DNA of 64,000 bases from Pseudobdellovibrionaceae bacterium (GTDB lineage Bacteria; Bdellovibrionota; Bdellovibrionia; Bdellovibrionales; UBA1609). Below the pieces are notes generated by a model. That model searched no databases. It was not told the origin of the DNA and saw only the letters and a list, made by a program, of their open reading frames with translations. Numbering within the stretch: position 1 is the stretch's first letter; each line of letters opens with the position of its first letter. This document shows, piece by piece, positions 1 to 64,000 of the stretch. The stretch covers positions 2,634 to 66,633 of the forward strand of contig JAYSTF010000074.1 in the NCBI GenBank assembly GCA_043720065.1, given 5' to 3'. The position numbers and the translations under genes were made by a program.

Positions 1-399
1 ATTCAACCGGGGATTCGAAAAGACTGCCGCGGTTTGCGGAATAAATTCAGCGCAGCCGCTCACCACGGACTCGTCAATTTCCACCATGACACACTCTTTG
101 ACCGAATCATGCCGCAAGACTTCTCGCGCGGTCCCACCATCGCCGCCCCCAATAATCAATACCCGACTGGGATTTGGATGAAGGAACAAGGGCACGTGGG
201 CCATCATCTCATGATAAATCATTTCATCGCGTTCGCTTAGCATTGCGCAATCGTCATTAAACAGCATTCGCCCGTGATGCGTCGATTCAACGATCTCGAC
301 TTTTTGAAACTTGCTCTGCTTTAAGAATAACCGCTTCTTTACGCCAAAGCGCAAAGTCACGCCCTCTTTAAATGTTTCATCGATGAAATCTTGGCTCAT
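1..399 (-). CDS. speE: Spermidine synthase (aminopropyltransferase), N-terminal part; the gene runs off the left edge of the window
   Basis: Not in the ORF track because it is cut by the window edge. My minus-strand translation from ATG 399..397 reads MSQDFIDETFKEGVTLRFGVKKRLFLKQSKFQKVEIVESTHHGRMLFNDDCAMLSERDEMIYHEMMAHVPLFLHPNPSRVLIIGGGDGGTAREVLRH..VMVEIDESVV. This is the spermidine synthase N-domain plus the GGGDGG dcAdoMet-binding loop. The start abuts the stop (401) of the upstream AdoMetDC ORF. Confidence 0.85.
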   Translation of the reverse strand, partial: MSQDFIDETFKEGVTLRFGVKKRLFLKQSKFQKVEIVESTHHGRMLFNDDCAMLSERDEMIYHEMMAHVPLFLHPNPSRVLIIGGGDGGTAREVLRHDSVKECVMVEIDESVVSGCAEFIPQTAAVFSNPRLN

Positions 400-400
400 C

Positions 401-1342
401 TTACACCTCTAAGTTCTGGGCGCGTTGGACAGAAGGGTTCGTCAAATAATGGGATGTGTAGGAAACCCTGAAGCCGCACTGAAGTTTTTCTTCGACTCGG
501 TTCACTCGCCAATAATCAGGCGCCTCGACTTGCACATTCTTATCGTCAGGCCGGAAAGTCATAACGTCAAAACACTGAGGTTGAAACCGGTTAACCACTT
601 GAGACAGATTTTCCGTGAGCCTTTCGCCGAAATCGACATTTGTTTCAAAGCTCACATAGGAGCCGCCGTCCTGGGGAGTGACGTGGATTGTGACGTAGCG
701 TTTGGCTTTAATACCGTTGATTGAGTAACCGCAAGGTTGGAACACGTGATCGTCCCAAGCAAATCCGGGAAACAAGGCCTCAAGCTGCAGGTAAGCACGA
801 ATGGTTTTTGGGTCCTGGTTGGTGCAGCCAAAGACCTCACTTGCGGCGCCACCAATATGATACATCAGCAATTCCGTCGTCACATCATTGCGCGCGGGCT
901 TAAAAGCTCTGTCGAGCTGATAAAGATGAATGTGATGTTCCCCTGCGTGACCAAAGCGATAAGCATATCCAGGCGCAATGGTTTGCAGAATCTCTAAGTC
1001 AGAAAAGAAATCGGTGCGCTGAAGCCTAGGGAAATATTCGTTTTTGCGTTCGAAAACCAAGGCATCCACGTCGTCTATGGAAACTTCTTTTAGAAATTCC
1101 TGAAGCGCACTTGTAAGAGTTGTGCGCCCACAAGTGATCATCGTGAATTTGTTGTCCCAGACGAAAAGGCTGGATTCAGAAAGTAAATAGGCATCACACT
1201 CCGCTCTTGTAAGCTTGGAAAGAATCCGAGCGCCTACGCTTCGGACAATCTTGTCCCAAAATCCGTCGCCTCGCTGGCGTAAATCCCCCACCACGGAGCT
1301 TACAACTAATTCTAACTTCTTTTCTGAGCCTTCAAATAACAA
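401..1342 (-). CDS. speD: S-adenosylmethionine decarboxylase proenzyme, eukaryotic-type (class 2)
   Basis: 313-aa ORF with a TTG start preceded by AAGGTG. Landmarks of class 2 AdoMetDC: FEGSEKKLE (cf. FEGTEKLLE), the autoprocessing site YLLSE/SSLFV (Glu56-Ser57, cf. human YVLSE/SSMFV), TCGRTTL, and TIHVTPQDGGSYVSFETN (cf. TIHITPEPEFSYVSFETN). Confidence 0.85.
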   Translation of the reverse strand: MLFEGSEKKLELVVSSVVGDLRQRGDGFWDKIVRSVGARILSKLTRAECDAYLLSESSLFVWDNKFTMITCGRTTLTSALQEFLKEVSIDDVDALVFERKNEYFPRLQRTDFFSDLEILQTIAPGYAYRFGHAGEHHIHLYQLDRAFKPARNDVTTELLMYHIGGAASEVFGCTNQDPKTIRAYLQLEALFPGFAWDDHVFQPCGYSINGIKAKRYVTIHVTPQDGGSYVSFETNVDFGERLTENLSQVVNRFQPQCFDVMTFRPDDKNVQVEAPDYWRVNRVEEKLQCGFRVSYTSHYLTNPSVQRAQNLEV

Positions 1343-1387
1343 TTTTCTTCACCTTTTGTTCCATAGCACTCGCGCCGCCAAAACCTG

Positions 1388-2527
1388 TCAACTTCGAATT
1401 CCTGGCAAAACTTTTAGCCACCATTGAAAGGCCAGCTCCGTGGCATGATTTGCCCCTCTCGCGGAACTAGCCTGAATTTTATAAGGCAGCTCGATTTCGG
1501 ATTTTTCAAATTTCCGGCCTATTTGAATATCACAGAGAAACGAATTCGCACTTTTACCCTCGCGTAGACTCATCAAAACATGATCGTTAGCTAGTGCGTG
1601 AGTTACGCCGCTAAGACCTCTTCCGGTTTCGATGGACAGATTTTTCGGCCACGGGATTTGCTTTTCCCGCAGAGTCAGTAGCCGAGATGCCAAGCGACCT
1701 TGGGAAAGTCCATCTCGCACGGTTACCGCGGGGAATGAATCCGTCGCTCGGAGCAGGTCTTGCAAAAGGTCCTCTTGTCCCCGCCCCACAACCCAAGGTC
1801 CAAGCGCTTTGTTCAAACGGCCAATCCATTGTTCACGATCCGTCATTTTAAACGGCACCCAGAGTTTTACTTTTACGTAAGGCACTGTTGCGCGATAGCC
1901 GATAGTTAATCCGCTACCCTTAATTGCTTGCTCCGCCACTTCAGCTGCCTCTGACTCTGGTACTCCCAGGCAAGTCCAGATGAGCAGCTCGGTCGCTTTC
2001 TTAGGTGAAAGTTCCTTTAAATAGGGGAGGACGTGCTCGCTCCACATGCCGTGAAGCTCGCGCGGCGGCCCAGGTAGTACTACAAGTCTTAGATTTTTAG
2101 CGTCGAGAGAAAATCCTAGCGCAGTGCCAACTGGATTTGGAATGGAACGAGAATCGTTTGGAAAATGGCATTGCTGCCTATGTGCTTCACGAATCGGTTG
2201 GCCGCGCTCCGCATACGTCGCAATCATCTTCTGCCATTCAGCTTCCGAAAAAACTAATTGTTGCCCGGCCCACTCAGCGATCACTTCGCGGGTGATGTCG
2301 TCGGTCGTTGGACCGAGTCCACCGCTTACAACTAAAAGGTCAGCCTGCAATTTAATCCAATCAATGGCGTCGAGGATAAGATCCTTATCATCAGGCACAA
2401 CGACCTGACTCGTGATTTCGAAGCCAAGCTCTTCAAGCCTTTCACCAAGCCAAGCCCCATTGGTGTTAACTATTTCACCTGAAGTGATTTCCGTTCCGAT
2501 ACAAAGAATAGCCGCTTGCTTGGACAT
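1388..2527 (-). CDS. cinA: CinA-family protein (MoCF-biosynthesis-like domain; competence/damage-inducible protein A family)
   Basis: 379-aa ORF. The N-terminus AILCIGTEITSGEIVNTNGAWLGERL ... LLVVSGGLGPTTDDITRE is the typical CinA/MoaB-like domain. Confidence 0.75.
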   Translation of the reverse strand: MSKQAAILCIGTEITSGEIVNTNGAWLGERLEELGFEITSQVVVPDDKDLILDAIDWIKLQADLLVVSGGLGPTTDDITREVIAEWAGQQLVFSEAEWQKMIATYAERGQPIREAHRQQCHFPNDSRSIPNPVGTALGFSLDAKNLRLVVLPGPPRELHGMWSEHVLPYLKELSPKKATELLIWTCLGVPESEAAEVAEQAIKGSGLTIGYRATVPYVKVKLWVPFKMTDREQWIGRLNKALGPWVVGRGQEDLLQDLLRATDSFPAVTVRDGLSQGRLASRLLTLREKQIPWPKNLSIETGRGLSGVTHALANDHVLMSLREGKSANSFLCDIQIGRKFEKSEIELPYKIQASSARGANHATELAFQWWLKVLPGIRS

Positions 2528-2635
2528 CGTGCTCCTCCAACGGGGCGGAGTATTGCAAACTTAAAGGCTAGAGGCCAAATGTTTTCCCGGCGAAGAGTCG
2601 CTTCTCCTTGGAAAGTATGGCAATGATAGTGATTC

Positions 2636-3979
2636 ATGGCTAAAAAAAAGGAACTCAAAGGTCTTAAAACCCAATTATTCGCCCGCGGTTTTTCATTGGC
2701 TCGCACAGGACTGAAGGCAGCCCAGATGGCGGCCGGCCAGGCCGTAAAGTCGGCATTAAGCGACCAGGCGGGAAAAGACGCGAGCTGGTCCAAGTACCTC
2801 GTTAAACAAGCTGAGCTTCTCTCTAGCGAGTTGGGACAACTTAAAGGTTCGGCCATGAAAGTGGGCCAGCTAATTTCCACCTACGGGGAACATTTCTTAC
2901 CTCCAGAAGCAAATGATTGGCTAAAGTCCTTGCAATCAAAATCTCCGAGCCTCGCCTGGCCCGCTATTGAAAAGGTTATTAAGCAAGAGTTGACCGCCGA
3001 AACCCTTGCCGAATTAGAAATCGACAAAGAACCTTACGCCTCGGCCTCCATCGGTCAAGTTCACCGCGCTAGACGAATTAGCGACGGGCGTGAACTAGCT
3101 CTAAAAATTCAATATCCTGGTGTTGAAGCTGCAATTGAAACGGATTTGAGATTTCTAAAAACCATTTTGTCGATGGGTTCTCTTTTACCAAAGGGTCCTC
3201 GTTTCGACGCGATCTTTAACGAAGTTCGCACCATGCTTTACCGGGAAGTCGATTACTTCATCGAGCTTGAGATCACGCGTAAGATGGCAAGCTTACTGAA
3301 AGACGATAAACGCTTTTTAATTCCTGAGACATTCCCCGAGTATTGCACGAAACGACTACTCGCGACTGAATTCATGCCCGGTACTCCGATCGATGATCCC
3401 GCGGTTAAGCAGCTTTCCCTTGAGAGACGAAATATTCTTGGCGGCTATTTCCTCGAACTCTATTTAAAAGAACTTTTTCAGTTCCGTATGGTGCAGACGG
3501 ACCCACACTTCGGCAACTATCGCCTGGATTTGGATGATAACAATGGGGACCGCCTGATTCTTTTTGATTTTGGCGCGACTCGTGATGTTCCCGATGCTTA
3601 TCTATATTCTTTCGCAAAAGTGATGGAAGGTGGCCTGCTTAAAAATCGAGAATTGATCATTGAAGGTGGAACGAAATTAAAAATTATTTTTGATGACGAT
3701 CCTGAAGAGCTTAAGTATTTGTACGTCGAACTCTGTTTTCTGATTACCGAACCATTTGCCGGCGGCGTCTACGACTGGGCGGCATCAGATCTGCCGCGGC
3801 GAGTGGCACAAAAAGGAGGCGAAGTGATCAAGCGCTTTCACATCCGAGCACCGCCTCAGGAGACTGTATTTTTGGACCGCAAGCTTGGCGGTACATTTAC
3901 AGTATTATCGGCCTTGGGGTGCAAAGCGGACTTTCGCGGCCTCGTCCTAGAAAAGCTCGAGAAATTCAAAAAAAACTAG
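2636..3979 (+). CDS. ABC1/UbiB (ADCK) family atypical protein kinase
   Basis: 447 aa. ABC1 motifs are present: ASASIGQVHRA, LALKIQYPGV, QTDPHFGNY, LILFDFGA. Confidence 0.8.
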   Translation: MAKKKELKGLKTQLFARGFSLARTGLKAAQMAAGQAVKSALSDQAGKDASWSKYLVKQAELLSSELGQLKGSAMKVGQLISTYGEHFLPPEANDWLKSLQSKSPSLAWPAIEKVIKQELTAETLAELEIDKEPYASASIGQVHRARRISDGRELALKIQYPGVEAAIETDLRFLKTILSMGSLLPKGPRFDAIFNEVRTMLYREVDYFIELEITRKMASLLKDDKRFLIPETFPEYCTKRLLATEFMPGTPIDDPAVKQLSLERRNILGGYFLELYLKELFQFRMVQTDPHFGNYRLDLDDNNGDRLILFDFGATRDVPDAYLYSFAKVMEGGLLKNRELIIEGGTKLKIIFDDDPEELKYLYVELCFLITEPFAGGVYDWAASDLPRRVAQKGGEVIKRFHIRAPPQETVFLDRKLGGTFTVLSALGCKADFRGLVLEKLEKFKKN

Positions 3980-4031
3980 TTTGTTTCAACAATCACTCGA
4001 CGTGTGCCGACATTCGTCTGGCCAGCCGTGC

Positions 4032-5216
4032 CTAGAGGAGCAACTGAGGATTTTTTACTAGATCGCGAGTGATGTTTTTCTGATGGGCTTCGATCGTGCC
4101 GCCGCCGATCTCTAGAAGCTTCGCGTCTCTCCAAAGGCGCTCAACCACGTATTCGCCCACATAACCATAACCGCCAAGAACTTGCATTGCCCGATCGGCA
4201 ACGTTTTTTCCCATGGTCGCGGCAACGAGCTTTACTCCGTCGGAATCAATTCTTTGTCCTGCACTGTCTAACTTCATTAAGCGAGCGGTATTGTAAACAT
4301 AAGTGCGTGAGGCCATATACTCGGCATAGCTTTCGGCCAAGTACCTTTGAATTTGACCAAACTGCGCTAGCGGCTGGCCAAAGGCTTCGCGCTCACTCGC
4401 ATATTTTGCCATGATGTAAATGGATCGCCGCGCAATTCCTAAACTCATTGCAGCCAAAGTCAGGCGTTCAAGTTCTAGATTACGCATCATGTGAATTGCT
4501 GAATCACCTTCGTGGCCAATCAAATTGCCAAGAGGAACTTCACAAGCCTCGAAAACCAGTTCCGCCGTATTGGAGGCGCGCATTCCCGTTTTGTCTTTGA
4601 TCTTTTGGCCAACGCTATAGCCCTTCATTCCCTTTTCAACTGCGAAAGTTGAAATTTGGGGCCGGCCCTTAGCTTCCCCCGTTTTTGCGTAGACCCAAAC
4701 GAAGTCGGCCGGTGTGCGGTTGTCATCAACAGCGCCGTTTGTGATCCACATTTTACGGCCATCGAGTATAAACTTATCGCCTTTTTTGACCGCCGTTGTC
4801 TTCATCCCCATGACGTCCGTGCCGACGTGAGGTTCCGAGATCGCCATCGCGCCAACCCATTCGCCTGTGCAAAGTTTTGGAAGCCATTTTTTCTTCTGTT
4901 CTTCACTTCCGTTACGCGCAAGATTGTTTACGCAAAGCATTGAGTGCGCGAGATAAGCCAACGCAAAGCCGGGATCTACGGCAGAGAGTTCTTCGTGAAC
5001 AATCACTGCAGCTACCGCTTCTTGTCCGGCTCCGCCGTATTCTTCGGGCACAGTCAGGCCAAGTAGCCCAAGCTCGCCACATTTTTTGAAAAGTCTTAAG
5101 TTAAAGATCTCTTTACGATCATGCTCTAGCGCCTGGGGCTCGAGTTCAGCTTCCGCGAACTGGCGAACCATTTGACGAAGCATGGCGTGCTCTTCAGTCG
5201 GGTTGAATAAATCCAT
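4032..5216 (-). CDS. Acyl-CoA dehydrogenase (isovaleryl-CoA dehydrogenase-like)
   Basis: The ORF track opens at TTG 5252. ATG 5216 (MDLFNPTEEHAMLRQMVRQFAE) with AGGA about 8 nt upstream is the more likely start. Typical ACAD blocks: AISEPHVGTDVMGMKTTA, MWITNG, LGGYGYVGEYVVERLWRDAKLLEIGGGT. Confidence 0.85.
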   Translation of the reverse strand: MDLFNPTEEHAMLRQMVRQFAEAELEPQALEHDRKEIFNLRLFKKCGELGLLGLTVPEEYGGAGQEAVAAVIVHEELSAVDPGFALAYLAHSMLCVNNLARNGSEEQKKKWLPKLCTGEWVGAMAISEPHVGTDVMGMKTTAVKKGDKFILDGRKMWITNGAVDDNRTPADFVWVYAKTGEAKGRPQISTFAVEKGMKGYSVGQKIKDKTGMRASNTAELVFEACEVPLGNLIGHEGDSAIHMMRNLELERLTLAAMSLGIARRSIYIMAKYASEREAFGQPLAQFGQIQRYLAESYAEYMASRTYVYNTARLMKLDSAGQRIDSDGVKLVAATMGKNVADRAMQVLGGYGYVGEYVVERLWRDAKLLEIGGGTIEAHQKNITRDLVKNPQLLL

Positions 5217-5248
5217 GCCCGCAATCCTAGATTTGATAGGGAAATCGG

Positions 5249-6933
5249 TCAACCGCAGCTTTCAGAATGACCACAATTCAAACATTTAAAACAGTTGCCA
5301 GAGCGCACTGTCGCAAATCCGCAGGCACTGCACGGAGGTGCATCGCCCGGGGCAGCGTAATTAAGGGGCTGCGTCTCCTTCGCACCATCGCGATAAACGG
5401 ATACCGCTTTAAGTCCAAGGCGCCACGCGGAGAGAACGCTACCCCAGTCATCAAAGCTGCGATTGCCGCTGCAAAGGCGCGACCTTCTTCGCTGTCATAA
5501 GGAATTCCAAGGCGCATGAGAAGGCCTCCAAGATTTGCGAAGCCAAGGCCCAGCGGCCGAAACTTATACGAGTTTTCGGCAACCTCTGGAGTTGGATATG
5601 CGGAAGATTCAACTAAAATTTCCTGGGCAACAAAAACCAAACGCACAGCTTTCTGAAAAGCCTCGACATCCCAGTGACCATCTTCCTTTAAAAATTTGAC
5701 CAAGTTAAGCGAGGCCAAATTACAGGCAGAGTCGTTTAAAAACATGTACTCCGAACATGGATTACTTGCTTCGATTGCGCCGGACTCTGGACATGTGTGC
5801 CAGCGATTGATGTTGTCGTGATATTGCACTCCGGGGTCGGCGCATTCCCATGCGGCAACCGCGATTTCCCGCCAAATTTCTCTAGCACTATATTTCTTTT
5901 CTTTCCCGCCGGTGGTTCTTTTGGTGGTCCACCACTCTTGGTCGGCCGCAACAGCTTTTAAAAACCGATCCGTCACTCTTACTGAATTATTAGAGTTTTG
6001 ACCTGATACGGTTCGATAAGCCTCGCCGTCCATGCCGCCAGAGTAGCCGGCTTTCACGAGCGCTTTTGCTTTTTTCTCCTCGTGGGACTTCCACCGAATG
6101 AACTCTAAAATTTCCGGATGATCGACATCGAGAGTTACCATTTTGGCTGCGCGCCGTGTAGTGCCGCCGGATTTCGTGGCTCCGGCCCCGCGGTCAAGAA
6201 CCTCCAGGAAGGCGAGCAAACCGGAACTTTCGCCGCCACTTTCAAGCGGCTCGTTTTTTCCTCTTAACTTTGAAAAGTTAGTACCTGACCCAGAACCAAA
6301 TTTGAAAATTAGCGCTTCCGTCTGCGCTAGGTTAAAAATGCTGCTCAAATCATCTTTGATCGAAAGAATAAAACACGCGGAAGACTGTGGATTTTCGTAT
6401 GCAGTCACTGACCGTACAGCGCGCTTTTTCTTATGCGAAAACCGCCACAGCCGTGTGTTCCCTTTTATCTTATATTTATGAAACAAACCGCAGTTGAACC
6501 ACACCGGCGAATTAAAAGCCGCCATCTGTTGGACACATAAAAACCCTAGCTCTCGAGCAAAAGTCGCCGCTGCCTCACGACTTGAAAAGTAGCCGTTTTT
6601 TAAGCCCTCACTGGCGATTGTGCCAACGACTCTGGCAATGAGATTTTTAACGCTTGTTTCCCCACCCGACGGCTCCAGTTTTTTAGGCACACCCCGTTTA
6701 CGAAAATACTTACTAGCCGCGATATTGACGGCGAGGTCGCTCCAGCCTTCAGGCGCCTCTACCCCCGCTTGGTCAAAGACGGCATTGCCATGGATATCAA
6801 GGATTTTACTCCTCCGCCGAGTCCATTTTACGGACGCAAAAAGATCAGCGTTGGCCTGAAGAAAGAAGGCATTGAATTTGAGTGCATAAGTCGACTTCGG
6901 CATGGCGTAAATGCTACCACCTCTGAAGGCCAC
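5249..6933 (-). pseudogene. nrdJ: Class II (adenosylcobalamin-dependent) ribonucleotide reductase NrdJ, internally deleted and frameshifted
   Basis: The ORF 5278..6933 has an authentic NrdJ N-terminus and core: EAPEGWSDLAVNIAASKYF, the active-site block ASNPCSEYMFLNDSACNLASLNL, and LGIPYDSEEGRAFAAAIAALMTG. After about nt 5440 this frame turns to junk and stops at 5278. The next frame reads a typical NrdJ C-terminus, WGSVLSAWRLGLKAVSVYRDGAKETQPLNYAAPGDAPPCSACGFATVRSGNCFKCLNCGHSESCG*. Its TGA (5251..5249) overlaps the TTG at 5252. Confidence 0.7.
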
Positions 6934-6963
6934 CTGCTACTCTTCGAAGCTTCGGAGTTACAG

Positions 6964-8118
6964 ATGAAGATCTCTGCGATTTATCTCGATAATCATGCCA
7001 CGACCCAGGTCGATCCGCGAGTTAGAACCGCGATGCTTCCTTTTATGGAAGACGCTTTCGGCAATCCCGCAAGTCGCACGCACGCGTTTGGCTGGCAGGC
7101 TGAAATGGCGGTTGATACCGCGCGGGCACAAGTGGCTGCGCTCATCGGCGCGACGGCTGATCAAATTATTTTCACCTCTGGAGCGACCGAATCTAACAAT
7201 CTCGCGATTTTCGGTGTGTTAAACGCACTTGGAAACCCCGCTCACATGATTACATCGGCAATCGAGCACAAAGCGGTCCTTGAGGTGGCGGAAGAAGCTG
7301 AGAAGCATGGCGTAAAAGTCACTGTTTTGCCGGTGAATAAGTACGGGCAGGTCACAGTTGAATCGGTTGCCGCCGCCATTGAGCCAAACACAAAATTAAT
7401 TTCCATCATGGCCGCGAACAATGAGATTGGAACCTTAAATCCCATAGGTGAAATCGGCCCACTTGCTCGTTCAAAAAATATTTGGTTTCACACCGACGGG
7501 GCTCAGGCCGCGGGTCGAATGCCAATTAATGTAGAGTCGATGGCGATTGATTTACTTTCTCTCTCAGGCCACAAAATTTATGGACCTAAAGGCGTGGGCG
7601 CTCTTTTCCTAAGGCGTGGAAAAGTGCCAATTAAGCCGCTGTTTTTTGGTGGCTCGCAAGAATGGGGAATTCGGCCTGGCACCTTAAATGTTCCAGGGAT
7701 TGTAGGACTGGGCGTAGCTTGTGAGATCGCAAGACTTGAGGGCGAAGCTGAATGTTTGAAGATTAAAGTTTTGCGTGATCGCCTTGTGAGCACTTTGTTA
7801 AAGGAAGTGGCGGGCTGTCAGCTGAACGGTCATCCGGATCAACGTTTGGCGGGGAATATTAGCCTTTCATTTACTGGCTTAAAAAGTGACTTGTTCAGCC
7901 TTGGGCTTGGCGGCCTGGCTTGTAGCTCTGGCTCAGCTTGTACGTCGGCGTCGGGGCACCCAAGTCATGTTTTAAAGGCATTGGGCTTGAGCCCAGAGGC
8001 TGCTCGGGGCACCTTAAGATTGGGCCTTGGCCGCTTCACGACGGCCACCGAAGTTGACGCCGCCCTCACCAAAATCCTTGAAAGCCTTAAGAAAAACCAA
8101 GACCTTTCGCCAACCTAG
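6964..8118 (+). CDS. iscS: Cysteine desulfurase (IscS/NifS family, class V aminotransferase)
   Basis: The conserved N-terminus MKISAIYLDNHATTQVDPRV begins at ATG 6964. The track ORF starts at TTG 6769, inside nrdJ. PLP-lysine motif SGHKIYGPKGVGAL; active-site Cys loop SSGSACTS. Confidence 0.9.
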   Translation: MKISAIYLDNHATTQVDPRVRTAMLPFMEDAFGNPASRTHAFGWQAEMAVDTARAQVAALIGATADQIIFTSGATESNNLAIFGVLNALGNPAHMITSAIEHKAVLEVAEEAEKHGVKVTVLPVNKYGQVTVESVAAAIEPNTKLISIMAANNEIGTLNPIGEIGPLARSKNIWFHTDGAQAAGRMPINVESMAIDLLSLSGHKIYGPKGVGALFLRRGKVPIKPLFFGGSQEWGIRPGTLNVPGIVGLGVACEIARLEGEAECLKIKVLRDRLVSTLLKEVAGCQLNGHPDQRLAGNISLSFTGLKSDLFSLGLGGLACSSGSACTSASGHPSHVLKALGLSPEAARGTLRLGLGRFTTATEVDAALTKILESLKKNQDLSPT

Positions 8119-8136
8119 CGTTCTATGTTATAGTGT

Positions 8137-8469
8137 ATGTCTATGATTAATCTTTCTGAAACAGCCGCTCAAAGAATCATCCAACTCCGCGCCGAAGAAA
8201 AGGCCACTGCGGATGCCGCTTTACGTGTTTACGTTAAACGTGGTGGCTGCTCTGGCTTTTCCTATAAAATGCAGTTTGATCGCGAAGTAAAAGAGACCGA
8301 CCAGATTTTCGAAGCCCATGGCCAAAAGGTCGTCGTCGACGGCCAAAGCCTACTTTATCTTTTAGGCATGACATTGGATTACGAGGGCGGCCTAAATGGT
8401 AAGGGTTTTGTTTTCACAAATCCCAATGCGACCAAAACCTGCGGCTGCGGCACTTCGTTCGGGGTTTAA
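8137..8469 (+). CDS. iscA: A-type iron-sulfur cluster carrier (IscA/ErpA/HesB family)
   Basis: 110 aa. RGGCSGFSY and C-terminal CGCGTSFGV supply the three conserved Cys. It lies 19 nt downstream of iscS. Confidence 0.9.
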   Translation: MSMINLSETAAQRIIQLRAEEKATADAALRVYVKRGGCSGFSYKMQFDREVKETDQIFEAHGQKVVVDGQSLLYLLGMTLDYEGGLNGKGFVFTNPNATKTCGCGTSFGV

Positions 8470-8609
8470 TCAAGCTACAATGAAATACCTCGCCCTATTC
8501 CTTCTTTGTTTACAGGTTAATATCTCGGGGGCTACCGAGCCGTGCGATAGTCTACATAAATGGGTTCGACGAATTTAAACTTCAGAAGCGCCTAGCCAGC
8601 TTTTTAACA

Positions 8610-9329
8610 ATGTATAAGTCGCCCAAACCAATTTTAACTCAGCTATTAGAAAGCATTCCGAAAATTCCTAACGAGAACCACACAAGTGGTTTCCGCTATT
8701 TGAGTGCCGGGGACCATAAAATTCCCGATTACTTCAAAGTGAAGTTCCAGTATCAGTATGTTTACCGGCGAGGGACCTTACCTTTGCTCGACTTCATCAA
8801 AAACCGAGAAACCGGACGAGTTTTTATTGGAGTCAGCTTTTCTGATATTACAGCTTATGACGGTCAGCATGGCGACGCAACGGTCTTCGCTCGACACGAC
8901 CGACGTCACGCCTATGTCCAAAAGTATTTTGATCAGCTTTTATTCGACGAGTTTGGCGCTAAAACCCATGCGGCTCGCGTGAAATTAAAGGCAGTGACGA
9001 ATTTACTCCTCCAGGCGAGAATTTACCAGTACCAAGTGCATCCGCTTATTAAGCTTCGAAGCGCAATTGAAGTCGTCTACTTTGACGTTCTTCACGATCA
9101 GTCTCAGACATACCCCGTCGGCCTCGCAGCCGCGCTCAATACGAAACAAAAATTCACCAGATTTCTCAAGTCCATTAGCCAGGCCGCAAAGGCCGGCGCC
9201 TTCGGCAGCGAACACATGCAAATGTCAGAAATGGAATTACGCGCAGCCATGAATTGGGTCAAAGACAGAGCTGATATTGATGAAGCGACGCTTAGAAGTG
9301 CTTACGCTAAATCGCGTGGCGAAGAGTAG
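8610..9329 (+). CDS. Hypothetical protein
   Basis: 239-aa ORF with no motif I recognise. It is called only on length and non-overlap. Its 3' end overlaps the convergent hydrolase gene by 23 nt. Confidence 0.45.
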   Translation: MYKSPKPILTQLLESIPKIPNENHTSGFRYLSAGDHKIPDYFKVKFQYQYVYRRGTLPLLDFIKNRETGRVFIGVSFSDITAYDGQHGDATVFARHDRRHAYVQKYFDQLLFDEFGAKTHAARVKLKAVTNLLLQARIYQYQVHPLIKLRSAIEVVYFDVLHDQSQTYPVGLAAALNTKQKFTRFLKSISQAAKAGAFGSEHMQMSEMELRAAMNWVKDRADIDEATLRSAYAKSRGEE

Positions 9330-10173
9330 AAAGATCAAGCTCGCTTTCGTCGCTTAAGCTCGAAATAAATTTGGCGATGATTTCACCAACCAGCGGGCCG
9401 TGCGTTCGCGACATCATATGCTCTGCACTTGCAATTGGGAAATGTTCACTCAAGGGTAAAATCATTTGATAGGAGCGGAAATCTTTTTCCGTGAAGAGTG
9501 GATCTTGGCTGCCCGTCACGATGAGCGAGGGAATAACGTGATCGCGGAGTTGATTAGACCAATAAGCCCAATCTTCATGCTGTGAGATCCACGCAAAGCG
9601 TTGAACAGCCTTGCTAATCAATGCGATCTTCTTTTCAGAGAGTCCGCGCAGACCCTTGCGGCCCTCGCCTCCGAAACCAAATACGCCGCCGAGCTCGTGT
9701 ATCAGATCACGACCCATTTTGGTTTTCAGAAAAAGAGGCAATGCTCCTGGAACCATGTTTAAGCCAAATAGCATGCGCAGCTGCGCACTCTTTAGCGCCG
9801 ACAACGGATCAAGCGGCATTGGATTGATCAGAATGTGTCCCGAGATATGACTCTGAAAATGCGCTCGCACTCCCCAGCTTAATGTAGCGCCATAGCTTGC
9901 GCCAACGAGGACAAATTCTTCACGCGCTCGATTAACTTGATTAATGAGGCCAGAGAGAACTTCGACCTGCTTGGAAAAAGCCAATGGGGCATTGGACGAG
10001 AAGAGTGGGGTAAGGTTTGGAATCACAAGCTGATGATGTTTAGCTAGCGTTGGAATTGCGTTATGCCAATCCAATGGACCGCCGCCAAAGCCATGAAGCA
10101 TAACGACCAGGGGGCCCTCGGCGCCATGAATAGCGCATTTAAACTCTAACTGGCCCACCCGAATACGATCCAC
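9307..10173 (-). CDS. Alpha/beta-fold hydrolase
   Basis: 288 aa. N-terminal VVMLHGFGGGPLDWHN (oxyanion-hole HG motif). Nucleophile-elbow-like VGASYGA. C-terminal acid/His region. Confidence 0.75.
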   Translation of the reverse strand: MDRIRVGQLEFKCAIHGAEGPLVVMLHGFGGGPLDWHNAIPTLAKHHQLVIPNLTPLFSSNAPLAFSKQVEVLSGLINQVNRAREEFVLVGASYGATLSWGVRAHFQSHISGHILINPMPLDPLSALKSAQLRMLFGLNMVPGALPLFLKTKMGRDLIHELGGVFGFGGEGRKGLRGLSEKKIALISKAVQRFAWISQHEDWAYWSNQLRDHVIPSLIVTGSQDPLFTEKDFRSYQMILPLSEHFPIASAEHMMSRTHGPLVGEIIAKFISSLSDESELDLSTLRHAI

Positions 10174-10282
10174 TTTTTGTGTTGTCCCCTGAACTTTAAG
10201 TATAGAGCCACCTTCATAGGTTTAACGAGCAGAATTAGGCGCCTTGAGTCAGACCGAGACGAGAGTCTGGCCCGACTTGCGA

Positions 10283-11119
10283 CTATTTGAGATCCTTAAG
10301 GCTTACGGTCTCTTCCATCTTCGGGTATTTCATATCGAGCTTCCTTAGCGCCTTAACCAAAACTTCTGAAACGAGGTAGTTGCGGTACCACTTGTGGTTC
10401 GCCGGAATCACATGCCAGGGCGCCCATTTGGTGCTCGTGTGATCCAACATTTTTTGGAAAACGTCCATATAGTCGTTCCAAAATTTCCGCTCCTTAATGT
10501 CGTTCACTGAGAATTTCCAATGTTTGGTCTTATCCTGAAGCCGATCTTTAAGACGATCGCGCTGCTCGTCTTTCGATATGTTCAAAAGAATTTTTACTAT
10601 GGTTGTTCCGGTTTCGCTGAGCATGCGTTCAAAATCATTGATCTGGCGATAGCGAGTCTTAAAGAGATTTGGATCTTTTCTAGTTTCATCGGGAAGATGC
10701 TGGAGCTCGAGCATTTCAGGATGAATTTTTACCGTCGTCACTTCTTCATAATAGGAGCGGTTGAAGATCACTGAGCGCCCGGCCTCCGCCACATGCCTAT
10801 GACAGCGCCAAAGAAAATCGTGTTTTAACTCTTCGTCCGAAGGTTTCTTAAAGGCACGAACTTCCATGCCCTGTGGATTTGCTCCTGAAAAAATGTGGTT
10901 TATCACACCATCTTTACCGCTAGCATCAATGCCATGAAGCACGACCAGCAGCGAGTGTTTGTTGTTGGCGAAAAGCAGGTAGAGAAGTTCGTAGAGTTCT
11001 TTGAGGAGTTTTTTGCTGACCTCTTCGCATTCTTCTTTGTCTTTAAAACCGATGGTTTCATCAGGGTCGAAGTTTTTTATTTTAAGTTTTTTCATCGGCA
11101 ATTCCCTTGTTGATTTCAT
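10283..11119 (-). CDS. ppk2: Polyphosphate kinase 2 family protein (polyphosphate:nucleotide phosphotransferase)
   Basis: 278 aa. PPK2 Walker A-like HGIDASGKDG, then FKKPSDEELKHDFLWRCHRHVAEAGRSVIFNRSYYEEV. An alternative start at ATG 11095 (MKKLKIKNF) is possible. Confidence 0.85.
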   Translation of the reverse strand: MKSTRELPMKKLKIKNFDPDETIGFKDKEECEEVSKKLLKELYELLYLLFANNKHSLLVVLHGIDASGKDGVINHIFSGANPQGMEVRAFKKPSDEELKHDFLWRCHRHVAEAGRSVIFNRSYYEEVTTVKIHPEMLELQHLPDETRKDPNLFKTRYRQINDFERMLSETGTTIVKILLNISKDEQRDRLKDRLQDKTKHWKFSVNDIKERKFWNDYMDVFQKMLDHTSTKWAPWHVIPANHKWYRNYLVSEVLVKALRKLDMKYPKMEETVSLKDLK

Positions 11120-11155
11120 TCTTGTTCTTCTATGGGCCTGCGGCCGCTGAATCGC

Positions 11156-11890
11156 TTAGTCTTCTGATTTCTCTGCCAGTGCGGTTAACTTGGCACCCGT
11201 CACTCGTTGAACTGTCCACTCTGGCATCGACTCGGCACCGAGCATTTTGTAGAAGTCCAGCGCCGGCTTGTTCCAATTTAAGACCCACCACTCCAAGCGA
11301 CCACAGCCACGTTCTACGCTAAGTTTAGCCAAAAAGCTCAACAAGCGTTTGCCATAACCTTTTCCTCTTTTTTTAGGGATAACAAAAAGATCCTCAAGGT
11401 AAACACCTGGCTTTGCGAGGAACGTCGAATAATTGTGGAAGAACAGGGCAAATGCAGCCTTGGTGCCGTCACTTTCTTCAAGAAAGATCACTTCCGCTGC
11501 GGGCTTCGGACCAAAGAGCGTATTTTTAAGTTTTTGTTCGGTCGCTGTGACTTCCTGTTCAAGTTTTTCGTATTTCGCCAGGGCGCGGATGAATTTAAGG
11601 ATGTCCGCGCAGTCGGAGGGTTTTGCGAATTTGATTTTGGCGCTCTTGGTGGTGGTTGCACTAGGCTTCGGTGATTTGACTCGAAAATTGTCTTTTGCAG
11701 CAGGTTTTGAGGCGGCGGCTGCACCTGGCTTACGTAATTTGACGGGCTTACGTAACCTAAAGCGACCACTGTCTTTCGCCGAAGATTCTGAGGTGGCGGA
11801 AGTATTCGCAACTGCCGATCGCTTTACTTTTTTATCTGTAGCGCCTTGTTTTGGTCGCCTGTTTTTATTCGAGCTCGGTCGCCGCTTCAT
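11156..11890 (-). CDS. GNAT N-acetyltransferase (diamine/spermidine acetyltransferase-like) with a ~90-aa Lys/Arg/Pro-rich N-terminal extension
   Basis: 244 aa. The C-terminal ~155 aa form the GNAT fold: acetyl-CoA loop IPKKRGKGYGKRLL, and WWVLNWNKPALDFYKMLGA typical of SSAT-like enzymes. The N-terminus MKRRPSSNKNRRPKQGATDKKVKR...RLRKPVKLRKPG...KSPKPSATTTKSAK is low-complexity and basic. I found no ATG/GTG/TTG near the GNAT domain boundary, so the extension appears to be translated. Confidence 0.75.
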   Translation of the reverse strand: MKRRPSSNKNRRPKQGATDKKVKRSAVANTSATSESSAKDSGRFRLRKPVKLRKPGAAAASKPAAKDNFRVKSPKPSATTTKSAKIKFAKPSDCADILKFIRALAKYEKLEQEVTATEQKLKNTLFGPKPAAEVIFLEESDGTKAAFALFFHNYSTFLAKPGVYLEDLFVIPKKRGKGYGKRLLSFLAKLSVERGCGRLEWWVLNWNKPALDFYKMLGAESMPEWTVQRVTGAKLTALAEKSED

Positions 11891-12481
11891 CTATGCCGTG
11901 CTCCAAAATCCTTTGCGCCGAAATTCCTTCTCTACAATGAAAAGTCTCGCGCGCTCTCTGGAGTACCCTTGCCCCTCCCACTGATTGATTTCAATGTAAT
12001 CTTTGAGTGTAAGAAAAGCTTTTAGGCCTTCAACGATCCGTGTGTACGGCCGGTAATCCCAAAACTTGGCCTTCGCCTTTTGCCAGCGGCTCGCACCAGT
12101 CACAGCCATCGCAATAGCGGCCGTTATAGCCCTCACAAATGGTTTATACGTCTGCCGTTTACTTAGTTTGAGATGAAGATGCAGGTGGTTGCCCACATTG
12201 GCGAGCGAAAGAACCTTCACACCATATTTAGCGGCAAATTTATTGATAATTCCCGTGATTTTCGCCGCGTGCTTGGGTTTTCGAAACGACCAGTCGCCGA
12301 CGGCTTTTGTAGATCTAAGAACCATATGCATAGTCGATTTGGTTGCAAGCGGGCGGCGCCCTTGGCGACCACGGCGAGTGGTCATCAGCGACCCACCGAA
12401 TGCACTCGGTTGGCGCTTCAAAAGCTCTAGTTGCTGCTTTATTTTTTTCAACATGTGTACGAAGGTATAAAACGCAGACAT
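11891..12481 (-). CDS. HUH/Y1 transposase-like protein (IS200/RAYT-like, Y1_Tnp superfamily), apparently solitary
   Basis: 196 aa. First strand TMHMVLRS, HUH motif NHLHLHLKL, FWDYRPYTRIV, and a Tyr motif DYIEINQ. The stop TAG (11893..11891) is immediately followed by the ATG (11890) of the GNAT gene. Confidence 0.6.
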   Translation of the reverse strand: MSAFYTFVHMLKKIKQQLELLKRQPSAFGGSLMTTRRGRQGRRPLATKSTMHMVLRSTKAVGDWSFRKPKHAAKITGIINKFAAKYGVKVLSLANVGNHLHLHLKLSKRQTYKPFVRAITAAIAMAVTGASRWQKAKAKFWDYRPYTRIVEGLKAFLTLKDYIEINQWEGQGYSRERARLFIVEKEFRRKGFWSTA

Positions 12482-12781
12482 TTCAAAGTCAAACCCGGAT
12501 TCACGGTGTTACTGTAACTAGCTCAACTTTGCCCGTTCTTAATTCTTGCAGTCTCGCTGGCCGTAATAGAAATGGGCCAATCGTGATAGTGCGTCGGCTG
12601 TCCATCCATGAGAGGCACTTCTCCCGGCCTTCCGGGCCGGGCGACCACCGTTCTTCGAGCAAATTTCAATTCATGCTGGGAGGACGGCTCACGGATGTGT
12701 CTGAGACGAATGGATCGTCCCGGGGGACCTTGAGGGGAATTGCAGAATCAATTGCTTAGCACCGTTGGAGCAGCAGCAATT

Positions 12782-13300
12782 TTACCGGCGACGGCCGCGC
12801 CCGCGACCACCGCGTGAGCGGCCTTGGCCGCCGCCGCCGCCGCCCTGGCCTTCGGGGCGGCGTTCGGGTTGTTTTGCGGCGTCGACTTCGGCTTGTTTGA
12901 TTAGGGCGTCGTCTTGCTCGATTAAAACGCCGCCGACGGAGTTGTAGTCTTCGGGGCGCTCTTTGTTGGCGCGGGCCAGGAATTTTTTGGGCACGCTGCC
13001 GTCTTTGGCCATTTCAATTTGCTCTGCCAAATCCACAATGATGTCGCCGTAACAGCGCAGCTGACACGACAAGCGCCGCTGATCGATAAAGTATCCGGTG
13101 CCAATGAGATTTAGTTCTTTACGCGACGGTGGTGCGACATTGTACTCGCCGTCCGTCACGCGTACGCGGCACTCAGCGCAAGAGGGCATGCCGTTACAAA
13201 CGGATCTAATTTCAATTTTATTCTCATGAGCGAGATTCATCACTGATTGATCTGGGCGAATCTCTAGCTCAATGTTTTGGGGCAAGAATTTTACTTTCAT
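12782..13300 (-). CDS. 2Fe-2S ferredoxin-like protein with a C-terminal Gly/Arg (RGG) tail
   Basis: 172 aa. Cys pattern C-x5-C-x2-C...C ([14 protein letters not shown] ... LSCQLRC). The tail is [29 protein letters not shown]. The ATG overlaps the tyrS stop (ATGA at 13300..13297). Confidence 0.75.
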
Positions 13301-14520
13301 TGCACAATCACCTTGGCAAAACGTTTTTTTCCCGCTCGCAAAGTCAGTTCATCGCCCTTTTTCAAATTTAATTTCAATTGTGGGTCCTTCACTTTTTCAC
13401 CGTTGATTTCAACAGCCATGCCCTCGATCAAACGCTTTCCCTCGCCGTTTGATTTTACTAAATCCGCTTTAACAAGCAGCTGGCAAATGCCGACTCCGTC
13501 GGCTGAATCAAAAACGACTTCAGGCATATCATTCGGCACACCTTTATCGACGAAGATCCGATTAAATTCTGCTTCCGCTTCCTCGGCCGCAGCCTTGGAA
13601 TGAAAGCGCTCAACTAAAATTTTGGCCAGTCCTACTTTTAAATCACGCGGATGCTTGGCGCCTGACTTCATTTCCGTTTTTAATGCCGCGACTTGATCGA
13701 CCGTCATGTCGGTTAGTAACTCGTAATAACGGAACATTAATTCATCCGAAACGCGCATGGTTTTGCCAAACATTTCGCGCGGGATATCTTCAACGGCGAT
13801 GTAATTGTCATAGCTCTTCGACATTTTTTGAACGCCGTCATAGCCCTCAAGCAAGGGCACGGTCATAACCACTTGCTGAGGCTGGCCGTAAGCTTTTTGC
13901 AATTCACGCCCTACCAACAAATTAAAATGCTGATCAGTTCCACCTAACTCCACATCACTTTTCAAAGCGACAGAGTCATAACCCTGCACTAGCGGATACA
14001 AAAATTCGTGAATCGAAATGGGCAAATGCCCTTTAAAACGTTTTTGAAAGTCTTCCCGCTCAAGCATGCGCGCAACTGTGTACTGCCCTAGCAGCTTTAA
14101 AAAATCCGGCGGCGTAAACTTATTCATCCATTGAGAATTATAAGCCACTTCCGTCTTTTTAGGATCCAACACCTTGTTCACTTGGCGAGCATAAGTTTCA
14201 GCATTGGACTTTACTTCCGCTTCAGTCAACGCTGGCCTGGTTTCGTTGCGCCCCGATGGATCACCAATCATTCCCGTGAAGTCGCCAATCAAGAATATAC
14301 AGTGGTGCCCAAATTGTTGGAACTGGCGCATTTTATTAAGCAAAACAGTGTGCCCAACGTGGAGGTCAGGGCGAGAAGGATCAAAACCCGCTTTAATTCT
14401 TAAAGGCTTATTTTCTTTATGCGACTTCGTTAGCTTTGCGAGCAGCTCTGCCTCTGAGGCGAGCTCCACAATCCCTTTCTTCAACTGCTTTAACTGCTCC
14501 TCTGGAGCCGGATAAGCCAT
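13297..14520 (-). CDS. tyrS: Tyrosine--tRNA ligase
   Basis: 407 aa. HIGH-type motif [13 protein letters not shown] motif present ([10 protein letters not shown]), and a C-terminal S4-like domain. Confidence 0.95.
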
Positions 14521-14526
14521 CCCGCC

Positions 14527-16110
14527 TTACCTCGCGTGCTCAACGATGCGAGTTTCGCGGACCACGTTCACGCGCACTTGTCCTGGATAATTAAGTTCAC
14601 GCTCGATCTTGCGGGCAATATCACGCGACAACATGATCGCCTGCTCATCAGTGACTTTGCCACTATCGACGAGGACGCGAATTTCTTTACCAGCTTGAAT
14701 CGCGTAACTTCGCGCCACGCCATCAAAACTGTTCGCCACCGACTCTAGATCAGCAAGCCTTCGCACATAGGTTTCCAAATTCTGGCGACGGGCCCCCGGA
14801 CGAGACTTCGTTAAATTATACGAAGCTTGAACCAAATGAGCGATGACTCCTTGGCAAGGCACTTCGCCTGTGTGAGCGCGAATGGCTTGAACTATATCGT
14901 CACGCTCTCCGTGTTTGCGAGCGAACTCCGCTCCGACTTGCGCCGAACTTCCCTCGTAAGAGTGATCTAGTGCTCGGCCGAGGCCATGGAGTAAACCTGC
15001 GCGACGCGCGGCTTTGTCATCCGCACCAATCTCCGAGGCCATCAGCCCTGAAATATGCGCGACCTCAACACTTGCGGCTAAAAGATTCTGACCATCAATT
15101 TGGCGGTACTTTAAACCTCCGAGCAAATTAATAATGGCCGGCTGAAGTCCGTGAACTCCTAAGTCAAATGCCGATTTCTCGCCATCTTCTTTCATTTTAG
15201 AAGTAAGTTCCGTCTTTACTTTATCAACGACCTCTTCAATACGTGCTGGGTGCACTCGACCGTCGTCCATTAATCGCTCTAGAGACATTCTTGCGATTTC
15301 CCGGCGAACCGGATCGAAACTTGAAATGATCACGGTCTCTGGGGTTTCATCGATAATCAAGTCTACGCCGCAAGCGGCTTCTAAGGCCCGGATGTTTCGG
15401 CCTTCACGACCAATGATCTTGCCCTTCATCTCATCGCCTGAGAGAGGAATCGTCGATACGGTTCGCTCGGTCGTGACCTCCGCCGCATAACGGGAAATCG
15501 CGATGGAGAGCGCTCGTTTTCCCCGACGATCGGCTTCGGCGAGAGTCTCTTCCTCAATTTTTTGCAACTTCACTGCAGCTTCTTTGCGCGCTTCATCTGT
15601 TAATGCATTGATGAGTTCACTCTTCGCCTGGTCCGTTGTCATGTTCGCGACGCTTTGAAGTTTTTGTTCAAGATCTTCGATCTCTTGCTTCGCCTTTTCT
15701 TCCATCTCTTTCAGACGGGTTTCAGAAATATTTAACCGCTGAGTTTGATCTTCTAACTCACGCATCTTGTTCGTCAGCTGGTCTTCTTTGCGCTTTTGGT
15801 CTTTGTCCATGCGCTGCTCTTTGTCTTTCAGCATGCCTTCAGTGCTCTGAATCTTTTGCTTTTCTTTGCGGATGTCAGTTTCCAAATTCTTACGGGCGCG
15901 CATCTCAAAATCCTTGGCGCGGTTTTCCGCGTCGCGCTCGATCTTCGTCACTTGGCCCTTAGATCTGGCCAAAATCTTTTCCGCTTCGCGCTCAGCAGCA
16001 TTGCGTGTTTTTTCATCCAACATTCGGCGATAGAGAATCATGCTTAAGACGCCGATACCGGCTCCGGCGATAAGACTCATAAATGCGGTGAGCATCATAT
16101 TTGAAGACAT
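14527..16110 (-). CDS. rny: Ribonuclease Y
   Basis: 527 aa. N-terminal TM helix, long coiled coil, KH domain (GKIIGREGRNIRALE) and HD domain (LLHGLGRALDH). Confidence 0.95.
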   Translation of the reverse strand: MSSNMMLTAFMSLIAGAGIGVLSMILYRRMLDEKTRNAAEREAEKILARSKGQVTKIERDAENRAKDFEMRARKNLETDIRKEKQKIQSTEGMLKDKEQRMDKDQKRKEDQLTNKMRELEDQTQRLNISETRLKEMEEKAKQEIEDLEQKLQSVANMTTDQAKSELINALTDEARKEAAVKLQKIEEETLAEADRRGKRALSIAISRYAAEVTTERTVSTIPLSGDEMKGKIIGREGRNIRALEAACGVDLIIDETPETVIISSFDPVRREIARMSLERLMDDGRVHPARIEEVVDKVKTELTSKMKEDGEKSAFDLGVHGLQPAIINLLGGLKYRQIDGQNLLAASVEVAHISGLMASEIGADDKAARRAGLLHGLGRALDHSYEGSSAQVGAEFARKHGERDDIVQAIRAHTGEVPCQGVIAHLVQASYNLTKSRPGARRQNLETYVRRLADLESVANSFDGVARSYAIQAGKEIRVLVDSGKVTDEQAIMLSRDIARKIERELNYPGQVRVNVVRETRIVEHAR

Positions 16111-16113
16111 GGG

Positions 16114-16698
16114 TTACCCTTTCACTCTCAGCAAAAATTTTTCTGTCACGATCACGTCCATTGGAACGTCGTGACTTTCGCGAACGAGGTCCTCGTTCAC
16201 CACCTGGCTTGAGTAGGTGACACCCACTTTTAAGCCAGTGAATCCTTTAAGACTACGGTCAAAAAAACCAAGGCCACGGCCAAGCCGCGTACCCCGGCGG
16301 TCAAAACCAATTCCGGGAACCAAGATCACCGCACATTGCGAAAGCGATATCTCTTTGCTTTGAGCGGGGTCGGGTTCTAAAATTCCGTAACTCCCCGGGC
16401 GCAACGCCTCAGGGGTCTTCGGCATATAAAATTTCAAAGCGGCATCTTCGATGCGCGGATAAACCCACTGCCACTGGGGATCATGCTTGCTTAAATTTTC
16501 TTGAACTTGGGGCTCGTCAGGCTTTGGCAAATAAGATGCAACAATCCCCCCTTGAGGGGGCAAAACGTCACGCACAAAAGTTTGAATGGATCTGTCCCAC
16601 TCATTCTTTAGGCCGCTCGTCAGAGATTTGGCCAAATAGGATTTCAATTTCGCCCGCCACTCACTCTTAGTGAGGCCGCGCGATTCGATCGCGTTCAT
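16114..16698 (-). CDS. 5-formyltetrahydrofolate cyclo-ligase
   Basis: 194 aa. ILVPGIGFDRRGTRLGRGLGFFDR is the family signature. It lies 3 nt upstream of rny. Confidence 0.85.
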   Translation of the reverse strand: MNAIESRGLTKSEWRAKLKSYLAKSLTSGLKNEWDRSIQTFVRDVLPPQGGIVASYLPKPDEPQVQENLSKHDPQWQWVYPRIEDAALKFYMPKTPEALRPGSYGILEPDPAQSKEISLSQCAVILVPGIGFDRRGTRLGRGLGFFDRSLKGFTGLKVGVTYSSQVVNEDLVRESHDVPMDVIVTEKFLLRVKG

Positions 16699-16779
16699 GG
16701 ATCAAGGTCTCCTTTATACAAACGCTCTGGATTTTGGTTGGTCGGCGGCGCTTATCTAAATAAGGCCCGCAAAGATAAG

Positions 16780-17109
16780 TTAATTATCCAACCGGATCCG
16801 AGCTATGGGAGATGACTCTAGCTCTGAGATAATCCGTTTGGCCTTGATTTCGAGATCGTCGAGTTCGGAAGTGGTCGTGCGCTTGAGTAAGACTAAATCT
16901 TCGGCGATATGTAACGCCGTCAGCAGGAGAGCTTTTTGAAAAGATATGTTGGGGTTTTGTTCCAACGCTATTTGCACGCGTTCATTCACTAATTCGATCA
17001 ATTCGTTGACGGTCTTGGCATCGTGGGAAGAACGAAGCTTTAACGGTAATCCAGCGATCTGGACTTCATACGTTTGCTTGCTCGCGTCCACTAATGCCCT
17101 CCACTTCAA
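16780..17109 (-). CDS. zapA: Cell division protein ZapA
   Basis: 109 aa. YEVQIAGLPLKLRSSHDAKTVNELIELVNERV ... LLLTALHIAEDL matches the ZapA pattern. The conserved zapA / 5-FTHF cyclo-ligase neighbourhood is also present. Confidence 0.8.
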   Translation of the reverse strand: MKWRALVDASKQTYEVQIAGLPLKLRSSHDAKTVNELIELVNERVQIALEQNPNISFQKALLLTALHIAEDLVLLKRTTTSELDDLEIKAKRIISELESSPIARIRLDN

Positions 17110-17224
17110 TAGGTTTTAAAAGGCCAAATACCTTCTTAGAGTCATTTCCTATCTTCTATTCTTATTTTATGTGGCATGGGTGGTCAAACCGCCTGGCGCC
17201 TGGGACGGAGCATCAACTCTAGAA

Positions 17225-18862
17225 TTACTCTCGGCCAGAGACTCGCTCGAGGTCGTCGCCTGCTTTAACGAGTGAGTAAACGTGACTAGAAAGTAAGCCA
17301 ACTATGCGTCGGTACTCGCCTAGAACGTCCATATGGATGGAGGAGGTGTGAATGCTCTCAGGTCGGGCTTTCACGAGGCGTGAAATATGGCTTTCTCTAA
17401 AGCGCTTCTCGAGCTGGCGAATATTGCGCTTATGGGTAAGCACTTGGCGTGCAAGTTCGTGGTCTTGGCGCTGAAAACAGCTCAACGAAAGGCTAGCAAC
17501 CTGCATCGCAGAGGCGTGAATCTCTGTGAGCTCACTCCAACCCTCCGTACTAAAATCAACTTTGAGGGAGTGCTTCTTGCTCGCAAGGTCGAGGAGCATG
17601 TTGTCGATCACGTCCGCAGCACTTTCCATATCGGCTGAGAATGTCATGACTCGAATCATACCTAGTTGAACGGGCGCGGGAGCTTCCTCAAGATTTCTTG
17701 CCAGATAAAGATTTATTTCGCGATTAAGCAGGTCCACCCGATCGTCACGGCGGCGAATGCTTTCCACGAGATCAGGATCTTCTTTACGGAAAAGTCGGAG
17801 AGAATCTTCCACCATCGACATTACAATATCGGCCATGCGCATAAGTTCACGCTCAGCGTGGGCGAGAGCAACGGACGGAGATTCCCAGTCGCCTTTTTTT
17901 AAATACTTCACGGTGTATTCTTTTTCGGCGTCGGTTGGTGGGAAAAGCAATTCAACAAGTTTCGCGCCCTTTGTAATGAGCGGGTAAAAAACAACGGCCG
18001 CCACCAAATTATAAACCGTGTGCACGTTGGCGATGTCCCGCTCAACCACATTACTGGCAAGCAGTCCCGCCAGTTGTTCAGCGAAAGGCAGGAATAGTAA
18101 CACGGAAGTCACTTTGTAAAAGCAGTGCGCCCACGCCACTTGGCGACCCACGTAATTGCCACCAATGGAAGCGATAAGCGCTGTCGCTGTGGTACCAACG
18201 TTGGCGCCAAAAACCCAATAGACTGAATCCTCAAGCGTGATGATTCCAGATCCAGCAAGCGACATCGCAAAACCGATTGTGACCGCACTTGAATGAATAA
18301 GTGCCGTAAAAAATGAAGTGAGTATCACTGCATAAATCGGATTTTCTTTCATCGCGACGATCAAACTATTAAACACTTCGACGTGACGAAGTTCGCTTGT
18401 GCCAATTGCGATCAGCTCCATCCCCCAGAAAATAAGTCCGAAGCCCATTCCCACAGCCATCGTTGTGGTCACAGTTCGTTTTTTCGCCATGAAGTAAATA
18501 AAATAACTACATACAAAAATCGGCAAACCAAATTGCGCGACATTAAAGCTAATCACCTGAACCGTAAACGTGCTGCCGATGGCGGTGCCAAGAATCACAC
18601 TCATAACTTGAGCGAGTCCAATCACACGCGCCGATCCAAGGCCGACGAGCATCGACGTCACCGCACCCGAACTTTGCAAAATAATCGTAAGAATGACTCC
18701 GAGGAACACGCCCCAAATCGGACGTTTTGCTAAAGTCGTGATGATGTCCCGAATGCGATTTGCCGCGAGCTTCTGAAGATTCTCAGAAGCGAGCTGCATG
18801 CCATACATAAAAATAGCAATGCCACAAAGGGTGATAAGCAGTGTTGAGTGCGTGCCGAGCAT
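17225..18862 (-). CDS. Na/Pi cotransporter family protein with C-terminal PhoU-like domains
   Basis: 545 aa. It has a multi-TM N-terminal half with the duplicated Na/Pi-cotransporter repeat (QSSGAVTSML / HSSAVTIGFA) and a helical PhoU-like C-terminal half. Confidence 0.85.
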   Translation of the reverse strand: MLGTHSTLLITLCGIAIFMYGMQLASENLQKLAANRIRDIITTLAKRPIWGVFLGVILTIILQSSGAVTSMLVGLGSARVIGLAQVMSVILGTAIGSTFTVQVISFNVAQFGLPIFVCSYFIYFMAKKRTVTTTMAVGMGFGLIFWGMELIAIGTSELRHVEVFNSLIVAMKENPIYAVILTSFFTALIHSSAVTIGFAMSLAGSGIITLEDSVYWVFGANVGTTATALIASIGGNYVGRQVAWAHCFYKVTSVLLFLPFAEQLAGLLASNVVERDIANVHTVYNLVAAVVFYPLITKGAKLVELLFPPTDAEKEYTVKYLKKGDWESPSVALAHAERELMRMADIVMSMVEDSLRLFRKEDPDLVESIRRRDDRVDLLNREINLYLARNLEEAPAPVQLGMIRVMTFSADMESAADVIDNMLLDLASKKHSLKVDFSTEGWSELTEIHASAMQVASLSLSCFQRQDHELARQVLTHKRNIRQLEKRFRESHISRLVKARPESIHTSSIHMDVLGEYRRIVGLLSSHVYSLVKAGDDLERVSGRE

Positions 18863-18933
18863 AATATGATAATTTATCGGCGCGGATGCGGTTTAGCCGT
18901 AACCCTCGCCAAAGAAGCTGGACGTTCGTCGCG

Positions 18934-20058
18934 CTAAAGAATCGCGTTCACGAATTCTTCCGCATTGAAGGGCCTGAGGTCCGTGACCTTTTCTCCGACG
19001 CCGATCAAGCGCGGTGGAAGATTAAGTTCGACTGCAAGTGACAGTGCTACGCCGCCTTTAGCCGTGCCGTCCATTTTGGTGAGAACTATGCCGGTTAGTT
19101 CGAGTGCCCCGTTAAATTCCCTGGCTTGCACGATGGCGTTTTGGCCGGAGTTAGCATCCAAAACGAGCAGAGTTTGGTGAGGAGCTGTCGGGTCGACTTT
19201 AGCGAGAACGCGTTTTACCTTTTTTAATTCTTCCATTAGATTTTTCTGCGTATGGAGTCGACCCGCAGTGTCGATAATGACAATGTCAGAGCCGTTGGCC
19301 TTGGCCTTCTCAACCGCTTGATAAGCGACGGCTGCAGGGTCCATCACACCTTCGGGTGCGAAGATTTCAACTTGCGCGCGCTCGGTCCAAATTTTGAGCT
19401 GCTCGCCTGCGGCCGCGCGGAATGTGTCTCCCGCCGCGACGATTACTTTTTTGTTCGCCTGAGCTAGAAGAAATGCGAGCTTTCCAATAGTCGTGGTTTT
19501 TCCTGCACCGTTCACTCCAACGACTAACCAAACGACGGGCTTGGCTTGTGCTTTATCAAGTTCGAGTGCCTGCAGCACCGACGGTCCGTGAACACGTTCG
19601 CCTAAAATTGTGAGCATTTCTTGTTTGAGGGCAGCTCGCACTTTTTCTGACGATGAAGCGACTCCGTTTGAGGATTTTTTTAGCGCTTCCATCAGACGCT
19701 CAACCGTTGGAACACCCAGATCAGACGTATAAAGAATTTCTTCAATCTCGTCGCGAAGTTCGGGCGCCATGCCGCCTGCGCCGACTAAATTTTTTAGCCG
19801 ACCCCAAATGCTTTCACGCGTATTGGACAGTGCGGATGTAAGAGGTTTTGGCGCGTCTACTACCGTTTCGCTAGGCGCTAATCCCGGGTCAGGCGCCTGC
19901 GATACTTTGGGCGCATGCAGCGGGAGCTGCGGCTTCTCTTCCACCCCAGGCGACTTAATTCCATAACGGGCGAAGTAGTAAGCGATCGAGCCCACCACGC
20001 CTACGATAATGACCACACCGAGCAGAATTAAAAGCAGGAGATTATTGTCGTTTTCCAC
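18934..20058 (-). CDS. ftsY: Signal recognition particle receptor FtsY
   Basis: 374 aa. N-terminal TM anchor. NG domain with GVNGAGKTTTIGKLA, DTAGRLH and TKMDGTAKGG. Confidence 0.95.
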   Translation of the reverse strand: MENDNNLLLLILLGVVIIVGVVGSIAYYFARYGIKSPGVEEKPQLPLHAPKVSQAPDPGLAPSETVVDAPKPLTSALSNTRESIWGRLKNLVGAGGMAPELRDEIEEILYTSDLGVPTVERLMEALKKSSNGVASSSEKVRAALKQEMLTILGERVHGPSVLQALELDKAQAKPVVWLVVGVNGAGKTTTIGKLAFLLAQANKKVIVAAGDTFRAAAGEQLKIWTERAQVEIFAPEGVMDPAAVAYQAVEKAKANGSDIVIIDTAGRLHTQKNLMEELKKVKRVLAKVDPTAPHQTLLVLDANSGQNAIVQAREFNGALELTGIVLTKMDGTAKGGVALSLAVELNLPPRLIGVGEKVTDLRPFNAEEFVNAIL

Positions 20059-20102
20059 CGGCCGTACTTAGCACACGGGTGCGCGGAAAAGAATAATGCG
20101 TC

Positions 20103-20124
20103 GCTTCTCCGGCGCCGGAGAAGC
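20103..20124 (-). terminator. Candidate intrinsic terminator or perfect 22-bp palindrome between the 312-aa ORF and ftsY
   Basis: gcttctccggcgccggagaagc is its own reverse complement. On the minus strand it is followed by gacgcattattctttt, which is only weakly U-rich. Confidence 0.35.
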
Positions 20125-20181
20125 AACGCGTAACCAAATTCTCCACCGTAGGTGAAAAGTTTGCGTCACATGTCCCGGCGA

Positions 20182-21120
20182 CTAGCGAGCCCAGTCTACT
20201 TGGGGGAATTCGGTGTCCTCAAAGGGAATCATGTGGACGGATGCTGCGCGATAAATTTTGGCCAGATTGAGTGGCTTTAGGTCTTTGGGCTTTCTGATGA
20301 TCAAAAGATTCTCAGAACCTTTACCTGAAGAGAGCGAAAACACCTGGGGATAACGCTGAATTAAATCCTGAATCAAGGCGACACTTTGATTTTTTCCGAA
20401 CAGAACTCGGTCATCTGCGCCGACGCCCTTCTCCGTGCGTAAGATGACTATACCAACGCCTCCGGGCTTTAATTTTTCGATGTAAAGATCCAAAAGACTC
20501 ATTCGCTTTGCGGAATAGAAAAATGCTCCGAAGGGGTCCGTCAATATGTCGGCTTGACCTTCAAATTGCGGCAAAACGGTTTCGGAAAATCCCGGAAGGT
20601 AATTAAATCGGCCCGACGCAAACGAGCTCTTTGCCATCTTATAGAGTCGCGCGCGAAGGATGGCATAGTGCTTTTCTTCAACCTTACTCCAACTTAAATA
20701 AAACATTTTCCCGAGCACCGACTCATCGGATTTACGAATGACGGGTATACCATCCAATGAAACGCCTAGAGAACTGCCAATCACCCGCACAATTTTATGC
20801 TCGATATGGCCATCCTTAAGCGCCTCCCAAAAGTTTTGGGCATTGATGGCGTAGACTGTTGCGCGGCCACCGATGGCAGCCTCCAGCCCGGCGATCCCAA
20901 ATCCGGCGCCCGAATCAATCCAAACCAAGGGCTGTTTGCCAGAGTCGATTGCTTCCCGAAACTCTGGTCCGAGAAGAATACGGTAGCTGTAAAGGTTACG
21001 GGTGTGTTGGCGCCGATAATCTGCGGCCGGGATGAGCCCATTGGTATTGCCAAGCGCGCTGCCGCATAGATCATCACCAAATGCTTGAAATGACAGTAAA
21101 ATTACAAAAATCAGCCACAT
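20182..21120 (-). CDS. Hypothetical secreted protein with a class I SAM-methyltransferase-like motif pattern
   Basis: 312 aa. N-terminal signal-like MWLIFVILLSFQAFG. The pattern WIDSGAGFGIAGLEAA (motif I-like DxGxGxG), ADILTDPFGAFFY and LKPGGVGIVIL resembles a Rossmann methyltransferase. This assignment is tentative. Confidence 0.4.
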   Translation of the reverse strand: MWLIFVILLSFQAFGDDLCGSALGNTNGLIPAADYRRQHTRNLYSYRILLGPEFREAIDSGKQPLVWIDSGAGFGIAGLEAAIGGRATVYAINAQNFWEALKDGHIEHKIVRVIGSSLGVSLDGIPVIRKSDESVLGKMFYLSWSKVEEKHYAILRARLYKMAKSSFASGRFNYLPGFSETVLPQFEGQADILTDPFGAFFYSAKRMSLLDLYIEKLKPGGVGIVILRTEKGVGADDRVLFGKNQSVALIQDLIQRYPQVFSLSSGKGSENLLIIRKPKDLKPLNLAKIYRAASVHMIPFEDTEFPQVDWAR

Positions 21121-21194
21121 AATTAACGCAGTGTATCATTAGCCGAAAGACCCGTCAATTTACCTGCGAAATCTAAAGTACTCTTTTATCCACT

Positions 21195-23297
21195 TTAAGG
21201 GTTTAGGTGGCGCCAAAGTGCGCGCCGCTCAACCCATATTGCGAAGGCCAAAAACAAGCAGGCTAGGTAAAACAACGTGATCTGAAGTTTTGCCGGAAAA
21301 ATGACCGCTTTGATTTCAATCGGCATTCCGACGTCTAGCAGTCCCACTGAAAATCCGACGGAGTAACCGTCGTTAGGGATGTCCACCTTTGCCGGAAGCC
21401 CTTCATATGAATCACTTTCTGCCAGCTCCTCCTGCGCTCCGCTCGATCCCATCGCTTGATCTACCGGCATTTCCATCATGTCCGCTTTTTCAGGGCCACC
21501 GAAACTTCCAGCCTTTACCATACTTTTGCGCATCCCCGAGGAGCTCGCGGTGGTGCGCGGTGGGCTGCCTGCGGTCGCGGAAACTTCCATCGCATTCATA
21601 GCCATGGGCATGTCATGAACCATGTAACTGGAAACGTTTCTTGCTATATAAATTCCGGTCAACACGATCACGCCAAATGAAATCACTTTGGCGTAGTCGC
21701 GCCAGGTATTTAATTTATAAACGGAGAGTCTTGCTCGGTACTTGAATGCTGTCGCAACTAGCATAACTACGAAAATCCAGACTAGCATATTGACGTTAAA
21801 GAACGTAATCAGGCCTGCCGCTACGGCGGCACCAGAGCGAACGTACGAGCGCAATTGGGCTTCCATTAAAAACTTAAAAACAAAGAGCGCCGCAAGTAGC
21901 GCCCACATCAAATTCCACAAGCTCATCGCCCAGTTGTGATCGATGCCGTTACTTACAAAAAAATGTTTGAAGCCTTTGGGTACAGATAAGTTTACTGCAA
22001 CGTTTGTCATCACGGCATCTGGCCTTGGCAAAGAGTCCGTAATGGATGCAATCCCACGGGGCGCGTCGTTGGCCAATTTATATTGAATGGTCGCGGTCTG
22101 ATGATCCCCCGTCGGAATTCGTAAAACCAGCTGATCTTTATCGTTTTTAGAAAGCACTTGCGGCTGATTGTTAATTTCCAAATAGGTGGGGGTCCCCCTC
22201 AAAGTCATGGGAATCTCAGTAGCACCTTGGTTGTTAATAACGAAAGTCGCTTCAACTAAATTTTTACCCATGGGTGACCAGTAGTAACGATAATCAGCGC
22301 TTCGAATTGTGTAGGTCGATGCGGCAAAGCTTTTTAAAGTTTCTTTCGTCCACGTCAGCTGGTCTTTGTTTGACAGCAAATAGCCCCGGGGAGATGGAAA
22401 CGTCGCCTGCATTTTCGTGTCTTGGGCCGAAATGCGCTTGGCGGAAGTATCCACTTTCGACGTCAATAACGGATGTTGATCAAGCAGAACATATTCAAGA
22501 CCTTTTCCGATGGGCGCTTGAAATCCATCTTTGCCGAGACGGCCCATAATGCGAATCTGCTGGTCACCCGGAGGCAGGTTAAGAGAAATTTTCCCTTTCT
22601 CGTCCTTGTACTGAATATCAGTCACCACCTTTTGTACGATCTCGCCGTTTGCCAGAGGGAAAGTGAACGCTTTTACCTTGGAGTTCGGGTTGTGGACTGA
22701 AATGCGGTAATCAAATCGGTTTTCCTCGGCCAACAACTGGATCTTGTAGTAGCCAACAGCTGAAGGCTCTTCCTCTTGCTGAGCTGCGATTTCCCGATCT
22801 GCTCGGTACAGAACAACTTCGCGCTCACCCGAACCTTTCGGCGTTTCCATTGGCTCAATGCCCTTAACTTTTGTGGTGAGCGATAAAATATTGAAAAATT
22901 TCAACCGAACTTCACTCCAGTTTTTCACTTGCAGTCTGCAGGTCACCTGAAATCGTTTGTCTTGCGGGATCAGGCTCACTTGCTCGTCCTTCATCATAAG
23001 GACAGCTGAGCCTTTGCAATCCGCAAGATCGAAATTGGCGTTCTTTTGCATGAACGCGATTTCGCGGGCCGGAAGCGAAGCTCCTCCAGTAATTTTAATC
23101 TCGAGACTTTCTCGGTACACACCGGTAACGGCGACTGTTTCTACTGAGGTGAACTCCACCGCGTCTTTCGATTTTTTTAATCGCAAATATTCATCTAGAG
23201 GAAGCGTTACCGTTGCCGGTTCAGCTGCAAAAGTCGAACTCGATAAAACTGCAAAAAACAAAATTCTTGCGGCGACTGTCATTGGAAAATCTCCCAA
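21195..23297 (-). CDS. Hypothetical large exported/membrane protein
   Basis: 700 aa. Signal peptide (ILFFAVLSSSTFAAEP), a beta-rich ectodomain of about 450 aa, several TM helices, a Met/Ser-rich linker and a final TM helix. No family recognised. Confidence 0.5.
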   Translation of the reverse strand: MGDFPMTVAARILFFAVLSSSTFAAEPATVTLPLDEYLRLKKSKDAVEFTSVETVAVTGVYRESLEIKITGGASLPAREIAFMQKNANFDLADCKGSAVLMMKDEQVSLIPQDKRFQVTCRLQVKNWSEVRLKFFNILSLTTKVKGIEPMETPKGSGEREVVLYRADREIAAQQEEEPSAVGYYKIQLLAEENRFDYRISVHNPNSKVKAFTFPLANGEIVQKVVTDIQYKDEKGKISLNLPPGDQQIRIMGRLGKDGFQAPIGKGLEYVLLDQHPLLTSKVDTSAKRISAQDTKMQATFPSPRGYLLSNKDQLTWTKETLKSFAASTYTIRSADYRYYWSPMGKNLVEATFVINNQGATEIPMTLRGTPTYLEINNQPQVLSKNDKDQLVLRIPTGDHQTATIQYKLANDAPRGIASITDSLPRPDAVMTNVAVNLSVPKGFKHFFVSNGIDHNWAMSLWNLMWALLAALFVFKFLMEAQLRSYVRSGAAVAAGLITFFNVNMLVWIFVVMLVATAFKYRARLSVYKLNTWRDYAKVISFGVIVLTGIYIARNVSSYMVHDMPMAMNAMEVSATAGSPPRTTASSSGMRKSMVKAGSFGGPEKADMMEMPVDQAMGSSGAQEELAESDSYEGLPAKVDIPNDGYSVGFSVGLLDVGMPIEIKAVIFPAKLQITLFYLACLFLAFAIWVERRALWRHLNP

Positions 23298-23450
23298 ACA
23301 TTATTGATGTACAAAGACAATCTTAAGGAGGAATTTGGGTATTTGGCACCAGATAATTTTGACGCAGCTTTGCTGGGTGCATCGCCAAGAAAATGCTTTA
23401 AAGCGTAATTATGTTTTAAACCATTTCGGGCTAGACGAGTTCGTCTTCGG

Positions 23451-23490
23451 CGATATCAGTTAACTGATAATTATCAATAAACTGATATCG
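23451..23490. promoter_or_regulatory. Nested palindromes in the smc / 700-aa-gene intergenic region (candidate operator)
   Basis: An 11-bp perfect inverted repeat, cgatatcagtt (23451..23461) / aactgatatcg (23480..23490), encloses the 12-bp palindrome tcagttaactga (23456..23467) and the 10-bp palindrome gataattatc (23466..23475). Confidence 0.3.
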
Positions 23491-23560
23491 CAGGTGATCG
23501 GACAAATAGGTCATCGGGCAAACGATTCTACGCGTAGAGAAAAGATCGCGCCACAAACCT

Positions 23561-26500
23561 CTACGTCAGCGACACGCTGACCATTTTCGACACGCCTTTT
23601 TCTTCCATCGTGACGCCGTAGAGTTTGTTGTTCACGCGCATAGTTTGCTTGTTGTGCGTGACCACGATGATCTGCGAGCGTTTTGCCATCTCGCGGACCA
23701 ACTCGTTAAAGCGCATGACGTTGGCGTCGTCCAAGGGAGCGTCAACCTCGTCAAGCAGACAAAAGGGCGATGGCTTCACGAGGAAGATTGAGAAGATCAG
23801 GGAGACCGCGGTTAGCGCCTTCTCACCGCCCGACAACAAGCTCACACTTTGCAGCTTTTTGCCCGGAGGACGAGAGACGATATCAATGCCAAGTTCGTCT
23901 TTTTCCGGATCCTCAACCAAAATTAGTCGCGCCTCGCCGCCACCAAATAAAACTGGGAACACTTTTTGGAAGCGTTCGTTCACTTGGTCAAAAGTTTCGC
24001 GGAAGCGCTTGGAGCAAATGCGGTTAATACGATCAATCACTTTGCGCAGCTGATCCTTCGCATCAGTAAGATCAGTATATTGGCGAGTGAGGAATTCATA
24101 ACGGGAAATCAGTTCGTCATATTCTTGTATCGCTGACAGATTTACTTCACCAATGCGAGCTAGCTTTTCTTTTAAATCTGCAACTTCAGCTTCGATGGTC
24201 TTAACGTCGCCTTCTTTGGCAGCGGCGGCCTCCGCCACGTCTGCCAGTATGACCATGTAGCGCTCATGCATTTGATCGACGAGGTATTGCTCCTTCATCT
24301 TTAGTTGCTCAAGCTTAAGCTGAGATTCGTTCATTTTAGCTTTTAGTTCATTTAAGCGATGCATTTTGGTGGAAACTCGGCCGTCAAGTTCCCGCGCTTG
24401 GTCAGCAACCACTTCATACGCATCGCGAGTCTCAGCCAAAGTTTTAGTCGCCTCTTCGCTCTCTCGAACGAGCCGCTCGAATTCGACTTTTTTGTGCTCG
24501 ATCAAAACTTGGTTTGAGCTTAAAGACTCCGTGTTTTTCAAGGACTCTTCGCTCATCTTGGCGATTTGCTCAGAAACTTCGGCGAAAGATTTCGCTACCA
24601 TTTCAAGCTGCCATTTTAGACCTTCAGCTTCTTTGGTTCTAGTGGTCGATTGCATGTGAAGTTCGGACACCGCGCGAGCCAAAGCGTCTACTCCGCCGCG
24701 AGCGCCGTCATACTCGGCCGTCAATGAAGACACCCTTGAATCAAGTTCCGCCTTTTGCGTGCGAAGATCTGTGAGCTTCTCGGTCAATTGATCGAAATCC
24801 GCTTGAACAGACAAACGCAGAGACTCGTCACGAGAAACTTCATGTCCCTGTTTATCGAAAGCCTTTTGCGCATTAGCAAATTCGTTTTCGGCGCGCTCTA
24901 GATCTTTACGAAGCATAGCCACATGAATTTCTTTTTCATTCTGACGTTTACGAGAGTTTTCAAACTCTTCCGTCATTTGCTTAAACTGAGCGTCGAGCTT
25001 CTTTAGAGCGGCTTGCGAGAGCGCAAGTTTTCCAGCCGCTTCTTCGCGGGCAAGAGACAATTCTTTAATCTCGCGACGACGCTTCAAAACTCCGGATTCA
25101 GCCTGATCGCTCGCGCCGGCAGTCAAAACGCCATCCGTTGCTAATGTGTCCCCTTCCATCGTGACAAAAGTCATCGCTGGAAATTCGGGACGCATGGTTA
25201 GTGCCGTTCGTATCGAATCAACAATCGCAACACCGGCTAAAAACGGGCGAACCTGTTCGCGGTATCCTTCGGGAATTGAAGCGACTTGCTCAAGCAAGCC
25301 TTTAAAACCAGAAGTGGCAGACAATCGCTCTTGAATATTTGCATCGACGTGTCCATTCGATCCCGCCCAACCAGAGGCGCTGAAACTGGACCTGCCCCGC
25401 TTTTGCTCTTTCAAATAATCGACAGCGCCAAGGGCGGCGGCGCTCGACTTGCTCAACAGTAATTGCAGCCGAGTGCCCAGCGCCGCTTCCATCGCCAATT
25501 CATACTCGGCTGGCACCTCAATCACTTCAGCAACGGGTTGGAAGTCGCCTTCAGTCTCGACGCTTCCGTCTTCACGGACAGTCTGGCGGCTGCGCTGCCA
25601 AAGCATAACTGTCTTTACGCCGTCTTCGAAACCTTCGTAGTTATTCTGTAGATTTTCAAGTCCGTACAACCGACTTGAAACTTGATTAAGCACATCTTTG
25701 AACTGCTCGACTTCCGTTTGGCGCTCACCAACTTGCCGGCTCAAGACCTGCAAATTAGTTTGATAAGTCTCAACGTCTTTTACGATGTCGAGTTGCATCT
25801 GGCGCTCGGTCTCTAGCTGTTGAAATAAACGATTTCGCCGCTTCTCAAATTCTCTCGATTGAACTTGAAGATCCGCCAGAACTTGCCGAGAAGTTTCAAG
25901 CCTTGTCTCAATTTCACCGATTTTATCGGATAAGGAATGAGTTTTAGCTTCGATATGAGACTCACTCTGCGAAACAGTGAGCATCTCACGCCGTTTGGCG
26001 GTGAGCTCCTGGTCCACTTCACGAATGCGATTTTGAATGACGGAAAGCTCCTGAGCTTGAGTCTCGTACTTGGCCTTTAATTCTTGCGAGTCGCGGTCAG
26101 CCGCTTGAAACTGAGTTTCAAATCGCTCTCGCTCTCCGACAAGGGCCTGAGATCTAGCATCGTACTGGCTTCGGATCCCGCCAGTGATTTCTTCCGTTCT
26201 TCTTGCTTGCTCAATTTCAAATTGAAGCTCGCGGACTTCTTTCTCTAAAACCTGCACGGCCTGAAGTGCGGTTTGATGACGAATCTGCTCCGTCTCAACC
26301 TGCTTTTCCTTTTCCAGAACCGCCAACTTAATAGTCTGAAGTTCAGTTTCATCCGTTCCCATTTTAGAAGTAGCTTCCGCTTCTTCAGTTTGAGCGACGG
26401 TAAATACACTCGACGCAAGATCTGCGTCCTGACGAATGGTCAAATAAGTGCGGGCTGATAACCAAAGCTCTTTTTCTTGAGCCTCGCGCTTAATATTTCG

Positions 26501-27154
26501 ATAGCGCTCGGCCCGCTGTGCTTGGCGCTGAAGACTATCCAAATGACGCTTTTGTTCACCAATGATGTCTTGAAGACGAATTAAGTTTTGCTCTGTCGAT
26601 TCTAATTTTCGCTGCGATTCTCGCTTACGAACCTTAAATTTTGTAATCCCAGCGGCTTCCTCGATCAAAGTTCTACGATCTTCCGGCTTAGCCGTAATAA
26701 TCTTTCCGATCGCGCCCTGTTCCACGATCGAGAACCCTTTAGAACCCGCGCCCGTATCCATGAAAATCTCTTGGATATCACGCAGACGTGCCGTCTCTTT
26801 ATTGACTAAATATTCAGAGTCACCAGAGCGGTGCAATCGACGGGTAACCATGATTTCGGAATGCTTGGAGTATTTAGCCGGAAAAGGACCACCGTCATTT
26901 TCTAAAGTCAGACTCACTTCGGCCATGCCGATCGGCGCGTAGCCTTCCGCGCCAGCAAAGATCACGTCTTCCATGGAAGCTCCACGAAGATGCTTTGCCG
27001 ACATCTCCCCCATCACCCACACAAGCGCGTCCACAATGTTGGACTTACCGCAACCATTCGGCCCAACGATCCCAGTTATGCCCTGGTCAAAGTGGATGAC
27101 AGTTCGGTCTTTAAAAGACTTGAAACCACAAAGTTCTAGTTTTTTGATCCTCAA
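23561..27154 (-). CDS. smc: Chromosome segregation protein SMC
   Basis: 1197 aa. N-terminal Walker A GPNGCGKSN, long coiled coils with a hinge, and C-terminal LSGGEKALTAVSLIFSIF plus Walker B LLDEVDAPLD. The TTG start overlaps the ppdK stop (TTGA). Confidence 0.95.
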   Translation of the reverse strand: MRIKKLELCGFKSFKDRTVIHFDQGITGIVGPNGCGKSNIVDALVWVMGEMSAKHLRGASMEDVIFAGAEGYAPIGMAEVSLTLENDGGPFPAKYSKHSEIMVTRRLHRSGDSEYLVNKETARLRDIQEIFMDTGAGSKGFSIVEQGAIGKIITAKPEDRRTLIEEAAGITKFKVRKRESQRKLESTEQNLIRLQDIIGEQKRHLDSLQRQAQRAERYRNIKREAQEKELWLSARTYLTIRQDADLASSVFTVAQTEEAEATSKMGTDETELQTIKLAVLEKEKQVETEQIRHQTALQAVQVLEKEVRELQFEIEQARRTEEITGGIRSQYDARSQALVGERERFETQFQAADRDSQELKAKYETQAQELSVIQNRIREVDQELTAKRREMLTVSQSESHIEAKTHSLSDKIGEIETRLETSRQVLADLQVQSREFEKRRNRLFQQLETERQMQLDIVKDVETYQTNLQVLSRQVGERQTEVEQFKDVLNQVSSRLYGLENLQNNYEGFEDGVKTVMLWQRSRQTVREDGSVETEGDFQPVAEVIEVPAEYELAMEAALGTRLQLLLSKSSAAALGAVDYLKEQKRGRSSFSASGWAGSNGHVDANIQERLSATSGFKGLLEQVASIPEGYREQVRPFLAGVAIVDSIRTALTMRPEFPAMTFVTMEGDTLATDGVLTAGASDQAESGVLKRRREIKELSLAREEAAGKLALSQAALKKLDAQFKQMTEEFENSRKRQNEKEIHVAMLRKDLERAENEFANAQKAFDKQGHEVSRDESLRLSVQADFDQLTEKLTDLRTQKAELDSRVSSLTAEYDGARGGVDALARAVSELHMQSTTRTKEAEGLKWQLEMVAKSFAEVSEQIAKMSEESLKNTESLSSNQVLIEHKKVEFERLVRESEEATKTLAETRDAYEVVADQARELDGRVSTKMHRLNELKAKMNESQLKLEQLKMKEQYLVDQMHERYMVILADVAEAAAAKEGDVKTIEAEVADLKEKLARIGEVNLSAIQEYDELISRYEFLTRQYTDLTDAKDQLRKVIDRINRICSKRFRETFDQVNERFQKVFPVLFGGGEARLILVEDPEKDELGIDIVSRPPGKKLQSVSLLSGGEKALTAVSLIFSIFLVKPSPFCLLDEVDAPLDDANVMRFNELVREMAKRSQIIVVTHNKQTMRVNNKLYGVTMEEKGVSKMVSVSLT

Positions 27155-29835
27155 TGCTCAACCTTCCGCTGCTGGATCGCGGCCTGGGCGGCCGCTAATC
27201 GCGCAATCGGAACACGATAGGGAGAACAACTCACATAGTTTAAGCCCACTGAATGAAAATACCGGATGCTTGCTGGATCTCCCCCGTGCTCCCCACAAAT
27301 CCCCAATTTAATATCCGGTCTGGACCTACGACCTAATTCAACCGCTGTTTCGATTAATTTGCCAACACCTTTTTGATCGATGGTGGCAAAAGGGTCCGCT
27401 TCAAGCAGCCCTTCGGAAACATAAGTGGCTAAAAAGCGGCCGGCGTCGTCCCGGGAGATGCCTAAAGTGGTTTGCGTAAGGTCATTGGTGCCGAAGCTGA
27501 AAAATTGAGCATACTCCGCAAGCTTATCAGCCAGAAGAGCTGCGCGGGGTAACTCGATCATCGTGCCGACTAAATACTCGAACGTTACACCCTTCTCAGT
27601 TTGAACATCGCGGACTTCTTCATCCACTAGGGTTCTCAACCGGGAAAGCTCCCCTTCCGTCGCTACAATGGGAATCATGATTTCTGGGATGAGTTTTTTG
27701 CCCTTAGAAATCATCTCCGCCGCAGCTTCTGCAATTGCGCGCACTTGCATGCGATAGATCTCGGGGTACGTGATTGCCAGCCGGCAACCGCGGTGCCCGA
27801 GCATAGGATTAAATTCCTTTAAGGCTCGCACTTTCGCGCGCAAGCGATCGACGTTCCACTTCAAACGGCCCGCAAGATCCGCGATTTCCTCTTCACTATG
27901 GGGCAGGAACTCATGAAGCGGCGGATCGAGCAACCGGATGGTAACAGGAAATCCGTCCATGGCTTGGAATAAACCTAAAAAATCTCCCCTTTGCATGGGA
28001 AGTAAAAGATCGAGCGCGGCTACCCGCTCTTCGTAATTTTCTGCCATGATCATGCGGCGAACCACATCGATGCGGTCAGCACCAAAGAACATATGCTCCG
28101 TTCGGCAAAGACCAATGCCTTCGGCACCAAACTCGCGCGCGACTGTCGCATCTAGCGGTGTATCTGCGTTGGCACGAACCCCAAGCCCACGATACTTATC
28201 GGCGAGTTTCATCACACGGCGGAAATAATCATCGACGGTGGGTTCAATGGTTTTTACTTCCCCTAAATAAACTTCGCCCGTCGATCCGTCTAAAGTGATT
28301 TGATCGCCCTCGCGTAAGACAAAACCTTTTACGCGCAGTTCACCTTTTCGGTAATCAACATCCATGTCACCACAGCCAGCGACACATGTCTTTCCCATCC
28401 CGCGCGCAACTACAGCCGCGTGCGAGGTCATGCCACCACGTGTGGTGAGAACACCCTTTGCTGCGACCATGCCTTCAATGTCATCCGGCGAAGTTTCAAT
28501 GCGAACTAGAATAACTTGTTTGCCGCTCTCAACCCACTTTACGGCGTCTTCTGAAGAGTAAACGATTTGTCCCGTCGCGCCCCCGGGAGATGCGGGCAAG
28601 CCCTTACAGAGCAACGTCTTCTCAGCCTTTGGGTCCAGCATCGGATGAAGTAGCTGATCTAAACTTTGCGGCGACAATCGCATTAATGCTTCTTCTTCAC
28701 CAATCATCTTTTCGTCGATCATGTCGCAAGCGATACGAAGCGCCGCCTTTGCCGTGCGCTTGCCATTTCGCGTCTGGAGCATCCAAAGTTTCCCACGCTC
28801 AATCGTAAATTCAATGTCCTGCATGTCGCGATAATGTTTTTCGAGTTGCTTATAAACAGTCACAAGCTGGCCATAAGCTTGAGGCATCAAGTCCTCAAGC
28901 GAGCTCATGTGCAGCGGGGTGCGGATTCCTGCAACGACGTCTTCGCCTTGAGCGTTCACAAGGAATTCACCGTAGAAGGCTTTTTCGCCAGTCGATGGAT
29001 TGCGCGTGAACGCAACCCCAGTGGCCGAATCCTCACCCATGTTGCCAAAGACCATCGATTGCACGTTCACTGCCGTGCCCCACGAACTCGGATAACTGTT
29101 GAGCTCCCGGTAAGTGATCGCTCGCGGTGTATTCCAACTTTTAAACACGGCGGCGATCGCGCCCCACAATTGCTCTTTCGGATCCGTTGGGAAAGATTGG
29201 CCCGTGCTTTCGCGAATTTGTTTTTTGTATTTGTCGACCAGTGACTTCAAATCTTCAGCCGTAAGATCGGAATCCTTTTGGTACTTCTTGATGTCCTTTA
29301 GATCCTCAAGCGTCACTTCAAGCAGTGACGAGTTCATGCCCATTACCACATCGGAATACATGGTGACGAAGCGGCGATAAGAGTCCCAAGCAAAACGTTG
29401 ATTGCCCGACTGCTCGGCCAAGCCCTTTACCGTCTCATCATTCAAACCTAGGTTTAAAATCGTGTCCATCATACCGGGCATGCTGGCCCGCGAACCGGAG
29501 CGCACACTTACTAGTAATGGGTTCCGGCTATCGCCGAATTTCCTCCCCGCAAGTTTTTCGATGCGGCCCATGTATTCGTCGACTTTTCCTTTGAGAGCCT
29601 CGGGAAGTTCGCTGCCGTTGTCGTAAAACACTTGGCAGATTTCAGTAGAAATGGTGAACCCGGGGGGCACGGGCAGTCCCATTGCCGTCATTTCAGCAAG
29701 GTTTGCGCCCTTACCGCCAAGCGTGTTTTTCATTCCCGCATTGCCCTCGGTATCACCGGCTGCGAAGAAAAACATGAACTTGTCAGGCATTTTCACAGAG
29801 GCCTTAGTAGGGTTCACCACTTCTCCCATCGTCAT
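27151..29835 (-). CDS. ppdK: Pyruvate, phosphate dikinase
   Basis: 894 aa. LGGKGANLAEM, phospho-His region GGMTSHAAVVARGMG, and a C-terminal PEP-utilising domain (GICGEHGGDP). The ATG overlaps the glyQS stop (TAATG at 29837..29833). Confidence 0.95.
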   Translation of the reverse strand: MTMGEVVNPTKASVKMPDKFMFFFAAGDTEGNAGMKNTLGGKGANLAEMTAMGLPVPPGFTISTEICQVFYDNGSELPEALKGKVDEYMGRIEKLAGRKFGDSRNPLLVSVRSGSRASMPGMMDTILNLGLNDETVKGLAEQSGNQRFAWDSYRRFVTMYSDVVMGMNSSLLEVTLEDLKDIKKYQKDSDLTAEDLKSLVDKYKKQIRESTGQSFPTDPKEQLWGAIAAVFKSWNTPRAITYRELNSYPSSWGTAVNVQSMVFGNMGEDSATGVAFTRNPSTGEKAFYGEFLVNAQGEDVVAGIRTPLHMSSLEDLMPQAYGQLVTVYKQLEKHYRDMQDIEFTIERGKLWMLQTRNGKRTAKAALRIACDMIDEKMIGEEEALMRLSPQSLDQLLHPMLDPKAEKTLLCKGLPASPGGATGQIVYSSEDAVKWVESGKQVILVRIETSPDDIEGMVAAKGVLTTRGGMTSHAAVVARGMGKTCVAGCGDMDVDYRKGELRVKGFVLREGDQITLDGSTGEVYLGEVKTIEPTVDDYFRRVMKLADKYRGLGVRANADTPLDATVAREFGAEGIGLCRTEHMFFGADRIDVVRRMIMAENYEERVAALDLLLPMQRGDFLGLFQAMDGFPVTIRLLDPPLHEFLPHSEEEIADLAGRLKWNVDRLRAKVRALKEFNPMLGHRGCRLAITYPEIYRMQVRAIAEAAAEMISKGKKLIPEIMIPIVATEGELSRLRTLVDEEVRDVQTEKGVTFEYLVGTMIELPRAALLADKLAEYAQFFSFGTNDLTQTTLGISRDDAGRFLATYVSEGLLEADPFATIDQKGVGKLIETAVELGRRSRPDIKLGICGEHGGDPASIRYFHSVGLNYVSCSPYRVPIARLAAAQAAIQQRKVEH

Positions 29836-31181
29836 TACTTATCCCCGTAATTCACGAGTTTATCGGCCATGTAGCTCTTCACTTGTGAAAGAGCCACGCG
29901 ATCTTGCTTCATTGTATCGCGATGGCGAACTGTGACGGCTTGATCTTCCAATGTCTGAAAGTCGACGGTCAAACACAGCGGCGTTCCGATTTCATCTTGG
30001 CGGCGATAGCGTTTTCCGATGCTCGCCGTTTCGTCGTAGTCCATATCCCAGTCTTGCGCGAGATCGGTAAACAATTTTTGTCCTACCTCCTGCAAAGGCT
30101 CTTTCTTGGAGAGCGGCAAGATGGCGGCCTTAATCGGCGCCAGCTCTGGTTTAAGACCAAGTACAACGCGAGGTCCGCCTTCAGCGTCGCCATCAACCGT
30201 TTCCTCACGATAAGCATCGCAAAGCAGGGCCAATGCCAACCGGTCGCAGCCAACTGCTGTTTCAATCACGAAGGGAACGAATTTTTCTTTTGCTACTTCA
30301 TCGAAGTACTCAATTTTTTTATTTGAGAATTTTGCGTGCTGGGTAAGATCGAAGTCGCCACGGTTATGCACGCCCTCTAATTCCTGCCAGCCAAAAGGGA
30401 ACTGATACTGAACATCGAACGCGGCACGAGCATAATGGGCCAATTCTTTAGGGCCGTGCTCCTTGTACCGGAGCTTTGATTCTTTCATGCCGATGGTCTT
30501 GTAATAGTCCCAGCGAGTTTCCTTCCACGTCTCAAACCACTTCATGTCAGTGCCGGGCTTTACAAAGTACTGCATTTCCATTTGTTCGAATTCACGGGTG
30601 CGGAACGTGAAGTTGCCAGGCGTAATTTCGTTGCGGAAAGATTTTCCGATTTGCGCAATACCAAAAGGAATTTTCTTGCGCATGGAGGCCTGCACATTTT
30701 CAAAATTGACGAAAATCCCTTGCGCTGTTTCGGGCCGCAGATAAACGATTGATGTCGAGTCTTCAACGGGGCCCATGAACGTCTTAAACATCAGATTAAA
30801 ATTGCGCGGCGCCGTAATGTCGCCAGACTCACACTTTGGACAAACATTCTTCCCTTCAACCACCTTGGCATGATCTTCACGAAAGCGGTTTTTGCAGTTT
30901 TTGCAGTCCACTAAGGGGTCAGAAAATCCGTCCACATGCCCGGATGCTTTCCAAACCATTGGGTGCATTAAAATCGCGGCATCAAGGCCAACAATGTCTT
31001 GTCGCCGAGTCATGGCTTTCCACCACGACATTTTCACGTTGAATTTGAAGTTGGCACCGAGCGGCCCGTAATCCCAGCAGGAGTTTAAACCCCCATAAAT
31101 TTCGCTACTTTGGAAGACATAGCCGCGTCGCTTGCATAAGGAAACGAGAGTGCTCAGGTCGTTGAGTTCAGTGACTGCCAT
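29835..31181 (-). CDS. glyQS: Glycine--tRNA ligase (homodimeric class II type)
   Basis: 448 aa. The N-terminus [28 protein letters not shown] and class II motifs ([25 protein letters not shown]) are present. Confidence 0.95.
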
Positions 31182-31294
31182 TTTGGGACCTCGCTAGAGG
31201 AGAATCGGCTATCATTGTTGGGCTTGATCTGTCTATCTCCATGAGTTTCACGGCCCTTGACACGGTGGGCTAATTTCGGGCATGACTAACACCA

Positions 31295-32269
31295 ATGCAC
31301 AGCCGTTTAAGACCAGTTTCCGCACTAGCTTTCGCTTTCGCCTGCATGGCGGTGCATTCCGTAGCGACCGGCACCAAGCCAACAGCCGCAGATGCGGCGT
31401 GCGCTGCTCTCCTAAAAGAAAACGCATCTGATCCAGCGAACCTATTCCGAGCCGAAATTTTAAAGGCGAACTTAAACTACCGCTTAAGCAAAGATGAACC
31501 CCCTCGATCCACTCTTAAGGGCGGTGAGGCTAAGCATTTAAAATTATATTCAAGTGGCGCCATGATTTCGCTCGGTGCGGGAGCGGATATTTACCGACCG
31601 CTTTACGATTTTCCACTTATCGGTGAGTATCATCTAGTCGACCATTTGATGAATGGGCATGACACTCCTGCCGAACTCATTGGCGAGATTAAAAACCGAT
31701 TAGAGAAAATCGACCCGACGGCAGTAGTCACTGTTGCCGACCGCGGCTTTCTTGATGTTTTTACGGCTGAGGAAATGAACACTGTTGTGCAGTTCGACCA
31801 AATCCCTAAATTCAATGCCGAAGTTTTGTCGCGCGAAGGTAGTGATCGACCACTCATTTTCACAGTGGCTTGGCAGAGTCCCACCCTTGGCGCAGTTGAA
31901 AAAACATTTTACCTTCATGCTATCGATTTTGAAAACACCTCTGCTGTGCAAAATCTCCTCGACACTGTCAATGGCAGCTTAGTAGCGGTTTTAGAATCTG
32001 AACTCGGCGTTCTCCCGCCGACGCCAGTCGTAAAAATGCTCATGCAAGCTTTGGGTGATGACGGCGTTTTTATTTTCGAACAAATGGGATACCCAAATGC
32101 TAAAGATGAAGATCTATTCGGCCTGGGTGTTGATTTCTTCGGTGATAAATACAGCATTGCTCTGTCTACACCTGATCCTGAGACGCGACTCGAAATGGCC
32201 AACAGCGATCCGACAAAGCTTCAGCGATTTTACTTCGAGTTTCTCGTTCAGAACCTTAAGGTTCCTTAA
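31295..32269 (+). CDS. Hypothetical secreted protein
   Basis: 324 aa with a signal-like N-terminus (VSALAFAFACMAVHSVA). No family recognised. Confidence 0.45.
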   Translation: MHSRLRPVSALAFAFACMAVHSVATGTKPTAADAACAALLKENASDPANLFRAEILKANLNYRLSKDEPPRSTLKGGEAKHLKLYSSGAMISLGAGADIYRPLYDFPLIGEYHLVDHLMNGHDTPAELIGEIKNRLEKIDPTAVVTVADRGFLDVFTAEEMNTVVQFDQIPKFNAEVLSREGSDRPLIFTVAWQSPTLGAVEKTFYLHAIDFENTSAVQNLLDTVNGSLVAVLESELGVLPPTPVVKMLMQALGDDGVFIFEQMGYPNAKDEDLFGLGVDFFGDKYSIALSTPDPETRLEMANSDPTKLQRFYFEFLVQNLKVP

Positions 32270-32429
32270 AGATTTCGAGTCCGCCAGATTAATATCCATT
32301 GCTCGATCATTATACATGTTCAGCCATTAGGCGGTTTAACCGATTCCATTAGAGATGAACAGGCCTGCACATTGCTCAATATAGTATTGGGCAGGACTTG
32401 TTTCGTCTCAAATTGAGATTGGTTGGCAG

Positions 32430-34463
32430 ATGGCAAAGTGGCAGCTTTTTAAAAAATACTCGATTTTATACGTGGGCGCGGCGGGATTAGTTTGGTTTCA
32501 GAACTGCAGTCCGAGCGACCTCGGCTTCGCTGGTTTTAGATCAGGTTCAGTGCTAACTGCCCGTGAGCTTGCATTAATGTCAACGTCGCCAGGCGCACGT
32601 TTATACGCCTTGAACTGTGCCGAATGTCATGGCCCACTTAGCAACTCTGAGCGCCGCGGGCGCTCTGCCGCGCAAATCACACTCGCCATCAATTCAGTTA
32701 CTCAGATGTCCAAATTGAAAACTCTAAGCTCGTTGGACATTGCCGCAATCTCTGGGGCCCTAGCTGACAATGGCAATCCCATTGATTACTCAGGACCGCG
32801 GGCTCGCTATATCTGTAATCCAAACCAAGTGCCCGAATCTGCCGCCTATAAACTTACAAACCGCGAATTTAAAAATTCAATACGAGCGGTCTTAAACACA
32901 ATCCGCGCCGGCATGACAAACGACGGTTTGCTGGAAATGGCGATTAACAATATCCCAGCCGATATTCTTTACGACGGCCGCCACGTGATGCGCGAACAAG
33001 CGGGCCTGCTTTCAATCCACATGACCAAATTTTATTTCCTTGCGGCTTACCGCGCTGGCGAATTGGTCGCGGCCACGCCGAACTTAAGCACTTTTCCAAA
33101 TACGAACGGCTGCTTGGGGGGCGCGACAATCACACCTGCTTGTCATTCTGATTTCATAAGGGAATTTGGTTCCATCGCTTTCCGACGGCCCTTAGCACCA
33201 GCTGAAGTCACCGATTTATCGCAAACTTTTTGGGACGGTTCGCTCTCGAAGGCAGACCTTCTCACACTTACCGTGGCTGGCATGCTCCAGCTTCCCGATT
33301 TCATGTACAAGGTCTTTGACCGTGGGCCAGCATCGCCACTTGCGGCTAACGCCATCAATTTAACCGCCCATGAGATTGCTACGAAAATGGCTTACTTCTT
33401 AACCGGATCGCCCCCGGACCAGGCCCTGCGTGCTCTAGCCGATTCCGGCGCCTTGATGAACAACGCCACTTTAGCTACTGAAGTCGATCGCCTTATGAGC
33501 CTGCCATCCGCTCCGGAGGTAATCGTAAGATTGTTTAGAGAAACTTATGGCTATGACCTAATTCCCGGCCCGTGGTATTCCCTGACAGATCAGTTTCTCG
33601 CAGGCCAGCGCCTCGAGGAAAAAAGGTTCTACCCTAACGGCATCGACTACTATTATGTCCGCATAGGTGACGCAATCCGCGAGGAGCTTGATCGATTTTT
33701 CCCCGACACGGTACTTGGCAACGGCACATTTCAAACGTTGTTTACGTCGCGGCAGGCATATATTGGGAATGACTTGCTCGGGCAACTTTACGGTGTTGGT
33801 GAAGGGGTGCAAACGCTGCCGGAGCACCGCGCGGGCTTTATCAACCGTGCAGCAATTCTACAGCGTCGTGCGGAGATGTCGACGACCCCTGTTCAACGCG
33901 GGCTAGTGATTTTAGAAAAGGTCCTATGCGAAGAGACCGGGCCGCCGCCAGCGAACGCGCCAACCGCTGTTCCCGCTGAACCCGATGGCTCTTACCTAAC
34001 GACTCGCGAGCGCTTCCATAAACTTCAACAGCAACCGGGCACCGCTTGCAACGCCTGCCACACCCGAATCAATAATCTTGGATACCCATTTGAGATCTTC
34101 GACAGCCTCGGTCGCTTCCGCACTACCGAGAAAATTTTTGGAAACGTTAATGGCACTTATGGCGTTGCCGCCGAACTTCCTATTAATGCCGCCACTACCA
34201 CTTTGGAACTAAAGGCTGAGGCGGTGAACGTATCGGATGCCGTCGCATTGGGGCGCGAACTCGGGAACAACGACAAGGCAATGATCTGTTTCACCCGCCA
34301 TATAAAACGCTTCGAAGGGCGGCGTCAGCTTCTGGGCGGCGACGGCTGTCAGATGAATGCGGCACTAGATGCGATGTACGGTAGCAATGGGAATCAAGGC
34401 TCCATTCGCGACGCTTTAAAAGCATATATATTATCGGATAGGTTCAAATTATGGGGTTTTTAA
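32430..34463 (+). CDS. DUF1592/DUF1588/DUF1585-family protein with an N-terminal c-type heme motif
   Basis: 677 aa. CxxCH at LNCAECHGP. The C-terminal conserved block TACNACHTRINNLGYPFEIFDSLGRFR is typical of the Planctomycete-cytochrome-like PSD/DUF1585-1588 family. It is followed 13 nt later by a DUF1552 partner. Confidence 0.7.
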   Translation: MAKWQLFKKYSILYVGAAGLVWFQNCSPSDLGFAGFRSGSVLTARELALMSTSPGARLYALNCAECHGPLSNSERRGRSAAQITLAINSVTQMSKLKTLSSLDIAAISGALADNGNPIDYSGPRARYICNPNQVPESAAYKLTNREFKNSIRAVLNTIRAGMTNDGLLEMAINNIPADILYDGRHVMREQAGLLSIHMTKFYFLAAYRAGELVAATPNLSTFPNTNGCLGGATITPACHSDFIREFGSIAFRRPLAPAEVTDLSQTFWDGSLSKADLLTLTVAGMLQLPDFMYKVFDRGPASPLAANAINLTAHEIATKMAYFLTGSPPDQALRALADSGALMNNATLATEVDRLMSLPSAPEVIVRLFRETYGYDLIPGPWYSLTDQFLAGQRLEEKRFYPNGIDYYYVRIGDAIREELDRFFPDTVLGNGTFQTLFTSRQAYIGNDLLGQLYGVGEGVQTLPEHRAGFINRAAILQRRAEMSTTPVQRGLVILEKVLCEETGPPPANAPTAVPAEPDGSYLTTRERFHKLQQQPGTACNACHTRINNLGYPFEIFDSLGRFRTTEKIFGNVNGTYGVAAELPINAATTTLELKAEAVNVSDAVALGRELGNNDKAMICFTRHIKRFEGRRQLLGGDGCQMNAALDAMYGSNGNQGSIRDALKAYILSDRFKLWGF

Positions 34464-34476
34464 GGGGAGTTTGTAA

Positions 34477-35961
34477 ATGAGTATAGTTTATTGCAAAAAA
34501 ACCCGCCGCCAGTTCCTAGTTGGCGCTGGCAACACGCTTTTAGCTTTGCCGTTGCTGCCGAGTTTGTTTTCCGAGAGAGCACTCGCCCAAACGGCTCCTG
34601 ACAAGCGCCTGCTCGTCGTGTATATGCATCACAATCAGTGCGAAGGCTTGTGGCCGCAAAGAGCCGTCGCAACGACACCGGTCGGGACCTCTGGCACGAT
34701 GGAGAAACTAGTCCGGAGTTTTGGGAGTGCTCAGGAAATCAGCCCTATTCTCGAACATCCGCTTTATGAGAATTTGCGCCAACGAGGTTTACTCACGATC
34801 GCGCGGGGCTTCGATGCGGAAGGCAACGGCGCTTATGGCCATGGCCTTCACTCTCTCGGTCATTCGCCAAACAGGTCCCCGACACTCGATGCGATTTTTG
34901 ATACTTCAGCCGCCCTCTATCCCGGTACAACTTCCGGGTCGGTCACCAAAGCGGTGCGAATAAATTATCAAGGAGACCTCTCCATTTTTATGAACCAGAT
35001 TGGCTCCACAAGCCAACAGTTCCAGGCCTACGGGGCTGATAATCGGGATTATCAAAACCCCTTCCGCATCACGGATTTTTACAACGACATCTTTAGCTCC
35101 CTCACTAATGGAACTTCGAACACGCCAGATAACACCTATGGTTTAAAGTCGAATATACTTAATCGCGTTTTTGCGTCTTATCAGTCGTTTAAAGGTAGCC
35201 GACGCATCTCCTCCGACGACAAGGCCCGGCTCGATCAACATATGGGCTACCTTTCTGACCTCCAGAAACGCTTTGCCGCCGCTGCGGCACCCCAACCGCC
35301 GCCACCTGGATGTGTGAAACCTAATGTACCCGGGGTACAATCTGACTATCTCATCTATGCGCCGCTTTACTTAAGCCTACTCGCCGCCGCGTTTAAATGC
35401 GGCCTCACGAAATTTGGCATTGTCGCCTGGGAAGGTGATGGCCCAAAACTCCCTGGCTTGTACTCACCCGACGATAAAGAAGGGTTGCATGGCATGATTC
35501 ACGGTGGTCGCGGCACGGATCTGAAACACGCAAATCACACCGTCTATAACCGGTTTACCTACAATCATCTCGCCAATAATTTCTTTAACTTGCTTGATGT
35601 TCCTGAAGGAAATACGGGAAAGACTTATTTGGAAAACATGGTGACCGCCATCATTTATGAACTTGGAGTAGAGCCTGCTGCAGGCGGTGGTCACTGGCGA
35701 AATGATCAACAGCACGTACTGATCGGTTCGATGGGCGGCGCTTTAAGAGCCGGCCGCTATCTAGCACTTCCGGTAACAAACGATAAGCGCTTGCCGGTGA
35801 ATTGCCTCCACGAAACGCTTTTTCAACTCATGGGAGTTCCATCAAGCGAGTACAGTCGCTTCACCTCTGATAAGCGCGGGTTTGGTGCGTATCCCACTGC
35901 CGCTGGGCATCCGTACGCCTCGCGTTTCTATTCGCCAATCACTGAGCTTTTAACGGGTTAA
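34477..35961 (+). CDS. DUF1552-family protein with a Tat-like signal
   Basis: 494 aa. The N-terminus TRRQFLVGAGNTLLALPLLPSLF matches the RRxFL-type leader characteristic of DUF1552 proteins. It is paired with a DUF1592 gene, as is usual for this family. Confidence 0.7.
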   Translation: MSIVYCKKTRRQFLVGAGNTLLALPLLPSLFSERALAQTAPDKRLLVVYMHHNQCEGLWPQRAVATTPVGTSGTMEKLVRSFGSAQEISPILEHPLYENLRQRGLLTIARGFDAEGNGAYGHGLHSLGHSPNRSPTLDAIFDTSAALYPGTTSGSVTKAVRINYQGDLSIFMNQIGSTSQQFQAYGADNRDYQNPFRITDFYNDIFSSLTNGTSNTPDNTYGLKSNILNRVFASYQSFKGSRRISSDDKARLDQHMGYLSDLQKRFAAAAAPQPPPPGCVKPNVPGVQSDYLIYAPLYLSLLAAAFKCGLTKFGIVAWEGDGPKLPGLYSPDDKEGLHGMIHGGRGTDLKHANHTVYNRFTYNHLANNFFNLLDVPEGNTGKTYLENMVTAIIYELGVEPAAGGGHWRNDQQHVLIGSMGGALRAGRYLALPVTNDKRLPVNCLHETLFQLMGVPSSEYSRFTSDKRGFGAYPTAAGHPYASRFYSPITELLTG

Positions 35962-36360
35962 GTGCAACCGGATCGCTTCAAGGGCGCGGTCGTAGAATTC
36001 TCTTGCTGTATCATCATTTCGCGCTAGGGCGTCCCGATGAGCTATTACCGCGCGGTCGATGTTCGCTCCCGCCGGTAATCCCAAAGCCTCATAAGCATCC
36101 CAGGAATGGCCGTTGTGCATAAAATGAATGTTGAGGCTTCGCCCCTCGGGCGAATCAGGCGAGCGAGCGCGTGGAGTAGTGGACCCACGCCAGATTTCAC
36201 TAGGCCGCTTCATCTCCTCCGGCAGAGCTCGTGGTCCCGTTTTTTGCTTCCAGCGGAGTCGGGCTCCAGGTTGGTTGCTCTTTCTAAATATATAAATCAC
36301 GCCAATAATGACGAGCCCGGCTTGCGCCCAGAGGAAATTTTCAAGGGTAAGGAAGTCCAC
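35950..36360 (-). CDS. Hypothetical membrane-anchored protein
   Basis: 136 aa with a GTG start and one N-terminal TM helix. The C-terminal WDAYEALGLPAGANIDRAVIAHRDALAR resembles J-domain helix I/II, but no HPD motif is present. Confidence 0.35.
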   Translation of the reverse strand: MDFLTLENFLWAQAGLVIIGVIYIFRKSNQPGARLRWKQKTGPRALPEEMKRPSEIWRGSTTPRARSPDSPEGRSLNIHFMHNGHSWDAYEALGLPAGANIDRAVIAHRDALARNDDTAREFYDRALEAIRLHLTR

Positions 36361-36433
36361 CAGATTCCATTATTGGGTTCACCTGCTGAATTTTCAAGTC
36401 CCTCAAACGGGGCTATTGTGATATCCCCCTCCT

Positions 36434-37213
36434 ATGAATCCATTTTTGAGCCAAGCCCCCATCGAAGGCGTAAAGAAAATCATTGCCGTAGGTTCAGGCA
36501 AGGGCGGTGTTGGCAAGAGCACCGTGGCTTTGAATCTCGCTAGTGCACTTAAGGCTCAAGGCTTACAGGTGGGTCTGCTGGACGCTGATATTTATGGCCC
36601 AAGTCTGCCAAGACTTACCGGCACGATTGGGCAGCGGCCTGATATGGATTCCTCTGGAAAGATTGCTCCCCTGGTTCGTCACGGCCTACGGCTTATGAGC
36701 ATAGGTTATATGGTGGACGAAAATCTGGCTGTGGTATGGCGAGGACCCATGCTTTTTAAAGCTATGGACCAGTTCTTTCGCGACGTGGCCTGGGGCGAGC
36801 TTGATTATCTCATTGTTGATTTGCCCCCCGGAACTGGCGATGTCGCTCTGACATTGGCGCAAAAGGTGCCGGTGAATGGGGCGATCGTTGTTTGCACTCC
36901 GCAAAACTTGTCTCTAACGGATGCAAAAAAGGCGATCGATATGTTTGAGCGGATCAACATTCCGATTCTTGGAGTCGTTGAAAACATGGCTTATTTGCGC
37001 CAGGACAATTCGGCTGAACAAATTCAGTTGTTTCCACCGGGCGAGCTGAACGCGTTTTTGGACGCTAAGGGATTAACTAAACTAGCTCGCATCCCCTTTC
37101 ATCCCCATGTGGGTTTAACGTGCGAGGCCGGCATTCCACTGCTTCAGAGCAGCCCGGAATCGCCTGAGGCTAAGGCCTTTACGGAACTAGCTGTTTCAAT
37201 CAAAGACAAATAG
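36434..37213 (+). CDS. mrp: Mrp/NBP35 (ApbC) family Fe-S cluster carrier ATPase
   Basis: 259 aa. Deviant Walker A GSGKGGVGKST, the DLPPGTGD motif, and the CTPQ region. Confidence 0.9.
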   Translation: MNPFLSQAPIEGVKKIIAVGSGKGGVGKSTVALNLASALKAQGLQVGLLDADIYGPSLPRLTGTIGQRPDMDSSGKIAPLVRHGLRLMSIGYMVDENLAVVWRGPMLFKAMDQFFRDVAWGELDYLIVDLPPGTGDVALTLAQKVPVNGAIVVCTPQNLSLTDAKKAIDMFERINIPILGVVENMAYLRQDNSAEQIQLFPPGELNAFLDAKGLTKLARIPFHPHVGLTCEAGIPLLQSSPESPEAKAFTELAVSIKDK

Positions 37214-37245
37214 CCATTCATTTTGAGAGGGTTTTGAAGTCCCGC

Positions 37246-37274
37246 TTGGAGTATTTAGCGCAATGCGTTATTCT
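37246..37274 (+). promoter_or_regulatory. Candidate sigma70-type promoter
   Basis: TTGGAG (37246..37251), a 17-nt spacer, then TATTCT (37269..37274). Called from sequence pattern only. Confidence 0.3.
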
Positions 37275-37280
37275 AGTCTT

Positions 37281-37472
37281 GTACTCCAATGAAGGACGTA
37301 AACTGAAATAGGGGGGAACAGTGGTGCTAAGACCAAAGGACTTACGCTTAGACCCACCGCCGAAATAATGCGGTGGAACAGGTCGGATAAGTGTTTCTTT
37401 TGTTCAATTCCTTGAAACAGGAGGACTGCACGATGCCTTACCCGCCGCTATGCACGGCGGGTTTTTTATTTT
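37281..37472 (+). ncRNA. Candidate ~190-nt structured RNA (orphan leader or sRNA) ending in an intrinsic terminator
   Basis: Bounded by the promoter-like element and the terminator. Contains mutually exclusive helices: GUGGUGCUAAG...CUUAGACCCACC versus CCACCGC-CGAAAUAAU-GCGGUGG (37354..37376). 5' CUCC / AAGGA can pair with 3' UCCUU / GGAG and mask a GGAGG. No plus-strand gene follows. Confidence 0.3.
37440..37472 (+). terminator. Rho-independent terminator
   Basis: Stem acccgccg (37440..37447) / cggcgggt (37455..37462), 7-nt loop, followed by TTTTTTATTTT. Confidence 0.7.
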
Positions 37473-38326
37473 GGCGCTGTACGAATTATAGCACCAGCTC
37501 CACTTGGAAGAGGCCGCTCAAACTGATCCGGAATCACCATCTCACCCATCTCAATTTCCCCAGCCCCAAAAACCGTAAAAAGCTGATTGCGTAATGAGAT
37601 TGGCGAGTAGCCTTCGGTGTGCGCTGACAAGCAAACGAGACATTCTTGCTCTAGGTTTAAGATTTTCCGGATCTGCCAAAGAAGCGTCGTCAGGTCTTTT
37701 TCGATCTTCCAAATCTGCTTCTTTTCACCTTTACCGTAGCTAGGCGGATCGAGAATCACGACATCGTACTTCGTGCCGCGACGGACATCTTTAGCAACGA
37801 ATTCTTTTACGTCATCAATGAGCCAGCGAATTTTGGCCTCACCGAGGCCTGAGACTTTCGCATTCTCACTCGCCCACTTTACAGTCCCTTTGGAAGCATC
37901 CACGTGGGCGACTTCGGCTCCTGCGCGTGCGGCAAAAAGAGTGGCTCCACCCGTGTAGGCGAACAAGTTTAAGACCTTAATCGGTCGGCCCTTGGCCTTT
38001 TGATTTTTGGTCCAAGTCTCTAGTGTCTGCCAATGCTGTCGCTGCTCAGGGAAAATCCCAAGGTGACCGAAGCTTGTGAGCTTGATTTGAAACTGGATGC
38101 CGTCGATGGAAATTTGTAGCGGTTTTTCTAACTCTTTGTTTTTGATCTTCCACTCGCCGCTGCCCTCTGGCCCGCGAATAAATTCGGCGTCGGCTTGGTT
38201 CCATTCCGCATGCGGAAGTTTTGGGTCCCAAACGGCGGAAAGCGCCTGACGGATAATACGAAATGGGCCCACTTGCTCAAACTTGCGGAAGCCGCCTGAG
38301 TCGATCAGTTGATAGCTGTTGTCCAT
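37466..38326 (-). CDS. Class I SAM-dependent methyltransferase (RlmI/RlmK-like, Methyltrans_SAM type)
   Basis: 286 aa. VLNLFAYTGGATLFAARAGAEVAHVDAS (motif I) and YDVVILDPPSYGKG (the DPP catalytic motif of RNA m5C/m2G-type enzymes). Confidence 0.75.
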   Translation of the reverse strand: MDNSYQLIDSGGFRKFEQVGPFRIIRQALSAVWDPKLPHAEWNQADAEFIRGPEGSGEWKIKNKELEKPLQISIDGIQFQIKLTSFGHLGIFPEQRQHWQTLETWTKNQKAKGRPIKVLNLFAYTGGATLFAARAGAEVAHVDASKGTVKWASENAKVSGLGEAKIRWLIDDVKEFVAKDVRRGTKYDVVILDPPSYGKGEKKQIWKIEKDLTTLLWQIRKILNLEQECLVCLSAHTEGYSPISLRNQLFTVFGAGEIEMGEMVIPDQFERPLPSGAGAIIRTAPK

Positions 38327-38340
38327 AATTAGGAATCTAT

Positions 38341-40059
38341 TTATCTGGCGTCGGCGGGAATAACAAGTTCCGCGCCAGCTAAGAGGCGAGAACTGTTTCT
38401 CATTGAGTTCCGCTTGGCAATTGAGCCTATTGTTACACGGTACCTGGCGGCGATGGCCGCAAGGGTTTCACCCTTTTGCACGCGATGCTTTTGCGACTTA
38501 ATCACTAACTTTTTAGGCAGGGCCTTTGCTATCGCGACCTTGGACTTTTTCGCAAGTTTTCGGGTGGCGACTAACTTTTCGTTTAAGCCCTTTAACCGCT
38601 TGGCTTTCATAGCTGCATCGGAACGGTTTGCACTTGAGTCGGGCTCATTCTCCTTTAAGCGCAGGGTTTGCCCGGCGCGCAGGACCGCGCGGTTATTAAG
38701 ATTATTCAATCGTCGAAGTTCCGCCACTGTGAGTCCGTACTTTCTGGCGATGGTCGTTAAGTTTTCACCGCGACGTACAACGTGAGTCTCCTTGATTTGC
38801 GTGTTGACCTGGCTGCCCTCGGTCGCTGGCTCGACAGGCTCAGAGGCAGCTGCGACTCCGGATTTTTGCGACGGCATTTCGTAACTCACAGCCGAGCCAC
38901 CACGATCTTGAACTCTTAATTTTTGGCCGACGCGAAGAAGAGTGCGATTTCCTAAACCATTTAAGCGCTTAAGAGTGGCGACCGAGGTGCGATGGCGGCG
39001 GGCGATGGTGGAAAGAGAATCGCCACTTCGAATGCGGTAGAAGAAAAACTCGGAAGCGATCACCTTTGGCTGCTCGCTGATGGCACCTGCAATAGAAGCC
39101 GTCGCAATCTCTTTCATTCCGAGCGGAACCCGGATCATAGTCTCAGCCCCGCGATATTGGGGAACGTAATCGCCGCGAAATTTCGGGTTCAGTAATCTTA
39201 GTTTTTCAACTTCAACGTTCATCGCTTGCGCAAGCTTCGGCATGCTGACCGGATTTGTCAGTTGAACTGTGTCAAAATCAAGTGGCGCTTGATAATTAAT
39301 ATTGGTAAAGCCGTACTTCTCTGGGTCCTTTGCGATGAGTGCCGCTGCAATAAACTTCGGAACATAGTGTTTGGTTTCTTTCGGCAATGAACGACGGTGT
39401 TTCACAAGTTCCCAATAATCGCGCGTGTAGTACTTCATCACTGCGCGTTTTACGCGGTTCTCGCCAACGTTGTATGACGCCATCGCCAAATGCCAGTTGC
39501 CGAACATATTATAAAGCGTTTTGAAGTACTCGGCCGCGGCGCGAGTTGATAGGACTGGATCCCGACGCTCATCGATGAACGGGTCCATCTTTAGGCCATA
39601 GCGCTTGCCTGTGCCGCGAATAAACTGCCAGTAACCAACCGCGTTCGCATGACTATGCGCCACCGGACTAAAACCAGATTCGATTAACGCGATGTAAACG
39701 AGATCTTCGGGCAACTCGTACTCACGCAAAGTGTTTTTCATCATCGGTAAATAACGCGATGAGCGCTCAAGATAAACTTCCATGTAACGGCGCCCTTTGC
39801 CTTGGAAGTATTTAAGCCACTGCTCGGTGAGCGACGTAACATCCAAAGCAATGTCGCCCAAAGGACTCTTGTAGGGCTTAGCGATATTGGCCATTACTTT
39901 TTTCGAAGGGTCTTCGCTGCCTGGAATCTGGACCAAAGTCTCGGTGGATTCGCCATCCTGAGTTATGGTTTTTCCGCCTCTCATGCTGGCGCAGCCAGAG
40001 AGAAGCAAAGTCAAACCGACTAAAAGGGCCGGATAGCGCGAAATCAAATTTTTTCTCAT
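38341..40059 (-). CDS. mltD: Membrane-bound lytic murein transglycosylase D-like lipoprotein with three LysM domains
   Basis: The likely start is ATG 40059 (MRKNLISRYPALLVGLTLLLSGC, lipobox LSGC); the track ORF begins at 40143. SLT catalytic block ALIESGFSPVAHSHANAVGYWQF. Three C-terminal LysM repeats (YRIRSGDSLSTIA.., HVVRRGENLTTIA.., HRVQKGETLAAIA..). Confidence 0.85.
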   Translation of the reverse strand: MRKNLISRYPALLVGLTLLLSGCASMRGGKTITQDGESTETLVQIPGSEDPSKKVMANIAKPYKSPLGDIALDVTSLTEQWLKYFQGKGRRYMEVYLERSSRYLPMMKNTLREYELPEDLVYIALIESGFSPVAHSHANAVGYWQFIRGTGKRYGLKMDPFIDERRDPVLSTRAAAEYFKTLYNMFGNWHLAMASYNVGENRVKRAVMKYYTRDYWELVKHRRSLPKETKHYVPKFIAAALIAKDPEKYGFTNINYQAPLDFDTVQLTNPVSMPKLAQAMNVEVEKLRLLNPKFRGDYVPQYRGAETMIRVPLGMKEIATASIAGAISEQPKVIASEFFFYRIRSGDSLSTIARRHRTSVATLKRLNGLGNRTLLRVGQKLRVQDRGGSAVSYEMPSQKSGVAAASEPVEPATEGSQVNTQIKETHVVRRGENLTTIARKYGLTVAELRRLNNLNNRAVLRAGQTLRLKENEPDSSANRSDAAMKAKRLKGLNEKLVATRKLAKKSKVAIAKALPKKLVIKSQKHRVQKGETLAAIAARYRVTIGSIAKRNSMRNSSRLLAGAELVIPADAR

Positions 40060-40139
40060 CCAATAACTGTAACGAAAGGTTCGATTCACCGCAACCCTAA
40101 GCCCTCGCAAATTACTTAACTCAGGGACTTTTACTCGCC

Positions 40140-42347
40140 TCAAGGCTTGGACGATTGCCAGACCGGGTCTTCCAGCTTCATGGAACCCTTACCATAGAGT
40201 TGGTAGATCAGCAGATTTCTGAGGACGGATTTGACGTATGTACTGGTCTCTTCCCATGGCAATTCGTCGATCCAAATTTCTTCATCGGGAGAAGATGTCT
40301 TTTTTGTATCGATATCTTTAAGCTCAGGGCGTGCCGCGACCCATTTGCGCATGCGGCCGATCCCGGCGTTGTACGACGCGAGCGCGAGCGGCACATTTCC
40401 CTTATAAGCTTTAACTAGCCTGGCGAGATAAATCGATCCAATTCGGATATTGATTTCAGGGTTGAAAAGATCGTCGGGCATAACGAGAGCGGCTTTCCAC
40501 TTTCCCATCGTCGCTACTTCGGTTGCTGTGGCGGGCAAAACTTGCATGAGGCCAAGTGCGTTAGCTGGGCTCTGAGCCTTTGCGCGGAAAGAACTTTCCT
40601 GTCGCATTAGCCCGCGAATGAGATTTGGATCCAGTTGCGATGCTTTGGCTTCTTTTTCAACTGACTCGACATACTCTATAGGGAAGGCGGCGCGAGCGAG
40701 AGGCCAGGAAAAGAGTTCTGGTTTTTCTGTCCACGCGTCATTGAAAGCTCGAATGGCGGTCAGGTGATCAAACGCCACCGCAGTTAAGCGCGCGCGAACG
40801 AGTTTGTCTTGAACAGTCAATGGCTCAGGCAAAGAGTTTAATTCCGCCTGTGCCTCTTCAAACCAGCCAGCTTTAAGTAAGAGTTGAAATCTCTCCCAAG
40901 CTTGGCCCTGAGTTTCCGTTAGCCAAATGTCTGCTTTCACGGGCACCGTCGGACCCGTGGCAAACGAGAGTTCCCCGTTGTTAAGTTCAGCACGCGCCCT
41001 GAGTCCGTAATAGGTCACTGGATACTTGATCATTAACCGCTCAGCCACCTGCTGCGCAGTTGCTGAATTCAATTTGGCTTGTGCTCGCCATAACCAATGA
41101 AGTGCTAAATATTCGAAGTCAGTTCCATTCACACCGAGAGTCAAGCGTTCGAAATAAGTCGAGGCCTCAGCCCATTTTTTGGCGCGATAGTGCAAGAGCC
41201 CAAGACGAAAGATCGCGGCGCGAGATTCATCGGTTCCGTTATGCTCGGAAATTAATTTTTCATACCACTTCTCAGCCCCGCTGTTGTCGCCACTAAAGAA
41301 CTTGGCTTGCGCGGTGACCAACATGATCTTCGTGGCATCGGGGTGATTATTATATTTGGTTATTGCCACTTCGCCTAAGCGGGCCGCATCTTTGTAAAAA
41401 CCTTTTGCATGAGCGTTATTCGCCCAGCGCGCGATTCGACCTGCATCTGCTCGCACCATGACATCAACGGCTTTTTCCCTAAGGGTGGCGAAATTAGATT
41501 CCGCCTTAGCCCCGAGGCTTAAATAAATTTCTAAAATTCTATCCCCGGCCCATTTCGCTGCGGTACCGCCAGGAAATTTTTCGATCAAACGAACTCCGTC
41601 TTCCACCGCAGAAAGCAAATCTCCGGACTGCATGGCTCGCTGCAAACGATCGATGATTTCTTTTTCCTCTGCGTTCGCGCCGGCGACGATGACCGCATCA
41701 CTCACCTTAACTGGATCAGTAGTGGTCGGCGCAGCTTCTTTTTTTGACACGATCGAACTTTTGATCGACTCGAGCCTGCGGCGAACATCGGAAGTGTCGC
41801 GCTGATCGAGGCTACGTGACATCATCTCCATGGCAAGCCCCAAATCCTGCTCCATGAACGCAAGCTCGCCGGCCGCCCGGTACATGCGAGCGCGCTGATC
41901 ATCCGTTAGCCAGCGCCGAATATTTTGGACGCTATCGTATGAATCCCACGCCTGCTTGCGCTGGGATTTGGCTTGACGCTCAAGCCTAAGCACTTGAGCT
42001 TCGGCAAAAAGCGGCCTTAACTTTTCGGTTTGCGGGCCCCAGAGCAACCATTTAGGATTTTGCTCAATGTGCACGATTGCCTCTATTAAAGGTGCTAGTG
42101 TTTTGCTGCCTTCAGGCTTAGCTATAAGGATTGCGCATTCCATTTGCGTGGCCGCAAGCCATATTCGAATCCCGGAAGCTTGCGTCGCCAGGCGCTTCGC
42201 ATCGTCGACACAGCTTAAGTATTTTTTATCTAAAAAAAGTTTTCTTAAAGCGACAAGTTCTTTTACAACCCCAGGCCCTTTAATTTGAGCTTTGGAATCA
42301 AACATCCAACGGGGGGCTATGAAATCTTGGTCCGTCGAAACCGTCAC
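40140..42347 (-). CDS. slt: Soluble lytic murein transglycosylase (Slt70-like)
   Basis: 735 aa. Long helical/TPR-like N-terminal superhelix. C-terminal SLT domain LMRQESSFRAKAQSPANALGLMQVLPATA ... ASYNAG. Confidence 0.85.
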   Translation of the reverse strand: MTVSTDQDFIAPRWMFDSKAQIKGPGVVKELVALRKLFLDKKYLSCVDDAKRLATQASGIRIWLAATQMECAILIAKPEGSKTLAPLIEAIVHIEQNPKWLLWGPQTEKLRPLFAEAQVLRLERQAKSQRKQAWDSYDSVQNIRRWLTDDQRARMYRAAGELAFMEQDLGLAMEMMSRSLDQRDTSDVRRRLESIKSSIVSKKEAAPTTTDPVKVSDAVIVAGANAEEKEIIDRLQRAMQSGDLLSAVEDGVRLIEKFPGGTAAKWAGDRILEIYLSLGAKAESNFATLREKAVDVMVRADAGRIARWANNAHAKGFYKDAARLGEVAITKYNNHPDATKIMLVTAQAKFFSGDNSGAEKWYEKLISEHNGTDESRAAIFRLGLLHYRAKKWAEASTYFERLTLGVNGTDFEYLALHWLWRAQAKLNSATAQQVAERLMIKYPVTYYGLRARAELNNGELSFATGPTVPVKADIWLTETQGQAWERFQLLLKAGWFEEAQAELNSLPEPLTVQDKLVRARLTAVAFDHLTAIRAFNDAWTEKPELFSWPLARAAFPIEYVESVEKEAKASQLDPNLIRGLMRQESSFRAKAQSPANALGLMQVLPATATEVATMGKWKAALVMPDDLFNPEINIRIGSIYLARLVKAYKGNVPLALASYNAGIGRMRKWVAARPELKDIDTKKTSSPDEEIWIDELPWEETSTYVKSVLRNLLIYQLYGKGSMKLEDPVWQSSKP

Positions 42348-42429
42348 TGAGCGAAGCTTTGCCTCCGCGGAAAAAACGGAAACTGCGGCAACAAAAATAC
42401 ATAAACCCAGACTTATGTGTCGGCGAATA

Positions 42430-44316
42430 TTAGGCTTCTTTCTTTTCGATAGCTTCGTTGCTCTGATCCACGAGTTTCAATGCCATGTCGACTGTAGTTT
42501 CGAGTTGTTGAACTAAACTTTTTAATTTTGTTTTTTCTTTCAGGTCGCCCACAAGATTTTCGGGAGCAAAGCTTAGAAGTTCCAGCTTTTGTAAAATCTG
42601 GCGCACCGGCTCGCCAAGCTCACGCCGAACACTTGGGGGAGACTGCTCAAGAAGCTGAGAGAGCTCCTTGCCAGCGCCGCCAGAACCTGAGATTTCCCCA
42701 AGCACAAAGTAAATAAGATTAGTACCGTTGACTCCCACTTCGCGCCAAGCGCCTTTGGCAATTAACCCCTTGATTTTTTCTAACCTTTTTTGCGCTAATT
42801 TTCTTAAATCACGACGGCGGCGGATAAAGCCGCCCTCGATCAAGAGCCGAAAAGCCAACACTGCCAAGACGATAGCGTAAACAAATGTCCAGGCGAAGGT
42901 TTTTGGGAAGGGCAAATGCCACCCTCCCGCTTCCCACTCAAGTGAGATTTGCGGCAACGCGGGCTCAAGCTTCGGAGCCTGCGGCGTCTCTCCAGCGACT
43001 GGATTACCGACGGCACCGGCTGGGGCCGTTCCAGGAAGTATGGTTAAGTTAAGAGCCTGACTTGCGACCGGATAAAACTGCTTTGTCGCCGGATTAAACG
43101 CACTGATTTGAATAGGCGGAATCGTTAACGGCCCTGCCTGTCGCGGTATCAATATAAGTTCAAACTCCTTAAAGCTCGTGCCTTCTTTAAAAAATTTCGA
43201 TTCATTTTTCGTGTCGTAAATTTCGAGACTTGGGGGGAAGTTTAGTGCCGGAAGATCGATCAGCTTCGCATTGCCACGGCCTTCGAACTTCACTTTTAAA
43301 GAGAGGGGCTGATGCGCCACGACGGTCGTTTGATCGACCTTTGATACGGCGGAAAACTGCCCAACGGCGCCCGTGAAATCCGGTGGACGCCCATCGGTCG
43401 GGACATCCATCACTTGGATCGATATCGGTTTACTTGACTTGGTAAACAGATAAGGTCGACTAAAACCAAATGAGGTCGGAACCGTCACCGTGCACTTCGC
43501 TTTGTAAGCGTCTATCATTACGTTTCCCGCTTTTATCGGGAACAGAGCATATGACGCAAGTAATGCTCTTTGATAAGCAATCCCGTTAACGACCTCTTGT
43601 TGAAAATTAAGTCTCGTCGCGAGTTCGATGTCCTCTTTCCAAAACCCACTTAAAGAAGGGTACTTTAGCGTATCAATATCGTGAATCTGACCGCGAGTAT
43701 AAAGATACCAGGTCGCTGTGATTTGCTCTCCCACGTACGCCGTTTCTTTATCGACTTCGACTTGAATAAAAAACGCTTCATCCGGGTTAGTTGGCTGAGT
43801 GCGAGTGCCCTGTCCCACCCGACGTCTTAAGAGCTGATTGAAAATGTCATCCATGTCTTGGAAGGAGTCCGGCGGCGGCTGTTGTCCTTGGCCAGCTTGT
43901 GGCGGGACTGCACGGCCTTCAAGAACCTGAATCTGAATGGGCTGGGTCGCGAAAGGCTTGCCGTCGACCATAACAGTCGCAGCACCGAGCGTGAATGTCC
44001 CGGCCTTTTGCACGGACAACATGTAATTAAACTGCCGCGATTGAACGACCTCGAACGTGCCGTTCGCAAAAGAACTACGGCTTTCCACCCCGGTCCAGCT
44101 ATTAATGAGCTCAAACCCCGACAACTCCGGCAGTTTTGGCTCTACGGTGCTAACACTTTCCTCGGAGCTTACTTGGATCGTGTACGTGAACGTGTCGCCA
44201 ACGCCCATCTGGCTGCGATCAACAGAGCTTGTGACTTGAACGGGCTTTGCGGCGAAAACGGACGACGCCACCAAGAAAATTAATAAACTTAAAAAGAGAT
44301 TACCAATCTTTGCCAC
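42430..44316 (-). CDS. batD: BatD-like protein (oxygen-tolerance family)
   Basis: 628 aa. Signal peptide, large beta-rich ectodomain, one TM helix near residue 470 and a cytoplasmic helical tail. It is the last gene of the MoxR/DUF58/VWA operon. Confidence 0.7.
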   Translation of the reverse strand: MAKIGNLFLSLLIFLVASSVFAAKPVQVTSSVDRSQMGVGDTFTYTIQVSSEESVSTVEPKLPELSGFELINSWTGVESRSSFANGTFEVVQSRQFNYMLSVQKAGTFTLGAATVMVDGKPFATQPIQIQVLEGRAVPPQAGQGQQPPPDSFQDMDDIFNQLLRRRVGQGTRTQPTNPDEAFFIQVEVDKETAYVGEQITATWYLYTRGQIHDIDTLKYPSLSGFWKEDIELATRLNFQQEVVNGIAYQRALLASYALFPIKAGNVMIDAYKAKCTVTVPTSFGFSRPYLFTKSSKPISIQVMDVPTDGRPPDFTGAVGQFSAVSKVDQTTVVAHQPLSLKVKFEGRGNAKLIDLPALNFPPSLEIYDTKNESKFFKEGTSFKEFELILIPRQAGPLTIPPIQISAFNPATKQFYPVASQALNLTILPGTAPAGAVGNPVAGETPQAPKLEPALPQISLEWEAGGWHLPFPKTFAWTFVYAIVLAVLAFRLLIEGGFIRRRRDLRKLAQKRLEKIKGLIAKGAWREVGVNGTNLIYFVLGEISGSGGAGKELSQLLEQSPPSVRRELGEPVRQILQKLELLSFAPENLVGDLKEKTKLKSLVQQLETTVDMALKLVDQSNEAIEKKEA

Positions 44317-45001
44317 GTGGTCTCTCCTTAGCGCCCTTTGAATAATGATCCGCGCGCACTTTCTGCTCCTGGGCTTTTAGCTCTTCTAAAATTTTTCGAA
44401 CCGTATCGGGCGTCAGCTCCTGGCTCTCAAATTCCCGTTTTTGCGGCTTAGGCTCTTCTTTGTTTTCGTTGCCGCCTGCTTGTTGGTTATCATTTTTTTC
44501 GTTATTGGGCTTCTCGCCTTCGCTCTTATCGCTATCGGCGCCCTTTTGCTTTTCATCCGACTTGCCGCCACCTTTTGATCCATTTTGCTGATCCCAAAGG
44601 AGCTCGATGTTGTGCTTTACTTCTTTTGCTTGCGGATTAATCTCAAGCGCCGCTTGATAAGCATTGAGAGCTGCAGGAATGTCTTTCTTTGCTGCAAGAG
44701 CCACGCCTAAGTTAAAGCGTGCTATAAACTGCAACTTTGGATTTTCCGCCGCCAATTGATCAGCCAGGCTAAACTCTTGAATGGCCTTGTCTGATTCTTC
44801 ATTTTTTAAATAGGCGAGGCCAAGATTCAAGCGAATCGTTGGATCAAAAGAATCCGCGGCCGCTGCTTCCACAAGGCTTTGATAGGCTTTAAATGAATTG
44901 TTCTCCTGAATTGCCTTTACACCACGGTTGTTTGGTCCAATGGCATCAAGACCGCTTGCGTTTACCAGCATGGGAAACCAGAACAAAATCCACTTCGTCA
45001 T
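44300..45001 (-). CDS. batC: TPR-repeat protein (BatC-like) with a charged C-terminal tail
   Basis: 233 aa. TPR repeats (AYQSLVEAA.., LNLGLAYLKNEESDKAIQEF.., FNLGVALAAKKDIPAALNAYQAALEINP), then a Lys/Glu/Gly-rich tail. The start overlaps the batB stop. Confidence 0.7.
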   Translation of the reverse strand: MTKWILFWFPMLVNASGLDAIGPNNRGVKAIQENNSFKAYQSLVEAAAADSFDPTIRLNLGLAYLKNEESDKAIQEFSLADQLAAENPKLQFIARFNLGVALAAKKDIPAALNAYQAALEINPQAKEVKHNIELLWDQQNGSKGGGKSDEKQKGADSDKSEGEKPNNEKNDNQQAGGNENKEEPKPQKREFESQELTPDTVRKILEELKAQEQKVRADHYSKGAKERPRGKDW

Positions 45002-46068
45002 GTTTTAGCAACCTCAAAGCGCCCGCGCCAAAGCCGCCCTTTGCCCTTACGCTCCCCAAGAACCAATTCAATGAGCGCGAGCAAAATGGCAATCATCAAA
45101 TAAGTTTGGTAGCGTTCGTCATAGCTAGTAATTTCCGCATCATCAAATTGCGATTTTTGTAAACGGCCTAGGTCATCAAGCAGCGCTCTTACTGCCTCGC
45201 CCCCGAAGGTGACATGATGAAACTGCCCACGGCCCTCTGTAGCCAGATTTTTTAAGGCGTCGCCGCCCACTTTTGTAATGACCTCAGCACCTGATTTATC
45301 CCGCAGCGTTCCCACAAGATTGCCGCGATCGTCGCGCATGGGAATGGAACCACCACGCTCAGTGCCGTAGGCCATCGTGTAAATTCGAACCCCATCGGCT
45401 GCGAGCTCGCGCGCTACATCAAGGGCGCCTTGTTCGTTGTCCTCTCCATCGGAGGCGATAAGCACCACTCGTGTGACCACTCCGTCATCGCCCGGATCAA
45501 CGCCGCCGCGCGCGAACGCGTTCTTAGCCTCTGTTAATGCGCGCTTAAAATCCGTGCCTTGCGACGAAACGGCCGTTGGTGAAAGCGACTCGATGAACAT
45601 TTTCAGTGCGGCCTTGTCATTGGTTAGAGGTGACAACGTAACGGCGGAGCCCGCAAACGCCACAAGACCCATTTTGTCGCCGCCAGCCAGGTCGACGAAT
45701 CTTGCGAGTTCTTTTTTCGCCAGCTCAAGGCGGCTTGGACGCACATCTTCAGCCAACATACTTTGCGAGACGTCGACGAGGAGCATGATCTCGACGCCTT
45801 CCGACTTTACCTTTTGCTTTGATTCACCAGCTTGCGGACGAGCAAGGGCAATGACGAAAAAGAAAAGTACAGCAAACTGCAGGGCTAGTTTAAACCTGCG
45901 GCGCGGAACCGAAACAGAGGCGACAAGCACAGGCATAAGTTTTGCGCTAACGGCTGACGAAAGCTTTCGGCGTTGATTCTTAGTAAAAAACCAAGCTATC
46001 CCGATCAAAACAGGAATCCACCAAAGCATTTGCAGAGCTGCGGGATTTTCCAAACGATCAGCAATCAT
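44998..46068 (-). CDS. batB: VWA domain-containing membrane protein (BatB-like)
   Basis: The likely start is ATG 46068 (MIADRLENPAALQMLWWIPVL), which forms an ATGA overlap with the batA stop. VWA MIDAS motif LLVDVSQSM. Confidence 0.8.
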   Translation of the reverse strand: MIADRLENPAALQMLWWIPVLIGIAWFFTKNQRRKLSSAVSAKLMPVLVASVSVPRRRFKLALQFAVLFFFVIALARPQAGESKQKVKSEGVEIMLLVDVSQSMLAEDVRPSRLELAKKELARFVDLAGGDKMGLVAFAGSAVTLSPLTNDKAALKMFIESLSPTAVSSQGTDFKRALTEAKNAFARGGVDPGDDGVVTRVVLIASDGEDNEQGALDVARELAADGVRIYTMAYGTERGGSIPMRDDRGNLVGTLRDKSGAEVITKVGGDALKNLATEGRGQFHHVTFGGEAVRALLDDLGRLQKSQFDDAEITSYDERYQTYLMIAILLALIELVLGERKGKGRLWRGRFEVAKT

Positions 46069-47072
46069 GGGCCTCTCCTTAACCATGTCTGACCTAAAAC
46101 TAAAGCGAAAATATAAAGCCAAATCGCCCATCGCAAATAAGGAGGAAAAAGTTCGGCATAGCGCGTGTACTGGTTAGTCTCTATCTTGGTCTTTTCCAAG
46201 CTATCGATGTCAGTGAATACCTTCTTGAGCGCGCCCGTGTTTGTCGCGCGATAATATTTGCCGCCAGTTTCACTCGCGATCTTGCCTAGAAGCTCATCAT
46301 TCACAGTGCTGTGAATGGGGCGATAGCGCTTAATGCGTTCGCCCGTTGGCGTGTCGAGATAAATCGGTAACTGAGCATCGCCATCTTGGCCTGCACCAAT
46401 GGTATAAACTTTGATGCCATAACCCTTCGCGATTTCAAGTGCAGTTTCAGGATCAATCGTTCCACTGTTGTTTTCACCATCGGTCAATAGAATGACGACT
46501 CGGGTTTTAGCTGTCGATTCTTTTAGGCGCGCCACCCCATTAGCAAGGGCCACGCCGATCGCGGTCCCCATTTTAATGTAGCGCGCGGTTTCCGTCGCCG
46601 CCAAACTCTTTAATAAAAGAGGATAGTCTAAGGTGGGCGGCACTCTCGTGTAAGACTCGCCGGCAAATACCACGAGCCCAATTCGGTCTGAGAATCGGCC
46701 TTGGATAAATTCTTTGATGATGAGCTTCGAAGACTCCATGCGGTTCTCCGGCTGCATGTCTTCAATCAACATGGAATCAGAAATATCTAGCACAACCATA
46801 ATGTCGATTCCTTCGACATTGCGCTTAATCTTCGTATCAGCTCTTTGCGGGCGCGCCAGTGCAACCACAGCTAAAATAATCGCTGCGACTTTTAGTGCCG
46901 TTGGCAACCAAACGAGTTTTGAGCGTATCCCACGTGCCAAACCTTGCAGCGCTTTTAAACTGCTATACTGCAGTGCCGGATGCATTTGCCGCCGGCGCCA
47001 CCAACGCCACGCAAGCGCCCCTAGAAGCGGAAGAATAAATGCGAATGCCCAGAGCGAGTACCAAACGGTCAT
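46065..47072 (-). CDS. batA: VWA domain-containing membrane protein (BatA-like)
   Basis: 335 aa. N-terminal TM helices, VWA MIDAS VVLDISDSM, and a C-terminal TM helix. Confidence 0.8.
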   Translation of the reverse strand: MTVWYSLWAFAFILPLLGALAWRWWRRRQMHPALQYSSLKALQGLARGIRSKLVWLPTALKVAAIILAVVALARPQRADTKIKRNVEGIDIMVVLDISDSMLIEDMQPENRMESSKLIIKEFIQGRFSDRIGLVVFAGESYTRVPPTLDYPLLLKSLAATETARYIKMGTAIGVALANGVARLKESTAKTRVVILLTDGENNSGTIDPETALEIAKGYGIKVYTIGAGQDGDAQLPIYLDTPTGERIKRYRPIHSTVNDELLGKIASETGGKYYRATNTGALKKVFTDIDSLEKTKIETNQYTRYAELFPPYLRWAIWLYIFALVLGQTWLRRGP

Positions 47073-47959
47073 GGTCGCGCTCCTTTTTCAGCATGAATCC
47101 GGTCAACGACTTTACGGCTTAACTCTTGGAGCTGTTCGGCATCATTAAGAGAAACTTTTGCCGATGCCGTTGCTCGCTTGAATTCGCGAAGCAGCGAAGA
47201 CAGATCAGGACCAACTGATTTGAAAAGGGACTTATGCCGTTTTTTAAGATCCTTCAAAACCGTGCTGATAGGCCACTCATCGGCCGGCACGACAAACTCT
47301 CTAGTTAAAAAATAGCGAAATGAATCGTCGAGCTGCTTCACATATTCTTCCGGCTTATCTGGATGCTGCCGTGTCAGCTGACGCAAAGTTTTATGAAACT
47401 CCGCGTAAGGCGTAAGAATTGTTCCTTTGGCCGCAAGCCGCGCCAGCAAGGCCTTTCGTGCCTTTTGCTTTTTCACACGCCGATAAATGAGCGTCGCAAT
47501 CAACAAAACCACCACACCAAGCGAGATCCAAACCCACATCGGCCAAAATAGAAAAATCGGGCCGATTGCTGGATAAGGCTCCGTTTTCTCGCCCTGTTTT
47601 TTTTCAATCACGGAGCCGAGCGTCCACTCTAAATTTCGCGCTCTGACTGTAGTTGTCCCATCAGTAATATCAATCCACTCTGGCTTATGTTGCCCGGGCT
47701 TGTATCCCGCCACGATCCACTCGCCGTCATTCACTGTGCTTTTTTTCGCTTGAATAATGGCAAGACTAAATTCTTGTTCAGGAACTGGAAACTTTAGCTG
47801 AGGTGACGCTTTCCAATCAGGAACCGTTGGACCGGCACATTTTAAGAGAAGCTTCGTGCCGACCGTGGCTTCAGCTGGAGGACTACCTTGTTCAGTGGTG
47901 AGCTTACATTCCCACTCGACAGGTGGCGGGGTGGGCGCTGGCGCGATAGGTTCACTCAT
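47069..47959 (-). CDS. Hypothetical single-pass membrane protein at the operon position usually held by DUF4381
   Basis: 296 aa with a central TM helix (IFLFWPMWVWISLGVVVLLIATLIY). It overlaps both neighbours by 4 nt. Confidence 0.5.
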   Translation of the reverse strand: MSEPIAPAPTPPPVEWECKLTTEQGSPPAEATVGTKLLLKCAGPTVPDWKASPQLKFPVPEQEFSLAIIQAKKSTVNDGEWIVAGYKPGQHKPEWIDITDGTTTVRARNLEWTLGSVIEKKQGEKTEPYPAIGPIFLFWPMWVWISLGVVVLLIATLIYRRVKKQKARKALLARLAAKGTILTPYAEFHKTLRQLTRQHPDKPEEYVKQLDDSFRYFLTREFVVPADEWPISTVLKDLKKRHKSLFKSVGPDLSSLLREFKRATASAKVSLNDAEQLQELSRKVVDRIHAEKGARP

Positions 47960-48831
47960 CGCCGCGTTCTCCGGTGGAAAAATTGAACCAGAGGTTGAAC
48001 GATGTCCGCATCGGTTAAAATATCAATACGTTCCACTTGAGCGCGGCGTAGCTCCTGGTCGCGCAATTCTTTCCGGTCGCGCATGAGTTTTTCATATTCA
48101 CGCCGAACGGCACTGCTGCCTGAGTCGAGGGAAATGATTTCTCCCGTCTCCGGATCCTCGATATCAATAAGACCGAGATTGGGGAGGCGAACCTCACTTG
48201 GATCGGCTACAACAACAGCTATAGTTTCATGCTTCTTGCCAACCATGCGAAGGGCGTGGTCGAAGCCGCTATCCAAGAAGTCGCTAAAAATAAAAACATT
48301 TGAGCGCTTTTTTAAAACGCCTTGAAGGAATTCAATGGCCGACGCGATCTTCGTGCCGCGGGATTTTGGTTTGAAATAATAAAGATCGCGCAAAATACGG
48401 TGAATTTGCCCGCGCCCTTTTTTTGGCGGTACGTAAAGCTCGACTTGATCCGAGAAAAGCAAAAGCCCGACCGGATCTTTGTTTTTCACGGCAGAAAAGC
48501 TTAGAAGTGCTGCCAAATGGGTGATCACTTCACCTTTAAAATATGTCTTCGTTCCAAAGTCTTCGGAGCCGCTTACATCAACGGCAAGCATAAGCGTGTT
48601 TTCCCGCTCCTCGTCGTACTTCTTGATGTAGGTCTTTCCAGTTCTTGCGGTGAGCGACCACGCAATGGAGCGCACGTCGTCGCCAGGCACGTACTCCCGA
48701 AATTCAGAAAAAGTCATCCCCTGACCCTTAAAGGCCGAGTGATATTCTCCGGCGAAGATGTTGTTCACCATGCGCCGAGTGCTGATCTCCAGCAGTTTTA
48801 CTTTTTTGAGAATCTCTGGGGGAAGCGACAT
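47956..48831 (-). CDS. DUF58 domain-containing protein
   Basis: 291 aa. GEYHSAFKGQGMTFSEFREYVPGDDVRSIAW is the DUF58 signature. It follows a MoxR ATPase. Confidence 0.85.
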   Translation of the reverse strand: MSLPPEILKKVKLLEISTRRMVNNIFAGEYHSAFKGQGMTFSEFREYVPGDDVRSIAWSLTARTGKTYIKKYDEERENTLMLAVDVSGSEDFGTKTYFKGEVITHLAALLSFSAVKNKDPVGLLLFSDQVELYVPPKKGRGQIHRILRDLYYFKPKSRGTKIASAIEFLQGVLKKRSNVFIFSDFLDSGFDHALRMVGKKHETIAVVVADPSEVRLPNLGLIDIEDPETGEIISLDSGSSAVRREYEKLMRDRKELRDQELRRAQVERIDILTDADIVQPLVQFFHRRTRR

Positions 48832-48836
48832 GACGT

Positions 48837-49826
48837 TTAAGGCACCTCAATATGATTGAGAATGTCCTTGATCACCTCATCGGCCGTAATGTTTTCCGCT
48901 TCCGCTTCATAGGTCAGGATCAAGCGATGGCGAAGAACGTTGTAGGCCACGGCCTTCACGTCCTCTGCCGTGACATAGCCACGCGAGCGAATAAACGCAT
49001 GCGCTTTCGCAGCTCTCGTAAGACTTATCGTGGCACGCGGACTGCCGCCCACCTTAATCAATGTTTGAAGATTCGCCATGCCGTACTTTTCTGGCTGTCT
49101 CGTCGTCATCACGATTTCAACAATGTAGGCTTTGATTTTCTCGTCGACGTACACTTGGTCGCTGCGCTCTTTTGCTGTCATCAATTCCTCGCGACTAATC
49201 ACCGTCTGCATTTCAGGAATCGAATCAGAGGACATCTTGTTCAATATTTGAAGCTCTTCGTCTTTTTTCGGATAAGTGATAAGGAGCTTAAACATGAAGC
49301 GATCCATCTGGGCTTCGGGAAGTGGATAAGTTCCCTCTTGCTCAAGCGGGTTTTGCGTCGCCAGCACCAAGAACGGGCGATCCAGCGGATAAGTCGTATC
49401 ACCAATAGTGACTTGTCTTTCCGCCATGCACTCTAAGAGCGCGCTCTGCACTTTCGCCGGTGCCCGGTTGATCTCGTCCGCCAAAACGATGTTCGTAAAG
49501 ATCGGGCCCTTTCGCGGCACGAACTCCCCCGTTTTCGGATTAAAAATCATAGTTCCGATCAAATCCGTTGGTAGTAAGTCCGGAGTAAACTGAATGCGCT
49601 GGAAGTTTAACGAAATAGCTTTCGCCATTGTTGAAATCGTTAGCGACTTCGCCAGTCCCGGCACACCCTCAATCAACACGTGACCACCCGTGAGCATGCC
49701 CATTAAAATGCCTTCCAGCATTTCTCTTTGGCCGACTACCACTTTGTTTACTTCTAAAAAAGCCCGTTCGACGAATTGACTGTCTTTTTTGATGGCCTCA
49801 TTTAAAGCCAAGATATCCACTTGCAC
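48837..49826 (-). CDS. moxR: MoxR-family AAA+ ATPase
   Basis: 329 aa. Walker A-equivalent GHVLIEGVPGLAKS, Walker B LADEINRAPAKVQSALLE, and a MoxR-type C-terminal lid. Confidence 0.9.
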   Translation of the reverse strand: MQVDILALNEAIKKDSQFVERAFLEVNKVVVGQREMLEGILMGMLTGGHVLIEGVPGLAKSLTISTMAKAISLNFQRIQFTPDLLPTDLIGTMIFNPKTGEFVPRKGPIFTNIVLADEINRAPAKVQSALLECMAERQVTIGDTTYPLDRPFLVLATQNPLEQEGTYPLPEAQMDRFMFKLLITYPKKDEELQILNKMSSDSIPEMQTVISREELMTAKERSDQVYVDEKIKAYIVEIVMTTRQPEKYGMANLQTLIKVGGSPRATISLTRAAKAHAFIRSRGYVTAEDVKAVAYNVLRHRLILTYEAEAENITADEVIKDILNHIEVP

Positions 49827-49891
49827 GGTTGTAAACTCCTATGCTGAAAAACCTGGTGAGAATCTGAAGTCCCCCATTATCACTCAAGTGG

Positions 49892-50782
49892 ATGGAGCTT
49901 GTCACTTCACCCAGACGAGCTGTAGATTTAAAGTCGATGAAAGCACAGTTGTTACGGTCTAGCCTTTTGCTCGGATGCCTGGTGATTCTTGTTATTGGCT
50001 TTGGCCAAAAGTTTGGGCATCGCGATGCATTTGTTTTGTCCGTCACGTTAGCGCTCAGCATCATAGGTATTTTTCTATGGTATGGGGATCTTCGTCTAGT
50101 GCCTTTGCTGCAGGTTGAGGAGCTTGAAGGTCATGATCCCTGGGGTCTAAGAAAAAAACTTGCCGCCTTAAGTGAAAAAGCCCGGATCGATATGCCCCGG
50201 GTTTTTGTAATTCCTAGCGAGACGCCACAAGCTCTGGCTGTTGGCCGCTCGCAACGTAGCGGAAAAATATTTCTGACGCTTGGACTGCTTAAATTATTAA
50301 CTCCAGAAGAGCTCAATTCGGTTTTAGCGTACAATTTATTTACCATTAAGAATCGCTCTACTTTGTCGTTCACCATTGGAAGCGCAATGGCAGACGCGGT
50401 TCTAAGTATTGGCGGCGGCATTGATTGGCTATTTAACTGGCTGCTCGGATCTGGCCACCATTCCGCGCGGCGGCGAGTGCAAATTGCGACCTGGCTAGTG
50501 GCCCCGGTCGCCGCGGTTTTAGTTCGTTTATCCGTTGGCAAGATCGCATATTTGCAAGCGGATCGCGATACGGCCCGGCTTCTCGGCGAGGGACGCACCC
50601 TGGCAAGCGTGCTGTGGAAACTTCAATCTTATGCACTGACTCAGGCTTTTCCTATCTCTCCTGCCACATCTCATTTCTTTATGGTCAACCCCTTGACGAC
50701 AAACCGTTGGGGTCGATACTTTCACGCCCATCCGCAAATTCGAGAGCGGATTCAAAATCTGATCGGGCATTATCCGATCTAA
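49892..50782 (+). CDS. HtpX/M48-family peptidase homolog lacking the zinc-binding motif (predicted inactive)
   Basis: 296 aa (alternative start ATG 49937, MKAQLLRSS..). M48 topology and blocks are conserved: PRVFVIPSETPQALAVGRS, FLTLGLLKLLTPEELNSVLA, ADRDTARL. The HExxH position reads YNLFT (50330..50344), and the downstream Glu ligand region reads AYLQAD. Confidence 0.6.
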   Translation: MELVTSPRRAVDLKSMKAQLLRSSLLLGCLVILVIGFGQKFGHRDAFVLSVTLALSIIGIFLWYGDLRLVPLLQVEELEGHDPWGLRKKLAALSEKARIDMPRVFVIPSETPQALAVGRSQRSGKIFLTLGLLKLLTPEELNSVLAYNLFTIKNRSTLSFTIGSAMADAVLSIGGGIDWLFNWLLGSGHHSARRRVQIATWLVAPVAAVLVRLSVGKIAYLQADRDTARLLGEGRTLASVLWKLQSYALTQAFPISPATSHFFMVNPLTTNRWGRYFHAHPQIRERIQNLIGHYPI

Positions 50783-50800
50783 CGACAGTAGCGAGGCGAT

Positions 50801-51055
50801 GTGGCAAACGCTCCCTTAACCCCAAGTTTTTCTACCCTTGTTTTATCGATTGGTTCGTCCGCCGCTATGGCGATGGGCCTAGCGCCAAATCCAACAACAG
50901 AAAAAGCGGAAAAGGATTTGGATATGGCAAGATTTCATATCGACTTGTTGGTTCTCCTTCAGGAGAAGACCAAAAACAATTTGGCATCGGAAGAGCAAAA
51001 CTTCCTCGAGTCGGTCATCAGTGATTTGCAGATGAAATTCGTCCAGCTCAAATAG
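50801..51055 (+). CDS. DUF1844 domain-containing protein
   Basis: 84 aa. FSTLVLSIGSSAAMAMGL ... DLDMARFHIDLLVLLQEKTKNNL..EE..L matches the DUF1844 pattern. Confidence 0.65.
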   Translation: MANAPLTPSFSTLVLSIGSSAAMAMGLAPNPTTEKAEKDLDMARFHIDLLVLLQEKTKNNLASEEQNFLESVISDLQMKFVQLK

Positions 51056-51084
51056 GTCTGTGGGCGTAGGCTATAGGAGAAAAT

Positions 51085-52548
51085 ATGAAACTGTTAATCT
51101 CATCCTTTTTATTATTAGGCCTAGCGATTGGTAGCGCGGTTGAACTCGCAAAGCGCGATATTTTGCCAGCCGCCACTGCCCAAGCCACAGCGACGTTACC
51201 GAAACTCAAAGAGGGCGAAGCGCTGCCGCACGATTTATTTGTAAAGCTGAATAAATTAATTAATCCAACGGTCGTGAATATATCTACCAGTTATTTGCCA
51301 CAACAGCTTAAGCGCGATCCAAGACGGCGCGGGCAACAAGATCCTTTCCAAGACTTTTTCGAACAATTCATGGGTCCAATGGGACCAATGCAACAAAAAC
51401 CTGCGGAGTCTCTTGGAACTGGCTTTATCATCCGCGAAGACGGCTTGATCATTACAAACAATCACGTAATCGATAAAGCCGATGCGGTAAAAGTTCAGAT
51501 TAACGAAAAAGAAGAACCGCTGGTCGCCAAGGTCATCGGGCGCGACGCTAAAACGGATATCGCCCTTTTAAAGATTGAAGCGAAAAAGCCTTTGCCGGTC
51601 GCAAGGCTTGGAAGCAGCGCGGATCTACAAGTCGGCGAATGGGTGGCCGCGTTCGGCAACCCTTACGGTCACGGCCACACGATGACTAAAGGAATTGTCT
51701 CTGCCATTAATCGTGAAATAGATGAGATCAATTTGAATCCCTTTTTGCAGACCGACGCGAGCATTAACCCTGGTAACTCAGGGGGGCCGCTTGTGAACAC
51801 TCAAGGACTCGTCATTGGAGTCAATACGGCGATCGACCCGAGAGCCCAAGGGATTGGCTTTGCGATTCCTATCGATTTCGTAAAAAATATTTTGGCCCAG
51901 CTTGAAAAAGAAGGCACCGTTCGCCGTGGCTTCATCGGAATTCAAATGGGAGAGCTCGACGAACAAGTCGCGGCTTACTTAAAATTAAAGAGCACGGAAG
52001 GTGCGTTTGTGATTCAAGTCGTGCCGGGCTCACCTGCGGACCGCGCTGGCTTTAAAGAGTACGATGTCATCGTCGAAATGGAAGGCCAAAAAATTAAATC
52101 TTGGCGCGAAGTGCAGAAAATTATTGCGCGCGCCACCATCGGCCGCGAGCTTTCGGCAAAGGTATTGCGCAATGGAAAGTCCATTGCGCTGAATATCAAA
52201 GTCGGCGACCAACCTGACGAATTGCGGCTTTCCGAACAACCTCGCAAACAATATGAAGGCCAAAAAGCGCCGTTTAATCTCGGGTTCCGCATTGCCGACT
52301 ACACTCCCCAACTTGGCCAAGAGTTTGGCATCCCACCACTACGCCAAGCGGGCCCGATCGTACTTGAAGTGGATCAGGGCAGTATTGCTATGATGAGCGG
52401 CCTTGAGCCCGGCGATGTGATTTTAGATGTGAATCTTGTTCGCGTTTTGCGGGCTAAGGATTTCCTAAAAGTTCTTAAAAAAGACGGCAGCGTTTTGCGG
52501 GTATTAAAGCGCAACGGAGTTGTGCTGCTGCAGCTAAAGCCGCGGTAA
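51085..52548 (+). CDS. htrA: Periplasmic serine endoprotease, DegP/HtrA (Do) family, two PDZ domains
   Basis: 487 aa. Signal peptide. Catalytic triad contexts TNNHVI, TDIALLKI and GNSGGPL. Two PDZ-like regions follow. Confidence 0.9.
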   Translation: MKLLISSFLLLGLAIGSAVELAKRDILPAATAQATATLPKLKEGEALPHDLFVKLNKLINPTVVNISTSYLPQQLKRDPRRRGQQDPFQDFFEQFMGPMGPMQQKPAESLGTGFIIREDGLIITNNHVIDKADAVKVQINEKEEPLVAKVIGRDAKTDIALLKIEAKKPLPVARLGSSADLQVGEWVAAFGNPYGHGHTMTKGIVSAINREIDEINLNPFLQTDASINPGNSGGPLVNTQGLVIGVNTAIDPRAQGIGFAIPIDFVKNILAQLEKEGTVRRGFIGIQMGELDEQVAAYLKLKSTEGAFVIQVVPGSPADRAGFKEYDVIVEMEGQKIKSWREVQKIIARATIGRELSAKVLRNGKSIALNIKVGDQPDELRLSEQPRKQYEGQKAPFNLGFRIADYTPQLGQEFGIPPLRQAGPIVLEVDQGSIAMMSGLEPGDVILDVNLVRVLRAKDFLKVLKKDGSVLRVLKRNGVVLLQLKPR

Positions 52549-52672
52549 TTTAGCGGCCCGACCCGGGCGGCTTTCGAACAAGGTCAACATTGAGGTTGCC
52601 GATTTCGCTGCCGCTGCGGAAGTGACTCGCAGAAAAATTCTCCGCGCGGAGAAAGTTCTGCGCCATAATTGT

Positions 52673-52756
52673 ACCCTCGGCGCCGATAGGGCGAACGCAT
52701 CTAATTATTAAATAAATTCAAACGCTTAGGGCATAGGCCTTGTTTTTCCCTGGGAA
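52673..52756. repeat. Left arm of an 84-bp imperfect inverted repeat
   Basis: By manual alignment, 70 of 84 positions match the reverse complement of 54208..54291. A perfect 18-nt core, agggcgaacgcatctaat, lies at 52688..52705. Confidence 0.8.
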
Positions 52757-52835
52757 CTGAACCTACAGGTCGACTTACTAATCCTCGAGGGCACAGGAGA
52801 GCCGCTGTAAAATAACATTTATTTATATAATAATA

Positions 52836-52985
52836 TCATCTAGTGCTGCGTCTTTCACCATCGAGCGCATTCGCTTGGCAATTTTTTGTAGCTTTCGCGG
52901 TGGCGGCTGCGGATTTCGATTCAGCTGCTTCGCTTGCCTTTGAGCCTTGGAAGAGAAAAATTGAGAGTACAAAAAGAGGTTTCAT
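52836..52985 (-). CDS. Candidate small secreted peptide (49 aa)
   Basis: MKPLFVLSIFLFQGSKASEAAESKSAAATAKATKNCQANALDGERRSTR. The N-terminus is signal-like, and GAGGTG lies 3-4 nt upstream of the ATG. It is divergent from the HNH gene. Supported only by ORF/SD logic. Confidence 0.25.
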   Translation of the reverse strand: MKPLFVLSIFLFQGSKASEAAESKSAAATAKATKNCQANALDGERRSTR

Positions 52986-53246
52986 GTGCACCTCGTAATT
53001 CGCCCCTCCTCCCTCTGAATTGGCCTGCACAAATATTTTTTGTTGACGGGCTTTCGCGCCCCCTAGTCTTGTTATTACTCAGTTTATTTTTGAATTTGCT
53101 TTTGAAAGCCATTCTACGGCAAAGGAACCCGACATACTTGCTTTTAAACTCAACGGCGAGCTCCGCAGTGTCACGCTCGGCGGCCTCGGGAAATTCATTT
53201 TTAAAACATGTAGTAGATTCTTTTAAATTCGTGAAGGAGGAATTTA

Positions 53247-54134
53247 ATGTCACAGCCACTTAGTGAAAACCAGCTCGAGTTACATGAGCGCGCCATTCAA
53301 TTAAGTTTTGAATATCGCCGTCTCGAGGGCGAACTGATTTTAATCTTAGACGAAATTGATCAGCAGAAGTTTTTTAAACGATTAGGATATGCAAGTCTAT
53401 TTACTTACGCCGTTGGCGCCTTGGGACTAAGTGAAGCCAATGCTTACGCTTTTATTTCTGTAGCTCGTAAGAGTCGTGAAATCCCGGAGTTAAAGATCGC
53501 TGTGATTGAACAAAAAATCACAGTTGCTAAGGCTAGTCGGATTGTAGCGGCAATCAATAAAGAGAACGCGCCCGAATTGGTTAAATTCGCACAGACGCAC
53601 ACCACCCGCCAGACTGAAATTGAAGTGGCGCGCCTTCAGCCAAGCGCTGCCGTTTCTGATAAAATTAGGTTTAAGGGTGAAGATCTTGTTCAGCTTGAGT
53701 GCGGAATCACCAAAGGCACCCATGAAAAACTTGAACGGGTAAAGGCACTATTAGCGGCGAAGGGTCAATTTAGTCTGGACAACGTTTTATCAGAAGTTCT
53801 GGACGATTACTTGACACGACATGATCCAGTGAGGAAGGCCGAGCGTGCACTTGCGAAGAGCCCGAAAACTAAAAAGCTCTGCGCGCTCAGAGTTCAAACA
53901 AGTTCGAAACGAGCACCACTTCCCGCGCGCACCAAACATCAGGTCCATGCGCGAGATCAAGGGCGTTGTACTCATATAAATGCAAATGGCGAGCGCTGTG
54001 CTAATGATAGATGGATTGAACTTCATCATGTCCGACCTGTAAGCATAGGGGGCAGCAATGAGGTGAAAAATCTAACGACGCTTTGTGGTTTTCATCATGA
54101 CTTGGTTCACCAATTGAGTTTTTCGCTGCCGTGA
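53247..54134 (+). CDS. HNH endonuclease with an N-terminal DUF222-like helical domain
   Basis: 295 aa. The RBS-like GAAGGAGG precedes the ATG. The C-terminus RCTHINANGERCANDRWIELHHVRPVSIGGSNEVKNLTTLCGFHHDLVH is an HNH (His-Me finger) motif. The N-terminal ~130 aa resemble DUF222. Confidence 0.8.
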   Translation: MSQPLSENQLELHERAIQLSFEYRRLEGELILILDEIDQQKFFKRLGYASLFTYAVGALGLSEANAYAFISVARKSREIPELKIAVIEQKITVAKASRIVAAINKENAPELVKFAQTHTTRQTEIEVARLQPSAAVSDKIRFKGEDLVQLECGITKGTHEKLERVKALLAAKGQFSLDNVLSEVLDDYLTRHDPVRKAERALAKSPKTKKLCALRVQTSSKRAPLPARTKHQVHARDQGRCTHINANGERCANDRWIELHHVRPVSIGGSNEVKNLTTLCGFHHDLVHQLSFSLP

Positions 54135-54207
54135 GAGATGCACATTAGCTGGCGGCAACGGAACACAACGTGCGGGACCTTGCCCCGCTTGTACCTGCCC
54201 GCGGGCG

Positions 54208-54291
54208 TCCCTAGGGCTAAACAAGACATATCCCCTATACGTTTGAACCTATTTAATTATTAGATGCGTTCGCCCTTTCGGCGCAGAGGGT
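54208..54291. repeat. Right arm of the 84-bp imperfect inverted repeat
   Basis: Reverse complement of 52673..52756 with 14 mismatches. The perfect core attagatgcgttcgccct lies at 54259..54276. Confidence 0.8.
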
Positions 54292-54451
54292 GGACGCGCG
54301 TCACATGCCATCCATATTCACCCTTTAATACGCTTCAAACTGAGAATAAGTGCGGGCCCGACCGCTTAGCCTTAAGTCTAGGGCGTAAGTAGCCGTAAAG
54401 ATTATAACAGCACTAGAACGCACCTTTGGCATCAGCTTAGGAGTTGTAGCC

Positions 54452-54757
54452 ATGAAGATCACCGAAGTGAAAGTCTTCCTTGTGAACGAAGACCGCCTTA
54501 AAGCCTACATCACCATAACGCTCGATGACTGTTTCGTTGTTCGTGATTTGAAAGTCATTCGTGGCAATGAAGGTTTGTTTGTGGCAATGCCGTCTAAGAA
54601 ACGCAAAGACGGACAGTTCAAAGACATTGCTCACCCGCTCAATCAGGAAACGCGAGCTGAGATAGAAAAAGCTGTCTTTGACGCCTATGAAGCTGAGGTG
54701 CGGGCCATGGAAAGTTCGCTGACCGATATCAAGCGCGACGATCACGACGGTCCGTAA
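54452..54757 (+). CDS. spoVG: Septation protein SpoVG
   Basis: 101 aa. MKITEVKVFLVNEDRLKAYITITLDDCFVVRDLKVIRGNEGLFVAMPSKK is near-canonical SpoVG. GGAG lies upstream of the ATG. Confidence 0.9.
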   Translation: MKITEVKVFLVNEDRLKAYITITLDDCFVVRDLKVIRGNEGLFVAMPSKKRKDGQFKDIAHPLNQETRAEIEKAVFDAYEAEVRAMESSLTDIKRDDHDGP

Positions 54758-54846
54758 GTGCCTTTTCGGGGCAAATCAGTCCTGAAGCGCTTTAAATAAA
54801 ATACGCGATACTTGAAACCAGCGGCAGAATATCTATTATACGTAAT

Positions 54847-56073
54847 ATGAAATTTAAATTCCGCCCCCAGGATTGGACCCCCGTCGATATTGAAAAAGCA
54901 AAAGGCTCGCTCACTCAAGCGCAGCGCCAACCGGAGGCCGGTTTTTGGACGCAAGCTTTGAGCCCTGAGATGTGGGAAAAAGTGCGCAATCGTGCTGCGA
55001 CGCTTAAAGGCCAAGCTTCCCGCTTTGTGGTTTGTGGTGTGGGTGGCAGCAGTTTGGGCGCCAAAGCTCTTACGAGCCTCACTCACGATCAAGGCATTTT
55101 TTATTTAGATCACTTGGATCCAGATAGCGTGGAATTTTTTAAAACCCGATTGGGAAATTTAAAAGACGTTCACTGGATTTGGATATCCAAAAGCGGCGGG
55201 ACTCTTGAAACTCTAACTAATTTAAATTTAGCCGCTGGATGGTGCAAGGATCAAGGTATCGAAATCGCGAAGAAAAGTACGGTGATTTGCGAACCGCGCT
55301 CAAGTGCGCTCGCTAACTGGGCAAAAGAAAATGATATTCCCACTCTTGATATTCTAAGCAACGTGAGCGGTCGTTTTTCCGTTTTGACGGCAGCAGGCCT
55401 TCTGCCCGCGGCTTTGTCAGGATTAAATTTAGCTGAGATTGAAAAAGGCGTCCGCTCTGTCACCGCCACGAATGCGGAAGTCGCTCAGCTTATCGCAGCC
55501 ACTTTAAAAAGCTGGCAGCGGGGCGAATGGGTCACGGCGATTTGGACTTACTGCGATCAACTGCGACCGTTCACTTATTGGCTACAACAACTCTGGGCGG
55601 AATCTTTAGGTAAAGCCGTAACGCGAGATGGGTCACCTGCCCCGCGCACGAGCTTTCCCGTTCCATGTGTTGGCAGCCTCGATCAGCACTCTCTCCTTCA
55701 GCAATTTATCGAAGGTCACAAATCTCATTGGCTATGGATTTTGCGTGTCGATACTCATGAGAAATCGGGTGAGAAGGTTCGTGAGGTCGTAACTCAAGAA
55801 ACACCATGGCTTAAGAGCCGCTCTCTTGGCGAAGTATTTGCCGCGCAAGCCGAAGGCACCGCCCAAGCCTTGAGCGAAGCTAAAGTCAGCTTGCTTGAGT
55901 GGCATTGGCCAAAACTCGATGCCTTCCATTTAGGGCAAGCCTTGTTCATGATGGAGCTTATGGTGGCGGGACTCGGCGAATCATTGGGCATAAACACGTT
56001 TAATCAACCCGGCGTTGAGCGCGGCAAAATAATTACTCATGACCTGTTAAATCCCACAGGCGGCCTACGATAA
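54847..56073 (+). CDS. pgi: Glucose-6-phosphate isomerase (short bacterial type)
   Basis: 408 aa. Motifs CGVGGSSLGAKAL and ISKSGGTLETL of the PGI/SIS family are present. Confidence 0.85.
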   Translation: MKFKFRPQDWTPVDIEKAKGSLTQAQRQPEAGFWTQALSPEMWEKVRNRAATLKGQASRFVVCGVGGSSLGAKALTSLTHDQGIFYLDHLDPDSVEFFKTRLGNLKDVHWIWISKSGGTLETLTNLNLAAGWCKDQGIEIAKKSTVICEPRSSALANWAKENDIPTLDILSNVSGRFSVLTAAGLLPAALSGLNLAEIEKGVRSVTATNAEVAQLIAATLKSWQRGEWVTAIWTYCDQLRPFTYWLQQLWAESLGKAVTRDGSPAPRTSFPVPCVGSLDQHSLLQQFIEGHKSHWLWILRVDTHEKSGEKVREVVTQETPWLKSRSLGEVFAAQAEGTAQALSEAKVSLLEWHWPKLDAFHLGQALFMMELMVAGLGESLGINTFNQPGVERGKIITHDLLNPTGGLR

Positions 56074-56076
56074 ATT

Positions 56077-58062
56077 ATGGACAAGCGAGATCTTAAGAAC
56101 AGTGTAATTTTATTCTGCGCCTCGCTCGCCCTTTATCTTTGGCACTTAGCCCCGGGTCTTACGGCAGAAGACTCTGGCAATTTTTTAATGGGCGCGAAAT
56201 TTGCCGGCACGATTCATCCTCCCGGGTATCCGCTTTATGTTCTACTGGCTTCTTTGTTTGGTAGAATTCCCTTCAGTGATTTTGCTTTTAATGTCAATTT
56301 CATGAGCGCGTTTTTTGCGTCTGGCGCCCTCGTTGCTTTTTATTTAGGCCAAAGAGTTTGGCTAAAATGCCAACCGTTTATTGCAGGGTGCTCAACTGTT
56401 GCCTTGGCGCTGCACTTTTTATTTTGGGCGGAAGCCGAGATTGCGGAAGTTTATAGCTTAAATGCATTTCTGTTTTGCTCATTCATTTTGTTTGTCGGTT
56501 TATTCACGGCGCGAAAAGAAAAACGATTTCTTTTTGCCTCAGTCTTTATTTTTGGCTTAGGTCTGTCGAATCACTATCCGTTGATGATTTTGGCGGGAGC
56601 ACCACTGATTGTATTTGCTCCTGGGTACTTAAAAGAAGTTCGAACCCAGTTTTTGAAAGTCATAGGTTTTGGCACCCTTGGTCTTTTGCCTTATTTACTC
56701 TTAGTAATAAACGCGACCCTTCGAAATCCTGAATACAACTTCGGCAAACTCTCCTCTCTCAACATGCTCGTGACTCATATCTTAAGGAGTCAGTATAGCG
56801 GCGTCGACCAGGCCGGTGGCACTTTTGTGGATAAGTTTCACCTCGTGGTCGAAACCGCTAAGACTTTAACCTTTGGCTTTGGCGCTTACGGCCCTGCATT
56901 CCTGCTTGGACTGTATGTTTTAGCGAAAACGCGGGATAAGAGCACAACATGGATTCCGGCTTCGCTCTTTTCAAGTTGGATATTGCTGATTATTATCCTC
57001 GGCTTTAAGGCTGACGAAAGACACTTTGCGATTTTTGAAGCTTACATGGTTCCTGCGGTCGTGCTTGCGGGATTCATTGTGACTCTTGGGCTAAAAAACA
57101 TCGAGCTAGTCGTGGCTAAAAAATTCTCACCCAATTCTTTGGGCTTTGCGCTTGCTCTAGCTATTGCTGTCAGTCTTTCCTACCCCATTGGAACAGCGAG
57201 GGCCAATCACCGCGACGATACCGTTGTTGCCAACTGGGCAAAGTCGCTTTTGACATCTATGGAACCTAACTCCTCCGTAATCCTTTGTGGCACCGACGTG
57301 TTTGCGGTTTATTACACGCACTTCGTTGAAGGCATCAGACCCGACCTTAAGCTCTATGATCAGTTCTCGGTTTTCACGAAAGAGAATCTCTATGGCGATC
57401 AGCTTTTATTTCAAAGACCAGATCCTCTCGAAGCACGAAAACGCTTTGAATTAGCGCTTGCGAAGGACGAAAGCCGTGCGGTTGTCTATCTCTGCTCTGA
57501 TTCTCCGAAAGACATTGGTTTAAAGGTAGACCCACTTCCCTATGGATTTAGGGTGGGAAGTGGCGGGGCAACTCAATCTTTAAGAGAAGAAGATGAAAAT
57601 CTTTTGCGCCTTGCCGCAAGCCCGTCAGCAAAATCAGAGTATTGGTTAAAGCTTAGACGCCAAGTTATTTTTTCGCAGTTTATAAATTATTATGGCGTCA
57701 AGGGGGACGAAGCGTCTCTCGCTAAAGTTCTTGTCCATTTTAAAAGCTCAGATCTCATTGACGACAAAGACTTATCTTTCAAAGTCGCCAACAATCTAGC
57801 GTTAAATAAACGTTATGTAGAAAGTATTGAATTATTTAAACTTCTTGATCATAAAAAATATCTATTTCAAGCCGAGGACTTAAGCAATATCTGTGGCATG
57901 ATGATTCAAGTAAAGAACCTAGATGAAGCCCTCACGTTTTGCGACAGAGGGTTACGCGAAGACAAGGGCTGCCACAAAGGCCTTCGCCAAAACTCTGCCT
58001 TTATCTACCAGGCAAAAGGTGACTTACAGAAGAGCCAAAGTCTTCTCACACAATGTCTATGA
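56077..58062 (+). CDS. DUF2723 (TMEM260-like, GT-C fold) membrane protein with a C-terminal TPR-like region
   Basis: 661 aa. The first-loop motif TAEDSGNFLMGAKFAGTIHPPGYPLY is the DUF2723 signature. About 10 or more TM helices, then a soluble helical domain. Confidence 0.75.
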   Translation: MDKRDLKNSVILFCASLALYLWHLAPGLTAEDSGNFLMGAKFAGTIHPPGYPLYVLLASLFGRIPFSDFAFNVNFMSAFFASGALVAFYLGQRVWLKCQPFIAGCSTVALALHFLFWAEAEIAEVYSLNAFLFCSFILFVGLFTARKEKRFLFASVFIFGLGLSNHYPLMILAGAPLIVFAPGYLKEVRTQFLKVIGFGTLGLLPYLLLVINATLRNPEYNFGKLSSLNMLVTHILRSQYSGVDQAGGTFVDKFHLVVETAKTLTFGFGAYGPAFLLGLYVLAKTRDKSTTWIPASLFSSWILLIIILGFKADERHFAIFEAYMVPAVVLAGFIVTLGLKNIELVVAKKFSPNSLGFALALAIAVSLSYPIGTARANHRDDTVVANWAKSLLTSMEPNSSVILCGTDVFAVYYTHFVEGIRPDLKLYDQFSVFTKENLYGDQLLFQRPDPLEARKRFELALAKDESRAVVYLCSDSPKDIGLKVDPLPYGFRVGSGGATQSLREEDENLLRLAASPSAKSEYWLKLRRQVIFSQFINYYGVKGDEASLAKVLVHFKSSDLIDDKDLSFKVANNLALNKRYVESIELFKLLDHKKYLFQAEDLSNICGMMIQVKNLDEALTFCDRGLREDKGCHKGLRQNSAFIYQAKGDLQKSQSLLTQCL

Positions 58063-58111
58063 GCCATATGGGCAACCTAACCTAGGAAGCGCCGACCCGA
58101 CAGAGGAACAT

Positions 58112-60115
58112 TTACAGCCGGCAATTTGAGAATCTTTTCTGGATGAAGATATCATCTGCCGGAATGCCCGCTTGCTTGTCCAAAGTCACAATCGTTTTTA
58201 GAACGCTGTTTTCACAGCTGGGAAATTTCTCCAGGGCTTGACGCAGGAACTGTCCAACTTGGGCATACCTTAGAGTCCTGACCTCCACCGACGGATTCTG
58301 GGAATTAATTAAGTTAATTCGGTTTTGAGCAAACAAGTTTGCCACTTGGGATTGCTCTGGTTTATTTAGGAAAGGGAGGCCAACGACTAGTTTTTGAAGC
58401 ATTTCATCAGCCCCAGCGAAGTCAGAAGAGTTAAATTCCTCAGCCGCGTACTGAAGCAGGCAAAAAGAATTTTGTTTTGCGAACTCGTGCTGTATTTTTG
58501 CTTGGGCCAGCGTTGAACAAAGGTAGGTGTAAATCGAGCCTGCGTGGTAATTCCAGATGCCGTCGTAGGGTCGCTTAAGTTCTATATCGAGAAACTCTTT
58601 TACCGCATTATTAAGCTTTTCGCTGTTTGGCTCAGCTGGCGCTGAGGAAAGAACGGTGTAAAGGCCACGCTTCGTCGCGGTAAGTCCATTAACCGAGTTG
58701 CCATCGATGAAAAACAATGGCGACGAAAAATAAACTGGAGCATTGGCTTTAAAGAAGCCTTTTGATTTGCTGGCTTTTGTCTCAGGCCGATCATTGACAG
58801 GATCAAGCATGCGGTTCTTAAAGAGTAACCCAAACTGCGAAAATAATTTTATATCCGGCCTAATTCTCTCGACGTAGTGAGCATACCCGATCGGGCCCGC
58901 ATCAGTTTCCGCTGAAACAAAGAGTTTAGCGTTTTCAGGAAGATTCTTCAGCACGACTTCCGCATAACGAAGTGCAAAGTCCTCCGAGCGGCGATTGCTC
59001 TTAGTGAAATTTAAGCAAAGAACCAAAACCGCGAGTGAGAGTGGCACAACCCACGCCGGAACCTTTGGCAGACGCTTGTTGATTTCTAAGGTGCCAGCAC
59101 CAATTGCGAGAGCGAGGAACGCATACGGAATGAGATGATACACTAAATAAGCTTCCACGTTTAATGGCTCAAAATCATTCACCTCGAAGAATTTTAAAAT
59201 CAAACTGCTCGAGAGAATACCCCAGATAAAAACAAATTTTAATTTTCCAGGAAACGATTTGGCCGCGGCATAAAATCCCACGAGTAAAACCGCGGCTCCG
59301 ATATATGTAAATTCGCTTAAAACACGAAAAAGAAACTGGCCAAAAAACTGTGCGGAATCCCAAAGTGTTGCCGTACCACTAGCTTCAAGGCCCATATATT
59401 CTTTACGGATCACATAATTCACAAACTCACTAAAGTTCGCGATTGCGCCAGAGAAAATCATCTCCCCCTCTCGCGACGCTCGCCAAACCATGATCACATA
59501 GGGGACGAGTCCAAGGGCGAAAAAACCAAGGCCGGCCGTCCAGAATCGAAAAAAAAGATTCCGATTGGGCCAAAGTAGAACTAATAACATTGGAAAATTG
59601 AGAAGGATAAGCGGCCAATGATTCGCGAGACTTAGTCCAAAGCAAAGAGCAAAAGTCGCAACTAATTTTTTACTTACACCTTCAGAGAGCTCCAAAGCCA
59701 GATAAAGTAACGCTAAAAAGAAAAACGCATTGAGTGCGTAAACTTCAGCGACTACTGCTTGCGACCAGAACGTAAGTGAAAAGCCGTAAACCAATGCGGC
59801 ACCGACCGCGACGTAGCGATGGTTTAGGATTTTTAAGCCACAAAGGTAAACCATGACGCAACTAAGGCTTGCGAATAGCGCGCTAATTAAATGAATCCGG
59901 TAAGCCACCGTACTGAAAGGCAGATATGAAAAAAGTTTGCCCAGAAGCGTATAGAGCGGATATCCAGGAGGATGTGAAACCCCCCAGTAATAACTCGTCA
60001 TGATGAATTCGCCGGAATCCTCGAGGGTCACAGCATGAGGGGCCGTCAGCGCGTAAATCACGAAAAGAAGAATAAAAAGAGCGCCTGAATCCCGGCGCAT
60101 AAATCCCGACTGCAT
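58112..60115 (-). CDS. DUF2723 (TMEM260-like, GT-C fold) membrane protein, paralog of 56077..58062
   Basis: 667 aa. Same signature (TLEDSGEFIMTSYYWGVSHPPGYPLY) and same architecture. It is convergent with its paralog across a 49-nt gap. Confidence 0.75.
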   Translation of the reverse strand: MQSGFMRRDSGALFILLFVIYALTAPHAVTLEDSGEFIMTSYYWGVSHPPGYPLYTLLGKLFSYLPFSTVAYRIHLISALFASLSCVMVYLCGLKILNHRYVAVGAALVYGFSLTFWSQAVVAEVYALNAFFFLALLYLALELSEGVSKKLVATFALCFGLSLANHWPLILLNFPMLLVLLWPNRNLFFRFWTAGLGFFALGLVPYVIMVWRASREGEMIFSGAIANFSEFVNYVIRKEYMGLEASGTATLWDSAQFFGQFLFRVLSEFTYIGAAVLLVGFYAAAKSFPGKLKFVFIWGILSSSLILKFFEVNDFEPLNVEAYLVYHLIPYAFLALAIGAGTLEINKRLPKVPAWVVPLSLAVLVLCLNFTKSNRRSEDFALRYAEVVLKNLPENAKLFVSAETDAGPIGYAHYVERIRPDIKLFSQFGLLFKNRMLDPVNDRPETKASKSKGFFKANAPVYFSSPLFFIDGNSVNGLTATKRGLYTVLSSAPAEPNSEKLNNAVKEFLDIELKRPYDGIWNYHAGSIYTYLCSTLAQAKIQHEFAKQNSFCLLQYAAEEFNSSDFAGADEMLQKLVVGLPFLNKPEQSQVANLFAQNRINLINSQNPSVEVRTLRYAQVGQFLRQALEKFPSCENSVLKTIVTLDKQAGIPADDIFIQKRFSNCRL

Positions 60116-60162
60116 ATAGCAATTCTGTCAACAAGGGCTAACCCTTGTCATCCGGTAAACCG

Positions 60163-62016
60163 CTACGCGCTGGCCTTTTTTGTTCGCAGCTCAAAGGAAC
60201 TGAGCATGAGCTTGCGAATTTCGTCCACATTGCCAACGAAGTCGGCGCCGTCACGTTCGATCGCTTCCCGGGGCATGCCATAGACGACGCAATCTTCTTC
60301 GCTTTGAGCGATGCAGAAAACGCCTTCTTTTCTTAAAAAACGTAAGCCCAGGGCGCCATCTCTTCCCATTCCTGTAAGGAGAATAGCCATCATTGGGCAC
60401 GACACACCAATAACTGAATTGAACATAAAATCAACGCTCGGGCGGTGCCCGTTTACGGCGTGCGAATTCGAATGAGTAACGAAAAGCTTGCCGCCCTTTT
60501 GGTCGACCCCAATGTGATGATCGCTGTAGGCCATATAAATATGGCCGGGCAGCATAGGTGACCCGACTTCCATTGAGCCGATTCTCAGGTGGCCAAGGCT
60601 AGCTAGCCGTTCCGCCAGCGGCCGCGTGAATTTTGGAGCCATGTGCTGGGTTATCATAATCGGAGGAGTGCTCGGAGGCATGTTTGCGAGGAGTTTTACC
60701 AGGGCTTGCGGGCCGCCCGTGCTAGCGCCGATTAGGACAAGTTCAGGCGCGCGGGAGGGAAAACCACCTCCGACCCGAGTTGAACCGTGCGTTGGCGCCT
60801 GATGACTGTGAATCAGTTCAAGAATGACTTCCTTAAAAATTTTTGAATCGGTTCGAAGATGCTCTTTTTCCATATAGTGTTGAGCCCCATGTTCGAGGAG
60901 TCGAACCACGGCGTCCGCGTCGGAAGCATGCGTATCACTCAAAATGACGATTGGAGTTTTCAGACCCTCCTTTCGTTCGCTAATTAACCATTCATCGCCA
61001 CGAATCCCCGGCATGTGAAGGTCGAGGGTAATTAAATCTACTTCGTTAAAGTTTAAATAGCTTGTGGCTTCGGATGCAGACTTGACAGTCACCGATTCAA
61101 AACCCATCTCAGCAAATAATTGGGTTAGGAATTTACGCGTCGCCGATGAGTCATCAATGGATAAAATTCGATACTTGGTTGAGCTACGCGCCGACGGTTC
61201 CCGCTCCTTAGTCTGTTTGCAAAATACGGAATGGCCCCGCTGAACGAGACCGAAGTCCGCACCGTTCACCGCTTCACTATGGCCAAGGAATAAATGTCCG
61301 TCGTGGCGCACCGTCGCTAAAAGATTCTTCACCACACGCGCAACGTCAGCACTGGAAAAATAAATTAAGACGTTACGGCATATACAAACGTGAAACGGCC
61401 CTTCCGGCTGCTGCTTCATCGTGCGTAAATCGTGTACTCGGAATATGCAGCGATTACGAATCTCTTTACAAATCGTAAAGAAGCCCACCGATTTGCCGCT
61501 ACCTATTAGCATATGAGCGCGATATCGGTTCAAATGAAAATTGATCTGCTTTTCAGCATAAACAGCTTTTGTGGCTATCGCAATCGATACGGGGTCGATG
61601 TCTGTTCCTAGGATGCGGTAATCAAACTTTGGATGCACCCGGCGAAACTCTTCTAACATTAGAGCGAAGCTATAAACTTCTTCTCCAGTAGAGCAAGCGG
61701 AACACCAGACTTTAAACGTCTCGTTTTTATCCAATGCTTCTAATAGAAGCTCCTGGAAAACGACGAAGTGCGGATTTTCGCGAAACCAGGATGTCGTATG
61801 AATGGTTAAAGAGGAAATCAGGTGGGCGAATTCATCCGAATGATTTTCGACATGTTGCAGGTAACTCGCCAAACTAGTGAGCTTTAGGTGCGACATGCGA
61901 CGCTCGACGTTGCCGATGAGCGAGTCTTGGCGCATGTCGCCGCTTTGGGCGCAACCGGTCAGCTCCTCCGCGAGTTTAAAAAGAATCTGCTTGTCACTCT
62001 CAGTTAACATCGGCAT
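60163..62016 (-). CDS. Fusion protein: CheR methyltransferase + receiver (REC) + CheB methylesterase
   Basis: 617 aa. Residues ~1-265 are CheR (WCSACSTGEEVYSFA, GTDIDPVSI, CICRNVLIYF). Residues ~282-385 are REC (ILSIDDSS, DLITLDLHMPG with the acceptor Asp). Residues ~425-600 are CheB, with catalytic contexts IGASTGGPQAL (Ser), TQHMAPKFT (His) and LTGMGRDGA (Asp). Confidence 0.85.
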   Translation of the reverse strand: MPMLTESDKQILFKLAEELTGCAQSGDMRQDSLIGNVERRMSHLKLTSLASYLQHVENHSDEFAHLISSLTIHTTSWFRENPHFVVFQELLLEALDKNETFKVWCSACSTGEEVYSFALMLEEFRRVHPKFDYRILGTDIDPVSIAIATKAVYAEKQINFHLNRYRAHMLIGSGKSVGFFTICKEIRNRCIFRVHDLRTMKQQPEGPFHVCICRNVLIYFSSADVARVVKNLLATVRHDGHLFLGHSEAVNGADFGLVQRGHSVFCKQTKEREPSARSSTKYRILSIDDSSATRKFLTQLFAEMGFESVTVKSASEATSYLNFNEVDLITLDLHMPGIRGDEWLISERKEGLKTPIVILSDTHASDADAVVRLLEHGAQHYMEKEHLRTDSKIFKEVILELIHSHQAPTHGSTRVGGGFPSRAPELVLIGASTGGPQALVKLLANMPPSTPPIMITQHMAPKFTRPLAERLASLGHLRIGSMEVGSPMLPGHIYMAYSDHHIGVDQKGGKLFVTHSNSHAVNGHRPSVDFMFNSVIGVSCPMMAILLTGMGRDGALGLRFLRKEGVFCIAQSEEDCVVYGMPREAIERDGADFVGNVDEIRKLMLSSFELRTKKASA

Positions 62017-62036
62017 CCCTTAAAAAAAGCATGGCT

Positions 62037-63716
62037 TTAGCCGCGATCGTCCACCTTACGAAATGAACCGTCGTCCGCTGATATTCCGTTGGCGGCGTCT
62101 AATTTTTGTGAGGCTGAACTTTGATGCCTTTGGGACAAACGGTTAACTAAACTAAGTACCGCTTCGTTGCCGCTGCTCTCGACGTCAGTCGTTGTGCCAT
62201 TTGCCGAAGATGGCGCAATAGACGCCGCATTGCTAGTTTCGTGCTTTACAAATCGGCGGACGCCTTCAGTGACCTCGCGGATCTTCCCACTCAAATGACG
62301 GACGCGATCGGAAATCTTAAGAATCTGCTCAGACGCCTTTTTGTTTTCCATCGCAGTTTCGTCCATCTGGTCCATGGCTCTCGCGGTTTGCTCAACCCCG
62401 CCCTCTTGTTCGACGGAGGCTTCACCCACTTGATTTACTTTTTCTGAGATTACGACGATCTGCTTAGCGATTTCATTAAAGCGCTTTAGGGCGTCGGCGG
62501 TAACACCTTTGCCATCGCGAACTCGCTCTTGAACCGCTTCAACGATCTGGACGACCCGCTTTTGACTGTCATTAAGAAGCTGGTCAATTTCTTTTGAGGC
62601 ACTACCACTCATTTGCGCGAGCTTTCCCACTTCTTCGGCCACCACGGCAAATCCACGGCCATACTGACCGGCTCTTGCCGCCTCGATCGAAGCGTTAAAA
62701 GATAAAAGTTGAGTTTTAAATACGATGTCATTGATCATTTGAGTTTTGCCACGGATCGATTGGATAATTTCCTCGAAGCTCTGCAGTTGTGCATTGGATT
62801 GCTCAATAGCAAGCATCGACTTTTCCATGCGGGTCATGATCTGGCTGCCATCATGAGTCTTGTCGTTCACGACGGAGGTTAAACTTTGAACTTCACGCAC
62901 ATGATTGGCGGTTTGAGATAACATGCTGCGAATTTCAGCAATCGAGGCGACGGTCTCTTGCACGGCGGCGGATTGCTCGCTGGAAGCGGCCGACAGCGCT
63001 TCAGACGCAGACCTAAGTCCTTCAGAAGTTTGGTCGTTTTGCTCGGAAAAATTAGAAAGGCTTTTAACAAAATTCGAAAGCTCTTTGTCCACCTTTTGAG
63101 TCGTAAACCACATGGAGGCCGTTGGCAGAATTAAGGTCGCTGCTGCCACGGGAATAATCAATAGGATCAACGCCTGAAGCGCCTTTCCCAGCTGGACTTC
63201 ATGATAATTGCCAATTGTCGTGCGCAATTCATCGAGTTTCGTACGCAACTCACCAAGTCCGTTACGCAGACCTTCCTGCTTTACGTTAGCAATCTCTGTC
63301 TTGCCTTCAACAAAGGCGAGGGCGACTTCGCGTCCTACCACATCGACCGCTTCGAACTTGCCCTTAATTTCAGCAATTTCCTTGGCCCAAGGTTTCGCCT
63401 CATTCTCCGTCGCCATAACATCAATGACTGAGAGAAAGGTGGCTTTGGCTTTACGAATCGATTCCAAGTGCTGAAGACCTGATTCGCCCTTGCTGGCTCC
63501 AATTAGCTCAAAGGCTGAGCTCGTATGCTCAAGGGAGAGGCGTAGATCCATAAAGTGAACGCGGTTTTTGTTTAGCTCGGCGTTTGTCGCCTGGAAACTA
63601 CCCTCCGCTTTGAAAATCGCGAAAAGTGAGAGACCACTTAAGATAACGACCGCAACTATCACGATGCCGAGTGCTCGCAATATCCGACCTTGAATAGTGT
63701 GGTTTCTTTTAAACAT
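62037..63716 (-). CDS. Methyl-accepting chemotaxis protein
   Basis: 559 aa. Two TM helices flank a ~170-aa periplasmic domain. Conserved signalling hairpin [27 protein letters not shown]. It lies 20 nt upstream of the CheR-REC-CheB gene. Confidence 0.85.
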
Positions 63717-63831
63717 ATCTGAACCCCTTCGCTTTGCGCTTGTCTTTGCCTGAAAAGAATGAAGAAATCATTGCTGATACCTACATCTATATTTTCGGTC
63801 GAAGTTTACGACGACATAAGGAGTGTGCAAA

Positions 63832-64000
63832 ATGATCCGAACGATTCTTCTGCTCGGCTTTGGTCTAGCGCAGGTGGTCCAGGCGCAGGAACAAAAGACG
63901 ACGTTTTATGGCTACATCAATAGTTACTTTGAAAAGTCCGCCGACCATGCGGTCTTGAAAGCGTCTGGAGTATCGGGCACACCTGCAACTCGAGGTGAAT
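63832..64000 (+). CDS. Hypothetical exported (possibly outer-membrane) protein, 5' part only
   Basis: AAGGAG lies 8 nt upstream of ATG 63832. MIRTILLLGFGLAQVVQAQEQKTTFYGYINSYFEK gives a signal peptide plus a beta-strand-like start. The ORF runs off the window. Confidence 0.4.
   Translation, partial: MIRTILLLGFGLAQVVQAQEQKTTFYGYINSYFEKSADHAVLKASGVSGTPATRGE

Follow-up and report, generated by a model that had tools for sequence, protein, structure and literature searches.

A CheR-receiver-CheB fusion protein encoded in a chemosensory gene cluster of a Pseudobdellovibrionaceae bacterium

Gene and domain organization of the fusion protein

The window, i.e. the whole stretch of DNA that was analyzed, comprises 64,000 nucleotides of contig JAYSTF010000074.1. 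Close to its end, an uninterrupted 617-aa open reading frame on the minus strand (60163..62016) encodes a CheR methyltransferase, a receiver (REC) domain and a CheB methylesterase. The reading frame reaches an upstream ATG at 62016; however, the second ATG at 62010 is likely the start codon, giving a fusion gene at 60163..62010 (stop codon at 60163-60165) and a protein of 615 rather than 617 aa. An AAGGG Shine-Dalgarno-like sequence was found 6 nt upstream of ATG 62010, the homologues begin with MLSD or MISD, and the database copy of the protein (P0001) has 615 aa. Residue numbers below follow the 617-aa numbering. A methyl-accepting chemotaxis protein (MCP) of 559 aa is encoded on the same strand (62037..63716; PF00015, 114 bits), 20 nt upstream of the open reading frame, and a TMEM260-like/DUF2723 gene (58112..60115, minus strand) lies 47 nt downstream of the fusion, both as described in a first-pass annotation made from the sequence alone.

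The same annotation had recognized CheR, receiver and CheB in one polypeptide, and had proposed a check with domain models. Matches to CheR, Response_reg and CheB_methylest were far above threshold, and the same architecture was present family-wide. The CheR module (61213..62010, minus strand, aa 3-268), assigned by PF01739, alignment to 1af7/1bc5 and model superposition, consists of a predicted N-terminal helical domain and a SAM-dependent methyltransferase domain, the latter matching PF01739 at aa 74-252 (146.2 bits; cut-off 27). The match to CheR_N (PF03705) was weak and below the cut-off (17.2 bits; cut-off 27). A linker predicted to be disordered (61171..61212, minus strand, aa 269-282), which differs in both length and sequence among family members, connects CheR to the receiver (60817..61170, minus strand, aa 283-400), which was assigned by PF00072 (aa 284-385, 63 bits), alignment to 1a2o and conservation. 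The second linker (60745..60816, minus strand, aa 401-424; 23-32 aa across the family) leads to the methylesterase catalytic domain (60193..60744, minus strand, aa 425-608; PF01339 at aa 427-602, 176.9 bits), and is spanned by a colinear full-length match of the REC-CheB half to NCBIfam CheB models (aa 281-608, profile positions 3-353 of 357). Neither a PAS nor a kinase domain was found in the fusion using Pfam.

The motifs quoted in the first-pass annotation are all present (STGEE at residue 109, LDLHMPG at 331, GASTGG at 430, TQHM at 456 and GMGRDG at 549), and its reading of the catalytic and phospho-acceptor residues as intact holds upon alignment to 1af7/1bc5 and 1a2o and comparison with 59 homologues of 39-65% identity. 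The Salmonella CheR motifs (the FFRE Arg, STGEE, D-x-D, CRNV and the IYF Tyr) could be aligned, and R79, S109, G111, E113, D139, D141, R214, N215 and Y219 were invariant in all 59 sequences. In the receiver, D288/D289 correspond to D10/D11 of 1a2o in the alignment, and D332 to D56; the pocket residues D288/D289, the phospho-acceptor D332, S360 and K384 were conserved in 54-59 of the 59 sequences (D332 in 57, K384 in all). The triad S432/H458/D553 aligns to S164/H190/D286 of 1a2o and was retained throughout (59/59). As judged from these residues, the CheR half has the features of a protein-glutamate O-methyltransferase, the REC-CheB half those of a CheB response-regulator methylesterase, and both are predicted to be active.

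The AF2 model of the fusion has a mean pLDDT of 89 and contains four N-terminal helices. Its CheR half, including the N-domain, superposes on 1bc5/1af7 (TM 0.84, approximately 272 columns), and the predicted REC-CheB half, taken as one two-domain unit, can be superposed on 1a2o/6ymz (TM 0.83, approximately 340 columns, rmsd 4.4-5.0 Å), in a packing that resembles autoinhibited CheB. At a pTM of 0.57, the model does not define how CheR is placed with respect to REC-CheB. Residues 271-279 of the CheR-REC linker have pLDDT below 50; across the family this linker is 15-72 aa long with 13% pairwise identity.

Chemosensory gene cluster and chemoreceptor

No further che paralogues were found in positions 1..60000 of the window, whose end lies 284 nt upstream of the mcp start, and the first-pass annotation had concluded that cheA, cheW and cheY were not nearby. 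This is true inside the window only. A second contig (L001), which shares 9,885 nt with the window at 100% identity, continues past the window's edge and carries, upstream of mcp, genes for a STAS-CheX protein (1.8 kb), CheY (2.7 kb), CheA (3.1 kb) and CheW (4.9 kb), together spanning 1.8-5.3 kb, with identities confirmed by Pfam. The absence of cheA, cheW and cheY is therefore an artefact of the window edge. A complete set of MCP, CheA, CheW, CheY, CheR and CheB is encoded within 9 kb on L001, and the order cheW-cheA / cheY-cheX-mcp-fusion, with the fusion as the last gene of the conserved cluster, is kept there and in eight further loci (L002, L003, L005, L008, L012, L014, L046 and L050), including L014, where the fusion is without a receiver. 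Here, and among the relatives only in L005, cheX and mcp are separated by two unrelated genes on the opposite strand. This pair sets mcp and the fusion apart from cheY, cheX, cheA and cheW; its first gene, which begins within the window (63832..64000, plus strand) after a 115-nt gap at 63717-63831, encodes a signal-peptide protein of 407 aa without a Pfam match.

The only response regulators of the cluster are a single-domain CheY and the receiver of the fusion itself, and a CheX phosphatase, bearing an extra N-terminal STAS-like domain, is also encoded. A P2 docking domain was not recognizable in the CheA of the cluster using Pfam. The DUF2723 gene was absent from every related locus examined (e.g. 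downstream of the fusion in L003, L005, L008, L046 and L050), suggesting that this neighbour is probably unrelated to the fusion, and a link between the two was rejected.

In all loci of the clade of at least 47% identity that reach far enough upstream, an MCP gene directly precedes the fusion gene. Regarded as the cognate receptor of the fused enzyme, the MCP encoded here has two transmembrane segments, a periplasmic domain of approximately 140 aa without a Pfam match, and the hairpin tip GRGFAVVA (aa 353), and no HAMP match was obtained using Pfam. Gaps relative to Tsr (36H) and TM1143 (44H), together with arms of approximately 140 aa around the tip, suggest a receptor of approximately the 40H class. 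Glx pairs are present at the positions of the Tsr methylation sites, with E and Q interchanging among orthologues. Candidate methylation sites of the N-arm are located at 62934..62987 (minus strand, 18 residues, aa 244-261), where Q253/E254 aligns with Tsr E303/E304, and those of the C-arm at 62325..62420 (minus strand, aa 433-464), where E436/Q437 lies in a consensus motif and E463/Q464 aligns with Tsr E492/E493.

The receptor ends in ..FRKVDDRG, as first reported, and no aromatic-x-x-aromatic pentapeptide was found in its last 30 residues. The first-pass remark that an NWETF-like tether is lacking is literally correct, but approximately 90% of chemoreceptors have no such pentapeptide (consensus xWxxF; PMC7390727), and the receptor has a conserved C-terminal motif of its own. 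This motif, ISADDGSFR (62058..62084, minus strand; family consensus [IL][ST]ADD.[ST]F[RK]), had 76% mean pairwise identity as ISADD(P/G)SF(R/K) among 12 orthologues, compared to 9.5-13% in the flanking tail segments, and was absent from the other MCPs in the same loci. It may represent an alternative tether for the fused enzyme. The beta-subdomain of the fusion's CheR aligns without a gap to Salmonella CheR and with a 1-residue gap to P. aeruginosa CheR1.

Family distribution and comparison with known systems

A survey of domain order, as suggested in the first-pass annotation, identified CheR-REC-CheB in 229 of 263 retrieved homologues. At 50% identity, these proteins fall into at least 117 clusters, and they derive mostly from metagenome-assembled genomes of Bdellovibrionota, in which they are annotated simply as "CheB". 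Since annotation pipelines name such proteins only "CheB" or "response regulator", counts of cheR across Bdellovibrionota will come out too low. Variants with two receivers also occur (CheR-REC-REC-CheB and REC-CheR-REC-CheB), and 22 of the 263 relatives lack a receiver, with CheR fused straight to CheB. The receiver-less fusions of L014, L016-L018 and L021 (467-550 aa), from Bacteriovoracaceae and some Bdellovibrionales, share the CheR-first order and the location beside mcp in cheA-cheW-mcp clusters; without a receiver, they have no phosphorylation control inside the polypeptide. Some family members (L048, L049) are orphans that lack any che gene within 10 kb, and others (L047) belong to a different cluster type. 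Candidate fusions outside Bdellovibrionota (Acetobacter, Ferrovibrio, Azospirillum, Roseospirillum, Hydrogenophaga and others) were rejected, since ORF mapping resolved their full-length tblastn matches into two neighbouring genes, cheR and cheB, whose order varied.

The CheR-REC-CheB order was not described in the searchable full-text literature, which included papers on Geobacter, on MiST 4.0, on Bdellovibrionota phylogenomics and on comparative genomics; an earlier mention is possible, e.g. in the classification of Wuichet & Zhulin 2010. The scenario of an already well-characterized family, which the first-pass annotation had named as a possible refutation, is not borne out by this literature. 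The fusion is an uncharacterized architectural variant of a known system, and its family is widespread and unstudied in Bdellovibrio-like bacteria.

CheB-CheR fusions (KEGG K13924, 'cheBR') likewise combine methylesterase and methyltransferase in one protein, in the opposite order, and are usually followed by PAS and histidine-kinase modules. Proteins of this type normally have no N-terminal receiver and are not known to be encoded in che clusters, in contrast to the present fusion, in which CheR comes first, the complete REC-CheB follows, and the gene is located in a che cluster beside an MCP. The first-pass description of the arrangement as different holds with respect to this class; with at least 117 clusters, the arrangement is not rare.

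The CheR and CheB of E. coli and Salmonella (1AF7/1BC5, 1A2O) share with the fusion the folds, the catalytic and SAM-binding residues and the REC-linker-esterase layout, and the cheR-then-cheB order of the enteric operon matches its domain order. They differ in that the fusion is one polypeptide joined by a disordered linker of 15-72 aa, its receptor is without NWETF, and its CheA is without a recognizable P2. CheV (CheW-REC), CheA-CheY, spirochaete CheW-CheR and CheR-TPR are likewise fusions of pathway partners that fix stoichiometry or localization, but they join cooperating components, whereas CheR-REC-CheB joins antagonistic enzymes. CheR-TPR and CheW-CheR are examples in which CheR tolerates added modules (PMC3447774, PMC7666581).

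Proposed function of the fused enzyme

In a chemosensory pathway that is complete and otherwise conventional (MCP, CheA, CheW, CheY and CheX), the product of the fused cheR and cheB genes is probably the single adaptation enzyme. The CheR module would methylate the Glx pairs of the adjacent receptor with SAM, and perhaps those of other receptors. Phosphorylated CheA would phosphorylate D332 of the internal receiver, a route that is assumed given the lack of a recognizable P2 in CheA, and this would free the occluded S432-H458-D553 esterase, as in canonical CheB, to strip methyl groups and exert the usual negative feedback. The chemistry would be unchanged by the fusion, while the CheR:CheB ratio would be fixed at exactly 1:1 with both activities at the same place. 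Robustness to expression noise rests on the balance of CheR and CheB, and coupling of the opposing enzymes is selected (Løvdok et al. 2009, PMC2716512). The translationally coupled cheR_cheB pair of E. coli studied in that work follows the same logic, in that the opposing enzymes co-vary and pathway output is buffered; that coupling is partial and translational, whereas coupling in the fusion is covalent and absolute. The fusion may be an extreme form of cheR-cheB expression coupling selected for robustness of the adapted state to gene-expression noise. The orphans, the other cluster type and the receiver-less relatives suggest that one rationale may not fit all members of the family.

More tentatively, the conserved motif at the end of the variable receptor tail may dock the enzyme. 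A less likely reading is that the fusion is recruited by this motif ([IL][ST]ADD.[ST]F[RK]), at the end of a disordered receptor tail, as a new lineage-specific tether in place of NWETF, and that the central receiver might also switch between methylating and demethylating modes.

It is rather unlikely that the complete Che pathway controls something other than flagellar rotation, e.g. type IV pili, gliding, or the prey-encounter behaviour of a predator. Several motility modes are used by Bdellovibrionota, and the extra STAS-like domain of CheX, a receptor without a HAMP match and of roughly 40 heptads as estimated from its length, and the lack of flagellar genes within the 64-kb window are consistent with such an output. 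However, neither a response regulator with an output domain nor a pil or GGDEF gene was found in the cluster, and CheY together with CheX forms a pair typical of motor control. Neither an enzymatic or DNA-binding output regulator nor linked non-motility genes, features of a pathway with an alternative cellular function, were found in the cluster.

It is improbable that receiver phosphorylation acts reciprocally, inhibiting CheR sterically or allosterically while activating CheB, such that a toggle between modes avoids a futile cycle. The placement of the receiver between opposing enzymes, the conservation of its phospho-acceptor (57/59) and the two-receiver variants, which suggest elaborated regulation, would fit this mechanism, and the bifunctional opposing enzymes PFK2/FBPase2 and GlnE are reciprocally regulated. 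Nonetheless, the disordered CheR-REC linker, with its variable length and 13% identity, argues for a loose tether and not a defined regulatory interface, no confident CheR-REC contact was predicted (pTM 0.57), and the 22 relatives without a receiver indicate that the fusion is viable without it.

The first-pass annotation had instead suggested a self-contained module of MCP and adaptation enzyme, functioning without CheA, CheW and CheY and possibly with a non-motility output, perhaps tied to the DUF2723 glycosyltransferase. In favour of this reading are the lack of other che genes inside the window, the same-strand DUF2723 gene 47 nt away, the lack of a predicted terminator between the two genes, and the occurrence of a few orphans among the distant family members. 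It is largely refuted by the genomic context and is very unlikely to be correct: cheX, cheY, cheA and cheW are encoded on the identical contig, eight further loci retain the entire cluster, the DUF2723 gene is missing downstream in the five related loci named above, a promoter-like site is present in the 47-nt gap, and the cluster has a single-domain CheY and a CheX phosphatase as its output-type components. An artefact or pseudo-enzyme, i.e. a frameshift or assembly chimera of adjacent cheR and cheB (separate neighbours in many genomes and among the distant hits, including alphaproteobacterial ones) or a catalytically dead half, a scenario of which the first-pass annotation had warned, has a negligible likelihood given the same continuous architecture in 229 of 263 homologues from independent assemblies (32-65% identity), an identical second assembly, invariant catalytic residues and an in-frame linker varying by whole codons.

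Precise adaptation depends on the balance of CheR and CheB, and both theory and experiments in E. coli point to selection for their co-variation (PMC2716512). A family in which CheR and CheB are covalently locked at 1:1 represents the limiting case of this principle, and the fusion offers a natural test case for the noise of the adapted state if the enzymes are split and for receiver control of one activity or both. Furthermore, the conserved motif in the receptor tail may point to a second kind of tether for adaptation enzymes, which, if true, would bear on how enzymes are recruited by the approximately 90% of receptors without NWETF; both opposing activities would then reach the array through a single docking event.

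Domain architecture and family of the fusion protein

An uninterrupted ORF of 617 codons (60163..62016, minus strand) encodes a complete CheR followed by a REC-CheB, as had been read from motifs in the first-pass annotation, all of which were found in the protein where it had placed them. Pfam searches identified a CheR SAM-binding domain (residues 74-252, 146 bits), a receiver domain (REC; residues 284-385, 63 bits), and a CheB methylesterase domain (residues 427-602, 177 bits), while CheR_N was matched below threshold only. The NCBIfam CheB models align colinearly with residues 281-608 (profile positions 3-353 of 357), and NCBIfam contains no model dedicated to the CheR-REC-CheB fusion. Based upon an AAGGG 6 nt upstream, the MLSD/MISD N-termini of homologues, and a 615-aa length for the identical database entry, translation probably starts at the second ATG, at 62010.

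The catalytic and phospho-acceptor residues, previously judged intact by motif, are also intact by alignment to known structures. HMMER alignment with Salmonella CheB (1A2O) paired D288/D289 with D10/D11, D332 with D56, and S432, H458, and D553 with S164, H190, and D286, while the FFRE, STGEE, D-I-D, CRNV-IYF, and GHSE motifs are retained relative to Salmonella CheR (1AF7/1BC5). In an alignment of 59 homologues with 39-65% identity, R79, E113, D139, N215, Y219, K384, S432, H458, and D553 were present in 59/59 and D332 in 57/59. An AlphaFold2 model from the same alignment had a mean pLDDT of 89 and a pTM of 0.57, with pLDDT below 50 only at residues 271-279 and the extreme C-terminus. According to Foldseek, the REC-CheB half forms one unit superposing on full-length CheB (1a2o, 6ymz; target TM 0.83, ~340 columns). 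For the CheR half, the structural match is to 1bc5/1af7 (TM 0.84, ~272 columns), and the N-terminal helical domain of CheR is therefore structurally present in the predicted fold. With the exception of the sub-threshold CheR_N sequence score, the protein conforms to both CheR and CheB in the sequence features tested and in its predicted fold.

A word-indexed protein search yielded all three domains in 118 of the 120 best listed matches (576-672 aa), the two exceptions (P0055 and P0057) being without a REC match. The 120 listed homologues, named 'CheB', 'response regulator' or 'CheB/methylase', came from Bdellovibrionales, Oligoflexia, and 'Deltaproteobacteria' MAGs. An exhaustive search of 50%-identity representatives, with the best 150 matches listed, reached E=5e-88. 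The survey of domain order proposed earlier was performed on 263 retrieved proteins using HMMs made from the three sub-alignments, and classed 229 as CheR-REC-CheB, 22 as CheR-CheB without REC, 7 as CheR-REC-REC-CheB, 2 as REC-CheR-REC-CheB, and 3 as truncated forms. Among 50%-identity clusters, at least 117 have the CheR-REC-CheB architecture. The family is large and old, and its breadth rules out the frameshift or sequencing error considered in the first-pass annotation.

The REC-less fusions (467-550 aa; e.g. loci L014, L016, L017, L018, and L021, and proteins P0057, P0134, and P0156, among others) are found in the Bacteriovoracaceae and in part of the Bdellovibrionales, where they belong to cheA-cheW-mcp-fusion clusters. 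The variants with two receivers reach up to 1052 aa. Matches that looked full-length in Alphaproteobacteria and other phyla were rejected, as cheR and cheB are separate adjacent genes there.

In the CheB-CheR(-PAS/kinase) class, CheB precedes CheR in a context of its own. By this general definition the fusion falls outside the class in context and, in agreement with the initial reading, in order. No description of the CheR-REC-CheB order was found in the searchable part of the literature. CheR-REC-CheB is an uncharacterised variant, of which this protein is one ordinary member.

Chemotaxis genes beyond the window edge

The receptor gene mcp (559 aa; 62037..63716) lies 20 nt upstream of the fusion ORF and a TMEM260-like (DUF2723) gene (667 aa; 58112..60115, minus strand) 47 nt downstream, both on the same strand, as annotated originally from the sequence and now corroborated by ORF coordinates and Pfam. 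The reported lack of cheA, cheW, and cheY nearby holds inside the 64-kb window, where no further che paralogues were found, but not beyond it. Only 284 nt of the window lie upstream of the mcp start, and the exact fusion protein also occurs on a 21-kb contig, L001, which is identical to the window at 9,885/9,885 overlapping positions (window coordinate = 72011 minus L001 coordinate). Past the window end, L001 encodes by Pfam a 286-aa STAS-like/CheX protein (L001 5628-6488, ~65523-66383 on the window scale), CheY (130 aa), CheA (589 aa; Hpt, dimerisation, HATPase, and CheW-like domains, no P2), and CheW (157 aa), located between 1.8 kb (cheX) and 5.3 kb (distal end of cheW) from the mcp start. 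The isolation is a window-edge artefact.

The CheX domain spans residues 171-253, and the N-terminal STAS-like match is weak (20.9 bits vs a cut-off of 22.6). CheX orthologues of 279-300 aa are found in every related cluster reaching that region. Synteny mapping revealed the order cheW<-cheA<- / ->cheY->cheX->mcp->fusion in eight loci (L002, L003, L005, L008, L012, L014, L046, and L050), in most of which cheX directly adjoins mcp and in all of which the downstream DUF2723 gene is absent. Two signal-peptide protein genes (407 and 141 aa, no Pfam matches; window 63832-64000, plus strand, on into L001 6512-8179) lie in opposite orientation and separate cheX from mcp, thereby dividing the che cluster. 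Among the related loci mapped, this insertion is present only here and in L005, and is thus lineage-specific. More distant members (~40% identity) include a cheA-cheW-fusion cluster (L047) and orphan fusion genes (L048, L049).

The downstream gene and its convergent neighbor (56077-58062, plus strand, 661 aa) encode paralogous DUF2723 GT-C membrane proteins, 29-30% identical to each other and not kept beside the fusion in relatives. Adjoining cheW on its far side (L001 419-2899) are genes for a 379-aa O-methyltransferase, whose N-domain is of the winged-helix/dimerisation type, and for a 302-aa ThiF-family protein, along with two very short called ORFs of 38 and 43 aa; together they may constitute a small peptide-modification cluster. 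The remaining window genes are housekeeping genes, a Bat/MoxR-type operon (42430-49826, minus strand; MoxR AAA ATPase, DUF58, a 296-aa protein, BatA-VWA, VWA, TPR, BatD), lytic transglycosylases (38341-42347, minus strand; two adjoining SLT-domain proteins, of which one carries three LysM repeats and the other TPR), and similar. Also present are an ORF of 196 aa whose product carries an IS200-like Y1 transposase domain (11891-12481, minus strand; 29 bits) amid housekeeping genes, adjoining DUF1595/DUF1592/DUF1588 (PSCyt/PSD) and DUF1552 (HXXSHH) genes (32430-35961, plus strand), and, upstream of spoVG, a protein of 295 aa whose C-terminal part bears an HNH endonuclease motif (53247-54134, plus strand; 21.8 bits vs a cut-off of 21.4).

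Receptor and candidate tether

The receptor combines two transmembrane segments with a ~140-aa periplasmic region lacking a Pfam match; it has no HAMP match, and its hairpin tip lies at residues ~351-353. The methylation consensus is matched at 244-251, 250-257, and 433-440. Q253/E254 align to E303/E304 and E463/Q464 to E492/E493 of the receptor Tsr, and E and Q swap at these pairs among orthologues, as would be expected if CheR and CheB modify these sites. As noted previously, the tail lacks an NWETF-like (xWxxF) pentapeptide, although only ~10% of receptors carry one and absence is the norm (PMC7390727).

Across 12 orthologues, the otherwise variable tail contains a short motif, [IL][ST]ADD.[ST]F[RK], with a mean pairwise identity of 76%, compared to 9.5-13% for the flanking segments and 69% for the signalling domain. 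It also occurs in the L046 receptor, which adjoins a 47%-identical fusion, and is absent from other MCPs of the same loci. The motif resembles the pentapeptide consensus in being acidic with Phe at the end, but has no Trp and lies short of the extreme C-terminus. We propose it, by inference, as a candidate tether for the fused enzyme.

Proposed adaptation within a single chain

Read most simply, this is a canonical adaptation system in a single chain, in which CheR-type methylation would be constitutive and CheA-dependent phosphorylation of D332 would activate the esterase. A reciprocal switch, with phosphorylated REC inhibiting CheR as well, is conceivable but disfavoured because the CheR-REC linker is loose and variable (15-72 aa, 13% identity across the family; REC-CheB linker, 23-32 aa) and because REC-less CheR-CheB fusions exist. 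For the canonical single-chain system, the most plausible advantage of fusion is that it couples the two antagonists in stoichiometry and in space. Løvdok et al. (PMC2716512) state that robustness against noise in expression depends on the CheR/CheB balance, and they also found cheR_cheB to be translationally coupled and such pairings to be selected across genomes; relative to this, covalent fusion represents complete coupling. After the window-edge correction, what remains of interest is the candidate tether motif and the fusion of antagonists, the latter a natural test of robustness theory.
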